Assembly (NCBI GenBank): GCA_032718475.1
Contig: JAUCBJ010007955.1
Coordinates: 124,001 to 188,000, forward strand
From: Nemertoderma westbladi
Lineage: Eukaryota > Animalia > Xenacoelomorpha
Reading direction: 5' to 3'
Length of the DNA: 64,000 bases
Below the pieces are notes generated by a model. The model saw only the letters and a list, made by a program, of their open reading frames with translations, was not told the DNA's origin and did not search any database. Shown one piece after another: positions 1 to 64,000 of this stretch; within the stretch, counting starts at the first letter, position 1, and every line of letters begins with the position of its first letter. The position numbers were made by a program, and so were the translations under genes.

Positions 1-3000
1 TTAATATCGGTTTGGGATTCAGCTCGTTCAGTCGGTCGGGGATCGATACGTCTTGTTTATTCATGCATTCGCTGCATTTGTAAAACAATTGTATATGCTG
101 AAACCCTTTGGCGTCTCCTCGTCCTCGCCTCAGGTCCTCCGGTAAAGATGCATCCCGTCAAATTGATCTCAGACGGCGGGTAGAGGTTCATCGTGTGACA
201 AATACATACTCTTGTGGTATAAGTGCGCTATCTCCTCATCAGGGTCGGCGCTAATATCGCACACGTCAAGGGCGAAGTCATAGGGATATCAAGTCCAATA
301 TTCTCGTTGTAACACCTCCATGCGCGCGGTCTCCCAATGCTCGCATTCTTTCTCTCCTCAATTCCTTATCGTAAGTGGGTTTATATTTCCCATTCAGCTC
401 CATCACCGATCTCTTGTGATAATAAATGTTTGAGTCTTTACACCCATGCCGGGTGAACGGTAACTCTGCCTCCTCCCTGGCGGTAAATCCTCTCCTCGGT
501 TCTGCTCGAATATCTTTATCTCCCATTACTTAATGCGCGTATTATATGTGTATATATATATTCCAATAGTCCGTTACATAAGCGAATTACACTGTGTGTG
601 AATCAGTTAGATAGTACGGCGGGATAGACTTCCCTAGCTACCTGGCCCGCCTTCTAGCAGTTCAGGTTCGGCTTTCTCGATCCCAGTCTCATTCTTAACT
701 ACCTTCTAACCTATTCCCATGCATAGCGCAAAAACTTCGGAGATAAACTGGCCATGACCAACTCACTTTTTGATGCCCAAACTACTCTCCAATACTTGTA
801 CTAGACTACAGTAGTTAGAAAGACATTAGTTAGGGCGCTCGAGTACACCAAACCTGCAGGTTTGATTATCGAACACCTCTCTCCACTGCGAACTACCGAG
901 TGGGGTCTGTGTACGCCTCTGGTGCTACTAACCTTTAGCACCTTGGTTGTTGTACTGTTGGTACCAATCTGTGGAAGTTACTGACTCAATTTACACTCCT
1001 ACATATAATAGCCGTAACCATGGTGTCTAGATACTATTTTCCAGGCTCTCGACTTTCAAATTACTGTACACCTATAGACAGGTCCTAGAAAGCGTCTATG
1101 TAGCGTTTGGAATTATCTGGGGTTCGCTTATAATTTTTAAAATTTTTAATTTTCCAAACATTTAGGAAAATTTTAATTTTGTTTTGATACCCAAGAGACA
1201 AATTCTCAACACAATTCACCACAAACCCGCTCCTATGCATTTCCGAGTATTTGCATATGAGGAATGCATACGAAGTGAATTTGCGCTCTGGCACTAATTT
1301 TGTTTTGAGGCAGAAGACAAATTATAGTCTCCTGTCTCGATGCGTGTTTCCTCTAGTAACACAATATCCCGGACCGGCCTGTCCAAGGTGTGTAAACCCT
1401 TAGTTTTACACTTCTTTTTGTTCGGACATTTGCACCTTATTTTGACAGTGACGATGCGTACTATATTTTGTATGTCCAGGTGTACGTGCAAGATTATGCC
1501 TGTTTCCCAATATTTTCTCTTTATCACTGGTTCGGTTATTAATACATAGTCTCCTCTTTGGAGGCTCCGAACTGTTTTGTACCATTTTGATCTGGTGGAT
1601 ACTGTGGGAAGGTAATATTCTCGCCAATATTCCCAGAATGTGTACGCTATAAACTGGGTTATTTTCCAGCGTTTTCGACTATATAGGTCGGCACTAATGG
1701 GTTCTGATGCCGGTACAAGAAATGCCGGACTCTGCATAAGCAGGTGATTCGGTGTCAATGCAACACCGTCGGGTAACATAGCTAACGGCCTCGAGTTTAG
1801 AGTATGCTCGATTTCGATAAAAGTTGTTACGAACTCATCGTCTGTTAGTTGTTTATTTACACGCAATGTTTTTGCGATGGCCTGTTTTATAGAGCGAACT
1901 AGACGCTCCCAACTTCCTCCTCTCCAGGGACTTTCTGGGGTATTAAACCTCCACTCGATCCTTTGCGGCAAAAGTGCTGCAGAGATTTCTTTGTTTTGTG
2001 CCACCCTATGAGCCGCGTTCAACTCACTATCATCCCCTCCGACAAAGTTAGTACCCTTGTCGGAGAAGAACGCCTTTACTAGTCCTCTCCTGGCCATGAA
2101 TCTCTTCAAAGCGAGGAGTAGAGATTTGGTTGACATGTCTGCCACACGTTCTATATGTACAGCCCTACTTGCCATACATATCAGTAGCAGGCCCCATCTC
2201 TTGTGGGTCAGCCGTCCACTCTTTGCCTCAATCGGACCAAAACAGTCCACCCCCATATTTGTGAAGGGTGGATCATATGCCTGCACTCTCGCTTCCGGGA
2301 GTTCAGCCATCTCCTGTTCCAATACTCTTGCATTCACTCTCTTGCAAACCAGACAGGCGTCGTACATAGTATCTACCGCCCTGCTTGGCTGCAACAGAAT
2401 GAATCGCTCGCTGTCTCACTGCCGAAAAACAGTGTAACCTTCCCGCGTGATGCAGCCTCTTATGTATATCCCACAGAATCGCTCTTTGCAATTCTATTGG
2501 GTGACTAGGGATTATCACTGGGAACCTAAACTGTGAGTTTATGTCGACAGTCTGGATTCTTGATCTATGACAAATCAAACCCTTATGTTTTAATGGACTC
2601 CATTTTTTGAGGGGTTTATAGAGAACTGGTCGTTGAGCCGATAACAGATAGAATTCTTTTGGGAAGGCACACATTTGATAATGCCTCAAATGCTTTAGTT
2701 CCGCTTGATCAATCTCATCCTCTGTCAGAGGTTGTTTCAATCTCCGAATTCGCTCACTATTAGTGCTCATTTGCTCTCCTAAATGCTTTGTATGTTTCAA
2801 ACAAAGGAATGAAACATATCGGCTTAACCAAGCGGTTCTTTTACAAATTGTCAGCCAAGAGGCGGACGAATTTAACAATTTGTCATAAATACTACGTGGC
2901 TCTAATGCCAGCGACGGTTGCCCACTGGCTAATGGAATCTTCGAATCCAAGGTTCCAACCCGCAGGTTTGGAAACCGAAGGCTCAGTCTTGGCGGTCATT

Positions 3001-6000
3001 TGCTGTCCGTCGCTTACTAATTGTGACCCTTGTGCAGTCGGTAAGGGTGGTTTTATGTCATAACTTACCCTTCCGGACCTTGTAGTCACATAAGTCTCTT
3101 GGTCTGACGGGCCGCTCCAATGACTCTTCAGGCCGCTCCAATGACTCTTCAGGCCACTCCAATGACTCGAGTTTCGCTTTCGATTTAGACTTGGAAACCT
3201 TCTCCACTTTGACCTCCCCATCTATCGGCATCGGATTGGTAATGATCTTCAGTCGCTCTGGCCAATGTTCCTGCATTAGAAAATCCGGTCCATGTAACCA
3301 AAACTCCTGGGAATCTTCTTGGCAGAATTCCGCCGGCATAGCACCTCTCGAAGTTATGTCAGCTGGGTTTAACACTCCCGGACAATGTCTCCATTGTTCC
3401 TTCGTCGAAAAGTCGACGATCTGGGCGCGTCTGTTGGCTAGAAATGTCTTTAGTGCAATATTGTCCGCTGCAATATACACTAACACTAAGGATGCCTCCG
3501 TCCAATAGAATAGTGTCAAGGTCGTGTCTAACTCCTCTATTATCTGTTTACTTACCTCGACCGATACTACTGCTGCCTGCGACTCTGCACGAGGGAGCGT
3601 CATGTATTTGACCGGCATTGTCTTTGATCTAGAAGTCACAAAGGCCATCTTAAACATATCTTGACTTACCTCTCGGCGAAGGTAGGCTACCATACCAAAG
3701 CCGGTGTCACTTGCGTCACTAAACAGGTGCAGTTCCAGATCAGCTGGGAATACCAGCTGATTCGGAAAGTAGGAGCGGGGTACATCCATATTTTTCAATA
3801 GATGCAACTCGGCTTCCCACTCTCTCCACTGCTTCGCATGTATAGGGGATATCGGCTTGTCCCACTCTAAGTCGGACAGCCAGATTTTCCTCATGCATAT
3901 CCGAGCCTGTAATATTACCGGACTGATAAAGTTCATTGGGTCGAATAGTCTACTCATAGTCGATAAGCAGATTCTCTTGGTCAAAGTCTTGTCTGGGCTA
4001 CTGGGTTCAAACCTAACTCTTACCTGGAATTTGTCCGTATTCAGATTCCAACTAAGTCCCAGTACTCGAGCCATGGGGATGGGTTCTACACCCAATTCAA
4101 TGTCTCCGCTCCCACGATCCTTCATAGGGAACGACTCCAATAAGGCCTCCGAGTTAGTGGTGAACTTGGTCAGTGGGAACCCTCCCGTTGCCAAGCACTC
4201 CTGTAGGCCATGAGCCACTTCTATGGCTTGTTCTACTGTGTCCGTGGACACCAATCCGTCATCCATGTAAAAGTTCCTCAGGATGGACTCAATTACATAT
4301 ACTGGATAATTACCAATCTGGGTTGTCGCCGTTTTCTTTAAGACAAACAGCGTGCCGTTGGGACTGTCGCGGGTGCCGAATATTTGGGGTACATTTGGTA
4401 CGTAACCACTGGGCCGGATAAGTCTTCATTCTCATACCAGAGAAATCGGAGACTATCCAGGTCCGCCTTGCAGGCTCTTACCTGGTGGAACATCGCCTCG
4501 ATGTTGCAAGTAAATGCAAATCGGCGCTGTCTAAAGCATAGCAGTATCCCTATTAGGTAATTGTTGAGATTGGAACCATCCATCAATTCTGAATTCAGGG
4601 ACATTCCTCTGTAGACTGCTGCGCAGTCATTGACTACTCAAACCTTATCTGGTTTGTCGGGGTGAGTCACATAGTGGTGCGGGAGGTAATAAGTCTGATC
4701 TGTTACTAACTCGGGGTTCTCTACCTTCCCAGCAAATCCCTTCGTTAAATAGTTGTTGATTTGGGCGCAATACTTCTCCCTAACGTCTTGATTCTTCAAC
4801 AACCGAGCTCTTGCTCCGTTCAATCTTTTCAGAGCCAAGTTGTAATTGTTCTCCAACTTAGGGGGTTGTCGACGCCACAACATTCCAACTTCAAAGTGTC
4901 CTGTCGGTAACAGGCATATGGTTTCTTCCATCATTTCCGGAGATTGTTTCTCGTCGGCGGACATGGTTAGGTCGTATCCACCTGGTTCTATCGCATCTTT
5001 ATCCAGCCATTCAACGGTTCTAGCTCCTGTCTCGAGGTCCTGGCGTATCAATTCCTTTTGCAACTCTTCTTTACTGAATTGGAAAATGTCGAGGTCTCGA
5101 TACTTCGCCACCTGACCCTCCACTATATTGGTATATGTCAAAACATTACTCAAATAAGTGGCTTGGGCCACTGAACCAGACCCATGGGTCTGATAACAGT
5201 AGTCCTCGGGTTCACTATCTGTCCGGACGTTATAAAGCGGTTCCGACAATCTAACATTATCGGGAGTCAAATCCTCGTCTGACTCGCTAAAGTCGCTATA
5301 GTGGTCAATACAGGTTCTCCTAAACTCGTCTACGTCTGGTGGTTCTACTAACGGTGGTTGCGTTATAGGTTGTAATTCATCGTGTCCATCCTTTGGCTTA
5401 TCGCCACCTGAAAACTTATAGGACGTGGGTACGCGTGTATACCAACCTAATATAGTCCTATGGGCATGTGGCCCATTTACATACGGCTCAGCTGGTCTCG
5501 TTTCCCATATTTGGTGCGCGATCAGCTGTTCCGCTCCAATCAACATAGACACATTCCTATAACCTACCTGATGTCTCGGTATTTTGAGCTTGTCAAAATA
5601 CTCCTGTGCTATGGGACTCATCGGTGGCACCTTACCTAACTGCCTGCCGAACCCTTTCATAGCTAGACACTTAAATCCATCCAACGGCAAAGCTCTCCGC
5701 TCTTGGCGAGTGTGCTCTTTTCTCGGGAGTAGGGAGTCTAGTTCTACGGAAATATTATGTCCCTTAACATCTCCTACCCCGTGCATGAATTTTAACTCTA
5801 TTTTTATCTCCTTAGCGTCCTGGAAGTTGCCTTCCTTGTTTGTTCTTCACTTTCTAAGTTTAGTCTCGCACTCTCTAATTGCGCCAACTTACGTTGTTCT
5901 GCTTCCCTTGCGAGTCTCGCTGCGCTTTCTTCTTCCAGTCGCACCTTTTCTTCGTATAATGCGCGTCGCTCTTTCTCGATCTCGAGTTCGCGTTCTTTGC

Positions 6001-6185
6001 GCTCACGTTCGAGTTGAAATTCTCATTTCTTCTGTTCGCGTTCTTTCGCTTCCCATTCGCGTTCAAGTTGGAGTTCGCGTTCCTTCCGCTTGTGTTCAAT
6101 TTGGAGTTCACGTTCCTTCTGTTCACATTCACGCTCAAGTTGGAGTTCGCGTTGTTCCTGTTCATGTTCGGCTTGCTCACGTTTA
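1..6185 (-). mobile_element. BEL/Pao LTR retrotransposon copy 1 (decayed, most of gag deleted; no LTR seen in window)
   Basis: Minus-strand ORFs in BEL order: coiled-coil gag remnant, post-protease region (AHRTILGW), RT (YYLPHHYV; YMDD near 4260-4270), Pao RNase H (LHLFSDAS, TLPRAE, NPADITSRG), integrase (HHAG/CLVC, GVDCFGP, SDKGTNF, SPWRGGSWERL, LTPNHLL). Confidence 0.93.
1294..5786 (-). pseudogene. pol: BEL/Pao pol (RT, RNase H, integrase) broken by frameshifts and stops
   Basis: Consecutive ORFs 4638-5786, 4338-4604, 3058-4266, 2303-2950 and 1294-2394 each carry successive Pao pol motifs in different frames. A 21-bp triplication lies at ~3112-3167. Confidence 0.92.
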
Positions 6186-6391
6186 CTTAAGAAACGATAA
6201 TTTCAACTCGAACGCGAGCGCAAAGAACGCGAACTCGAGATCGAGAAAGAGCGACACGCATTATACGAAGAAAAGGTGCGAGTGGAAGAAGAAAGCGCAG
6301 CGTGACTCGCAAGGGAAGCAGAACAACGTAAGTTGGCGCAATTAGAGAGTGCGAGACTAAACTTAGAAAGCGTAGAACGAACAAGGAAGGC
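5829..6391. repeat. ~193-bp inverted repeat (arms 5829-6021 and 6199-6391) made of gag coiled-coil sequence
   Basis: GCCTTCCTTGTTTG...CGTTCGAGTTGAAATT is the reverse complement of AATTTCAACTCGAACG...ACAAGGAAGGC. The same peptide appears in ORFs on both strands. Confidence 0.95.
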
Positions 6392-7322
6392 GAATGAAAT
6401 TGCCGAAAAGGGGATGCGAATGATCGAAGAATGTGGGGCGAGTGTAGGTACCGAATTGCGAGACCTGATCGCACAGCAGAAGGCTGAACAAGAGGCGAGA
6501 ACTCCAGTTATACGTGAGTCAACGGCGGCCAGAATTCCTATACAGTCTTGGTTTAGGAAAAATATTTTAATGCAAAACAGGACGAGCGACGAGCGCAACG
6601 AGGCATATAATGAAGACCAGTACTGCGTAGACTATATTCCTATAAACCATACCTGGCTTCGCCTATTGAAGGCATCGGTAGTTATAAAGATCATCCATCA
6701 GTCTGCGTTTAGGAAATATGTTTAAATACAAAACAGGACGAGCACAACGACGTTTATAATAATGAAGACGAGTACTGCCTACTGCGTTGAAGGCATCGGT
6801 AGTTATATATTACTGGTGGGTGGGGGGGGTGCAGAATAAAAGGGGTGAACACGTACTGTCCCCCTTTCTTTGATTGATTGGTGGTGTGGGTAAATTTCTC
6901 AAAAACCTGATTTTGTGATACAGTCGCTAAATTTTAATCTGAATCTGATAACTGAGCCTCGTCCTGCGCGATGGCCCCACGAACGTGTTTAACATGTACT
7001 ATATTCAATTATGGCGAAACGTCCAATAGAAGACAATAAAATGACCAAAGAAAATGGCGACAGTGTTCAGAACGCACACAGAGAGTGACTAAGTTTGCTT
7101 CAGTCGACTATAGTCAAGATGGATTAATGATTTATCACATCCTTGCAGGAGATAACTTCCAATATACTTTAATTCGATTTAAATGTGTAATTAATACTGT
7201 GTACCCTGTTAGTTAACTTATATTCGATATAATACATTAATAAAATGTATGAATGAGCTTCCATAAAATCCTTTCTTCACATACTGAACGCTGATAAGTT
7301 GACATAATGTAACAAAATTACA

Positions 7323-7652
7323 TACATCATTGTGTGCAAAGGTCACTTTTCAGCATTAAAGACCCTTGTTTATTTATGTAAACCTCACTCGCTGCGGTCG
7401 CTCGGTACATAAATAAACTCGGGTCATAACGCTGCAAAGTGCTACTTTGCACAAAAGCAAAAGCAAACAGTCGGCCCAAGCCGGAGGCGACCCGAAGGCT
7501 CCTCTTTCGATAGCTGCTACCCGAGGGTAGGGGTGGTCGCTACTCCTATCCCAAGATTTGCTCCCAGTTATTTAACTGGTACTCATTTTATCGACCCCAG
7601 TGGATGAAAGGCTGAGTGGACACTGAGTGGCTACTTTGCACACAATGATGTA
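7323..7652. mobile_element. Small palindromic (hairpin/MITE-like) element interrupted by a SINE
   Basis: Termini TACATCATTGTGTGCAAAG...CTTTGCACACAATGATGTA; inner arms GACCCTTGTTTATTTATGTA / TACATAAATAAACTCGGGTC. Confidence 0.8.
7454..7629 (-). mobile_element. 5'-truncated SINE with (TTTGC)n-type tail and 13-bp TSD
   Basis: TSD GCTACTTTGCACA at 7441-7453 and 7630-7642. Contains GGTACTCATTTTATCGACCCC...GGATGAAAGGCTGAGT, which I recall as a conserved metazoan SINE core (not verified). Confidence 0.8.
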
Positions 7653-7712
7653 AATAGTTAAATCATCCTTAAAGCCTATTTATTTGATAATTTGTTATTT
7701 CTATTTATTTAG

Positions 7713-7806
7713 GATACAAGGCAGCATACCTAATTGCAAACCTTCTGTGGGTAACAATAGGTATCCCTGACAATATGTTACTAATTGCAGCTTTAGCAAT
7801 GTACAG
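7713..7806 (+). CDS. GPCR exon, TM1 (YKAAYLIANLLWVTIGIPDNMLLIAALAMY)
   Basis: tttag|GA...AG|gtaat; phase-2 end joins the next exon to give MYRELRHKHN. Confidence 0.85.
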
Positions 7807-10800
7807 GTAATTTTGCATACATAAATTAATCTACACTATACTTGTGAAGCTAAGCCAGTTTGATATATTATTTTTCATTGAAATTGATTTTTTACGTATG
7901 GACTGTAGAAATAAGTGCTAAACGAAATAAATGTACAGATGATAGTGGCATAATTATTTATGGTAAAAGCCAATGGTTCAGAGAATGATGCCCTGTTGCT
8001 GGTAATGATGGCAATGGAGGAACATGTTCATTGGACATATTCCTAGTCCCAATATAAAAGTTTTAGAACGCCTCATGGACCAAACACTAGCCTCTACAGT
8101 CCTAGAGAGGAGAGAGGTCTGGGAGTGAGGAGGTGGACAACAGTAGCTTCTAAACTCCTGGAGAGAGGACTTGGAGTGAGGGGGTTGACAACAGTAGCTT
8201 TTACACTCGTAGAGGACTGGAAGTGAGGGGTTGACAACAGTAGCTTTTACACTCCTGGAGAGAGGACTTGGAGTGAGGGGGTTGACAACAGTAGGTTTTA
8301 CACTCCTGGAGGGAGGACTGGGAGTGAGGGGGTTGACAACAGTAGCATCTACACTCCTGGAGCGAGCTGGGAGTGAGGGGGTGGACTACAGGAGCCTGCA
8401 GATAGGACTGTGAGTGTGGGGGTTGACAACAGTAGCTTTTACACTCATGGAGAGAGAGGACTGGGAGTAAGAGGGTTGACAACAGTAGTCTACACTGCTG
8501 GAGAGAGGACTGGGTGTAAGGGGGTTGACAACAGTAGCTTCTACACTCCTGGAGAGAGGATTGGGTGTAAGAGGGTTGACAACAGTAGCCTCAAGACTCC
8601 TGGAGCGAGCTGGGAGTGAGGGGTGGACTACAGTAGCCTGGAGATAGGACTGGGAGTGAGGGGGTTGACAATGGTAGCTTCTACACTCCTGGAGAGAGGA
8701 GTGGGGGTGAGGGGGTTGACAACAGTAGTTACTACACTCCTGGAAAGAGGACTGGGAGTGAGGGGGTTAACAACAGTAGCTTTTACACTCCTGGAGAGAG
8801 GACTGGGTGTAAGGGGGTTGACAACAGTAGCTTCTACACTCCTGGAGAGAGGAGTGGGTGTAAGGGGGTTGACAACAGTAGATTCTACACTCCTGGAGAG
8901 AGGACTGGGAGTGAGGGGGTTGACAACAGTAGCTTCTACACTCCTGGAGAGAGGATTGGGTGTAAGGGGGTTGACAACAGTAGTCTACACTCCTGGAGAA
9001 AGGACTGGGTGTAAGGGGGTTGACAACAGTAGCTTCTACACTCCTGGAGAGAGGATAGGTTTAAGGGGGTTGACAACAGCAGTCTACACTCCTGGAGAGA
9101 GGACTGGGTGTATGGGGGTTGACAACAGTAGCTTCTACACTCCTGGAGAGAGGATTGGGTGTAAGGGGGTTGACAACAGTAGCTTCTACACTCCTGGAGA
9201 GAGGACTGGGAGTGAGGGGGTTGACAACAGTAGCTTCTACACTCCTGGAGATAGAGAGGACTGGGAGTGAGGGGATTGACAACAGTAGCTTTTACACTCC
9301 TGGAGAGAGGACTGGGAGTGAGGGGGTTGACAACAGTAGCTTCTACACTCCTGGAGAGAGGACTGGGAGTGAGGGGGTTGACAACAGTAGTTTCTACATT
9401 CCTGGAGATAGGACTGGGAGTGAGGGGGTTGACAACAGTAGCTTTTACACTCCTGGAGAGAGGACTGGGTGTAAGGGGGTTGACAACAGTAGCTTCTACA
9501 CTCCTGGAGAGAGGACTGGGGGTGAGGGGGTTGACAACAGTAGCTTCTACACTCCTGGAGAGAGGACTGGGAGTGAGGGGGTTGACAACAGTAGTTTCTA
9601 TCTTCCTGGAGATAGGACTGGGAGTGAGGTTGTTGACAACAGTAGCTTCTACACTCCTAGAGATAGAGAGGACTGGGAGTGAGGAGGTTGACAACAGTAG
9701 CTTCTACACTCCTGGAGATAGGACTGGGAGTGAGGGAGGTGACAACAGTAGCTTCTACACTCCTGGAGATAGGACTGGGAGTGAGGGCAGATCCAAGGCA
9801 GCATATTGTAGGCAGCATAGAGTAGTCTTGACTTAAATTAGTTTCATTCCATTGTTTCAGGAATACGTCAATAACAGAAAAGTTGAGGCAAAGAACAACA
9901 AAAAATATATTTTCAACAAATTGAATATTGTCGTGACAACTATATATGCACTGTATATTAATTGCACAAAACGTTTAAGTACTGTAGAAAAAAATAATTA
10001 AAAAAAGGCCAGTAGGTTTAATTACATAATCAATATGTGGGAAAACCACCACTACTTCAATGAGTGAATGATCTCAAACTGTCATCATGAGATTCAATTT
10101 ACCACTTTATTTGGTGGCATTATAGCTAATATTTGTTTTTTCAGAGAGCTCAGGCACAAACACAATGTCATACTTGCTAATTTGGCTGTGGCAGATTTGA
10201 TTGTGATTATCGTTGCCGGTGGAGGTGTAATCACTTCTGTTATATCGGATGGCGAAATCTACAACATGGAATTTTTTAAAGGGTGGTGGTGTGAAGTTGA
10301 TGCATGCATTTGTACTATCACCTGTCAGGTAATGCATTGAATGAATTAATAATATGGTGATCATCACTTTTTTCAAATCTTCCCTTTAAAGTACGAGGCG
10401 CCGGTAACATAGCTTGTATACAGTTTGTACTGTGTATACTGTTTATATAGTACTGTTTGTACTGTGTATACTGTTTATATAGTACTGTTTGTACTGTGTA
10501 TACTGTTTATATAGTACTTTTTGTACTGTGTATACTGTTTATATAGTACTGTTTGTACTGTGTATACTGTTTATATAGTACTGTTTGTACTGTGTATACT
10601 GTTTATATAGTACTTTTTGTACTGTGTATACTGTTTATATAGTACTTTTTGTACTGTGTATACTGTTTATACACAGTATAGACAGTTACACGGAGGCTGC
10701 AGCGCGCGTGGGGGAAACCCTACAGTGTTGTAATGGGCTGGGTCCGGACCCGAGTCTAACTCGCCATTATCCGTGGGGCTTCCCACTGCCTCCGTGGATC

Positions 10801-13800
10801 CCGGGTGAATTGGCGCAGCGGACTGGGCCTGGAGGACGGTGCAGGGCTGCCCTCATTTGCCTATTACTAGGCAACCGGCAACCGCCCCTTCACGTAATAA
10901 AACATTTTAAATACATCAAATACTAAATACTTGATTAACAAAGTATAGCTTTTAATTGTTTTGTGTTCTCGTCTCGTGCCTAATATTTGTTTTTTTCTAC
11001 TACATTTATCAGCCAATAAAAAGAGAGATCACAATAGTATACTGTTTATATAGTACTGTTTGTACTGTGTACACTGTTTATATAGTACTTTTTGTACTGT
11101 GTATACTGTTTATATAGTACTGTTTGTACTGTGTATACTTTTTATATAGTACTGTTTGTAGTGTGTTTACTGTTTATATATTACCTTTTTAACGGGGAAC
11201 TGTTTATATAGTACTTTTTGTACTGTGTATACTGTTTATATAGTACTTTTTGTACTGTGTATACTGTTAATATAGTACTATTTGTACTGTGTATGCTGTT
11301 TATATAGTACTTTTTGTACTGTGTATACTGTTTATATAGTACTTTTTGTACTGTGTATACTGTTTATATAGTACTTTTTGTACTGTGTATACTGTTTATA
11401 TAGTACTTTTTGTACTGTGTATACTGTTTATATAGTTCTGTTTGTACTGTGTATACTGTTTATATAGTACTGTTTGTACTGTGTACACTGTTTATATAGT
11501 ACTTTTTGTACTGTGTATACTGTATATATAGTACTGTTTGTACTGTGTATACTTTTTATATAGTACTGTTTGTAGTGTGTTTACTGTTTATATATTACTT
11601 TTTTAACGGGGGAACTGTTTATATAGTACTTTTTGTACTGTGTATACTGTTTATATAGTACTTTTTGTACTGTGTATACTGTTTATATAGTACTTCTTGT
11701 ACTGTGTATACTGTTAATATAGTACTTTTTGTACTGTGTATACTGTTTATATAGTACTTTTTGTACTGTGTATACTGTTTATATAGTACTTTTTGTACTG
11801 TGTATACTGTTTATATAGTATTTTTTGTACTGTGTATGCTGTTTATATAGAATTTTATTATTTTATTATTATTATTCCTTTGGTACCCATAGTGATTGCA
11901 CGAATGGGGAAGTCTCTACACAAGGTAGGGACTTATAATTAAGGAAATTATATGTAAAGGTGTCTACAGTATTTCACCGGTAACCAACAAAATTAAACAC
12001 TATATCATCGCTTAAGTACGCAACGATATTAGTAAATGTCTACATAGTACTGTTTGTACTGTGTATACTGTTTATACAGTACTGTTTGTACTGTGTATAC
12101 TGTTTATATAGTACTTTTTGTACTGTGTATACTGTTTATATAGTACTTTTGTACTGTGTATACTGTTCATATAGTACTGTTTGTACTGTGTATACTGTTT
12201 ATATAGTACCCTCGCACTGCCGGTTTCGGACTGTGGAACCCAGTGTCCGAGGCGGCCCACTCGTTCGACATATCGCGAGCTGGAACCCGGACTATCGTGC
12301 AGTCGCTATTGGGAGATCGGCAGTTCTCGCTCACGGACCACCGTAACTGTTTACAGCGAGCGCGGAAAGAAGGACGGGACCAACAGCTCGGAAGGGAGAA
12401 GGCCAGTCTGGAGGCTGTGCTGGACGAGATCCCACAGGCCCGCCGTCGGACGGTTGAGTGCGCCGTCAACTTCCGCTCCAGTGGGTGGATTTCCTCTATC
12501 CCGATAGCCGAACACCAACTTGATCTCTCCCCCATGGAGTTCCGGGATGCGCTGGCAAACCGGTACAGCTGCCCCCTGGCGGCAGTGCCGAGTCGGTGCG
12601 ATGGGTGCGGGGCCACAATCGATTTAAATCACGGTTTAAATTGTAAAAAAGGCGGCCTCGTAATCCAAAGACATAACGAGCTCCAGGATGTGGTCCGTGA
12701 TCGTGCGGCGCGCGCGTTCGGGCCCCGGAATGTCACCCTCGAGCCAGTGGTCCGCGAACAGCAGGGAGTAGATGGAGCAGCAGGCCTTCGGTGTGATGTC
12801 GGCGCTAAACCCTCATACCCAGGCGTTGATCGATATTCGGGTTGTAAACCTTGAAGCCGGGTCATATGAAAGGGTCGCCGTCGCACCCCAATGTCTGTCC
12901 TCGAGTCGGCCGAAGACCAGAAGAAGAGGCTGTACGGCTGTATATAGTACTGTTTGTACTGTGTATACTGTTTATATAGTACTTTTTGTACCGTGTAACT
13001 GTTTATATAGTACTTTTTGTACTGTGTATATTCTTTATATAGTACTGTTTGTACTGTGGATACTGTTTATATAGTAATGTTTGTACTCTGTATACTGTTT
13101 ATATAGTACTTTTTGTACTGTGTATACTGTTTATATAGTACTTTTTGTACTGTGTATACTGTTTATATAGTACTGAACTCAGAACTGACAATGCTGTAAA
13201 TGATGCTTACACAATAGAAGTTCAAAACCGCTTTGAAGCACTTCAGTCAATTGATGAAGACCAATCCACCGATTCAATATACCAGAATATAATAACAGCC
13301 CACAAGGAATCAGCTAAGAGGCATATCCCCCAGAAACCCAAACGAAAACAGTATGTGCCATGGCAAAACTCTGAGGTTACTTGTAAGAGAGAAGATCTTA
13401 AGATAGCCTATAAAGTTAAAACCGAACAACCAACAAACGAAAACATTAACAAGGTTGAGAAAGCTAAGAACGATCTTAAATTGGCCTACAACATCAGCCA
13501 GGAAAAGTACATACTGGATAAAACTGAAGCAATTACAATTGCTCACATACAGCAACAATCAAGAATTACCTGGCAAACTGTAAATGAGGTATCTGGTCGG
13601 AAAAGTTGTGCAAGGGGGCGCCTCAAAGCCGATAGTCCTGAAGAACGTGTTGGGAAGTGAAAAAATCACTTCAGCAACTTGCTTGGGCAGCCACCAAACA
13701 TCGAGGTCAGACCTACAAGGAAAATATATGACAAGACACTACCTATAGAAACAGGGGACTTCACACCTGCCGAACTCCAAAGAAGCATTAAAAGCATGTC

Positions 13801-16800
13801 CAATAATAAAGCGAGTGGTTTAGATGAAATCCCAGCGGAGGTATGGAAAACCGGAGTGCTAAACAGACCATTATTGAATGTTTGCAACCGGATGTTAAAA
13901 GGGGAAAAGCCACCACCAATTTGGACTAAAGGTCAACTAAAGCCTCTCCCCAAGAAAGGAGACCTCGGCATACCAACAAACTATCGTGGGATCTGTCTGC
14001 TTGTGGTAGCTGCCAAAATATACAATAAAATGATTATATATAGGATTAGGCCTCACATAGAGAAACTACTGCGTAAGAGCCAAAACGGATTTCGACCAAG
14101 TAGATCAACAATAGCTCAGATTCTTGCACTACGGAGACTGATTGAAGGAATTAAGTCAAAGAATCTCCCCGCAGTCATGACTTTTGTGGACTTCAAGAAG
14201 GCATTCGACTCCATCCATAGAGGTAAAATGCTTGAAATCCTAAGAGCTTATGGAATACCAGAAGTAATTGTTGCTGGCATTGGATTGTTATATTGTGTCA
14301 CAGAAGCGCAGGTACTCTTACCAGATGGTGAAACTGAGTTTTTCTCAATCCTGGCTGGCGTACTGCAAGGTGACACATTAGCACCATTACTATTTGTCTT
14401 TGTGCTGGATTACGCAATGAGGACGGCCACAAAGGGTGAAGATCTGAGATTCACACTTCAAGATCGCAGAAGTAGTCGATATCCGGCAACTACAGTCACA
14501 GACTTTGCGGATGACATCGCCCTGCTCTCTAATACGCTAGCAGATGCACAGCTTCTACTAAATAAAGTGGAAAGGGCTGCTAAGGAGGTTGGATTGCATA
14601 TAAATGCTACCAAGACCGAATTCACGACCTTTAATGTTGATGGAAACTTGACAACCATTGATAATAATCAACTAAGGAAGGTCGATGACTTCCAGTACCT
14701 AGGATGATGGATAGAGAGTAGCAAAAAGGACATAGAAGTTAGGAAAGCAAAGGCTTGGGTAGCTCTATCAAAAATGGATACCATCTGGAAATCAGATCTC
14801 TCCAGGCACCTGAAGACTAAGTTTTTTCGAGCCACAGTGGAAAGAGTAGTTTTATACGGGGGTGAGACCGGACACTGACTAAATCACTTGAATAACGAAT
14901 AGATGGTTGCTACACAAGACTACTAAGGGCAGCTCTAAACATCAGCTGGAAACAACACATAAACGCCGAGCTTTATGGTACAATACCACCTGTATCAACC
15001 ACCCTCCGTGAACGCAGATTAAGATTCAGTGGGCACTGCTGGCGAAGTAAAGACGAGGTCATACCAGATCTACTTCTCTGGCAACCAACTCATGGAAAGC
15101 GTAGTCGTGGACGACCGGCCATAACTATAGATCAACTTGAAAGGGATACTGAACTTGGGAGAAACGAAATTGCGACAAATATGGAGAATCGGGAAGCCTG
15201 GAAGGATCTCATTTCCACTGTCCGAGTTCGCTCGACCTAGTAGTAGTAGTATACTGTTTATATAGTACTGTTTGTACTGTGTATACTGTTTATATAGTAC
15301 TGTTTGTACTGTATATACTGGTTATATAGTACTTTTTGTACTGTGTGTGTATATACTGTTTATATAGTACTGTTTGTACTGTGTATACTGTTTATATAGT
15401 ACTGTTTGTACTGTGTATACTGTTTATATAGTACTGTTTGTACTGTGTATACTGTTTATATAGTACTGTTTGTACTGTGTATACTGTTTATATAGTACAG
15501 TTTGTACTGTGTATACTGTTACTATTTGTTACATTAGTTTATGTCCTACGAAAGAGTGTCATTATTAGCAGATTGTTGTAATAATTACTGTATTAGTAGT
15601 AATTGTGCTAACGTCATTGTGAATTTGATGCTAACAATAACTGCTGCTTCGTTGACTAATACGTTACAATTTTACAGGCCCATAATTTACAATAGATAGT
15701 ATTGATGTCGTAAACTAAAGGATGTTTCAGCAAATATGTTTTTAGCATATTTCCTTGTGTGTGTCAAGGTAAAACACATTCAGTTCAGCATAACTAAGCT
15801 ACACTAAATAGTTTTTTTTATTCACATTTATTTCAATACAACTACTACCTGTATTATATAATGTCCAACCCATAAATTGTGACTTACATTAAGTATATAG
15901 AATGAAAAAAATAACTATAATGACAAAACATACTAAGATATTGAGAATTTGCAAGTGTAAGAGAAAATAATATAACTTTTATGATGTAGGAAAAACCTAA
16001 GCATTCATTGGCATACAATGGTGTTAGGGCGGGGACTTAAAGTTAAGTTTGACAAGTCCCAAAGAAAGTTTTCTCACAAAAACACTATTCCAATCTTTCA
16101 CATAAGGTATTATTACCATTGTCTCTCATTTTAAAATAAATGTTGACCATGAACGAATATCAAAAGAAAAATCTTCACAGAAAAACCGTTAAAAACGTCC
16201 TGGTTGGTGAACCGGTCTGTGACGTTCACCACTACTAACTACACCTAGGCACCTAAAACCTCATGTCAAATTTCGACTATGAATATTATCAATAAAGTTA
16301 ATTAATAAAAACACTTAATTAACATAATTACCATAATTAAAAAACTTAATTGCCAACACCTTCTTAAGGTCAGTAGATCAATAGCACACAGCAAAGCAAA
16401 CGTCGGTGAATAAATTATGCAATTGTTCTTTAGGTATCCTTATGGTCTGTGGCGATGATCAGTTTTGACAGATATGTTTGTGTCTGCCACAGCACTACCT
16501 ACCAGAAATATTTTAATATGAAGGCAATTATTGGAATGTGTATTGTAACCTGGATTCTCCCAATGTCTATTGCAATTCCACCAACTCTCAAGATATGGAG
16601 TGAAAATGTTTATTTTAGCACGTGAGTATTTCGTTTTATGACCTGTATTGAATAGGCCCAGTATATTGCAGGCATTATGCACTATACCATACTGTGGACT
16701 TCACTGCATAACCAAGAATATTCTTATTTATAATTGTGGTTGACAATGTCCGTATGTCCTTAGATCATCATAATGATGATGTGGTGATGGTACAGAATTG

Positions 16801-19800
16801 TGAGCTGATGAATTAGGAGTACTCTCAGAATAACTAGAGGGTAGGGAGCCCAACGGCTCCTCAGCTAATTAGAACATGCTGCATCAAGTTTTGGTCTTTT
16901 TGTTAACTCCAAGAAGACCACAATTTTGACAGTTAACTTTGAAAGTCTTCAGGAAATCTCTGATCGTAAGAGCTCAATATACTCAAAGGATGGTTACTTG
17001 AGCATGTAGACGACTTCTGTTACCTGTAATCATGGATCCAGAAGTTAGAATACTTCGAATATGTAAGGGAAAGGCATGGGCTGCAATAAATAGGCTTTCC
17101 AGGATTTGTAAGTTACACAGAAATTATCAAAAACTTAAGGTCCGATAATTATTTAGAGCAGCAGTAGTTCTAGTACTCCTCTATGGGAGTCCATGCTGGG
17201 CTCTAATCGCTTAGGACACCAAATCTCTGGATGGCACATTAAAAAGAATGCTACGCCGGGTTCATTGTGTCAAGTACATTGCACACATCTCCAACCACCT
17301 ACTATATAACATTGGTCTCGTCTCGTTGGTTCCCCAAAGCTTGACACTAGAACAAAGCCACCTCTGCTTTGCAGGACATTGATTTAGCCGTGAGGAAACA
17401 GCCTGTGCACAATCTTGTGCCTTAAATAAGCATAGTGGACAGCCAATGACTTTTGTGAGACACCTCTTAAAAGACACTGGCCTTGAAGATGCGTATAATC
17501 TCGCGAAAGTCATGGGGGATAGGGAGTTGTGCGGTGCAACTTTGTTGATAAGCCGGCACAGCATTCTTAATGCACATTGCATGGGCTTACAATTGTGGAT
17601 TTCACGGTGGCAAACTACCTTTGTTAAGCCATCATAGCAATACAGAAGGCCGATTATAGATATAATTAAATTGTACTTAAATCTAATTTAATACAATTTT
17701 TTGGGGAGGGGGGGGGGGCTATGTAAGTCTGTTCCGTCGGGTGTGGGGGGGTGGGGGGGTGTGGTGGGGTATTAGGGACCATGGACCACCTCGTAGAGTC
17801 CTTCGTTGTTAATGAGTGAGGGGTCCACGGTCCCCATAATGGAGGCCGCATTGCCGACGAGGAAGGCGATTGCCAGCCTTTGCAGGAGGAAGCGGTGAGA
17901 TCGGGGCTCCTGGGTGACAGAGTGGAGTCTTGCCCCGATCACCTTCAGGAACTCGGATGTTTCAGGCCCGGGGCGGCCCAAGGTCTCGTAGGCTACTGGA
18001 TGGAAGAGGTAGCCCCGGTCCAAGAGTTCCTGGTGCTTGCGGATCTTTAGAGTTTCCGCTTCCTCTGCAGTGCGGCCTCCGGCGGATAGCGTCTGGGCGA
18101 GGTGGCTGGGCGCCAGTGGGTCCGCCACCGTCGCGTCCGACGTGAGGAACCGCCCGCGGCTCCATGGGACCAGGGTGACGCCATCTACTCGCTTCCCGTC
18201 CCCTCTGCACAAGCCTAGTGGCTCAAGCGTAGCACTGAAGGCACAGCTGATGAACGCCCGGCGCACAATGTCGTTCAACATTGAGTGGCGAGGAAGTCTG
18301 CCGAAGCTCCTTGAGCAGGAAAGACCATGGAGGCCATCCGACAGAACATCCTTCTCACCCTGGGCAGAGCTCTGGGGCTCGGTCAGCCTACACCCTAGAC
18401 GAGTGCCGACCGAGATCCGGAACTGCGAGTCCGGGAATGAGAATGATATTACTTTTAATATTATTCCACCAGCAAAGCCAGGTCTCTATTATACCACAGG
18501 GTTGGCGTAGGTACTAAAGTCTAAAGATTCCTTGCCTCTAGGGACACAACAGTGCGAAATTCCGATTTTGAGCGATAACTCGCGAACCACCAATTATTCG
18601 AAAAACTGAATAGATTACGAATCCGCATGTAACCTTAGAAACATTGTTATAAGTATAAAATCATTGTATGTCGCAGTGTCCGAGTGGATACGGCGCCTGA
18701 ACTGCTTATACACAATAGTGTGTGGTGGTGCAGGTTCGAATCCGACTAAAGGCTGTAGAAATTTCGCACTGTTGTGTCCCTAGGCAAGACACTTTAGACA
18801 TTAGTGCCTACGCCAACCCAGCGGTATAATGGGAACCTGGCTTTGCTGGGGTAATGATAATAAAAGCGCTTTGAGTATGCTGAGCGTAGAAAAGCGCTAT
18901 ATAAATAACCAATATTATTATTATTATAAAAAGTAAAAGCCTTCACAAATTAGACAAAGTAGACAGACTTACTTGACTGAATTTCTTGCAGGTTCATGCG
19001 ATGCTACGTATACCTTGGAGGTGACCAACCTGAGAAGTATTTAACACACCAGGTGAAAATGGTTTAATTATTCAATTCAATGTTAATTATATTGACTGAA
19101 AATTTAATATGAATTAAATTACTTAATTAAGATGACCAACCACCCGACGCCGGAGAAGAGCTTAGTACATAATATAGCAGCTACTCTAAAACTACATCTA
19201 TATATGGAATAAAGAAGAGTAAAACACTCATAAAACTGACTAAGTACTTGATAGATTCATTACATTGTAAATTATTTTGTTGATTGCCTCACTTCAAACT
19301 CCATCATACTTTAAATCTCTTCCATTTCTATTGTTACCAGATTACCCCCAAAACGGCGAGGAAAACCAGATATATAACAAGTTAGAAATTTTTATCATTT
19401 TGCGCGAATGAAAAGGAAGATATTATATAAAAAGTATCCCTTTAAATTTGACAATTCTCAAAAAATTTTGCTCTGTACATTGTTGCCTTTCCTAGTTGCA
19501 CAAATTCTTAACTCAGAGGGGCGGTTCAGACGGTTGGGTGCAACCTTCGCCCGCGTCCAACCTTCGCCCGGTTGAAACCTTTTCCCGCAAGCAATCTTCG
19601 CCCACGAGAAACCTTCGCGCAATAAGATTTGTGTTATTAACCAATTTAGTGAAAGGAGCAGGTTACAGAGACGGGTATTTCTAACCAAAACAATAAATTG
19701 TTTAGTGGGCGAAGGTTGCTCGTGGGCGAAGATTACCTGCGGGCAAAGGTTTCCACCGGGCGATAGTTGCTCATTTTGTGGGCGAAGATTGTTCCGGACG

Positions 19801-22800
19801 CAGCTTTCTCGCGGGCGAAGTTTGCTGCGTACCGCTCAGACCCCCCCACCCCCCCCCCCCCCACCCCCCGCCCTAGTTCTAGGGTTAATTTAGGCTAGTA
19901 GTGTAGAAGCCACTTAATATCGATAAGTTATTAAATAATCTATAAATAGAGCATTAAAAGTACATTGATATTTCCATATTAAGAAGTAATATTGGGCTTA
20001 AATTAAGTTAAAATTTTAAATGTTCCCAATAAAAGTTTCCAGACCCTGAGCCAAACTGAATCAGGACACTCCCAGAGTGTACCATATAGATGTGGGATGT
20101 TCCCGGCAGAACGAATAAATTTCGTTTCAGTTTAGTCAGGTTTTATCGACATTAATGTCACTCTACATATAAAAATGATAACTCATAGATCATACCGGTA
20201 CCCACCACCTATATATTCGACATGTCCATTTGTTCGCGCTTTTAGAACTTCCACAATTTTCAACAAACAATTTTAATAATCGCGGAATTCTTCCTTATGT
20301 TTGTCAGACGAATAACATAAAATATAAATCAGACTAGCGCGGCGTATGACCCAAAGGGAGTCTGAAATATATCGGCAGGATAAAATAGGCCGCATGTGGA
20401 TCAGTCAAATGATTCTCGCAATATAATTCCTAGCAGCAATATGGACGTACAGGGATTGTATCAACAGTTCCGTCCGTTTGGAATGTCGTGTTCTAGAGTT
20501 CAAACAGGTCTCTGTCTTACGGCATGTACTCTGTCTTACGGCATGGACATGTAGTTGTAGTAGACATGTACAGAACAACAAGAGTCCCACAAGAAATGAA
20601 AACAAATAAGTTGGTGCCAGTTCCCAAGAAGGGCAACCTAACACTCTATGGTTCTTTTCGGAGAATCTCATTGATCTCGATTGCTGCAAAGCTATATAAT
20701 AGAATTCTATTAAATCACATCAGGGATCCCATTGAGAGACTGCTCCGTGGAAATCAGAATGGGTTCCGTAAAGGTCGTTGACACTTAGAAGGATAATTGA
20801 AGAGTTATTAAAAAAGAAAGACAGGCATCTGGCTGTAATCTTTGTTGACTTCTTCAAGGCCTTTGATTCAGTCTCTAGCTCGCGTATGTTCAGCATACTT
20901 TCATTATATGGAATTCCTGATGAAATTATTGCAGCAATCAGATCAGTATACGATGGTTCGACAACATTTGTGTCTACTGTTGACACAGAACCATTTGAAG
21001 TGTTATGGGGAGTTCTCCAGGGAGACACACTTGCAGCATTCTTGTTCATAATTGTAGTTGGCTATGTTCTACGCATGTCCTTAGATCATCATAATGATGA
21101 TGGGGTGATGATAACTCCACCTACTGGCTCCAGAAGTAGAGGAAATCGTTCCAAGTACCTAACAGATCTAGACTTTGCTGATGACTTAGGAGTACTCTCA
21201 GAATCACTAGAGGGAGCCCAACGGCCCTCAGCTCATTAGAACAAGCTGCTTCTAGTGCTGTTCTTTTTATTAACTCTAAAAATACTAAAATTTTGACAGT
21301 TAACTATGAAAGTCCTCAGCAAGTCTCTGACCGGATGAGCATAAGCTCAAAGGGTGGTATGCTTGAGCATGTGGACGACTTCTGTTACCAAGGAAGTCAG
21401 GTGAGGACCTTCGAATACGTAAGGGAAAGGCATTGGCTTGAATAGGCTTTCCAGGATTTGGAAGTCAAGTAGAATTAATCGGAAACTTAAAGGTCCGATT
21501 ATTAGAACAGAAGTAGTTCCAGTACTCCTCTATGGAAGTCCATGCTGGGCTCTAACTGCTGAGGACACCAAATCTCTGGATGACACATTCACGAGAATGC
21601 TACACTGTGTCAAGTACAATGCACACATCTCCAACCAGACACTATATAACATTGGCGGTGTCTCATTGGTCACCCCAAGCTTGACACTAGAACAAAGCCG
21701 CCTCCGCTTTGCAGGACATTACTTTCGCCGTGAGGAACAGCCAGTGCATAATATTGTGCTTTGGCAGCCTCATGGAGTGAATAAGGGGACAGCCCGATTG
21801 GACAGAGGTGGACAGTCCATGACTTTCTTGAGAAGCGAGAAGCGAGAAGATGCGGATGATATAGCAAATGTCATGGTTGATAGGGAGTTGTGGTGGCGCA
21901 ATTTTGTCGACAAGCCGGCACAGCTTTCTTAAAAATGCAGCTGCAATGCAGCATGCCGATCCTAGTAGTAGTCTTACAGCAATTACAACACAATACTAGT
22001 ATAGATCATAGTCGGCACGCCCTTTAGGGGCATGGTATAATAACTATGGTTGAAATACACTCTGGTACATAAAGTACTGACTTGAGACAATTTAAGGAAT
22101 AATGAAAGTTCCAGCTCACTTGCATTGAGGCTATAAAATAACATACAAATCATATACATCAATAGGTCCGCAATTTCTCCACATATCATAACAAATATTT
22201 ACATAGGTTAACCGGCAAATATAATATAAATTTTCGCGCTTTTAGACCTTTAACAGTTTAACCTGCTAATTTATGTGTCTTATGATGTCTGACAGCCCGT
22301 ACAAAAATATGACCACAGCAGAAGCCAGTCTAGCGCGGCGTATGACCCACCGTGTGTGGGAGACTGAATTCTATGGCCGAGAGATGGGGTAGGCTACTTT
22401 GTATTATTCGATTGATCTCTACTATATAATCTCCAAAAACTATGTTTACTTTCAGGGCAATACCAACAGTTCCTTTAGATGCTGCGCTTTAAATATCAGA
22501 CAGCGTTATGACTTATACTAATGACAACGGATGGGTATGAGATGGCACAATGTTTACATTCTTTAGGAATGTATAATTATTCGCTCACACCCACTTTACT
22601 GACAATCGAACTAAAACACGTTAATTTGCTGACTGTTACCAATTTCACTCATATATAAGGATAAATTTAGCTCATTTACGTTGGGGTTATGAAATAGTAT
22701 AAAATTCATACAGACCACTGTAATTTGAGCCAAGCAATTGTTACTAATGTTCCCTTCTGCTTACCTCAATAATAAAGAAAGTTAGGGGAATCATCGATTA

Positions 22801-25800
22801 TTCATAAGTATTCTCCAAATATAAGCATCCATTAAATAGGTTACCAAACAACAATGAATAACAGTATAAAAACAGTATAAAAACAGTATGAAATATGCGG
22901 TGCCGGCATTCAATCAACAGTCAGATGTTTGCCTTTAGTGCAAATATTACAGTACAAATAAATACAGAGTGAGTACCGAGAGGGTACGAGAGTCAGGATG
23001 TGTTTACAAGAGGTAATTGATTGTGCTTGATAATTCTCTGGCCGCTGATGGTTCTGGGCAGAAGTCAGAAAGAATGATTTTGCCGCACTGCGGCATATTC
23101 ACATGTAAACAAGACCTCAAGAAAATGTAAAGTGAAAATTGTGCTGATTGGCTGCAAAATAACACAGAGGATACGGGACAAAGAGAAATACTGGCCAGAT
23201 GGCTGGTGATTTCGTTACTACAGCTCTGTACCAAAATAAATGCTAGAGGGTGTAAGTTTTATACGTTCTCAAACCCTCGAGATAATGCCAGTTTTAGAGT
23301 AGTTCGCGTATTGCACAAAAATGACACATTTTTGCTGCAAAAGCTTTAACACTGCTCCCAGAAAATGGGACTTAAGTCTATAACATATACCTAGAGTCAC
23401 AGTTTCTAATATATTTACTACCCTAAACAATCAATCCTTCTTTCTAGAATGATATTTACGGAGTTTCTTAAACTTTTGAGTATTATTTTTTTCCCCTATG
23501 CGAGCCACTTTACTAGGAGGGCTATAACTCCTGGGGGAAGGGTGCAATACAATTGCATTGAAAGGATTTGGATTTTGGTCGGTGTATCCACCGGCGAGGT
23601 ACCCGGTTGATCAATATCAGGGGGTTCTCTTCTCTCCTTCGATTGGGCTGCAATATTGATATGTTTATCAGAGGAACCAAGGGATCAAGGGGCACAACCT
23701 TTAAGGCCCGTCTCAGGACATCAGCCTGTACCAGTCCTGTCTTAGTCGTTTGTACGACCACCGTAGGTAGACCATGAGTAGTTAGGAATTTTCGAGGTTT
23801 AACAGTTCTTTCTAATTCCTTTTCTCTCGCCTTGTACTCATAAGGACGATGATGGACTTCTTGTAACTCAGGGTGCGCATTTACAAACATCTCACCGTAT
23901 TCGGGGTCTCTGCTAATAAAGCTAATCAAATTATAAGATTCAATATTACTCGGGTTAATATTTCTTAAATATTTCCAGACGTATTTAGTGGAAATACACT
24001 CACCAATGCGTTTTATTAATTCGTAGCTGGGAATACGAGTTTTTTGCTCGACTTGGGGAAAAAGATGGGGGTAAAATGCATACACTCCCCCATAAGTGCA
24101 TCCTGGATAATACCGATGGTGTGACTCGCAGTGAAGATCTGCGCTGGCTTCCCAAGCTCGTATGTATCGAAGTACAATTAACTTGTCTACACTTTCGATG
24201 TCTTGGCTAAAGGGGCAATCCCAACTACTGTAGCATGTCCTTTTAGTTGACATTAATGACATTGTGTCATAAACTGAGAACAAATAGTAAAGATATGCTT
24301 ATTATTAATGTGGCAATAAGCACAATAAATCTCCATTAAGGGTTGTTCTTTGAAATAATAACAAAGTTTGTCAGAGTCTAATGGAGTAGTGTGATCACGA
24401 GAGGTGCATAATCGGCAGCGCTTCCGAGAAAGATAGTTGGTATGTCTATAATCATAGGCTGTAAGATGTTGGGGGCATTGATACCACTCCAGCATGTGAT
24501 CATCGTCATTGATCCAGTCATTGGAGTGATTGGTTGGATCTCATCTGCCTCCAAACAGATAGGTTCCTCTTCGGGCTGGAGGATTTCCACGGGTGTAGTT
24601 ATTCTTTTCGAAGAATCTATAGTTTGGATATCCATAACGGAATATCCCGAAGTGATTTTGGGTCTCTGTAGAACAGAGGAATGCATATTTTGAATGCAAA
24701 CGTCTCTAAAGATAGCGAATCCGGCACTATCTAGTTTCTCAGTAGCAGAGTCTCGCAGGCTGAGTTTGGTCAGTGCGCGATCTTTAAACTGACTATCAAC
24801 ATTCCGAAACGGAGTCAGAAAGCGCCTGAAACATTCAAACCGATGAATTTGTTATGTTTATCTAACTTGGCGAGCTTAGTTCCCAGGATAAGGGGTTGGG
24901 AACGTATGGTTTGACTGCACACATTGGCTAACCATACAGTAAGTACAGTGTTCTCAAATATGGCATAGATGGCCAACGAAGGATGGAGGGGAACACTCGT
25001 GAGACTATAAACTGCGCCAATTGCGATATGCCTCTCCTCGAGCTGATTGTCTGTCGTCTGTCATCTAGTTCGCCTAAAAACTCTGGTAGAGAATACACGC
25101 GTTCGAGGTCAATGTCCTGATCGATTCGTGGTTTATCACAACATTGTCTTTGTGCATGAGATCGAAATAAAACCATCTCAGTTTATGTGTCTAGATCGTC
25201 TGTATCTCTTAGATCGATAGGGTGTCCCGTAGTTAGGAATTCCATATACGCATCATTTCAATAAACGTAGCGCGAGGTGAATTTTCGATAATCACGAATT
25301 CACACTGGAGTTTTTCTTCGGTCATCAGAGGATGTGTGAGTTTATCAATATATAGAGTTATAATAAGAAGGCCAGTGGATTTCGCTGCCTTAACTCCCAA
25401 CTAACTACCCTCCGGTCAGCCAGAGGTCCTCAGCGCTGGTGTATTGTTGTCGCTGTCCTTTGCCAATGTAGTAGCTACACAACAACAACAACAACAGCGC
25501 GAGTCACTCTAACAATCCGTTTCAAGGGCTCAATATTAGAGGTAATTATTGCAGGTACAGGATGACTTTCACAATTGCGGCTTGCTACTGTAAACACACT
25601 TTAGTAGTATCATTCACCAATGAAAACACAAATCCACATTCGCACTACAAATCATACATTTATGGCCACATTCCCGTTAGTCAGTGCTTTCCAGAATGTC
25701 ACATTGTTATTGTGCATCCTTGGATACTATACGCTGTGTGTTCTATTCAATGAGTCGAGCTTTCTATTCTCTTTTACTGTATTTAATTCTAGCTTGGTTG

Positions 25801-28800
25801 TTGCTAAGGTGACATTTTGCCAAGCTAGCAGTAGAAATAAGTTATTTCTCATGCATACAGATCTGGGATGCTATTTAATAGCGACTCTAGGGTTATTAAT
25901 TTTCCCTTTATATATGATGTTTATTAATTTTGTCGGCTATTTAATTGCACACTAGGAGATTCTCTCACACTGTGGTAATAGGGTGAATCTCCGCTCCCGT
26001 GATCTATTAATTGACTAATTTTAGGGAATTTTTAATAATTGTCTTAAATTGACAATATTATTTAATTCATGAGGGGACTTGAATTTAAAATTTATTCCCG
26101 CGAATTTTATTATTTTAATTAGGATGGGCACCGATTTATTCCAGAACATGTCTGGGGATGTTAACCACTGATTCTAGAAATTTTATCTTTTAAGTATATC
26201 GGTGGGAGCCATGATATCTTAATCGACTAGAATTTCAGATGGTCAAATGTTTTAACAGATTTACTGTTAATTGAACATTTCCTACTATACGTATTATTTT
26301 AGGACAATAGTATGAGAGCAATATTGCAATAAGCAATGTCAGTGAGAAGAGGCAAGTCGTTTCCAAGGTCTACCCAGAGCTTGGTTTGGATGAGACACGA
26401 GAATCTGAACTTTGCATTCCTAATACTCTACTTTTACCAATAATACCTGAAGTACAGTAGAACCAAGGTAGATTTTACTTTAATAAATGACCTATCTTAC
26501 TGTAATCGTGTATTTATAATAATATACGGACAGTAAGGAAAGGAGAAAAAATGAAATTATTTCCCGTCGTTAACTAAAATATATGTATTATAACATTAAT
26601 TACTATGGCATACGTAGGGTATTGCACTAATTTACTGAATAATTGTTAATATAATTATTCTACTAAATAAAATTAAATAAAACGATTATAATAATATAAA
26701 ATTACATAATAAGGCATACATAAATATAAAAATAAAGACAAATAAAGGGTTGTCACACACCCGCTCCCGTAAATAATGAGTTATTGAGTCCATAGATGTT
26801 TATTGGATCTGGGAGGTGGTCGTCGGTAGAGTTTCCTGTTTACCGTAGTTACCGGATCTCGCTCTAACAGACACAGACGACCAATTGGGCGATTGAGTTG
26901 TTGAGTCTCGAAGACTATTCCTTTCTTCTTATGGTTACATCTCATAACTATGAGTTCTACCGATCGCACTAAACCGTCGTCGGATATATGGGTCTCGATG
27001 ATACGACCTATCTGCCACCTCTTGCGGGGAAGATCCGAATCGACTATTAGGACCATGTCTCCGGCGCTGATATTTTCTTGCTGCGCAAACCGTTTAGTTC
27101 TGAGTTGCAGCGTTGGCAGATAGTATTTCTTGAAATGATCAGCGAAACGGCGTGATAAAAACTGCATCAGTTGCCATGTCTGTTTGCAGTATTCGTCCCC
27201 ATCATTAATCTCCGATATGGGAAGCATGGTCACTGGCTTCTTGAGCAGGAAATGCGCGGGTGTTAACGCTTCTAGGGAATCTGGACTCAAGGAGACTGGC
27301 ATAAGCGGTCTTTCGTTCAGGTAGGTGGTGATTTCTTCCATCAGCGTCCGTAGGAGTTCGTCAGTGAGATACGCAAGGCACGGCATGACAAAGTGAAGTG
27401 CGGTCTTAACACTGCATATAAGTCTCTCCCAACTTCCTCCCCACCAAGGAGAGTGTTAAACATCAGTATTGGGACTTCTGATCTTAGAAATAATAACATC
27501 TATTTCAATATTGATTAAACCCAATATATATAGTATATACATATCTTTATATTTATAAATTCAAATTTAATCAGATTTATTAACTTATAGACCTGTTATA
27601 CACCCTTTAGGTCTTTATATATGCTAAGCCTATTGCTTAACTTCAGCGATATAGTAAAGGAAATAATTCCTATAATCTGATATAATCAGCCATAATTGAA
27701 TTATTGGTAATACCAGTACCTACAGTAAGCTTATTATATATTTATATAATTTAGGCTGGACATATATACTGGTACACATTGATTTATATCGGTCTTCTGT
27801 AATACTGTTATATATACTGTACTGTATATAGTGTATACCGGTATTTAATAATTGCTATCTATCCATAATACATAGAGTAGCAATAATTTGTAGCTATAGG
27901 ACTGACAGTTGATACTGGTTAATATTAGACTTACTGTTAACTGTTTTGATAGTAATAGGCACCTAATTACGAGCTTTAAAAATATCTGATCCTAAACCTA
28001 CACTATCAGATAGCATCTTAGAACAAACAGTCTGTGAACCAGATAGCAGTCTAGTAAAGACCCGAGCGAGGTCTAGGACACCCCCCACCATAAGAAAGGC
28101 TATTCCTGAGATAGTTATAACAGAACCTAAGTTAGTAGAACACCATAGGTCCATCATAGGAACTAGGGGGCCCATGTGAAGAATACCAGACTTTCTGCCA
28201 TTTTATTTCACTTTGCAGTTACCCCCATGTGAAGAATACCAGGTTTTCACCAAAACCACAGGTTACAGAAGGGCTGAATCTAACCAAAACAATAAACGAA
28301 TTAGTATATGTACAGGTTATAAGACAGACTAAGCGCTATAAAACACTTAATAAAGATAAATTAAAAAAAATAAAAAATCTTCATATATAAAATTCCAATA
28401 AAAAGTCGACCGAAACGTGAAATCCTGGTATTCTTCACATGGGCGCTAGGGCCCAGGTGAAACGAGATCAGGCGGCTGCAGCAGAACAGAGAAAAGATAG
28501 GCTGTAGCACCTGAAGCCAAAGCAAATAGGGAAAAAAAAGGCTGCAGAAGCGTTAGCCCAAATGGAATTAGAGACTATCCAAGCACGACAAGAGCTACTA
28601 AGGATACAAAGAGAAGCAGCTAAGATGCAACTCAGAAGTCGATCAACTCCTTAAAGACATGGATTTATTACCTCCTCAGATGAAGGTACTACAACAGAAT
28701 CGGAATGTAGGAGTTACAATTCCAATTCGAATGGACATAGACGAACTCCTATAGGATGCAAGTTACCTAACTTGCCCCCCTGGTGAGAAAATAATTGGCT

Positions 28801-31800
28801 AACACTGATTTAAAATCTGGTGAGCCAATAACCCAGGTTGTTCAATCTGATAGGCTTCCCACCATCCTAGATGAGCCTCAAATAATTAGGCCTATTATTC
28901 CCAGAGTCTAAGATTGCCATTAAAATTGGAGAGCACAAATCTTTTGGACCTTGTTTGTCCCCCATCGCCTCGATGAGCCATCCGCTCTAAGCCACACCTT
29001 TGGCGATTCCCGCTCCAGCGGCCCCGTTGGATGGAGGAGGGCAACGGGAGATGGGCAAACTCATTCGAGAATTGGCCCAAAACAAGTCCCAGTCCGTTGA
29101 TCAGTTGAGGGATTTGGAAGGTACTGTAAACTCACTAAAGGGAACAGTAAGAGATCATAAAATTGAGTTGCAAGAAGTACAGCAACAGATCGCTCTAGAA
29201 AGTGATAAATTAGTAAACATACAAAAGGGTATACCACCCCCTGTAACTGTATTTAAGCCTCTTAGGTCTGAATCTTATCATGCGCAAGGTATAGAGCCTA
29301 CACGCATATGTACTGCTAGTGAAGTGGAAACTCCTATAGCAAACCATACTATTAGACCAACTTATAATGATATCCCATATGTGTCTGAAAATAATCCTTG
29401 TCTCGAAATATATATTCAGATAATTCTATATTGAATAATACGATGGCTCAGGAGAGGTTTACATGTCAGATGGCTAGAACGGAAGCCTGTCAAGCCGTGA
29501 AGGTGGGAGAGGTCATCAAGTTCAATGGAGATGAGATGAAGTGGCTGCCTTTTAATGAATATTATAAGATAATGATATATTACAAAACTCTGTATTATCA
29601 AACGGTGAAAAGTTACGATTCCTCATCGAGTGCTTGGAAGGTCCTCCCAAATTGATGGCGTTAAAGTTCATCGGACATCCTGACGGATTAAGACAAGTCT
29701 GGGATACACTCAATATCAGGTATGGTAATAGGACTAACATAGCTAGATATTTGTATGCGAAATTAGTAGCACACGCACAGGAAATTCCCTAGCAATGGAA
29801 TCATAGAGTTTTCCGATGAGATTCAGGAGATCTGTAGACAGTTAGACTGGTTAGATAAATCTCACAAGTACCAAAGTTCTATGGTAGTAGGAGCTGTAGC
29901 TGCATCTTTGCCAAAAGGCGGAGTAGGAACTCATTGGGACAAAAAGGTTCTATACTTTGTGGACCAGCATGGGATATACCTAACAATGGCGGAGCTTACT
30001 GCGTTCTTAACAGGAGAGGTAAGATTACAGCTTATTAAACAGTCTAGAGAGAAGACTCCTGAAACTAAGATAAGTGAGAAACCTGTTGCTAGGATTAAGG
30101 TAACTCCTGTATATTACACCGATTATGAGAGTCAAACCTCCTACGACGAAGACAGCGGCCAAATAACTGCCAACATATATTATACTAATAAAGGTAAGGA
30201 CATGGGAAAACCCAAAGTTCGGCCTAAGACCAGCAAGCGAGAACATATCAAAACTCCTCCGATGTCACCCAAAAGGATTCCTGGTAAGAAGTCCGAAGAA
30301 AAAACTCATGTACAGAACACCGTCTAACAAAAGGTAACCAATCTTAAACCTAAGTATGTGTTATGCGAGGGGCTACACTACTTGAGTAAGTGTGAGGAAT
30401 TCCTGAGGAAAGACCTCAAAGACAGGCGTAGTGTAACTTGGGATAAGAGGTTATGTTACTATTGCTTGAGGAAAGGACATCAGAGGAAGACATGTTATTT
30501 CGACGCTAAGTGTGCTAAGTGTGGAGCTAAACACCATTCATTGCTACACAGCGAGTTCGACAAGGTGAGTGAACCAGAACTGCATGTCAAATTCAGTGAC
30601 GTGAATGACACTGACCAGAGTTCGAAGATAGAAGGATTCTATACTGACGCGTTTTCTGATGAGATCGAATCCTGTTATATGATCAACGCTGCCATCTACA
30701 GAGCCCTTACCCATGAGACGACGACCGATGGAGAGGAAATCAAACCATATATTCTGGATAAACACGTCTTGTGGAAGGTCTCCCAACCATCTATCGGCAT
30801 AAGAGAGTCTCCCGTGGTGCAGCTCAGGATACATGGACAAGGTAAAAGTTTAATCATAAATGCCCTCCTTGATTCAGGTAGTACAGGCACCTTTATAGAC
30901 AAGGATTTAGCTGAGGACTTATTTGCCGGACAGGAGAAATTCAGAACCAAACTTAATCTCTCTGGAATTATGCAGGTATGGAACTCTACAGTTCAGACTT
31001 CTATGTGGGATCACTATCTACCCCATAGGATAAATCTGGTAAGGACAGTATAAGGTGTATCAAGGTGGTAGCTATTAAGAACTTTGCCACCATTCCTTTA
31101 GAACCTTATAACTGGGATGAAGACAGCTTTGCCCAACAATATAGAGTCCCCAGATTTAAGACCGACTATCCTGGAGTCCAGATGCTACTTGGCCAAAATG
31201 CACATGATGCGCTAGAGACCCTAGAGAAGAGACCTGCTCAACCGTGACCTCTGCAAACCTACATGGGATGGACCAGAGTAGGTTGGTACTTCATGGGACC
31301 ATCTCAGCGAACCCTGAAGGAAAGAAAGGAAAACCTCTACATAAATCAGGTAAGCGAGAGTGAGGAAAATGTAAATGAGGAAGTAATCTCAGCTGAGGAA
31401 ACTCCATGCTCCTCAGATAACGATGACATTCAGGTATTGTATGATGAAGATAATATGATAGAACCCCTCACCGGAGAATCAAGCCTGGATTAACCAAACC
31501 GAATTATGTCATCTAATACAACAAAACAACAAGTTGTTAGCCTATGAGGACAATGAACTCAATGAGGCGGTGGAGCGATATAATTCTAAACTGAGAGATG
31601 AACATGCATTGCGATTATTTACACAAGAGGCTGTAGAACCTAATTCATATGATCAAACTTCAGCTGTAAAAGAGGAGAGAGCCAAACAAATCCAAGTTAT
31701 GACTACTCGTTATCTAAATGGGGAGGGTCATTACGAGATCAGTTTACCTTTCTGGAAACGAGAACCCATCTTCATCAATAATCAACCATTAACCATTAAA

Positions 31801-34800
31801 AGAATCGAACAACTACAGCGACGCTTATCTTCGAACGATAAAGCTAAGGAAATGTACAAGACACAATTGAAGAAGTTCATTGATAAGGGATACGCGGAGC
31901 GAGTTCTGATAGAAACACCCGTAATGGAGAGAACGTATTATTTAACTCACCACTATGTTCCCAAACCTGGTAACCCCAACGAAGTCCGGGTGGTGTTTGA
32001 CGGCACCGCCTTGTATAAAAGACAGTCCTTGAACTCAGAATTGTTGCCAGGACCCAACTTACTACAATCGCTGTTGGGAATATTATTACGACTCCAGCAG
32101 TACTCCATTGCATTTGCCTCGGACATTGGAGGCATGTTTCAGCAAGTTAAAGCATTGCAACGAGACAGATAGCTTACGGTTCTTGTGGTGGCTGGAAGGA
32201 GACTTCGATAAAGAACAGGTAGAGTACTGGATGATTATCCAGGCCTTTGGCATTATCTCTAGTCCATCTAACGCTTGCTCGGTGGTGCGTACCACTGCTG
32301 ATGAAAATCGAGACGCCTTCCCCAAAGCGGTTATTTATAACATCAAATGAGACATCTATATGGATGACAACCTCAAATCCCTGCCCACAGTGGAAGAAGC
32401 AATCGAGGTTGCCAAGGGAATGGTAGAGTGTCTTCAATGCAGTGGATTCCGGTTAACTAAATTCACCAGCAACTCCAGTGAGTTTCTGGAGGCAATCCCA
32501 GAAGAAGAGCGAGGTGCTAATTAAAGGCGACCTCCCAGAAACGAAAACCCTCAGATTGAAGTGGGATACGGAGAGGGATATTTTATTCTTCTAATTAAAA
32601 CAACGCGATAATCCTGTTCGAACTAAGAAGATTTGCCTTAGTATTCTGAGCACTTATTTCGATCCATTGGGATTTATTAGTCCTGTAATCCTAGTTGCTC
32701 GGAGTTTAGTTCAACAGATGTGGCTCAAAAACCACTCCTGGGATGATCCACTTAAGGGAGAACTGTTAAAGAAGTGGGAAGACTCTTTACCAGCTATTGA
32801 GAAGATTTCCCACTCATATTTCGGTCACGTTCTCCCCACCTATTACTATCAACTCCATGTCTTTGGAGACGCCAGTGATATTGGAATAGATATAGTAGCG
32901 TGAGGTCTAGTGAATTTAGTGAGGGTCTAAATTCCTGAAGGAATTAAAGTTTCATTGGCCGCCTCAAAGGCTTTGATAAATAACAAACTACGGGTCCCTA
33001 GAGTGGAGTTAAAAGCGGCATTATATGCTACCGCCATCGGCAGGAATATTACTGAACAGATAGAATATCCGTTGGATAAAACTGTTTATTGGACAGATGC
33101 ATTACTCGTTCTAGAATATCTTACGAAGTCTGCCAGTTCAGCATCTTTGTCACTAACCGAGTAGCTGTTATACTTAGTCGCACTAATATAGACCAATGGA
33201 GATATTGCCCTGGAACCATTAATCTAGCCGATATAGCCTCCAGAGGAGCTACACTGATTGAACTGATGGATACTCCCAATTGGTTAGGTGGCCCTGACTT
33301 CTTAAGTAAACTGGAGGAGGAATGGCCCCCCCATCTTACTATGGCTGAGATCAGGCAAGCCAATGGAGCAGAAACCATTAAACCAAAAACCCGGATGAGT
33401 AAATCTAAACTGTTCAAACCGGTGATAGATCTGTCAGTACTGTATATGGCTGGTGACTATAATAAGGTAACTAATGAAGAAAGATCCAGAGATCCTAAAC
33501 GAGTCCAAAGTAAGGCAGTTGTTTATATTAGAGAACGAGATTGGAAGACTGGTATACCCGATGTCTCTGAAGGAATCTCTCCATTCACATCTTCCGTAGG
33601 TCGTGGGTTCGATCCTCACATGGGCCAGGGCAGTTTTCGTTTTGGCACGAATGCTTTAAAGGGACCAGCCAGGGCGCATCTCTGCCTTGCATCCTTTAGT
33701 GGTAGCTAAATGAGTACTGGAGTTTCCTCTGGGGAGTAAAGTTCTGGGGGGACCGCACTGGAAATAAGTTGTCAGACTTTGTCGTAATCCCTGGCCTAGT
33801 TGCCGAAGAAAATTTACTTTTACTTTACTTTACTCCTAATATTCAAAGAGCGATGGCGTATTATAGTTCCTGAAATAGGCTTTGTAAAGCCATAACCTAC
33901 TTGAAAAGGTGTTTCCATCATCACTATTCCAAACCAAAGGTAACCAATGATGCCATCCCAGGAGTAGTCGAAGAGGCCAACTCCATTAAACACCTTCCCA
34001 CTTATTGGTTACCAAGTTTCTTGCTAACAAGATCAGTTACCAGGAGCATGATGATACCAACAAGCAACTACTGAGACTTCTACAATGTCATGAGGATCCT
34101 GAGAAGTATTTCCTGTTGTTGAGAAATCCGCAGATACACTTAAGGGATTCATTTTCTAGCATGATGTTTGATGGGCTAATACGTGATGGAGGGAGATTAA
34201 CCAACATACCCCTTTCCTTTGACACTAAGTTTCCCATACTGGTTAGAAATCTTGAGATACAAATCAAGATAATTGTAGACGTACACAGTAGGCTTTATCA
34301 TGCCGGTAGGGAACGAGTTCTTAGCGAAATTAGAACCCACTATTATTTTCATAAGCTGCATAGAGCGCTGAATCAAGTTATTAGGAACTGTATACCATGT
34401 AGGAAAGCATTTAGTAGGCCTTTAACTCAGCAAGAGGCATAATTGCCTAGGGAAAGAGTAGGCTGTTTGAACCTTTACCAATACGGGTGTGGATTTATTT
34501 GGCCCTATTGAAGTGTATCGCGCTAGAACTATAGTCAAGCGATGGTGCATTATATTTGTTTGTATGACTTGTAGAGCGATTCATCTGGATATGGTGAATG
34601 ATTTATCTACCAATAGTTTCATACTCAGTTTCCACCAACAAATCGCTCGTTTTGGGACTAGCAACACTATGCCATCGAATAAAGGTACAAACTTCAGATT
34701 AAAGCTTACGTCAACGACTGGAACCAAAGACAGGTAGACGATCAGCTGAAAGTGACCGCATCCAGCTGGACCTTCAACGCCGCAGATGCGACACTAAATA

Positions 34801-37800
34801 GTGATATTTTCTACAGACTAAGTTACTTATCACTACTAAATTACTTAAGTATTATACGACGATGGGTTGAGATTACACAATCTCTTAATAAACAATAAAC
34901 AAAAGTTACACGAACAATTTTAAGGGTCATTTTACAAGACTGTTACTAACCAGAACTTAGAATTTCTGGTTCTTATGGGGGGTGTACTACGGAATTTTGA
35001 AACTAATAAAGTAGCATTCAATAATTTGCGTTATCCAGATAAGAAAATGCCACCATCTGACAGCTTATAGTCTACACTATAAACAAACATACCCGGAGTG
35101 TCCTATACCTAGAAGTTAATTATCGTAGCCTACGCTAACGGACCTATTAACCACTTTACAACACAAAACCACTGTGTACACACTAAATTAAATTTCAGGA
35201 AAGTGTTGTACTCTAAACCCTAGATTAGATACCAACACTTATACAACATATAACTCCCAGTTAAATATACTTGAACAGCTAAAAGAACCACAGTATCTGC
35301 CGGAGTGACCAGAGTATTTAGTCTTACTTACTTTGATGCTAAAGAATTCACCAGTCAACCTACGCCAAGCAGTCCTGAAGTAGTACTGGGGTTAATTTAA
35401 CTATTACAGTATGTACAACTAGCAGAATTACTGTAGGAATAATCTTAGGGACATGAATGTTGTATACTACTTGCATAAACTCTGAATAATAAGTATTACG
35501 CTACCCTTACAGATTATTTAAATAAAACGCAAGCCAAAACGCTGACAGACTACCGCTACATCTAAAATAAAAGACAGTAGATGAAGTTTCCGAAATTGTT
35601 AGTTAGACATTATTCATTATTCATCATTAATTGTTCCAGACTTCGTGGTACTACTTATTCTTTAGTGGAGGATTTACCTTATAACATGCAAGCCTCCACT
35701 TCCTAACTGCACTTTATCAGACAAATTACCCACAACACTGTAATTCACCTCAAACCCAACGACAATCGGACAACAATTTAGCCTACGAGTTACTTCTACA
35801 ATCTGAGCAGGATTACACACCTTCTGCTCAATACCACACTTACAGATAAATAAAGCTGACAGAAATATGTAAACCATAAAAGAAATAAGGGGTGTGCTGT
35901 ACAGGCCCTAGTCTCTTAAATAGCCTACCAGTATATAAATATGTCACAATCGAATTAATACTGCAATGTGGTACTGGACCGGTACCGCTAGGCCTACAGC
36001 TACCATCTGACCAGTGCGGTGGGTTTTTTCTTGTTCCACCAGAACAATAAAACCAAATAATCAATTACTATTCCACCGGGATAGTAAAATAGCTAATCAA
36101 TTACTGTTCGCACTTTTAGACCTTTAACAGTTTAAACTGCTAATTTATGTGTCTTATGATGTGTGACAGACCGTACAAAAATATGACCACAGCAGAAGCC
36201 AGTCTAGCGCGGCGTATGACCCACTGTGTGTAGGAGACTGAATTCTATGGCCGAGAATGGGGTAGGCTACCTAGTATTATTCGATTGATCTCTACTATAT
36301 AATCTCCAAAAACTTTGCGTACTTTCAGGGCAATACCAACAGTTGCTTTAGATGCTGCGCTTTAAATATCAGACAGAGTTATGACTTATACTAATTACAA
36401 CGGATGGTCAAGAGATGGCACAATGTTTACATTCTTTAGGAATGTATAATTATTCGCTCGCACCCACTTTACTGACAATTGTACTAAAACACGTTAATTT
36501 GCCGACTGTTACTAATTTCACTCATATATAAGGGGATATTTAGCTCACTTATGTTGGGGTTATGAATTAGCATAAATTTCATACAGACCATTGTGATTTG
36601 AGCCAACCAATTGTTACTAATGTTCCCTTCTGCTCTGCTTACCTCAATAATAAAGAAATATTATTAAACAGAATTATCGATTATTCATAAGTATTATCCA
36701 AATATAAGCATCCATTAAATAGGTTACCAAACAACAATGAATAACAGTATAAAAACAGTATAAAAACAGTATAAAATATGCGGTGCCGGCATTCAATCAA
36801 CAGTTAGATATTGGCCGTTTGTGCAAATACTACAAAAAAATGCAGAGTGTGTACCGAGAGGGTATGAGAGTCAGGATGTGTTTACGAGAGGTAATTGATT
36901 GTGCTTGATGGTCTGGCTACTGATGGTTCTGGGCAGAAGTCAGAAAGTATGATTTTGTCGCACTGAGGCATATTCATATGTAAACAAGACCTCAAGAAAA
37001 TGTAAAGTGAAAATTGTGCTGATTGGCCAGGAAATAACACAGCGGATACAGGACAAAGAGAAATACTGGCCAATGGCTGATAATTTCGTCACTACAGCTC
37101 TGTACCAAAATAAACGCTAGAGGGCATAAGTTTTATACGTTCTCTAATCCCTCGAGATAATGCCAGTTTTAGAGTAGTTCGCGTATTGCACAAAAACGAC
37201 ACATTTTGCCGCAAAAGCTTTAACAATAAAGTACAGCAATAATCAGTCAATGAAGATTATATTCAGTTTTAAGTCAAAGTAATTGACTAGGATTGTAGAT
37301 GTTATTAGGCAAAAACAGCACTGCTCTGCATCAGCAAAACACCAAAATGAATTACAGCTAACATTTTCCTGGAAATCATGACGTCATGGCTTGTTACCTT
37401 TCAACTACCAATAAAAAGCTGCCATCCAGCTTTGTTTACCTTTTCATAAAGGGGTTGCGAATTTAGAAAGTGACAAATTATTAAATTTAAATTTAAAATT
37501 AAATTTAATATTTCTATTTTTATTTTATAAATTTGTATTTTACTAGATTTATTACTGCATCATTACAATTCTACCAATCCTATTAACACCAATGTTCTAC
37601 TATGGAATTATGAATTTCTTTTCAAAACATCAAAAGAAAATTGTTGAATCAGGAGGAAGTGCTGCTGTATCAGCTATGAAAAAAGGGAAAAAACTAGCAA
37701 ACACCATCCTCACAGTATATGTTGTCTACTGTTTCCTGGTAACTCCATTATACATTGCTATATTTTCAAATGTAAGTTGTACTTATACTCATACTTATAC

Positions 37801-39821
37801 TCACACTGTAGGCCTACCTAAATTGGTTTAAATGACAATAGCCAATACAGGCAGGAAAGTAAAAATGTTAAAAATCCACGATATAGGTGTTCTGTAACTG
37901 TAATTAATGTAAAATTCCTATGACTAAAAATTACTTAGACATAATTAGTGTGGCGGGTGGCTATGTCACTACTTAGGTACAATTTTGCGAAATTCCGATA
38001 AATAATAATACTTGTGAAAGCAACATTTAAACAATTCAAACATCCTACTTCCTTCTATAAATATTTTGTAGTAGCTATTTCTTATTACTATTTGTGTAGA
38101 AAATGTTCTAGAACCTGTTAGCTATTCATTATTTGAAAAATATGTTCTAGAACAAATAATTTTTGTTATAGACCATTTTTTAGATAAAAATCTGGATTCT
38201 ATTTAAAATCAATTAAAAATATTTTTCACAATTTTTTTTCACAATTTTTATTATTAATTTTAAACACGTTTTAGAACGATTCCATGCGTTTTAAATAGAA
38301 TCAAGATTTTTTTCTAAAAAATGTTCTAGAACAAAAAACATTTGTTCTAGAACATAATTTTTTTTAAATGAAAAGCTAACTTGTTCTGGGACATTTTCTA
38401 TACAAATAATAATAAGAACTAGCTACTACAAAATATTTATAGAAGGAAGTAGGATGTCGGAACCAGTGTTGAAATTACAAGCTAAACCTACCTAAAACAC
38501 TAGCTACCATAAAATTTAGTTTCTAGCTTAACGAGGTGACTTCAATACGTCCATTAACCAAATTGCAGCAAATGAAAATTTACAGAACTCTCCCCATAAA
38601 AAATCTCAATATTGTAAAAAAAAAACTGGCCTCTTTTTTTCAGCCTCTTTAGGTGACCTATAGCAGGCCGTAGTATATAGTAATTCATGGTGTAATTATC
38701 GGAAAAAACGGTATTTATATTATAGAACATTTATTCAAAATTAGCGAAAATAATTTCATCTTGTTTCCCGAGCAATATGCGAAAATTAACAATAAACTCG
38801 ATTTTCAGAATTTCGAACTCAGTTTGATTTTCTAACGATTCTAAAGATTTTCGTTGCGATATTATTTTGATAGAGAATACATATTTGTAGTGAAGAAATT
38901 TTTGTGCATGGAATCCATATTTTGGAGAAAAATCTATATTAAAGTAAAAACATTTCTTCATGTTTTTACCAAAAACGCCACTCGATTCAGGGCACCTTAT
39001 ACAATTGTTTATAGCCCAACAATTTTCTCGCGCACTCACACGTATCACGTATTTTTTTGATTAAATTAATAATAAAAGTTTTCATTGTATGAGCTAGTAG
39101 AATTCCAGTTTAACTACATCAGAACCAATTTGTTTTCCCAAATTCCCTTATTATTTACCTTGTTTTCCATGCAGTTCTACAAAAATATGATGTTGAATTT
39201 ATACGTGTAAATGTTTTTCGGGTTTTTCAGATAATATTACAATACGATCCTATCCCAAGTGAGTTATACATGTTGGTTGCTTCAATGGATCATATGAATT
39301 CAGCTGTAAATGTGTTTATTTATGGAACGAACCCGCAGTTTATGAGAGGATACAAATATGTGTTTAGGAAGATATTTCCATGTTGCAAGTGAGTTGAATT
39401 AATTAATAGTTATCATTAGGCCCCCTACTTATGTAGACGATTCACCACTTGGTAAATCTATTTTATGTTTAAAAATTTATGTAATGTGTTTTTTAATTAG
39501 AGTACCAAAATAACGACGTGAACAAGACAATAGTGTATAGTGTATACTGTATATCCTGGATATAATTATTGTTTATACGATATTATATTGTAATGATAGA
39601 GTTTATTAGAGTGTATTATATTTTTTATAGGCTCTGCATGTATCTTATCAGTTAGAATCAGTAATTAATTATCTGTAGTTGTAGCAGAAGCGTGTCTCGC
39701 AATCTTATACGCACCATGTTAATTTAGTAACGAAAATATTTTTATTTATTACAGATCTATTTCGTGGTTAAAGCAGGAAGACAGTAAAGGTGTAACATTA
39801 ACAACAATGAGCGGAAAGTAG
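7713..39821 (+). CDS. Class A (rhodopsin-family) GPCR, melatonin-receptor-like; exons 7713-7806, 10145-10328, 16434-16621, 18992-19052, 37547-37771, 39231-39388, 39755-39821; N-terminal exon not located
   Basis: All six introns are GT-AG with compatible phases (2,0,2,0,0,2), giving ~325 uninterrupted codons. Motifs: TM1 GIPDN, TM2 NLAVAD, TM3 DRYVCVCHS, TM4 W, ECL2 Cys, TM5 P..Y, TM6 P, TM7 NSAVNVFIY, helix 8 NPQF, CC. Confidence 0.9.
8105..9787. repeat. 51-bp minisatellite (GAGAGGACTGGGAGTGAGGGGGTTGACAACAGTAGCTTCTACACTCCTGGA)n
   Basis: About 30 tandem copies with small indels; produces spurious 17-aa repeat ORFs. Confidence 0.97.
10145..10328 (+). CDS. GPCR exon, TM2 to start of TM3 (ELRHKHNVILANLAVADL...WCEVDACICTITCQ)
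   Basis: ttttcag| ... CAG|gtaatg; NLAxAD motif and TM3 Cys. Confidence 0.92.
12209..12938 (+). mobile_element. Fragment of an RLE-type non-LTR retrotransposon (CRE/R2-like C-terminus)
   Basis: SSGWISSIP...EFRDAL..RY...CDGCG...HGLNCKKGGLVIQRHNELQD...LEP...LRCDV: CCHC knuckle, RHN motif and PD-(D/E)xK-like start; frameshifted. Confidence 0.85.
13176..15250 (+). mobile_element. 5'-truncated RTE-clade LINE with (TAG)n tail
   Basis: RT motifs KASGLD, PKKGD, NYRGI, QNGFR, FVDFKKAFDS, GVLQGDTLAP, DFADD, FQYLG; RLRFSGHCWR C-terminus; in-frame stops; ends CTAGTAGTAGTAGT. Confidence 0.93.
16434..16621 (+). CDS. GPCR exon, TM3 DRY and TM4 (VSLWSVAMISFDRYVCVCHS...TWILPMSIAIPP)
   Basis: ctttag| ... AC|gtgagt; DRY motif. 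Confidence 0.93.
16757..17560 (+). mobile_element. Decayed RTE LINE 3' fragment (same family as 20545-21972)
   Basis: Aligns by eye with ~21076-21920 (ATGTCCTTAGATCATCATAATGATGAT; CCAAGCTTGACACTAGAACAAAGCC). Confidence 0.85.
17772..18437 (-). mobile_element. 3' fragment of a CRE-like RLE non-LTR retrotransposon
   Basis: HGLSC..RHSMLNDIVRRAF..EPLGL..DGKRVDGVTLVPWSRGR..DATVADPLAPSH..FHPVAYETLG..LLQRLAIA..GNAASI; C-rich 3' region follows. Confidence 0.88.
18445..18561 (-). mobile_element. Partial inverted copy of the adjacent SINE body
   Basis: CCAGCAAAGCCAGG...GGGACACAACAGTGCGAAATT is the reverse complement of ~18758-18866. Confidence 0.85.
18670..18927 (+). mobile_element. tRNA(Ser/Leu)-derived SINE with L2/CR1-like tail
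   Basis: A box GTGTCCGAGTGG, B box GGTTCGAATCC, core GTGTCCCTAGGCAAGACACTT, tail AAGCGCTTTGAG...AAAGCGCTATATAAAT followed by (ATT)n. Confidence 0.88.
18992..19052 (+). CDS. GPCR exon, ECL2 (FMRCYVYLGGDQPEKYLTHQ)
   Basis: ttcttgcag| ... CAG|gtgaaa; phases 2 and 0 bridge the flanking exons exactly and supply the ECL2 Cys. Confidence 0.8.
19535..19838. mobile_element. Foldback MITE with modular AACCTTCGCCC / GGGCGAAGGTT subrepeats
   Basis: Left arm ~19545-19625 is the reverse complement of ~19703-19765 plus further modules; AT-rich spacer. Confidence 0.75.
20231..20430. repeat. Diverged fragment of an LTR related to the BEL copy 2 LTRs
   Basis: Starts TGTTCGCGCTTTTAGA and contains CTAGCGCGGCGTATGACCCA, both shared with the LTRs at 22231 and 36105. 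Confidence 0.7.
20545..21972 (+). mobile_element. 5'-truncated RTE-clade LINE with (TAG)n tail
   Basis: PKKGN, QNGFR, FVDFFKAFDS, GVLQGDTLA, DLDFADD, RLRFAGH; ends CCTAGTAGTAG. Confidence 0.9.
22231..23351 (-). repeat. 3' LTR of BEL copy 2
   Basis: Direct repeat of 36105-37225 with scattered mismatches. Confidence 0.95.
23522..25250 (-). pseudogene. Accessory ORF region between pol and the 3' LTR (Cys/His-rich, function unknown)
   Basis: Co-oriented, overlapping or near-adjacent ORFs 24928-25176, 24378-24686, 24253-24495 and 23522-24283; no recognisable env features. Confidence 0.55.
26781..27455 (-). pseudogene. BEL integrase C-terminal half (HSPWWGGSWERL...LNERPL...LTPAHFL...GDMVLI...RPIGRLCLLE)
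   Basis: Direct continuation of the integrase that stops at ~34785 on the + strand. Confidence 0.92.
28168..28446. mobile_element. MITE (PIF/Harbinger-like termini) inserted in BEL gag
   Basis: TIR G(G/C)GCCCATGTGAAGAATACCAG at both ends plus an internal copy at ~28225; flanked by TAG(G). Confidence 0.8.
33596..33834 (+). mobile_element. SINE inserted in BEL pol
   Basis: B box GGTTCGATCC, core GCCTTGCATCCTT...AAATGAGTAC, (TTTAC)n tail; interrupts pol between RNase H and integrase. Confidence 0.78.
36105..37225 (-). repeat. 5' LTR of BEL copy 2
   Basis: TGTTCGCACTTTTAGACC...GCAAAAGCTTTAACA. Confidence 0.95.
37547..37771 (+). CDS. GPCR exon, TM5-ICL3-TM6
   Basis: tactag|IYYCIITILPILLTPMFYYGI...KKLANTILTVYVVYCFLVTPLYIAIFSN|gtaagt. 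Confidence 0.92.
38040..38457. mobile_element. AT-rich foldback MITE
   Basis: ACATCCTACTTCCTTCTATAAATATTTTGTAGTAGCTA... mirrored at ~38420-38457; internal TGTTCTAGAAC modules. Confidence 0.85.
39231..39388 (+). CDS. GPCR exon, TM7 and helix 8
   Basis: tttcag|IILQYDPIPSELYMLVASMDHMNSAVNVFIYGTNPQFMRGYKYVFRKIFPCC|gtgagt. Confidence 0.92.
39755..39821 (+). CDS. GPCR terminal exon (KSISWLKQEDSKGVTLTTMSGK*)
   Basis: ttacag acceptor, phase 2, Ser/Thr-rich tail, TAG stop. Confidence 0.7.
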
Positions 39822-39964
39822 TTTATCAACATAAATATATAATTTCACTAACTTTTCATTACTGTATGCATAATGTCGGTTAGTTACATTCATATGGACA
39901 TATCGGCAGCTTATTTTACAAATCAATCACAATAATGTTATTACCGTATCAAAAATATAATGAA

Positions 39965-40005
<41 letters not shown>

Positions 40006-41609
40006 TCTATAATGATATAGTCATTATTAATATTTATTATTGAAAATATAAATTTATATTTGTAATATTTATTCACGAAATGGTGAAAAATTTTATTGGT
40101 TAATAATTTTTGTGCACGGTAGTAAATAGTTTGTTTTCACCTTAAATACAATGTTTCAAATATATATATATTATATTCTGGAATGTAAATAATTATTGAA
40201 TCCGTAGGTTTCAACAACGTCAAATATTGGTCACACAACTTTATAGTTTGCTCACAATACTTTATCTTCCGATCACCCAACTTTACAGTCAGTCACAAAG
40301 TCAGTTCAAATGAAAAGGGGAAAACATTCCAGGGCATTATTTTTTACATATTTAATTTCAATCTATTTTAATCTATAAATTTATATAAAATAAACTAGCA
40401 ACGGTATGTAAAGCACCTGGAATTAGATTAATTAGGATATTAATTATAGAGAAGAAAGAAGAACCAACCTGTTGAAATGTAAAAAGACATTAAAAGATTG
40501 CCACAACGAACGCACGCTCCGCACACTGAAAGCTCATTACAAACAGGGTGACATGGTCGCTTTGGCAATGGAATATCATCTGTAACCAAAAGAACATCAG
40601 ATTTGCCATCAAAACACTGCCATGAAGTACAATGATTTTATGATTTAAACGCTGGGGACTCCCCTTGTGAACTAAATAGTGGTTTACTTTCTTAAGTGGT
40701 CCCCTTAAGACGGCATGTCGTTCCATTTTAGCGTTTAGATGAAGTACAATGACATTGGAAATGGATGGACGTTCGTGGGGCCATCGCGCAGGACGAGGGT
40801 CAGTTATTAGATACAGATTAAAATTGAGCAATTCTATCCCAAAATCGGTACTTAAGAAATTTAAATAAATAATTAAGAAAATTTAACCAAACTTTTACTT
40901 TAAACAAAATTTCGCATTGGCAGCTTGGCATCGATGTCATAGAAGTCCACAGTCAAACTACTCAAAAAATTAAATGCATTCTTCAGTCCTCGGGTCTCGC
41001 TCATCGGTTAGTCCAGTTTGCCCGTAGCGCTAGCGCAGTAGCGATACCAAAAGTCGAGGTCGCCAACGACACTGCGACAGACAGAGGCGGTGGCCTTAAT
41101 GGCGAGTTGTTTGAGTACCGGTACAATTCCAAAACGTTGCTTGGTATTGTAGTATTGGGCAGTTGGGGTACCTAGTGCAGGAGTGGATACCGGAACATGT
41201 ACAACCTGACAATATGTCAGTCTGTCTTAAGTCCGCATAATTTCAAAACTTCCATGGCTGCATGGTTGCCGTGGCCGAGCATGATTGGGAGGTGGCGCCA
41301 ACGACCTGAAGATGGTACCGGTAACTCTGTACCACTGTAACAGTACCGGTACCGTACTGTAAAACATATGTTTAATAAGATTACTAATAAGATTAATTAA
41401 GAGAAGTATTACCGGTGTCGTACTCTGAACTCTGCAACCTGGAAATGCTGGAATGGCTGAAAGTGAAATAGGCCTACCACACTTCCCAAGGCCACATTAT
41501 TGCTGCATTGTACTGGTATTGCTGAATTTCAAACCCACTTGATATATCCTGCAGTCTCCTAGCAACCAGCTGATGCCAAGCCTAAAAATTTTTGGATAGA
41601 TAAATTTAT

Positions 41610-41990
41610 TATAACTGCAAGACAGTTTACACAGATGCTGCACGAAGACCCCACGCAAATTCAACTTGGAAAATTTCTAAACTTTTGCCAGACTACATTA
41701 TGTACCAAGTTTGGATATATTTTATCGAGATTTGGCTGAGTTATTAACGTATAAAATTGGACAGAACAGATCAACAGATCAACAGAGCAACATGCACAAC
41801 GATTGAGTTAGTGGTATGTGTATGCTAAGCTCGCTTACTTTCGTCGCTCGCCCCACAACAGAGCAACAGACACACCGATTGAGTTAGTGGTACCTGTATG
41901 CTAAGCTCGCTTACTTTCGTCGCTCGCCCCACAACAGAGCAACAGACACACCGATTGAGTTAGTGGTACCTGTATGCTAAGCTCGCTTAC
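41610..41990 (+). mobile_element. Helitron/Helentron-like non-autonomous remnant with its 76-bp 3' end repeated ~2.7 times
   Basis: TGTACCAAGTTTGG, ACAGA repeats, terminal GCTCGCTT..CGTCGCTCGCCCCACAA; units at 41780, 41856 and 41932. Confidence 0.55.
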
Positions 41991-42248
41991 ATTGACCGGA
42001 CTTCTCAATCCCTAACGGAACCAAAGCACAGCTGGACTATTATTAGTATTATAATGTTTATTGACAATAAACAAAGACGATCAATTAAAAAGGAGCGTAA
42101 AAGAACTAAATGCACTGAAACAAAATTATTGTCCGGCAAAGGAAGTCAACAAACGTAAACAGAGACATACAGTAGAAAATATATACACAGCAGATACGCG
42201 ATTAGAGCGGGCAGTACATAATAGTAGTTCTAGATAAATTTATTAACA

Positions 42249-42456
42249 TACTAGCAGGCAATACCCGAGACATGCTACCCGGTATTTCCCGCTACCGGCA
42301 TTGGCCTACTGGTACCGGTATAGGCCTACTGACGTAGCCGGTACCCAGTACCGGTACCGAACGTGAATTAAAGTGGCCTATAACGACCGCTGGTTAAAGT
42401 TATACACACATGCCAAGTCCCAGTGCAATCCCTCGGCCCGTTTTGGAGGAGTTCGA

Positions 42457-42492
<36 letters not shown>

Positions 42493-42512
42493 TGATTTTT
42501 ATAGGTATAGAT
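42249..42512 (+). mobile_element. Helitron-like (HINE/DINE-type) non-autonomous element with (GA)n
   Basis: Starts TACTAG, contains CATGCCAAG and a (GA)n microsatellite, ends TTTATAGGTATAGAT. Confidence 0.6.
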
Positions 42513-44382
42513 GAATAACCAGTCAAATAGGTATAAGCAATGATTCCAATAAACACCAGGTGATAACAATGAATTGAATGAAGAATTTAGCTTACAAACA
42601 CAATATTATACAAATGGGAACAGACTCAGATGTCAGATAGATGGTAATGCAGCAAGCGTAACAATGGAAACATATATCAATCAATCAATTTAACAACAAG
42701 CCGTGAACAAATACGACAGAGTTTATACATCGACATATTATTATTTATACGTAGGTAGACAAGATACAAATGTACAAACAAAGGAACTGAAACAAAATAT
42801 ACATTGTGGATATAGTATCACTTTGAACACAATGGCTTTTATGTAGCTCAGACCAAAATTACTATTCTTATTCTTGTCGATATGTACAGTTCACAATAGA
42901 TCCAATAAGGGGTGTACACTATATCATTATTTGTTGCGCATGCGCAACGCAATCCAGGTTAACTGTAATAATTCAGAATAATTACTACATCAGTCGACAC
43001 CCAAATAATGGTTCAATAATCTTAACTACCGGTATCTATCTGTATTTACAATTATTATAAGAGTTTGTTTTTTGTTTTTATAAAGAAAGCTTTCCCACTC
43101 TCAGGTCTGTCGGTCCCACCAGACCGGTGCTGTCAAAATATTTCGCTGCAGTCTGGCAGTTGCAGTTATACATGCCCTTTCAATGCAGGGTAACAATAGG
43201 CCTACTGCAGTAGGCCTACTGCAATACAGCAATACGTGCAGTTGAACTGCTGAACGCCGAGTACCAATATAATGTATAATGGTCTGATGGAAGGATGGTT
43301 CTGAAACTAGTCAGTCCGGCAGTTATGCTAAGACAGTAAGATAATGACTGAATGAGATCTGGAAATAGATATCTGGATATGTTGTAGTTATACCTGAATA
43401 CAGTAATATACCGGTACATGCCCTTTCAATGCAGGGTAACAAAACGGTTATCAGGTTGTTATATAATCATATTGCTGTCGGCTGTATAGCATAACTCCAA
43501 CTGACCAACTCTCAGACACTGTGATCTAGTGCCTGTGGTGGGTGATATACCGGTACAGCTACCGGCTGAGCGGTATCTGGATATATAACTGTATAAGCAT
43601 GATTATGTTTACCAGTTTACAGGAAGACAGGTTTTGTTTACAAACCTGTCGCAGTCTACGTCTGCCTGCCAGTCAGTTAACATGCCCTTTGGATGCAGGG
43701 TAACGCTTTTAATCTTATGACTGCAGGTGCAGGAGCAGGGCAGGCTGCTGGCTGGCTGGGCTGCTGGGGTGTATACTGATATAGTATAACGTATAGCACT
43801 GTAGCATATAGGCCTAATGCTGTGATGTGTTCAGGTGCAGGAGTTGCCAGGTTGCAGAGTTCTGGAGTTAGACCTATAATCAGATAATTATATTGGCTTA
43901 CGGCAGTACCGGTACTGCAGTACGGTAACTAATACAGTAATACTGTAATAGGGCCTATTATGTATTAGGCCTAATTCTTACAGTACAGTCTTAATTCTGT
44001 AATTACCGGTACGCGGTACCTACAGACCTAGGCCTAACTTATTATTTCAGCATTCGTCATGATCTTGATTTATAGCAATAATAACCCTACTACATACCCC
44101 ACTGTATAGTGGCTTTCTGGCTTTAGCACTGCACACTGTATCAGCAGATCAGTACCGCGTACACGTTAGATCTAAAGGTATGACGATTATCAGATTATTG
44201 AATGAGATAATAATAATATAATATTAATGGAAATATAAAATAATATTTATTTTGTAATATATATTTATGTATGCCTATGCAGATAGGCCCATTGGCTGAA
44301 TGGTGCTAGTACCGGTACATGGAGTTGTACACCGGCGCAAGTTATTATCAATAAACAGGACCATACTTCCAGGTGAATAGCA

Positions 44383-45951
44383 ATGCCAAAGTCTACTGGT
44401 AGAAGGAATAATTCCACAGTCGGTGCCAGTGGACAGACAGGTGAAACTTCCCAATCTAGCCCTGTATCATCAAGTCGGCCAAAAAGGAAGCGAGTTCAGA
44501 GTGCTAGAGCAGTGGAAGCGTCTGGAATAGAGATAACTCCACGTGCTTCCACTACTGCATCAAGTGTTGGTATGACTGAGAGCTCTTTGACAGTACCTGT
44601 GGAGGTTCCACACAACGTTCATCCTGGTAACAATGCAGCAGACAATCCTAGTACTACGAACAGCAATATTCATGCAGGTACTCAGGCCCAACCAGCTGCC
44701 AATATTACCACTGGTGTAGACAATCATCCAGTCACGGTTGCACCTTCCTTCCCATTACCTCCACAGCAATGGAACCCATACCAAATGCCATATGCATATC
44801 CATCGCTCCATCCAGCATATGGAATTCCGCCCAACTTTCAAAATCCTTACATATATAATAATAATTTCCCTACCCAGAGTGGGATTCTAAATCCTTATGC
44901 ACCTATCCCTGCTGGTACTACGACTCCATACTGGCCTTGCCCTCCTGCAATGCCTACCGGTACGAATGTATCTTCTACTAATGCCAATCCGAGACTGGAT
45001 CCACCGGTACATGCTGCAACATCTGGAATATCATCAAATATGAATACTGGTAGTCATTCAACTCCAGCATTCTCCACAGTTGGCCCACCGATGCAACCCC
45101 ATGCTGCTCAACTTCCAAGAATTAGTGAAGCAATACAAAATCTCGCAGGTGAGTCTGTTAATACTTTGGGCAATACTACTAAGGGTTTTGTACCTATTGA
45201 TGCCCTTGTTCCATTAGAAGTAAAGGAAAAGGTATGGGCACATAAATTTGTTGATCTTTCCATTTTACTATACAGTACCCCAACTAAATCAAAGCGTAAA
45301 TTTCCGATTTCACTTTCATCTGGAAATGTTAGTTGCCATTCTAGTCAGCAACCAGTTCTAGTATACGAAACAATGGAATCTCAGCAGCATAAGGAGATTA
45401 CCACCTTCGAAGAATGGCTGGTGGCCTGGAACATATTTTCATCAATTTATGAGGATAAATACCCCGCGGAGAGCAAGCATCTGAAGAAATACACTATTAT
45501 CTTGAAGGATATTAAGGATGGTGGAGGTTCATGGATGTTATATGATGAGAAATTTCGTTTATGCAAGCAAAACTCCCCATCGGATTATTGCTGGGGGGTC
45601 CCCCTGCAGGAATTATCCTTATTGGCCACAGCTAGGAAAGTTGGTAATTTCCCAATACCATACCGATATTGTTTCTCATACCATAGGGGAGAAAAATGTC
45701 TCACTTGTGATTTTAACCACTCTTGTCCCAATTGTGGCTCAAGTCACAGGCTCCTTAAGTGTCCCCATCCACTCCAGGGAGCTGAATCACAGCGGCCCTT
45801 TCGACATCCCGGTTCATTCTCGTCACGTGGCCAACGCGGCCCTTCCACAAAGGGAAGGGGAATGGATCGGAGGTCATTCTCGCGTGGCCAGTTCAACACT
45901 GGATTCCGCAACCGTTATTCTACCAACACCAGTAAATTGGGTGAAACTTAA
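44383..45951 (+). CDS. gag: Ngaro/DIRS ORF1 gag-like protein (522 aa)
   Basis: Low-complexity N-terminus, KVWAHKFVDLSILL, W..YDEKFR, zinc-finger-like CFSYHRGEKC..C.F.H.C..CG..H....C. Confidence 0.85.
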   Translation: MPKSTGRRNNSTVGASGQTGETSQSSPVSSSRPKRKRVQSARAVEASGIEITPRASTTASSVGMTESSLTVPVEVPHNVHPGNNAADNPSTTNSNIHAGTQAQPAANITTGVDNHPVTVAPSFPLPPQQWNPYQMPYAYPSLHPAYGIPPNFQNPYIYNNNFPTQSGILNPYAPIPAGTTTPYWPCPPAMPTGTNVSSTNANPRLDPPVHAATSGISSNMNTGSHSTPAFSTVGPPMQPHAAQLPRISEAIQNLAGESVNTLGNTTKGFVPIDALVPLEVKEKVWAHKFVDLSILLYSTPTKSKRKFPISLSSGNVSCHSSQQPVLVYETMESQQHKEITTFEEWLVAWNIFSSIYEDKYPAESKHLKKYTIILKDIKDGGGSWMLYDEKFRLCKQNSPSDYCWGVPLQELSLLATARKVGNFPIPYRYCFSYHRGEKCLTCDFNHSCPNCGSSHRLLKCPHPLQGAESQRPFRHPGSFSSRGQRGPSTKGRGMDRRSFSRGQFNTGFRNRYSTNTSKLGET

Positions 45952-47506
45952 TGATTATTTAGAGGGATATGATATACAGGAGCGAGAGTATTTACATAGC
46001 GGATTTACTTATGGATTTCGTTTAAACTATGAAGGTCCAAACATATCTACCATTACACCTAATTCAATCAGTGCCCAATCCAATCCGATAATAGTGACTC
46101 AGAAAATTAACAAAGAAATTGCGGCCGGAAGAATGGTGGGCCCATTTGATTCCCCACCATTTCCAAAGTACCATGTCAACCCAGTAGGCATAAGACCAAA
46201 GAAGAATCCAAATGAATTTAGAATGATCCATGATCTCTCAGCCCCACATAACGAATTATCAGTAAACTTTAACATATCATCCGATAATTCGTCTTGTTCA
46301 TACTACAAAGTTGAGGATGCTATCAATATGATCGTACGTGTAGGAAAGGGTTGTTATTTATCCAAAACGGACATATCTACAGCATTTCGGCTCATACCTA
46401 TATCACCTCAAGATTATCATCTGATGTGTACTAAATGGAAAGGAAAATGGTACTTTGATAAGTGTCTCGAAATGGGGGCCAGCTCCAGCTGTAAAATATT
46501 TGAACGATTCAGTTCCTGTTTACAATGGGTCGGTATTACTAAGTTAAATATTCCCGAACTTATACATGTCCTGGATGATTTCTTTCTTGCATCAAGTACA
46601 TATTATGACTGCAAGTCTCAATTAACACGGTTTTCTATATTTTGTGAAGAAGTTGGAGTTTTATTGGCCCCAGACAAAACCGAAGGCCCTAAACAAGTCC
46701 TTACATTCCTCGGGATTGAGCTTGATAGTGTTAACTTGGTAGCTAGATTACCTTCTGACAAAGTTGACCGAGCACTACAATCAGTACAAAATCTAAAGAT
46801 GAAAAGATGGGTGTTGAAACTAGAGCTCCTGTCCCTCATTGGTTTCCTCAACTTTGCATGTCAAGTGATTATACCAGGAAGAGCATTTCTCAGAAGGTTA
46901 ATAGACTTATCTATGTCAGTAACATCCGTGCATCATCGGGTTAGATTGAAGTCTTGGGCCAGGGCAGATCTGGTGGCCTGGGAGTCATTCCTTGTCGAAT
47001 TTAATGGATGCACTATGTTTATGAATGCTCATTGGAATTCAAACAATAGTATTGAACTTTTTTCAGATGCTGCCCAATCTAAAGGTTATGGGGCAGTGTT
47101 CCGCAACCATTGGTTCTTTGGGGAATGGCCTCCTGCTTGGGGGCTTTGTACCAATACATCATTGCTAGAACTTTACCCGATTATGTTAATATTACATATC
47201 TGGGGTCCAAACCTAGCAGGTATGAGGATTATCTTCCGCACAGATAATGAAGGACTTGTACCAATCTTAAATAAGAAAACATCTAAAAACCCACACATTA
47301 TGAATCTAATCCGTCGTATTGTTATATTATCAATGAAATATAATATATTATTTAGAGCGAGCCACATCTCAGGTGTAAATAACGTTAAAGCAGACCATCT
47401 TTCTCGTTTACAGATAGCATCATTTATGGAGATAGCGCCCGAAGCCGACAAGGACGCAACTCCGATTCCACCGCATCTGAGACCAGACGACTCCTTTTTC
47501 GATTGA
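45518..47506 (+). CDS. pol: Ngaro/DIRS ORF2 reverse transcriptase-RNase H (open frame)
   Basis: FRMIHDLS, KTDISTAFR, LEMGASSS, HVLDDF, FLGI; RNase H SDAA, LLELYPI, TDN, NVKADHLSR. Confidence 0.93.
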   Translation: MVEVHGCYMMRNFVYASKTPHRIIAGGSPCRNYPYWPQLGKLVISQYHTDIVSHTIGEKNVSLVILTTLVPIVAQVTGSLSVPIHSRELNHSGPFDIPVHSRHVANAALPQREGEWIGGHSRVASSTLDSATVILPTPVNWVKLNDYLEGYDIQEREYLHSGFTYGFRLNYEGPNISTITPNSISAQSNPIIVTQKINKEIAAGRMVGPFDSPPFPKYHVNPVGIRPKKNPNEFRMIHDLSAPHNELSVNFNISSDNSSCSYYKVEDAINMIVRVGKGCYLSKTDISTAFRLIPISPQDYHLMCTKWKGKWYFDKCLEMGASSSCKIFERFSSCLQWVGITKLNIPELIHVLDDFFLASSTYYDCKSQLTRFSIFCEEVGVLLAPDKTEGPKQVLTFLGIELDSVNLVARLPSDKVDRALQSVQNLKMKRWVLKLELLSLIGFLNFACQVIIPGRAFLRRLIDLSMSVTSVHHRVRLKSWARADLVAWESFLVEFNGCTMFMNAHWNSNNSIELFSDAAQSKGYGAVFRNHWFFGEWPPAWGLCTNTSLLELYPIMLILHIWGPNLAGMRIIFRTDNEGLVPILNKKTSKNPHIMNLIRRIVILSMKYNILFRASHISGVNNVKADHLSRLQIASFMEIAPEADKDATPIPPHLRPDDSFFD

Positions 47507-48190
47507 CTGAACTGGTTGAAACGTCATGGGAAATATCTACCATTGAGTCGTATAAAAGAACCTGGGTTAAATTTAGGTTGTTCCTTAACGAGGTCTTGAA
47601 TACCCCATTGATACTTCCTGTTGATCATACAGTCTTGGGATGCTTTGTTGCATATTTAGACTCCCAGCAAATGCATAGATCAACTATCGTGCAACACATG
47701 TCAGCTATATCCCTTCCCCACAAACTCTTACAACTAGATGACCCCACAAAATCGTTCTTAGTTTCTTGAGCATTAATTGGAATTGGGAAGCATATCGTAT
47801 GTCCTGATTCAAGGTTACCTATTACAAAGGCATTACTGTCGCGTATGTTATATGCTATTGATGTTATATACACTGATTCTTATAAGAGTTTGCTTATAAA
47901 ATCTATGTTTCTGGTTGCCTTTTATGGTTTTCTCAGAGTAGGTGAATTTTTGCCAAAGAAAGGACAATTGGGAAAATGGGTGCTTAGTTTTAAGGATGTG
48001 CAATTTGATAATAATATTGCTATTTTATTAATTAGGCATTTTAAGCACCAAAAACCACCATATGTACCAGCACGTGTCAGTATTTTAGATAATGAATACC
48101 ACAATCCAGTGAAAATATTACGGCATTATTTACACAACCGTCCATTGCAAAATGAAGATAGCCCATTGTTTATGTGGCAATCAGGTGACT
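47503..48190 (+). pseudogene. Tyrosine recombinase ORF3 with in-frame TGA at 47767 and 3' truncation
   Basis: STIESYKRTW, RLPIT, AFYGFLRVGE (catalytic Arg), PLF; HxxR and Tyr motifs missing; 47770-47844 reads through in frame. Confidence 0.88.
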
Positions 48191-48750
48191 ATACGAATGG
48201 GAGCGGAGCAGGCAACAGAGATTATACATAGGCAGATTAATATTTATACGTAGACATGATACAAATTTACAAGCAAAGGAACAGAAACAATAGATCAATA
48301 ACAGGTAACAGAACACGAGTGGGGCTTTCGGGCAGCAAAAGCTGCAAGCCATCTTGCGAATAATTATAATTATTCTATGGCTAGTTATTATATAGGCCTA
48401 TTCTGATATTGGCTTCCGACAATATTATGGTTTCCGACACACACACAGACTTTTGGAAAACGGCCATAGTAGAAGGAAAATTATTTGGAGAAGAAAATAT
48501 TTACTAATACAACAATTAATGGAACATACAAACTCTAGTGTAAACTAACAGATGGGGTGAGACACACTAAAAGGGAAACAACGAGCCAGGGCTTTCATAG
48601 GTGGTTGCAGGGACATGATAGAAGGCTATCTAGAATTCTAACAAGTTTAGGGCTTGGTATATAAACTCTGTGGTATATATTACATATGTAATATTATGTG
48701 TTTGTTCAGAAATGGAAAAATTGAGAAAGCGCGTCACCGGGGGTTGACCC

Positions 48751-48796
48751 AGCGCTATACGTACGTTTTGGCCTAACAGGCCTCATCAGTAGCGCT
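48751..48796 (-). ncRNA. Minimal type I hammerhead ribozyme, copy with core mutation (GAAA to AAAA)
   Basis: Reverse complement: AGCGCTA CTGATGA GGCC TGTTA GGCC AAAA CGTACGTA TAGCGCT. Confidence 0.75.
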
Positions 48797-49096
48797 AACC
48801 AGCTCAGCCACTAGCCCCTGACACTCACACTCCCACCTAATCCACTTCTATTGAACAGGCAGTCTTAAGTTGCATATATTCTATCTCTAACAGTGGACCT
48901 ACCGGCCTCCAAGTATGTTAGAGTGAAACAGTATAGGGAAGTACAAATAAATAAATATTCAGCTCGAGTATTGCTGCCAGGTGATATTAATCAAATAAAT
49001 TGGAGATGAGCTGTTGCAACTGTAATTAAAGGTGTAATATTATGTGTTTGTTCAGAAGTGGAAAAAATGAGAAAGCGCGTCACCGGGGGTTGAGCC

Positions 49097-49142
49097 AGCG
49101 CTATACGTACGTTTCGGCCTGACAGGCCTCATCAGTAGCGCT
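49097..49142 (-). ncRNA. Minimal type I hammerhead ribozyme, intact core, GUA cleavage triplet
   Basis: Reverse complement: stem I AGCGCTA/TAGCGCT, CTGATGA, stem II GGCC-TGTCA-GGCC, GAAA, palindromic stem III ACGTACGT, then A. Confidence 0.9.
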
Positions 49143-49869
49143 AACCAGCTCAGCCACTAGCCCCTGACACTCACCGTCCCACGTAATCCACTTCTATTGA
49201 ACGGGCAGTCTTAAGTTGCATATATTCCCATAATATTACACCTTTAATTAGAGTTGCAACAGCTCATCTCCAATTTATTTATATTACATCCTTATCAACA
49301 AAAGCGGAGAAACAGCATGATTAACTGCCAGGCATACAGCTCGTTCAACCTAATTGCTTCGGACCACAGAATTGTGACTGCAGAGATCACACTAAGTTGA
49401 AGAGGCAGCAAACCCAGGACAAGCAAGCGAATTCACTAGCTCTATCAAAATGGATACCATCTGGAAATCAGACATCTCCAGGAACCTGAAGACCAAGCTC
49501 TTCTGGCCACAGTGTTATAGTTGTAATAGGAAAGTCTTATACGGTGGTGAGACCTGGACACTGACGAATTCACTTGACCAACGAATTGATGGTTGTTACA
49601 CAAGACTAGAATACTAAGGGCATCTCTAAACATCAGCTGTAGACATCACATGACAAACGCCGAGCTTTATGGTTGTATACCACCTGTATCAACCACCCTC
49701 CGTGAACGCAAGTTAAGATTCAGTGGGCACTGCTGGAGAAGTAAAGACTTCTACTTTTCTGGCAACCAACACAAGGAATGCGTCGCCGTGGATGACCAGC
49801 TGTTGACCAACTTGAAAAGGATCAAAATTTTTTTCTTGAATCTCAAGCCATCCCTTATATCGGCTTGAT

Positions 49870-51378
49870 TTCAATTACAGCGACCCTTACAGTTTCCCTA
49901 TGTCTCCCCTCGTTCAGTTACAGCGACAATTACAGTTTCCCTATGTCTCCAATCGTTAAGTTACAGCGACCCTTACAGTTTCCCTGTCTCCCCTCCCCTC
50001 GTTCAGTTACAGCGACCCTTACAGTTTCCCTGTCTACCCTCCCCTTGTTCAGTTACAGCGACCATTACAGTTTACATATGTCTCCCCTCGTTCAGTTACA
50101 GCGACCCTTACAGTTTCCCTGTCTTCCCTCATTCAGTTACAGCGACCCAGTTTCCCTATGTCTACCCTCGTTCAGTTACAGCGACCCAGTTTCCCTATGT
50201 CTCCCCCCGTTCAGTTACAGCGACCCTTACAGTTTCCCTGTCTCCCCCCGTTCAGTTACAGCGACCCTTACAGTTTCCCTATGTCTCCCCCTGTTCAGTT
50301 ACAGCGACCCTTACAGTTTCCCTATGTCTCCCCTCGTTCAGTTACAGCGACCCTTACAGTTTCCCTATTTCTACCCCCGTTCAGTTACAGCGACCCTTGC
50401 AGTTTCCCTATGTCTCCCCTCGTTCAGTTACAGCGACCCTTACAGTTTCCCTATGTCTCAACTCGTTCAGTTACAGCGACCCCAGTTTCCCTATGTCTCC
50501 CCCTGTTCAGTTACAGCGACCCCAGTTTCCCTATGTCTCCCCCTGTTCAGTTACAGCGACCACAGTTTCCCTATGTCTCCCTTCGTTCAGTTACAGCGAC
50601 CCTTACAGTTTCCCTGTCTTCCCTCATTCAGTTACAGCGACCCAGTTTCCCTATGTCTCCCCTCGTTCAGTTACAGCGACCCTTACAGTTACCCTGTCTC
50701 CCCTCGTTCAGTTACAGCGACCCTTACAGTTTCCCTGTCTCCCCTCGTTCAGTTACAGCGACCCTTACAGTTTCCCTATGTCTCCCCTCGTTCAGTTACA
50801 GCGGCCCTTACAGTTACCCTGTCTCCCCTCGTTCAGTTACAGCGACCCTTACAGTTACCCTATGTCTCCCCTCGTTCAGTTACAGCGACCCTTACAGTTT
50901 CCCTATGTCTCCCCTCGTTCAATTACAGCGACCCTTACAGTTTCCCTATGTCTCCCCTCGTTCAGTTACAGCGACCCTTACAGTTTCCCTATGTCTCCCC
51001 TCGTTCAATTACAGCGACCCTTACAGTTTCCCTATGTCTCCCCTCGTTCATTTACAGCGACCCTTACAGTTTCCCTATGTCTCCCCTCGTTCAGTTTCAG
51101 CGACCCTTACAGTTTTCCTGTCTCCCCTCGTTCAATTACAGCGACCCTTACAGTTTCCCTATGTCTCCCCTCGTTCAGTTACAGCGACCCTTACAGTTTC
51201 CCTATGTCTCCCCTCGTTCAGTTGCAGCGACTTTTACAGTTTCCCTAGGTCTCCCCCCGTTCAGTTACAGCGACCCTCACAGTTTCCCTGTCTCCCCTCG
51301 TTCAGTTACAGCGACCCTTACAGTTTCCCTATGTCTCCCCTCGTTCAGTTACAGCGACCACAGTTTCCCTATGTCTCA
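49870..51378. repeat. ~43-bp minisatellite (GTTCAGTTACAGCGACCCTTACAGTTTCCCTATGTCTCCCCTC)n
   Basis: About 35 tandem units with 39-43-bp variants; ORFs in all three + frames are artefacts. Confidence 0.97.
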
Positions 51379-51588
51379 CGTAATCCTCTGAAATTCAGCT
51401 GATTAAAATTCAAGAAAAAATGATGACAAAAATATACATTTTAAAAATATACATTTTAGAAATTTTATTTAGTTTATTTAAAAATATATTTTTATTTTTT
51501 TAGAAATAGAAATGTATACACCATGACCCGTAATAGTGTCATTTTCTCATGAGACGGAGAAGAAAAGTTAACATTTGATTTAAGATAA

Positions 51589-51773
51589 AAGGTCGATGGT
51601 GTAAGGTCGATGTTGTAAGGTCGATGGTGTAAGGTCGATGGTGTAAGGTCGATGGTGTAAGGTCGATGGTGTAAGGTCGATGGTGTAAAGTCGATGGTGT
51701 AAGGTCGATGGTGTAAGGTCGATGGTGTAAGGTCGATGGTGTAAGGTCGATGGTGTAAGGTCGATGGTGTAAG
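51589..51773. repeat. 14-bp tandem repeat (AAGGTCGATGGTGT) x ~13
   Basis: Near-perfect copies, no unique spacers. Confidence 0.97.
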
Positions 51774-52764
51774 CTATTTTGTTATATTATATCAACTTAC
51801 TCGCTTTTGTAATGTTTAGGAATATTTATGAAATTCATACCCTTTTTATTTTTAATATAGTAAAGAAATATCCGTTACTGTAACAACTGTACGGTAAGTA
51901 ATCTTACCCTTACTTAGCCAGCCTACAATGGCTATTATCAATGGAGAATATTCTCGACGCGTTCCAGAAGTTTATTGTTACTAAAGTTACTAAGTGCTTT
52001 TCTGTGTTACGAGGATATCTCCAAAGAGTGCTGATATATAATAAGTTATATATAATATACAGCTATACAGTTATATATACAATATACAGTTATATATAAT
52101 ATATAACTATATTTATCTATATTAGATATAGTATCGATATGTACTATAATAGATATAGTTATATATAATTATTTTCCATAATGTAACAAAAATACTTTCA
52201 TGGTTTATTAACTTATTTAGTTAAAAGTTGTTGTTGAAGATGAACATCCAATAATTACAAAAAAATAAATGAAAAAATGATGCACGGTTAAAGCCACCGC
52301 TACCGTAGCAGCTTTGCAATCTAATAAACATATAACAACTAATAAATATTATTTAAGTTATCATTATCAACCATTTAAATTCCGTTGCTAAAATAATTTA
52401 ATTTAATTAGTGAAAACTTATACTTTCAACTGATAGATAATATGGTATCATTTTACAATGAATATTAAATAATTCCTTAAAAACTGTCAGTTAATTAAAC
52501 AGGACTTTGAAAGAGCTTAACAGTTGGAAAATTATTCGTTAAAAAAAACATTTACAATTTATATTTTATTACTCATGACTTCTGCTTCCGGAGGAGCCCA
52601 AAAAATGTTAGCTAAGGCTAAAAGACGAGCGCCTTCAGTGCCTAAACTCGTTAAACTAACGCCAGTGTATCCGATCTCGTGTGCACCAGAGCATTCCGAA
52701 CAGCTCATCCTGCTAGCGGAACAGTTAAACTAACATATGGGGTGAATGGAGTGAGTGGGGTGAT

Positions 52765-53282
52765 ATGGAGTGAGTTACAGTAAAGGGGAAACAAACGAAC
52801 CAGGTATTTCATAGGTGGTTGCAGGGACATGATAGAAGGCTATCTAGAATTCTAACAAGTTTAGGGCTTGGTATATAAAACTCCATGGTTTACATTACTC
52901 CGTGGTTTATATTACATCCTTATCAACAAACGTGGAGAAACAACAGCTCGTTCAACCTAATTGCTTCGGACCACAGAATTGTGACTGCAGAGATCAGACT
53001 CAGTTTGACAGCCATCAAACCCAGGACAAGCAAGCAAATCAACTATGACTGGGAGAAACTCAGAACTGACAATGCAGTAAAGGATGCTTATACAGTAGAA
53101 GTTTAAAACAGCTTTGAAGCACTTCAGTCAATGGATGAAGACCAGTCCACCGATTCAATATACCAGAATATAATAACAGCCCACAAGGAATCAGCTAAGA
53201 GGCATATCCCCCAGAAACCCAAACGAAAACAGTATGTGCAATCGCAAAACTCTGAGGTTACTTGTAAGAGAGAAGATCTTAA
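52765..53282 (+). mobile_element. RTE-derived composite fragment containing the empty site of the ribozyme insert
   Basis: 53056-53282 is nearly identical to 13176-13402; GTGGTTTATATTACATCCTTATCAAC at ~52902-52927. Confidence 0.85.
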
Positions 53283-53768
53283 TGGGGGGTAGCGCTTTTT
53301 TAACAAAGTCAATGAAAACCAATGGTAACAAGGCTTTGTCCAAATTGAATAATTTTTGGTATATGGGTCAATCGATAGACGATAACTGTAGGTGGTTTTT
53401 TTTTTAATTTGTATTATTAATTATTAATTTATATGACCGGTGTAATATATACCGGAATAAACCGGTGTAAATAAAAAATAGAGATGTTACAATTCATGTT
53501 TCATACAATGTAATTTTCAAATTAAAATGTCTCAAAAAAAGTGCCAAAAGTGAGGTTAAAAATGGTGCTATAACTATAAAGACTATAAGACTATAACTAT
53601 AAGACTACATACATACTTGTTTCAAAGTACTTTACAGTGTTCTGATCCTCGGGGCTTTATTTGTGCTACTTTACACAAAGTATTATTTATCACAAGTAGT
53701 TAGTTATTAAGTAGTTCTTAGTACATTTAGGATTTCGGAATTTTACTCTTCGGAACTAACTGTCCATC

Positions 53769-54218
53769 ATGGCCCATAATGGAATCTATAGCGATACAGA
53801 GATACCATTGGATGAAATCCCAGATCATCAGGAAGGCGTTTATGACGTCATACCGGATAAGATAATTTCCTCACCAACCACGTCACAGTCCTCACAGAAT
53901 ATAGGAGATCGCGTTAATGAGGGCCGTGTTGTTTCAGCTAGAAGTTGGTGGGTTGTGGTTATTATTGGAGTGTTGTTGGTTGCGTTGTTGGTGGTGGGGG
54001 CGACGATAGCAGCTTCGTCTTATTTACTTCAACAGAAGTTTACTGAACAGATTCGTGACTTGAACGACAGTACTATGATAAACAACTTAAATAAAACAGC
54101 GTCTGCCATAGTCTACCATGTTAAAGAATTTCCCGAACGGCTCTTGCCCCGCCTACTTACTATGATTACCATTGTGTCACCCCGCCCACTTACTATGGTT
54201 ACCATTGTGTATATGTAA
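53769..54218 (+). CDS. Putative single-pass type II membrane protein (149 aa), C-terminus possibly disrupted
   Basis: ATG in CATCATGG context; Tyr motifs (GIYSD, VYDVI); TM WWVVVIIGVLLVALLVVGATIAAS; N-glycosylation sequons NDS and NKT. Confidence 0.55.
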   Translation: MAHNGIYSDTEIPLDEIPDHQEGVYDVIPDKIISSPTTSQSSQNIGDRVNEGRVVSARSWWVVVIIGVLLVALLVVGATIAASSYLLQQKFTEQIRDLNDSTMINNLNKTASAIVYHVKEFPERLLPRLLTMITIVSPRPLTMVTIVYM

Positions 54219-54474
54219 CATATGTCACCACTGTGTATATGTGACATATGTGGTATAAGGCCAGTCCGCAGACGGAAGTTATTTAATTAATTCGTGTCTA
54301 CCGGTTGGCGTTTGACCTTGAACCGCAATAGGTAAAACCCAATATCGCTAAGCAACAAGTTGTGGGGCGAGCCGCGAATTGAGTGTAAGGTTATAGTATT
54401 TATAATATTATTTTTAATTTGATTATTATACTTAAATCCATCACCATTACTATTTTAAAATTTCTTCCACCACC

Positions 54475-54912
54475 TCACCCATTTATCCCGCTATCCTCGC
54501 TATCTACATCCTCCACATTATTACCATTACCACCGCCACCGCCTAACATCTCCAACATTCCCATCAACATCTCAATCCTTTCTTTCATCGCCTTCTCCCG
54601 CGCACACCTCTCAGCCTCCCTCGCTCTCCTAACCCCCTCAGCCGCCATCTCCAACTCCCAATCTTCTCCCCACACAATCTTGTTCTTTTTTGCCTCTTCC
54701 TCCAAATAATAATTTTTCTCTATCTCTTCCCACTCATTTCTCGGATTCAACAATCTCTCCAACCGCGATTCTTCTTTTTCTCTCTCGTAAATCGCCACCA
54801 GTATCATCTCATTCTCCTTATCAATTTCATCTGCTTCAATCTCATTTTCCTCCTCCTCCTCCTCCTTATCAACCTCATCCACCGCAATCTCATTTTCTCC
54901 CACCTCATCCAT
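54475..54912 (-). CDS. Highly acidic hypothetical protein (145 aa)
   Basis: Glu/Asp-rich ORF flanked by AT-rich spacers; no recognisable domain. Confidence 0.5.
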   Translation of the reverse strand: MDEVGENEIAVDEVDKEEEEEENEIEADEIDKENEMILVAIYEREKEESRLERLLNPRNEWEEIEKNYYLEEEAKKNKIVWGEDWELEMAAEGVRRAREAERCAREKAMKERIEMLMGMLEMLGGGGGNGNNVEDVDSEDSGING

Positions 54913-55137
54913 AATATATATATAGTATAATAAATAAAATAAATATGTGTATAATAATAAATAATACTATAAATAAATTTATATAATATTTATTTCAATC
55001 GATAATTCATTATACCAACAAATAATTTACCACCACAAAATAATAATAATAATAATTTAACCATGTCTGGCTCGCTGCAGCGACACTGCCTACGAACAGG
55101 GTCTATTTATATAATAAAGTTTCTACCGCTCGAAGAT

Positions 55138-56436
55138 TCACACTGAATGTTTATTCTTCTTTATTTGAGGTTGCCCATTAGTCTCGATTTCATTGAAAAT
55201 GTCTTCACCATCATCCATATCATTTACGATGTCCTCTTCAAAGTCGCTGATATCTTCATACGCATAGCTAGGTGTTTTATTCACGATGAGATCAATTTTT
55301 CGCTTAAGCGCTTGTTCTTTCATGGCTTTAGGTGTTTTCATCTTCATCTGAGCACTCACACCCCCAACAAGGGTATCAATATCCTTATAATCATTATTTT
55401 TTTCAGCGCCGTCTACCCGTTCATTTTCTGCAATCGCGGGCAACCAGATTTTTTTCTCATCCATTTTCTTAGCAGTGACTTTTACTGCTTCGGACGTCTT
55501 CAGCTGACTAGCGTTGTTCGGCATTTCCACTTTCATTAGTTCCTCGTCCGCTAATTCATCAATCGCAGCCTCAACAACTAACTTTTTAATCGGTAGAAAC
55601 TCACACCCAGACGGGATATCGTAGCCCGCGTACTTCTGTAATTGCTTAATTATCTGGACATTTGTGTTGTTTCGAGGGATGAAAATAACCTTGGTGTCGA
55701 AGTTGTGGGACAAATATATCCCGTTTTCGTTAACGGTTGATGTGTACCTCATACTAACCTCATCGATATTCTCCTTAACATTCTTATCTATGTTAAAGTC
55801 GAGCAAACAGAATTCATCCGCTCTGAGATTCAACCCATCGTAATATAGAACACCCTTCCATTGTCTACCTATATCATCCGCTTCCCAAACGCCGACAAAT
55901 CATTGCCCTTCAAAGTCGTAGATATATCCAATGTACCCACAATCTTCGAACTCCATAAAATTATCACCGTGAATTTCCTTTTTCTTCGGTTCAATACGGG
56001 AAAGAACGACTTTGCCGTAGATGCTTTGTAAGACATCTAGAATTTTTCGCGAGATAAAAATTGATGCGCCGTTTTTCCCAATGCGTAAGTACGCGTGATT
56101 TATTGGCGTTGTAAGCAAATTGCCTCTGGTGTATTCCTTGTAATATTCAATGGCTATTTTCTTATAATTGAGGAAGTCAAATAGGAATCTTATGTTCTGG
56201 TAAGTAAGACTTACCGATTCTTGCACGACGTTGCGTCCTTTGGTATCACCCCAACGGTTGAATCGAACGTATCTCCCGTTAAATGCTTTTATTTCTATTC
56301 CTTCCCCCAAACACTCGAGGCCCCACACACTCTTACCTGTAATCACCGATACGTATGGGGCGGGCTCACTATCAGTAGAGCTACCGCTTAATGACATCAT
56401 TTTTGGTTGTGATGGTTTCACAGATTCCATCAACAA
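55138..56436 (-). pseudogene. ~430-aa protein with tandem PC4-like (ssDNA-binding) modules, one in-frame TGA at 55900-55902
   Basis: ORFs 55900-56436 and 55138-55833 share a frame with open sequence between them. Modules AFNGRYVRFNRW...ESVSLTYQNIRFL and DFEGQ*FVGVWE...DGLNLRADEFCLL resemble the PC4 pattern F.G...V.IR....GI.L...W/F..L. Confidence 0.55.
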
Positions 56437-57019
56437 ATTTTGCGAAATATTAATAATTAAGTGTAAAAATACAATAATATCACGCTAAACAATGTGCAAA
56501 AAATATGAAATAATGAATTATAACCCGAATGACGAAATAAAGTATTTTACGACGTATTTATAATATAATGATGGGCTATCGGGATAACGGGTATATTTTA
56601 ACCACTCAACCGGTTTAATCGCTATTGTCCTGAGAGAATTTTTTTTTTAAAAACTTCCTAAATTTCAAAGGAAATATTTATTTACGCTTAAATTGGTTGA
56701 TATAAGTGGTAACAGCTTGCGGTGGCGATTAATGCGGTCTATATAAATTTTTATAGACACACCCCCGAAATTCCACAGAATATTACTCACGGTTAAATTG
56801 ATTGACGTCAACTGTATTAACTGTGTAGCTTCTTAGAAGTTTCATAATTTTAAGCATGAGCGAATTTAATTTAATGTCGGCATCGCAAACTTTCTCTCCC
56901 GATGGATATTTTTCTGTAATCATTTACTAAAAACGAATGATTGCGGCGCACGAACGACGTTTTAAAGACACACCCATTATAAATATACCCATTGGTCAAA
57001 ATATTATTGATTAAGCGAC

Positions 57020-57652
57020 ATGACAATACTGGGGCAGCTTGAGTCTATAGATAAGATCATTTTTTCAAATATATTATTCATTGTTACCTTTCTTTTCGGA
57101 ATTTTTTTAGGTAAAATACGCCGTAATAAAAAAATGTTTCCAATAATACAAGCTGAAAATAGTTACCGCGGTCCTAATTCAATTATTCCAATTAAAATTG
57201 AATTGTTAAGCACGGCAGCTCGGGCACCTGTATGCGGTTCATATAGTCCAGCTGGGATTGACATATATAGCGCCGTGAATAGAACAATAGAGCCGCACTC
57301 ACGAATGTTAATTGAGACGGGTGTTAAAATATATTTACCCGCCAATTATTTTGGAAGAATTACACTGACTTTTAGCTTGACAAAAATTGGCATTGATGTT
57401 GCAGAATGTGCGGTCGATTCCAGTGTCGCGCGCGGTAATATAGATCAACTTGTAATTATATTGATTAACAACACATCTAAGGAATACGTTGTAACATCGG
57501 GCAATAAAATATGCCAGCTTATATGCCAACAATGTAATGCGGCAATACTCTACGTTTCTAATATTTATTCGGATGATTATTTTGGGCTTTTACCGACGAA
57601 TTTAACGCCGTATGGGGAAGAGATTAATTCAGCATTTCACCGCACATATTAA
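57020..57652 (+). CDS. dUTPase-like protein with degenerate catalytic motifs and N-terminal hydrophobic segment
   Basis: AGIDIYS (motif I), LIETGVKI, YFGRI, ILIN, GNKICQLI (motif IV); motifs II and III altered, motif V absent. Confidence 0.85.
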   Translation: MTILGQLESIDKIIFSNILFIVTFLFGIFLGKIRRNKKMFPIIQAENSYRGPNSIIPIKIELLSTAARAPVCGSYSPAGIDIYSAVNRTIEPHSRMLIETGVKIYLPANYFGRITLTFSLTKIGIDVAECAVDSSVARGNIDQLVIILINNTSKEYVVTSGNKICQLICQQCNAAILYVSNIYSDDYFGLLPTNLTPYGEEINSAFHRTY

Positions 57653-58106
57653 ATATGTGACATTAAACGCATAACACCAAACTCGGGTGGTGACACATGT
57701 CAATACTATTTCAATACTCTTACACGCGATTATACAACATAGTTAATAGAGCATATAAATAGGATAATTGTCAGTTCAGTAAATTTTGGTTGGTTAAACG
57801 GTTTCTAGCGCGGGTGGCTGGTTGACTGGGTATTGGATATATTTATCTACATAAAATCTGCCGCATCTCTTTCATCGGCATATTGTAAATATGTTTTCTG
57901 TACCTACGTTAATAAATATATTATAATCGTAATAATAATAATAATTATAATGATGGAGATTAATTGCATTTTTTGCGGTTGTACTATACTTAAGAAAAAT
58001 TATTTACGGCATTTACGCACATTTCGATGGGTATGTTTGCGATAATTGTAATTGCCGAACTACTTCTGAAAGAATAGCAATATTTCACAGTAATAGATGT
58101 TGCGGG

Positions 58107-61100
58107 TTGTCTCGCCCGAATTACATCTACCGTGGTTACACGCTATCCTGCCCGACATGCTCTGATGATTTTGAAAACTTCGATTCATATATCGAACATA
58201 GTTGCCATCAAAACCATTACAATTCCCGCAAACGCAAACATAACCAAAAACAATCAGAACCGACATTTCAATCGGATCTCAACGTTGGTTCGCCTGTAAG
58301 CATTACAAACAGCTCAGATACACCCAACGAAGGTTTTCATCTCTCAAAAACATGTCACGAATCACGCGTTCAGGAATATACTCATAATGTACCATCTAAT
58401 GAGATGTATCCGGATGTGCCGAATTATTTAAATTATATGGGGATATATGCTTCGCGCGCTTTTAACACGGCTGCATCGGCTTTCATTGATATGTTTTATA
58501 AAGTGTGGGTGATTGCTTCGGTGATAATGGAACGTGATGATGCTAATTATACTCTACAAGAAGAATTCCATTTTACTTCGATCGGTACAGATAATTATAT
58601 TGAAAATAGCTCGGATTTTGACGAATGGTACTACACAGTCATTTCCCATATCGGTCCATTCCCCCATCGGTTATTATAATGGTGATAAAATTTTCAATAG
58701 TTCAACTAAAAAATTGATGTTAACCCAATTTGATAAGTATGAGTACGGTGTGCATCTAAAATTATTGCGCTTTTATATTCATCATGGTATACGCTTGATT
58801 AAAGTTCATAAACTTATTAGATTTAAGCAAGGTTACATTTTTAAGGAGTTTATTGAATATAACACCCAGCAAAGAAAAATAGCAAGCGATGATGACTTTT
58901 ATGATAAGTTTCACAAAGGAACAAATAACGCGCTTTTCGGGAAAAGCATGGAGAATATACGGGACCGTGTCTCATTTCGCTTATGTAATTCAATCGAGAA
59001 ATGTGACTTATTATTATCCAAGCCGAATCACGAAAATTTAATTATGTTCACTGATTCATTATCAGGTCACGTCCTATCTAAGACTGCGGTTTGTTTGCAT
59101 AAACCTATTTTTTTAGGCCAAGCTGTATTGGACCTGTCGAAGTTAGATTATTACAGTTTCTTCTACGAGAAATTAAAGCCCCTGGAAGCCGAATTAAATT
59201 GTAGTATAAATTTGTTAGGTGGGGACACGGATTCTTTTTTTTTACAGTGTGTTGGTTTATCCCAACACCAATTTTTATCTGCGTTACAATTAAAAAAAGT
59301 TTTAGACTGTTCAAATTATCCTATTACACATCCGTTGTATACAGTAGAACAGAAAGGGAAATATAGATATTTAAAGGATGAAGGGAAGTCTATCCCGTTT
59401 GACCAGGTTATTTTACTTAGACCAAAATGTTATAGCTTTCGTGGGGGGTCAGTTCCAAAACGTGTCGCTAAAGGCGTAGGAAAAATGGTTATAAAAAAGA
59501 AACTCTCCCACGAATCATATTTAAAAGTATATAACGACGTAGGGTGGTCCTTATTTCAATGTAAAATTTAAAAGTTGTGGAAATTCACCCCTGACCCCCC
59601 CAAGTCCTTTCTTCTGATAAAAAAACACCTTGAGTAAAATTTGAGCACAAATGATATATATTTAGAAGTAGCTCAAACACCCTGAAGTTGAGCGTTTGGA
59701 CACCGTTTGATCGCGCGCGAAGAATATAATAGATTTGCTGATATGAAGGCTTCTGTTGGTCGTACATAGTTAATTTTAGGCTTAATCGAACCGCAATCAT
59801 CGATTTAGTGAGTGTAGATACCTTCAAAACAAGTGCTAAGCTAGTAGTTCTTGAGATATCACACAAAAGCTTAAGCCCGGCAGAACTCATCAATCTATCA
59901 TTCAATTGATTGCGCCAAGGACATATTGAAATATTGGCATTAACATTCTGTAGGTCTTCTACCTCCCCCTCCCTGCATCTTATTTCAGTTAAACTCTATT
60001 TTAGCATTGTCTAACCATTCAAAGCTATGTTTAGTAAAAACATTTCATCACAAACCAATGGGAAATGCTTGCACGAGCATCACTAATTTGTGCCTAAGCG
60101 CCATTTGGTACGATATCAATAATTGGCCTCAAAACTTAACTTTTGGTTAATTATATCTAGGAACTGTTCATTTAATTTGATTTTGACTGATTTTAAGGTG
60201 CAGAGCCCAAAAATCTCATCTGATTTGTATTTTAAAATGATATAGTGCACGATATACAACAATACCATATTGTACTTCAAAGCATATTAAAAGGATTGAT
60301 AGATACAGTGATATGTGCATCAAGCGACCATAAGAGTACTATATGGGAAGCTTTGAACATATGCATTATACATAATTAGACAATGCTGATTTCAAATCTG
60401 ATTTCACATTTGCCCTGCCCCATCAAGTTTTCTCACAATTGCCAATTTGAATTCAAAAAACTTATCGCAAACGACTATGATGAGTGATGTAGATGATTCA
60501 AATGAGAATCAAATATGCTCAAAATCAATCTAAAACATTGAATGGAGCTTTGTTTATATGAATTATATATAACTAAAACAATGCTGATTCCAAATCGGCT
60601 TTCAGATTTGCCATGCTGCCATAGCATATCAAGTTTTTTCACAATTGCCAATTTGAGTTCAAATTACTTATTGCGAACAACTGTGATGAGTGAAGTAGAT
60701 TCAATAATAATCAAATAGGCTCCAAATCAATATAAAACATGGAAAAGAGCTTTGTTAATTTGAGTTATATATTAAACAATACAATCTATATGGTGAATCT
60801 GCTATCAGATTTACCATAGCATATGTTGTAGATTGATTTGGAGGCATATTTTATTATTATTGAATCTACTTTCACTCCATAACAATTGTTTGCGATAAGT
60901 AATTTGAATTCATATTGGCAATTGTGAAAAAACTTGATATCATATGGCAGTATGGCAAATCTGAAAGCAGATTTGGAATCAGCATTGTTTAATTATATAT
61001 AATTCATATAAAGCAAAGCTCCATTCAATGTTTTAGATTGATTTTTAGCATATTTGATTCTTATTTGAATCTACGCCACTCATCACAGTCGTTTGCAATA

Positions 61101-62216
61101 AGTTTTTAAACTCAAAGTGGCAATTGTGAAAAAACTTGATGTGGTAGGGCAAATGTGAAATCAGATTTGAAATCAGCATTGTCTATTTATGTATAATGCA
61201 TATGTTCAAAGCTTCCCATATAGTACTCTTATGGTCGCTTGATGCACATATCTCTGTATCTATCAATCCTTTTAATATGTTTTGAAGTACAATATGGTAT
61301 TGTTGTATATCATGCACTATATCATTTTAAAATACAAATCAGATGAGATTTTTGGGTTCTGCACCTTAAAATCAGTCAAAATCAAATTAAACTAACAGTC
61401 CCCAGATATAATTAACCAAAAGTTAAGTTTTGAGGCCAATTATTTATATCGTACCAAATGGCGCTTAGGGACTAATGGGTGATGCTCGTGCAAGCATTTC
61501 CCATGGGTTTGTGATTAATTTTTTTTTACTAAACATAGCTTTGAATGGTTGGGCAATGCTGAAATCGAGATAAATTTAAATAAGACTTAGGGAAGTAGAC
61601 CTAAAAAATGTTAATGCCAATATTTCAATATGTCCTTGGCGTAATCAACTGAATGATCGATTGATGAGTTGTGCCGGGCATAAGCTTTTGTGTGATATCT
61701 CAAAAACTACTAGCTTAGCACTTGTTTTGAAGGTATCTACACCCACTAAATCGATGATTGCGGTTCAAATAAGCCTAAAATTAACTCTGTACGACCAACA
61801 GAAGCCTTCATATCAGCAAACTCTATTATATTCGGCAATCAATCGGTGACCAGACGCTCAACTTCAGTGTGTTTGAGCTACCTCTAATATTTGATGTACA
61901 TGCTTAAAATTTCGCGTGTCGTATTTTTTGACGATATGGAAACATTTGAGGGGGTCAGAGATGATAAATTCCAACCTTTCAAAATAAGGACCACCCTAAA
62001 ACGAGGTTAGCGAGCATTACGAATACAGTCAAAGGTTTCAATCTAATTTACATAAAATATACACCGTTTCACAAAGAAAAAAATCGCTAACACTGTGGGA
62101 AGATAAAAGATACTACACATCGACTAATGAAAGTCTACCTTTCGGCCATTATAAAACACATTTGGATCGTAAAGCGCCTGCCCCTAAGCTTTATATACCG
62201 CCCATTATAGAATAGC
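58107..62216 (+). pseudogene. Protein-primed family B DNA polymerase (Polinton type), internally deleted and interrupted by a foldback element
   Basis: N-terminal Zn-finger-like segment; KGTNNALFGKS (motif B), GGDTDS (motif C), KDE, LRPKCYS, AKGV; C-terminal KSLTLWEDKRYY...LPFGHY resumes at ~62000. Exonuclease domain and motif A are missing. Confidence 0.92.
59542..61996. mobile_element. ~2.45-kb foldback DNA transposon (near-complete palindrome) flanked by TA
   Basis: TIR GGGTGGTCCTTATTT / AAATAAGGACCACCC; arms ~1.2 kb with loop ~60735-60830; ~200-bp internal subrepeats; mirrored ORFs 59585-59905(-) and 61661-61849(+). Confidence 0.93.
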
Positions 62217-62224
62217 GGATTGCG

Positions 62225-62722
62225 ATGTCTTTTAGTGTTGTCAACAGTAATATAAGTTTGAGGTTGGTTGATGGGTGCATATCATTCGATGTGCTGGCTA
62301 AACGAATTCGAAATGGAAAACTCATCTTAAAGCCTTTTCAATATATCACCAAAATTTGCGGATGGACGACGTGTCTCTTTTTCCCGAGCGGTAAGGTCAC
62401 TGTACTCGGTAAATCGCCTAAAATAAAAAAAATTATTAAGTATATATATAAGCATACTGATTATAAACTAACTTTTATTTCAATCAATAGCCAAACTTAT
62501 ATTATTAACAATCTAGACATAGACTATAGGAAATTAATGAAAACGGTCGGGTTTCATTTTTTAGATAATTATTATAATGTGGAGGTGAAATATGAGCCGG
62601 AGATATTTAATAATATTCTTGCGCAGTTTCATCGTCGGGGTAAAACTAGTTCTAATATCATAACATTTTGCGTTTTTTACACACGAAATGTTGTGTGTAT
62701 GGCAAGACCCGGGATATTTTGA
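62225..62722 (+). CDS. Divergent TATA-binding-protein-like protein
   Basis: Two TBP-like repeats: VVNSNIS...LAKR...TCLFFPSGKVTVLG and INSQT...YEPEIFNNI...FCVFYTRNVVCMA; intronless. Confidence 0.78.
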   Translation: MSFSVVNSNISLRLVDGCISFDVLAKRIRNGKLILKPFQYITKICGWTTCLFFPSGKVTVLGKSPKIKKIIKYIYKHTDYKLTFISINSQTYIINNLDIDYRKLMKTVGFHFLDNYYNVEVKYEPEIFNNILAQFHRRGKTSSNIITFCVFYTRNVVCMARPGIF

Positions 62723-63221
62723 GTATTTTTTCCAAAGTTTTTGAATTTTATTGGTAATTTAGATAGTCATTTAGGTAGAAATATTTAATTTTTTCATTTC
62801 TGGTGCCAGTTTTAGGTTTGTCCGGCGGGATCTCGTTAGGTTTTTAAATAAACTATTACTATTACTTTAAATATTACTATTATTCACATTATATATAACG
62901 TGTTTTATCGGTAGTCTTAGGTTGTCAAGGGCGTCAATTTCATTTCTGATGTCGGTTTATATTTACATAAATCTAGTCTATCTGTCTATTTGTCGGTCTT
63001 TCTGTCAGTCAGTATGTCAAAATTAATTCATTGTTCGCGTTATATAATGTATTTTATTAATTATCGATGTTAGGTTTTAAAGAGTGCTGGTTTCTATAAT
63101 TGCTCGGTTTTATCGCGTGAAAAACCCCACCCACGCATATACTCGATACTATTTATAACGGTGGCGGTGTTTTATTACTTACTATTATTGTTCTCGTTTA
63201 TATAAGTTATTAATATATGTA

Positions 63222-63683
63222 ATGAAATCACTCAAAGCTTTAATTAAACAATTTGACGGGGATTTAAAGTTCTTATCTAACGCCTCCCTTAACCGTAGAA
63301 AAACCTTCTTACGCGTCGGTGGAACCGATGAACTTATAAGTTTTCCAATTAATATTATTCTAAATGTATTAAATGGTAACGTCAAAATTCCTGAGCAAAC
63401 AATCGCGAGGTTAAAACGCCATAAAAAAACAATACGCGAGATCGCTAAAAAACCAAAAGCCAAGTATCCTATTCGAATTTACCGTAAACGATTGGTGCAA
63501 AGGGGCGGATTTATAAATCTACTAATCTCTGGTTTAATGAGTGGGCTTAACGCTTATCAGAAAATATCACCCATAATAACGGCTGTAAGAGGCAGAAAAT
63601 TAGCCCAATCCCGCTGGGGGTATAGACCTAGTACCTCTGGTACACGCGTCAACCGTCAAGTTTCTAGGTTTCCCATCTACTGA
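63222..63683 (+). CDS. Conserved small basic Polinton/adintovirus protein with QxGGF and an amphipathic helix
   Basis: NVLNGNVKI...LKRHKKTIREIA...RLVQRGGFINLLISGL, a pattern I recall from Maverick ORFs next to the ATPase. Confidence 0.8.
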   Translation: MKSLKALIKQFDGDLKFLSNASLNRRKTFLRVGGTDELISFPINIILNVLNGNVKIPEQTIARLKRHKKTIREIAKKPKAKYPIRIYRKRLVQRGGFINLLISGLMSGLNAYQKISPIITAVRGRKLAQSRWGYRPSTSGTRVNRQVSRFPIY

Positions 63684-63700
63684 GTGGCTACCTATCAACA

Positions 63701-64000
63701 ATGTCCCGAGAGCCGACGATATCGCAGGAACCAATCACATCATACGACGCCTCTTTCAAGATGGGTTCGGCCATGATTATTGCGGGTCCAAGTTCTTCCG
63801 GAAAAACAGTGCTGGTATCAAAAATTGTAAAAAATAAAAATTTAGTTTTTGATATAACCCCGAAGCGTGTATTATTCTTTTATGGCGCCACCCCACCCGA
63901 ATTCCCAGGTATAACACATCTATTCAAAGGTTTACCGCAAAAAATTAATTCTATTTTCCGCGAAAACGATCTAATTATTATAGACGACTTGTTAAGCGAA
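63701..64000 (+). CDS. DNA-packaging ATPase (A32/FtsK-HerA family), N-terminal 100 aa, runs off the window
   Basis: MIIAGPSSSGKT (Walker A), PKRVLFFYG, KGLP, LIIIDDL (Walker B). Confidence 0.92.
   Translation, partial: MSREPTISQEPITSYDASFKMGSAMIIAGPSSSGKTVLVSKIVKNKNLVFDITPKRVLFFYGATPPEFPGITHLFKGLPQKINSIFRENDLIIIDDLLSE

Follow-up and report, generated by a model that had tools for sequence, protein, structure and literature searches.

A split TBP-like gene in a decayed Maverick of Nemertoderma westbladi, and a likely late-promoter role for its relatives

The window, a stretch of 64,000 nucleotides from Nemertoderma westbladi, holds a decayed member of a multicopy Maverick/Polinton family in this animal genome. 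A protein-primed DNA polymerase B (pPolB), broken here, and a packaging ATPase, of which 100 codons are visible, place it among the Mavericks/Polintons (adintoviruses), which as described in PMC8097293 it resembles in these two genes and also in its intronless genes, AGT-starting end, multiple copies and mostly decayed copies. The probable left end (54069..54300) is an AGT-starting terminus, with a single AGT near 54069, followed by short tandem repeats (the direct repeats D9, D12 and D13), and in low-depth contigs carrying host flank the match ended at 54069 (3 runs). Mavericks have terminal inverted repeats ending in (AG)3 or (AGT)2 and a 6-bp target duplication; of the two ends of this element the window covers the left one, the right end lying beyond it. 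The integrase, protease and major and minor capsid genes would fall beyond the window end; in related loci, ORFs labelled by eye as retroviral-type integrase, protease and capsid genes are present. An acidic ORF of 145 codons on the minus strand (54475..54912) was assigned to no family, its Pfam match being weak and below the cut-off, and had no match in PHROGs.

A dUTPase-like gene (57020..57652, plus strand) matched Pfam PF00692 (E 2.6e-13) and PHROG 135 (E 2.1e-13), and its translation has a hydrophobic N-terminal stretch. Its catalytic motifs appear degenerate by eye against what we take to be the canonical ones. The pPolB gene (57950..62215, plus strand) had 75 homologues, the best at E 8e-66 and many carrying PF03175; used as the sole query it found 0 loci in viral_contigs or phages, whereas an alignment query did find loci. 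Its decay was mapped by tblastn with four full-length relatives and by an indel, a loose end and a joint in sibling contigs: the frame is broken near 58017, about 750 codons are gone near 58655, and a palindromic, non-autonomous insertion of foldback/MITE type, approximately 2.46 kb long with nested inverted repeats I1-I14 (59538..61999), lies near the C-terminus. A 5-letter duplication flanks this insertion, and sibling contigs join 59532 to 62000 in 4/4 runs. With its pPolB frameshifted, largely deleted and holding a 2.5-kb foldback insertion, this copy is dead. Both the dUTPase-like gene and the extent of the pPolB decay had been overlooked in the original prediction. Downstream on the plus strand lie a basic protein with a QRGGF motif (GGF gene, 63222..63683) and the ATPase (63701..64000), which continues past the window end. 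The GGF gene matched by phmmer the genes adjoining the ATPase in L001 (E 6e-9), L068, L055, L059 and other loci, and is a conserved companion of the ATPase in Mavericks. The ATPase has a Walker A motif, only weak Pfam P-loop matches, and a match to the ATPase of L068 at E 6e-14.

The region 55138..56430 on the minus strand, formerly read as tandem PC4-like genes, is one gene of approximately 430 codons, because sibling copies lack the stop at 55900-55902 that breaks it here; they have another letter there in 99-100% of depth (3 runs, 2 studies), and the gene was therefore read with X at the stop. The N-terminal two thirds of the product are beta-rich, followed by a low-complexity tail, acidic and basic, and no internal repeat was found. 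PC4 was not recovered for it in Pfam, PHROG, PDB or Atlas searches or with a profile of 41 Maverick PC4 sequences, and the two units matched to PC4 by eye were within shuffle noise (42/300 and 35/300). A profile built from other small genes of the TBP-bearing relatives did not match it either, and the ORFs of 82 loci yielded no homologue. A PC4 identity thus lacks support in the sequence tests, and the gene is given no part in the mechanism proposed below; its product may be a nucleic-acid-binding early protein.

The TBP-like ORF (62225..62722, plus strand) is intronless, has 165 codons and starts 9 nt past the pPolB stop, which confirms its predicted place between the pPolB end and the basic-protein and ATPase genes. 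Single-sequence evidence was modest: Pfam PF00352 was matched at E 0.0017, with 18.6 bits against a gathering threshold of 22.9 and so below the cut-off, and the three best of four matches among PDB sequences were TBP (E 0.007-0.009). The ESM Atlas gave 0.94 to TBP clusters, at a low recognition value. As a query the ORF gave 0/18 candidates, and none among 1.84 billion representatives at E 0.001; a TBP alignment gave 74 pattern matches and 0 confirmed loci in viral_contigs, and a relative's TBP no matches in phages. With a profile of 13 Maverick TBPs, the ORF was found at E 1.5e-9 as the sole significant match among the six-frame ORFs of the window. The single-sequence fold was uninformative (pLDDT 32), and a model based on a 16-row alignment (pLDDT 73) was used instead; in Foldseek it matched TBP at E 1e-8, all PDB matches listed through rank 44 were TBP chains, and giant-virus TBPs were also matched (E 1e-7 to 1e-5). 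The fold comparison thus recovered TBP, and together with the profile bears out the TBP-like nature of the ORF.

The model has the two-repeat saddle fold, with a well-formed first repeat (pLDDT >90) and a degenerate second repeat of low confidence (42-64), which has extra residues relative to all relatives, and the ORF stops short of the last helix. Identity is 16-28% to Maverick TBPs and, similarly, 16-23% to solved cellular TBPs. Among 15 relatives the kept residues are N7 (15/15), F53 (14/15), E124 (13/15), E126 (15/15), F128 (15/15) and F151 (15/15), so that three of the four DNA-contact Phe positions (F53, F128, F151) and the second acidic stirrup residue are retained; for the second position of the central Asn pair the alignment is unreliable. 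The first intercalating Phe position, F38, is found in 0/15 relatives, and sibling copies have other letters at its codon. E124, E126 and F128 align with yeast E186, E188 and F190, which presumably serve in TFIIB and DNA binding. The protein shares with cellular TBP (PF00352) and the TBP-like proteins of large DNA viruses the two-repeat saddle, the Asn, three Phe positions and the acidic stirrup, but differs in its identity of about 20%, in a first intercalating Phe not conserved in Maverick relatives and in a last helix that is out of frame here. Giant viruses, furthermore, encode their own polymerase, whereas no RNA polymerase was seen in these Maverick elements.

A TBP gene was present in 15/82 loci with a related pPolB, and in 8/13 of those where the ATPase was also seen; all 13 relatives' TBPs tested scored above the Pfam cut-off. 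In a pPolB tree of 30 rows, 14/14 TBP-bearing rows fell on the same side of one branch (100/99), and the window was placed within a set of 12 rows (100/98) containing seven TBP-bearing loci, although its pPolB is on a long branch (1.3) and its placement is unsure. The gene, which occupies a like position in distant elements and whose ORF is present in sibling copies, is a lineage trait inherited across the pPolB clade.

In seven of eight TBP-bearing elements tested, a single variant TATA-like word was found on the sense strand before most virion and packaging genes, the late genes having been labelled by eye with their upstream sequences already seen and the eight loci amounting to about five lineages. 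ATAAAC was found upstream of late genes in L059 (6/7), L068 (5/5), L008 (6/6), L012 (7/7) and L030 (4/4), and TTAAGC in L026 (5/6) and L039 (6/7). A null of random stretches equalled these counts in 0-21/500 across the seven loci, and on the antisense strand the shared word was absent in six loci and occurred once in one. It was missing upstream of the TBP gene in 6/7 of the word-bearing loci. L015 has a TBP and no shared word (null 499/500), while L073, with no TBP seen, yet has the canonical TATAAA before 5/7 genes. In the window, ATAAAC was within 110 nt of neither of the two visible late genes, and the promoter link rests on the relatives. A shared word before late genes fits a viral late-promoter factor, as in the beta- and gammaherpesviruses. 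The AT-rich promoters proposed in the element, TATATAAA at 56740 and TATAAATA at 56978, do occur there but are unspecific, TATAAA being frequent, with 14 occurrences between 54300 and 59530 and 131 within 1-54300. Another candidate, TAGGTT, has four plus-strand copies in the spacer of 462 nt that precedes the GGF gene, and a further one 37 nt ahead of the start of the ATPase; as a promoter word it was rejected, since its 2/2000 as a named word became 295/2000 once any such hexamer was allowed, and across the window it was not enriched (35 versus 47 expected).

The original prediction noted a -1 frame resembling the final helix of TBP. This tail, covering the last strand and helix of TBP (62686..62757, plus strand), exists, and the switch lies earlier than the proposed position of about 62708, upstream of 62690 and close to six consecutive T at 62673-62678 (about 62673-62689). 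In a fixed-register test, devised after the sequence had been seen, the tail scored 25 against the ORF's own first repeat, equalled by 0/6496 background starts and 0/2000 shuffles, and against the relatives' tails it was beaten by 5/2500 starts; its score of 1.1 there is far lower than the 17-38 of the relatives' own tails. Adding the tail brought no gain in local HMM score and free placement gave 153/600, neither being significant. Homology to the last strand and helix of TBP is thus supported by the fixed-register test and not by the two looser ones. The last helix is in frame in 13/13 aligned Maverick relatives and in the -1 frame here. A break was also rightly suspected, but it is not peculiar to this copy: a sibling contig of 332 nt and high depth covers 62378-62709 ungapped, no indels in sibling copies were seen at the TBP region in the two covering runs (2 studies), and the break, which recurs in siblings from two studies, is therefore family-wide. 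Splicing as the origin of the split was rejected, because inspection showed no GT-AG pair that has a suitable length and phase and also spares the conserved YEPE motif. Nothing from the one run presumed to be RNA matched the TBP gene, which has no bearing on its expression. The frame split is most likely a fixed lesion.

On balance we favour the reading that this is a decayed Maverick whose lineage encodes a TBP acting as a likely late-promoter factor, and that the gene was split in this host's family, leaving a product that is probably truncated, with weak activity or none. The lineage TBP would bind the shared word and bring host RNA polymerase II to this private TATA-like sequence before virion and packaging genes, and the kept acidic stirrup would recruit host TFIIB. 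In the host's family, with the last strand and helix in another frame, the lesion may have become fixed in the master copy that gave rise to the latest burst, and the family would have gone on multiplying either with no complete TBP or with TBP supplied by rarer copies. That it kept copying with its other genes open and the TBP gene split is not easily squared with an essential role of TBP.

We regard it as unlikely that the 165-residue product works in its present form, as a lopsided TBP whose first repeat binds element DNA, at promoters or termini, with a dispensable last helix. The ORF is open family-wide, the first repeat is modelled far more confidently than the second, and the extra second-repeat residues suggest that constraint was relaxed before the split, but every aligned relative keeps the last helix, and the still recognisable tail suggests recent loss rather than long adaptation. 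To our knowledge, the last helix packs on the sheet of the second lobe in all solved TBPs. A programmed split, in which ribosome or polymerase slippage near the T run gives a minority of full-length TBP and keeps the late switch low or tunable, is rather unlikely. The split is common to the dominant sibling form whereas three other lesions checked (the 55900 stop, the pPolB break and the foldback insertion) are not shared, the tail is open over the expected length and homologous, and a hairpin lies 3' of the T run. This hairpin, however, abuts the T run with no spacer, where 5-9 nt is usual for frameshifting, and is weak (z -1.8, -1.6 and 0.1; 10, 12 and 103 of 200 shuffles folding as well); no canonical X XXY YYZ slippery heptamer was seen in the reading frame by inspection, and a run of six T is on the short side for slippage by Pol II. 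Moreover, all 13 aligned relatives are single-frame, and with siblings near-identical the open tail needs no selection. The bolder proposal that this Maverick clade has the smallest known viral late switch, consisting of a self-encoded TBP, a lineage-specific TATA variant and host Pol II, and gated here by programmed -1 recoding such that virion genes would fire only with full-length TBP, we consider quite improbable.

The original prediction, in which TBP and a PC4-like protein form an element-encoded Pol II initiation module, is very unlikely. Its idea of element factors that redirect host Pol II stands for TBP at the level of the lineage, given the 15/82 loci, the kept residues and the word, but fails for PC4. 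Two stretches of the 55138-56430 product are PC4-like by eye, true PC4-family genes occur in other Mavericks (L001; PF02229 in 23/41 homologues), and a small-gene family beside TBP (L026, L028, L035 and L039) is weakly PC4-like (HHalign probability 42%, E 3e-4); against this, the gene is single, neither the databases nor the Maverick PC4 profile recovered PC4, and PC4-family and TBP genes are not consistently together in relatives, L001 having the former with no TBP seen and L008, L012, L059 and L068 the latter with no PC4-family gene seen. An origin of the ORF as a recent host-TBP retrocopy that landed in the element, which its intronless and TBP-like nature would suggest, is effectively refuted by an identity of 16-23% to solved cellular TBPs, when animal TBP cores are near-invariant, by the absence of any relative at E 0.001 among the 1.84 billion representatives, and by the ORF in sibling copies and the like position in distant elements.

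TBP is not among the eight core genes listed by Barreat and Katzourakis 2021 (PMC8097293), and TBP, TATA and PC4 have 0 occurrences in the main text of that paper. The literature does already record a TBP-like gene from a polinton-like virus: TBP is an abbreviation in the legend of Fig. 5 of Starrett et al. 2021 (PMC8502044), as a label in MELD viruses with adintovirus-like PolB. The section in question concerns non-animal datasets and gives no spread, promoter word or mechanism, and one supplement of the paper had 0 TBP matches. Among the papers listed, none describes a TBP of animal Mavericks together with a late promoter word, though such annotation may exist in subscription journals, in Repbase reports or in supplements on bioRxiv; the promoter-motif literature near polintons concerns, by title, virophages and polinton-like viruses of protists. 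The model for how the proposed factor would work is given by the TBP mimics of beta- and gammaherpesviruses (EBV BcRF1, KSHV ORF24 and HCMV UL87) with their TATT late boxes, as described in PMC4893493, where a viral TBP-like protein and a variant TATA word send host Pol II to late genes. Those mimics act in a six-protein viral complex (PMC4893493), whereas the Maverick TBP is a stand-alone core of 150-200 residues with a putative function, so that the parallel with herpesvirus late promoters would apparently be drawn with one protein.

It is a long-standing question whether animal Mavericks make virions, and if so how. A clade-wide TBP, matched by a word that precedes the capsid and packaging genes, would offer a concrete, testable trigger of late expression. 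The family in N. westbladi may provide a natural experiment, as it seems to have multiplied with its TBP gene split: either the late switch is dispensable for copying within the genome, which would make transposition and virion production separable, or recoding gates the switch.

A Maverick/Polinton-type element begins near 54069, the point at which low-depth host-flank contigs in three sequencing runs stop matching, and continues past the end of the window. On the minus strand the visible part of the element has an acidic ORF and a longer gene; on the plus strand it has, in this order, genes for a dUTPase-like protein, pPolB, a TBP-like protein, a basic QRGGF protein (GGF, 63222-63683) and the ATPase. 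The dUTPase-like gene at 57020-57652 has a hydrophobic N-terminal stretch and catalytic motifs degenerate in appearance, its product being possibly a pseudoenzyme, and it had no clear counterpart (best E 0.27) among the ORFs of 82 related loci fetched with a 30-sequence pPolB alignment. An ORF at 53769-54218, which contains tyrosine motifs along with a hydrophobic segment, reaches into the left end of the element, which possibly interrupts a host exon here; beyond 54069 the flank contigs of runs X1 and X3 carry other sequence, consistent with an empty site. The window is transposon-dense, and its BEL/Pao-like, DIRS-like and RTE-like remnants, recognised by eye, are consistent with an animal genome. 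The DIRS-like retroelement (44383-48352) comprises a gag-like ORF, an overlapping RT/RNase H ORF (Pfam RVT_1 match to 45518-47506, E 1.7e-7) and, by eye, a recombinase-like fragment, and long tandem-repeat arrays at 7978-9836 and 49943-51402 yield repetitive pseudo-ORFs in several frames.

The TBP-like ORF of the original prediction, 165 codons at 62225-62722 on the plus strand, was borne out. By itself the ORF stayed under the Pfam cut-off (E 0.0017), scored 0.94 in Atlas with low recognition and gave no match as query in two large protein searches; four PDB sequences were matched, the top three being TBP chains. The gene is present in 15 of the 82 related loci, most of which are short contigs so that a missing TBP there says little, and in 8 of the 13 loci where the ATPase is also seen. 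All 13 relatives' TBPs tested were over the Pfam cut-off, and a profile of 13 Maverick TBPs matched the window's ORF with E 1.5e-9, its only notable match in the window. A model folded with 15 relatives, and not independent of their alignment, reached a pLDDT of 73 (>90 across most of the first repeat, 42-64 in the second). Its Foldseek PDB matches, listed to rank 44, were all TBP chains (best E 9.7e-9, identity 16-23%), and giant-virus TBP-like proteins come next, in the viral library. N7, E126, F128 and F151 are kept in 15/15 relatives, F53 in 14, E124 in 13 and F38 in none. E124, E126 and F128 correspond to yeast E186, E188 and F190, which represent the TFIIB-binding stirrup and a DNA-intercalating residue. 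The TBP gene is real, and the element that encodes it belongs to a Maverick clade carrying TBP.

In a pPolB tree of the window and 29 of the 30 chosen loci (L044 was left out for a stop, and the tree is without L055, L072 and a further 50 loci), a 100/99 branch has the 14 TBP-bearing rows together on one side, separate from the 4 rows in which an ATPase was seen without a TBP. The window belongs to a 12-row set (100/98) with L008, L012, L030, L057, L059, L065 and L068, its pPolB branch being long (1.3) and its exact placement unsure. A single origin of the TBP gene would be compatible with this tree. The location between pPolB and the ATPase recurs in relatives, among them L055, L059 and L068. 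A recent retrocopy of the host TBP is ruled out by the low identity, the existence of sibling copies and this shared position.

Sibling copies were compared by means of Logan contigs on the element from four DNA runs (three samples and three studies, X1 and X2 being one sample). Single-contig depth in X1 and X3 was about 1600-3300 on the element and 28-41 on the flank, which hints at tens of element copies, although depth is not copy number. At the stop in 55900-55902 the siblings carry another letter at 4630/4678, 28024/28024 and 5634/5634 depth units, an indel sets them apart at the pPolB frame break near 58017, and in 4/4 runs their contigs connect 59532 to 62000 without a 2.46-kb palindromic insertion. 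Stop, frame-break indel and insertion are damage private to the window copy. In addition, pPolB lacks about 750 codons near 58655, where residues 194 and 958 of the full-length relative P0013 align to points about 290 nt from each other and where sibling contigs terminate. The window copy is incapable of replicating on its own and is a dead copy. The insertion itself (59538-61999) is nearly fully palindromic; it contains nested repeats of 200 nt, and its termini are TAGGG-like.

In all 13 aligned relatives the last conserved Phe is followed by a K-x4-G strand and then by a final helix, and the window's TBP ORF ends 14 codons after F151. X-joined read-throughs into the -1 frame gave no gain in local HMM score, and free placement of the -1 tail (62686..62757) gave no signal (153/600). 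In a fixed-register test, devised after these loose tests and starting four codons past F151, the tail scored 25 against the ORF's own first repeat, equalled by 0/6496 background starts, 0/2428 open starts and 0/2000 shuffles. Against the relatives' tails it scored 1.1, reached by 5/2500 starts, 11/1500 open starts and 8/500 shuffles, and the ORF's own frame scored -31 and -14, respectively. By the fixed-register test the -1 tail is homologous to TBP tails but diverged, the relatives' own tails scoring 17-38. The frame switch is located near a six-T run at 62673-62678, before 62690. An assembly error or private damage as its cause is excluded by gap-free sibling contigs, one of 332 nt and depth 3345 covering 62378-62709 and two further ones crossing the stop. 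The sole indel listed at a 5% share in the TBP gene is in-frame, at 62365 (two covering runs, two studies), sibling copies below that share escaping detection. The predicted frameshift is present, and the split is family-wide rather than peculiar to this copy. The split may be a site of recoding, but inspection shows no canonical slippery heptamer, and the hairpin that follows the T run is weak. The split is most simply read as a lesion that became fixed in the master copy of a recent burst, and the window holds a dead copy of a TBP-bearing Maverick clade with a family-wide split in the TBP frame.

The tandem PC4-like genes proposed upstream were not recovered. Since the siblings are without the stop, 55138-56430 is a single gene and not a tandem pair. 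Two stretches of its product look PC4-like by eye, but these eye-matched units lie within shuffle noise, no PC4 similarity was found in Pfam, PHROGs, PDB or Atlas, and a profile built from 41 PC4 proteins of Maverick type, 23 of them with PF02229, gave no match. HHalign returned only matches of 8-9 columns elsewhere in the protein, and no internal repeat was seen. A very remote PC4 fold might nonetheless be harboured by the product. The one clear PC4-family gene among the relatives is in L001, where no TBP is seen. A paralogous small-gene pair lies directly before TBP at L026:7095-8158, L039:2105-3235, L035:1376-2558 and L028:4397-5489, followed in L026, L039 and L035 by an exonuclease-like ORF (by eye); the pair shows a weak PC4 resemblance (HHalign 42%). 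A PC4 partner for TBP is not supported by these sequences.

In published work, a TBP label appears in the Fig. 5 legend on MELD viruses (Starrett et al. 2021, PMC8502044), in agreement with the bioRxiv version. TBP is not among the eight core Maverick genes as listed by Barreat and Katzourakis 2021 (PMC8097293), and the papers listed in a literature search include, by their listing, no description of a late promoter word tied to a TBP of animal Mavericks. Across 11 long loci we compared the 130 nt before virion, packaging and integrase genes (late genes). In 7 of the 8 TBP-bearing loci a single hexamer stands before most late genes, the gene labels being by eye and picked after the sequences were viewed, and the loci representing about five lineages. 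The word is ATAAAC in L059 (6/7), L068 (5/5), L008 (6/6), L012 (7/7) and L030 (4/4) and TTAAGC in L026 (5/6) and L039 (6/7). Stretches drawn at random from the locus concerned equalled these in 1, 0, 2, 0, 21, 4 and 4 of 500 draws, respectively. The word was antisense in 1 case and stood upstream of the TBP gene itself in 1/7 loci. TBP-bearing L015 has no shared word upstream of its late genes. Of the loci without TBP seen, L073 has the canonical TATAAA before 5/7 genes (12/500 random draws) and the other two have no shared upstream word. The window shows two late genes only, from which a shared word cannot be established; TAGGTT occurs five times on the plus strand ahead of them (62813-63076 and 63665), a cluster not significant as a promoter word after correction.

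The word tracks the pPolB subclade, with TTAAGC in L026 and L039 versus ATAAAC in L059, L068, L008, L012 and L030. Two words in two subclades would fit each TBP having co-evolved with its own box. The arrangement can be likened to herpesvirus BcRF1/ORF24 and TATT boxes, a described viral TBP-like late-promoter system (PMC4893493). The word pattern fits a viral TBP that would read a private late box together with the host's Pol II.
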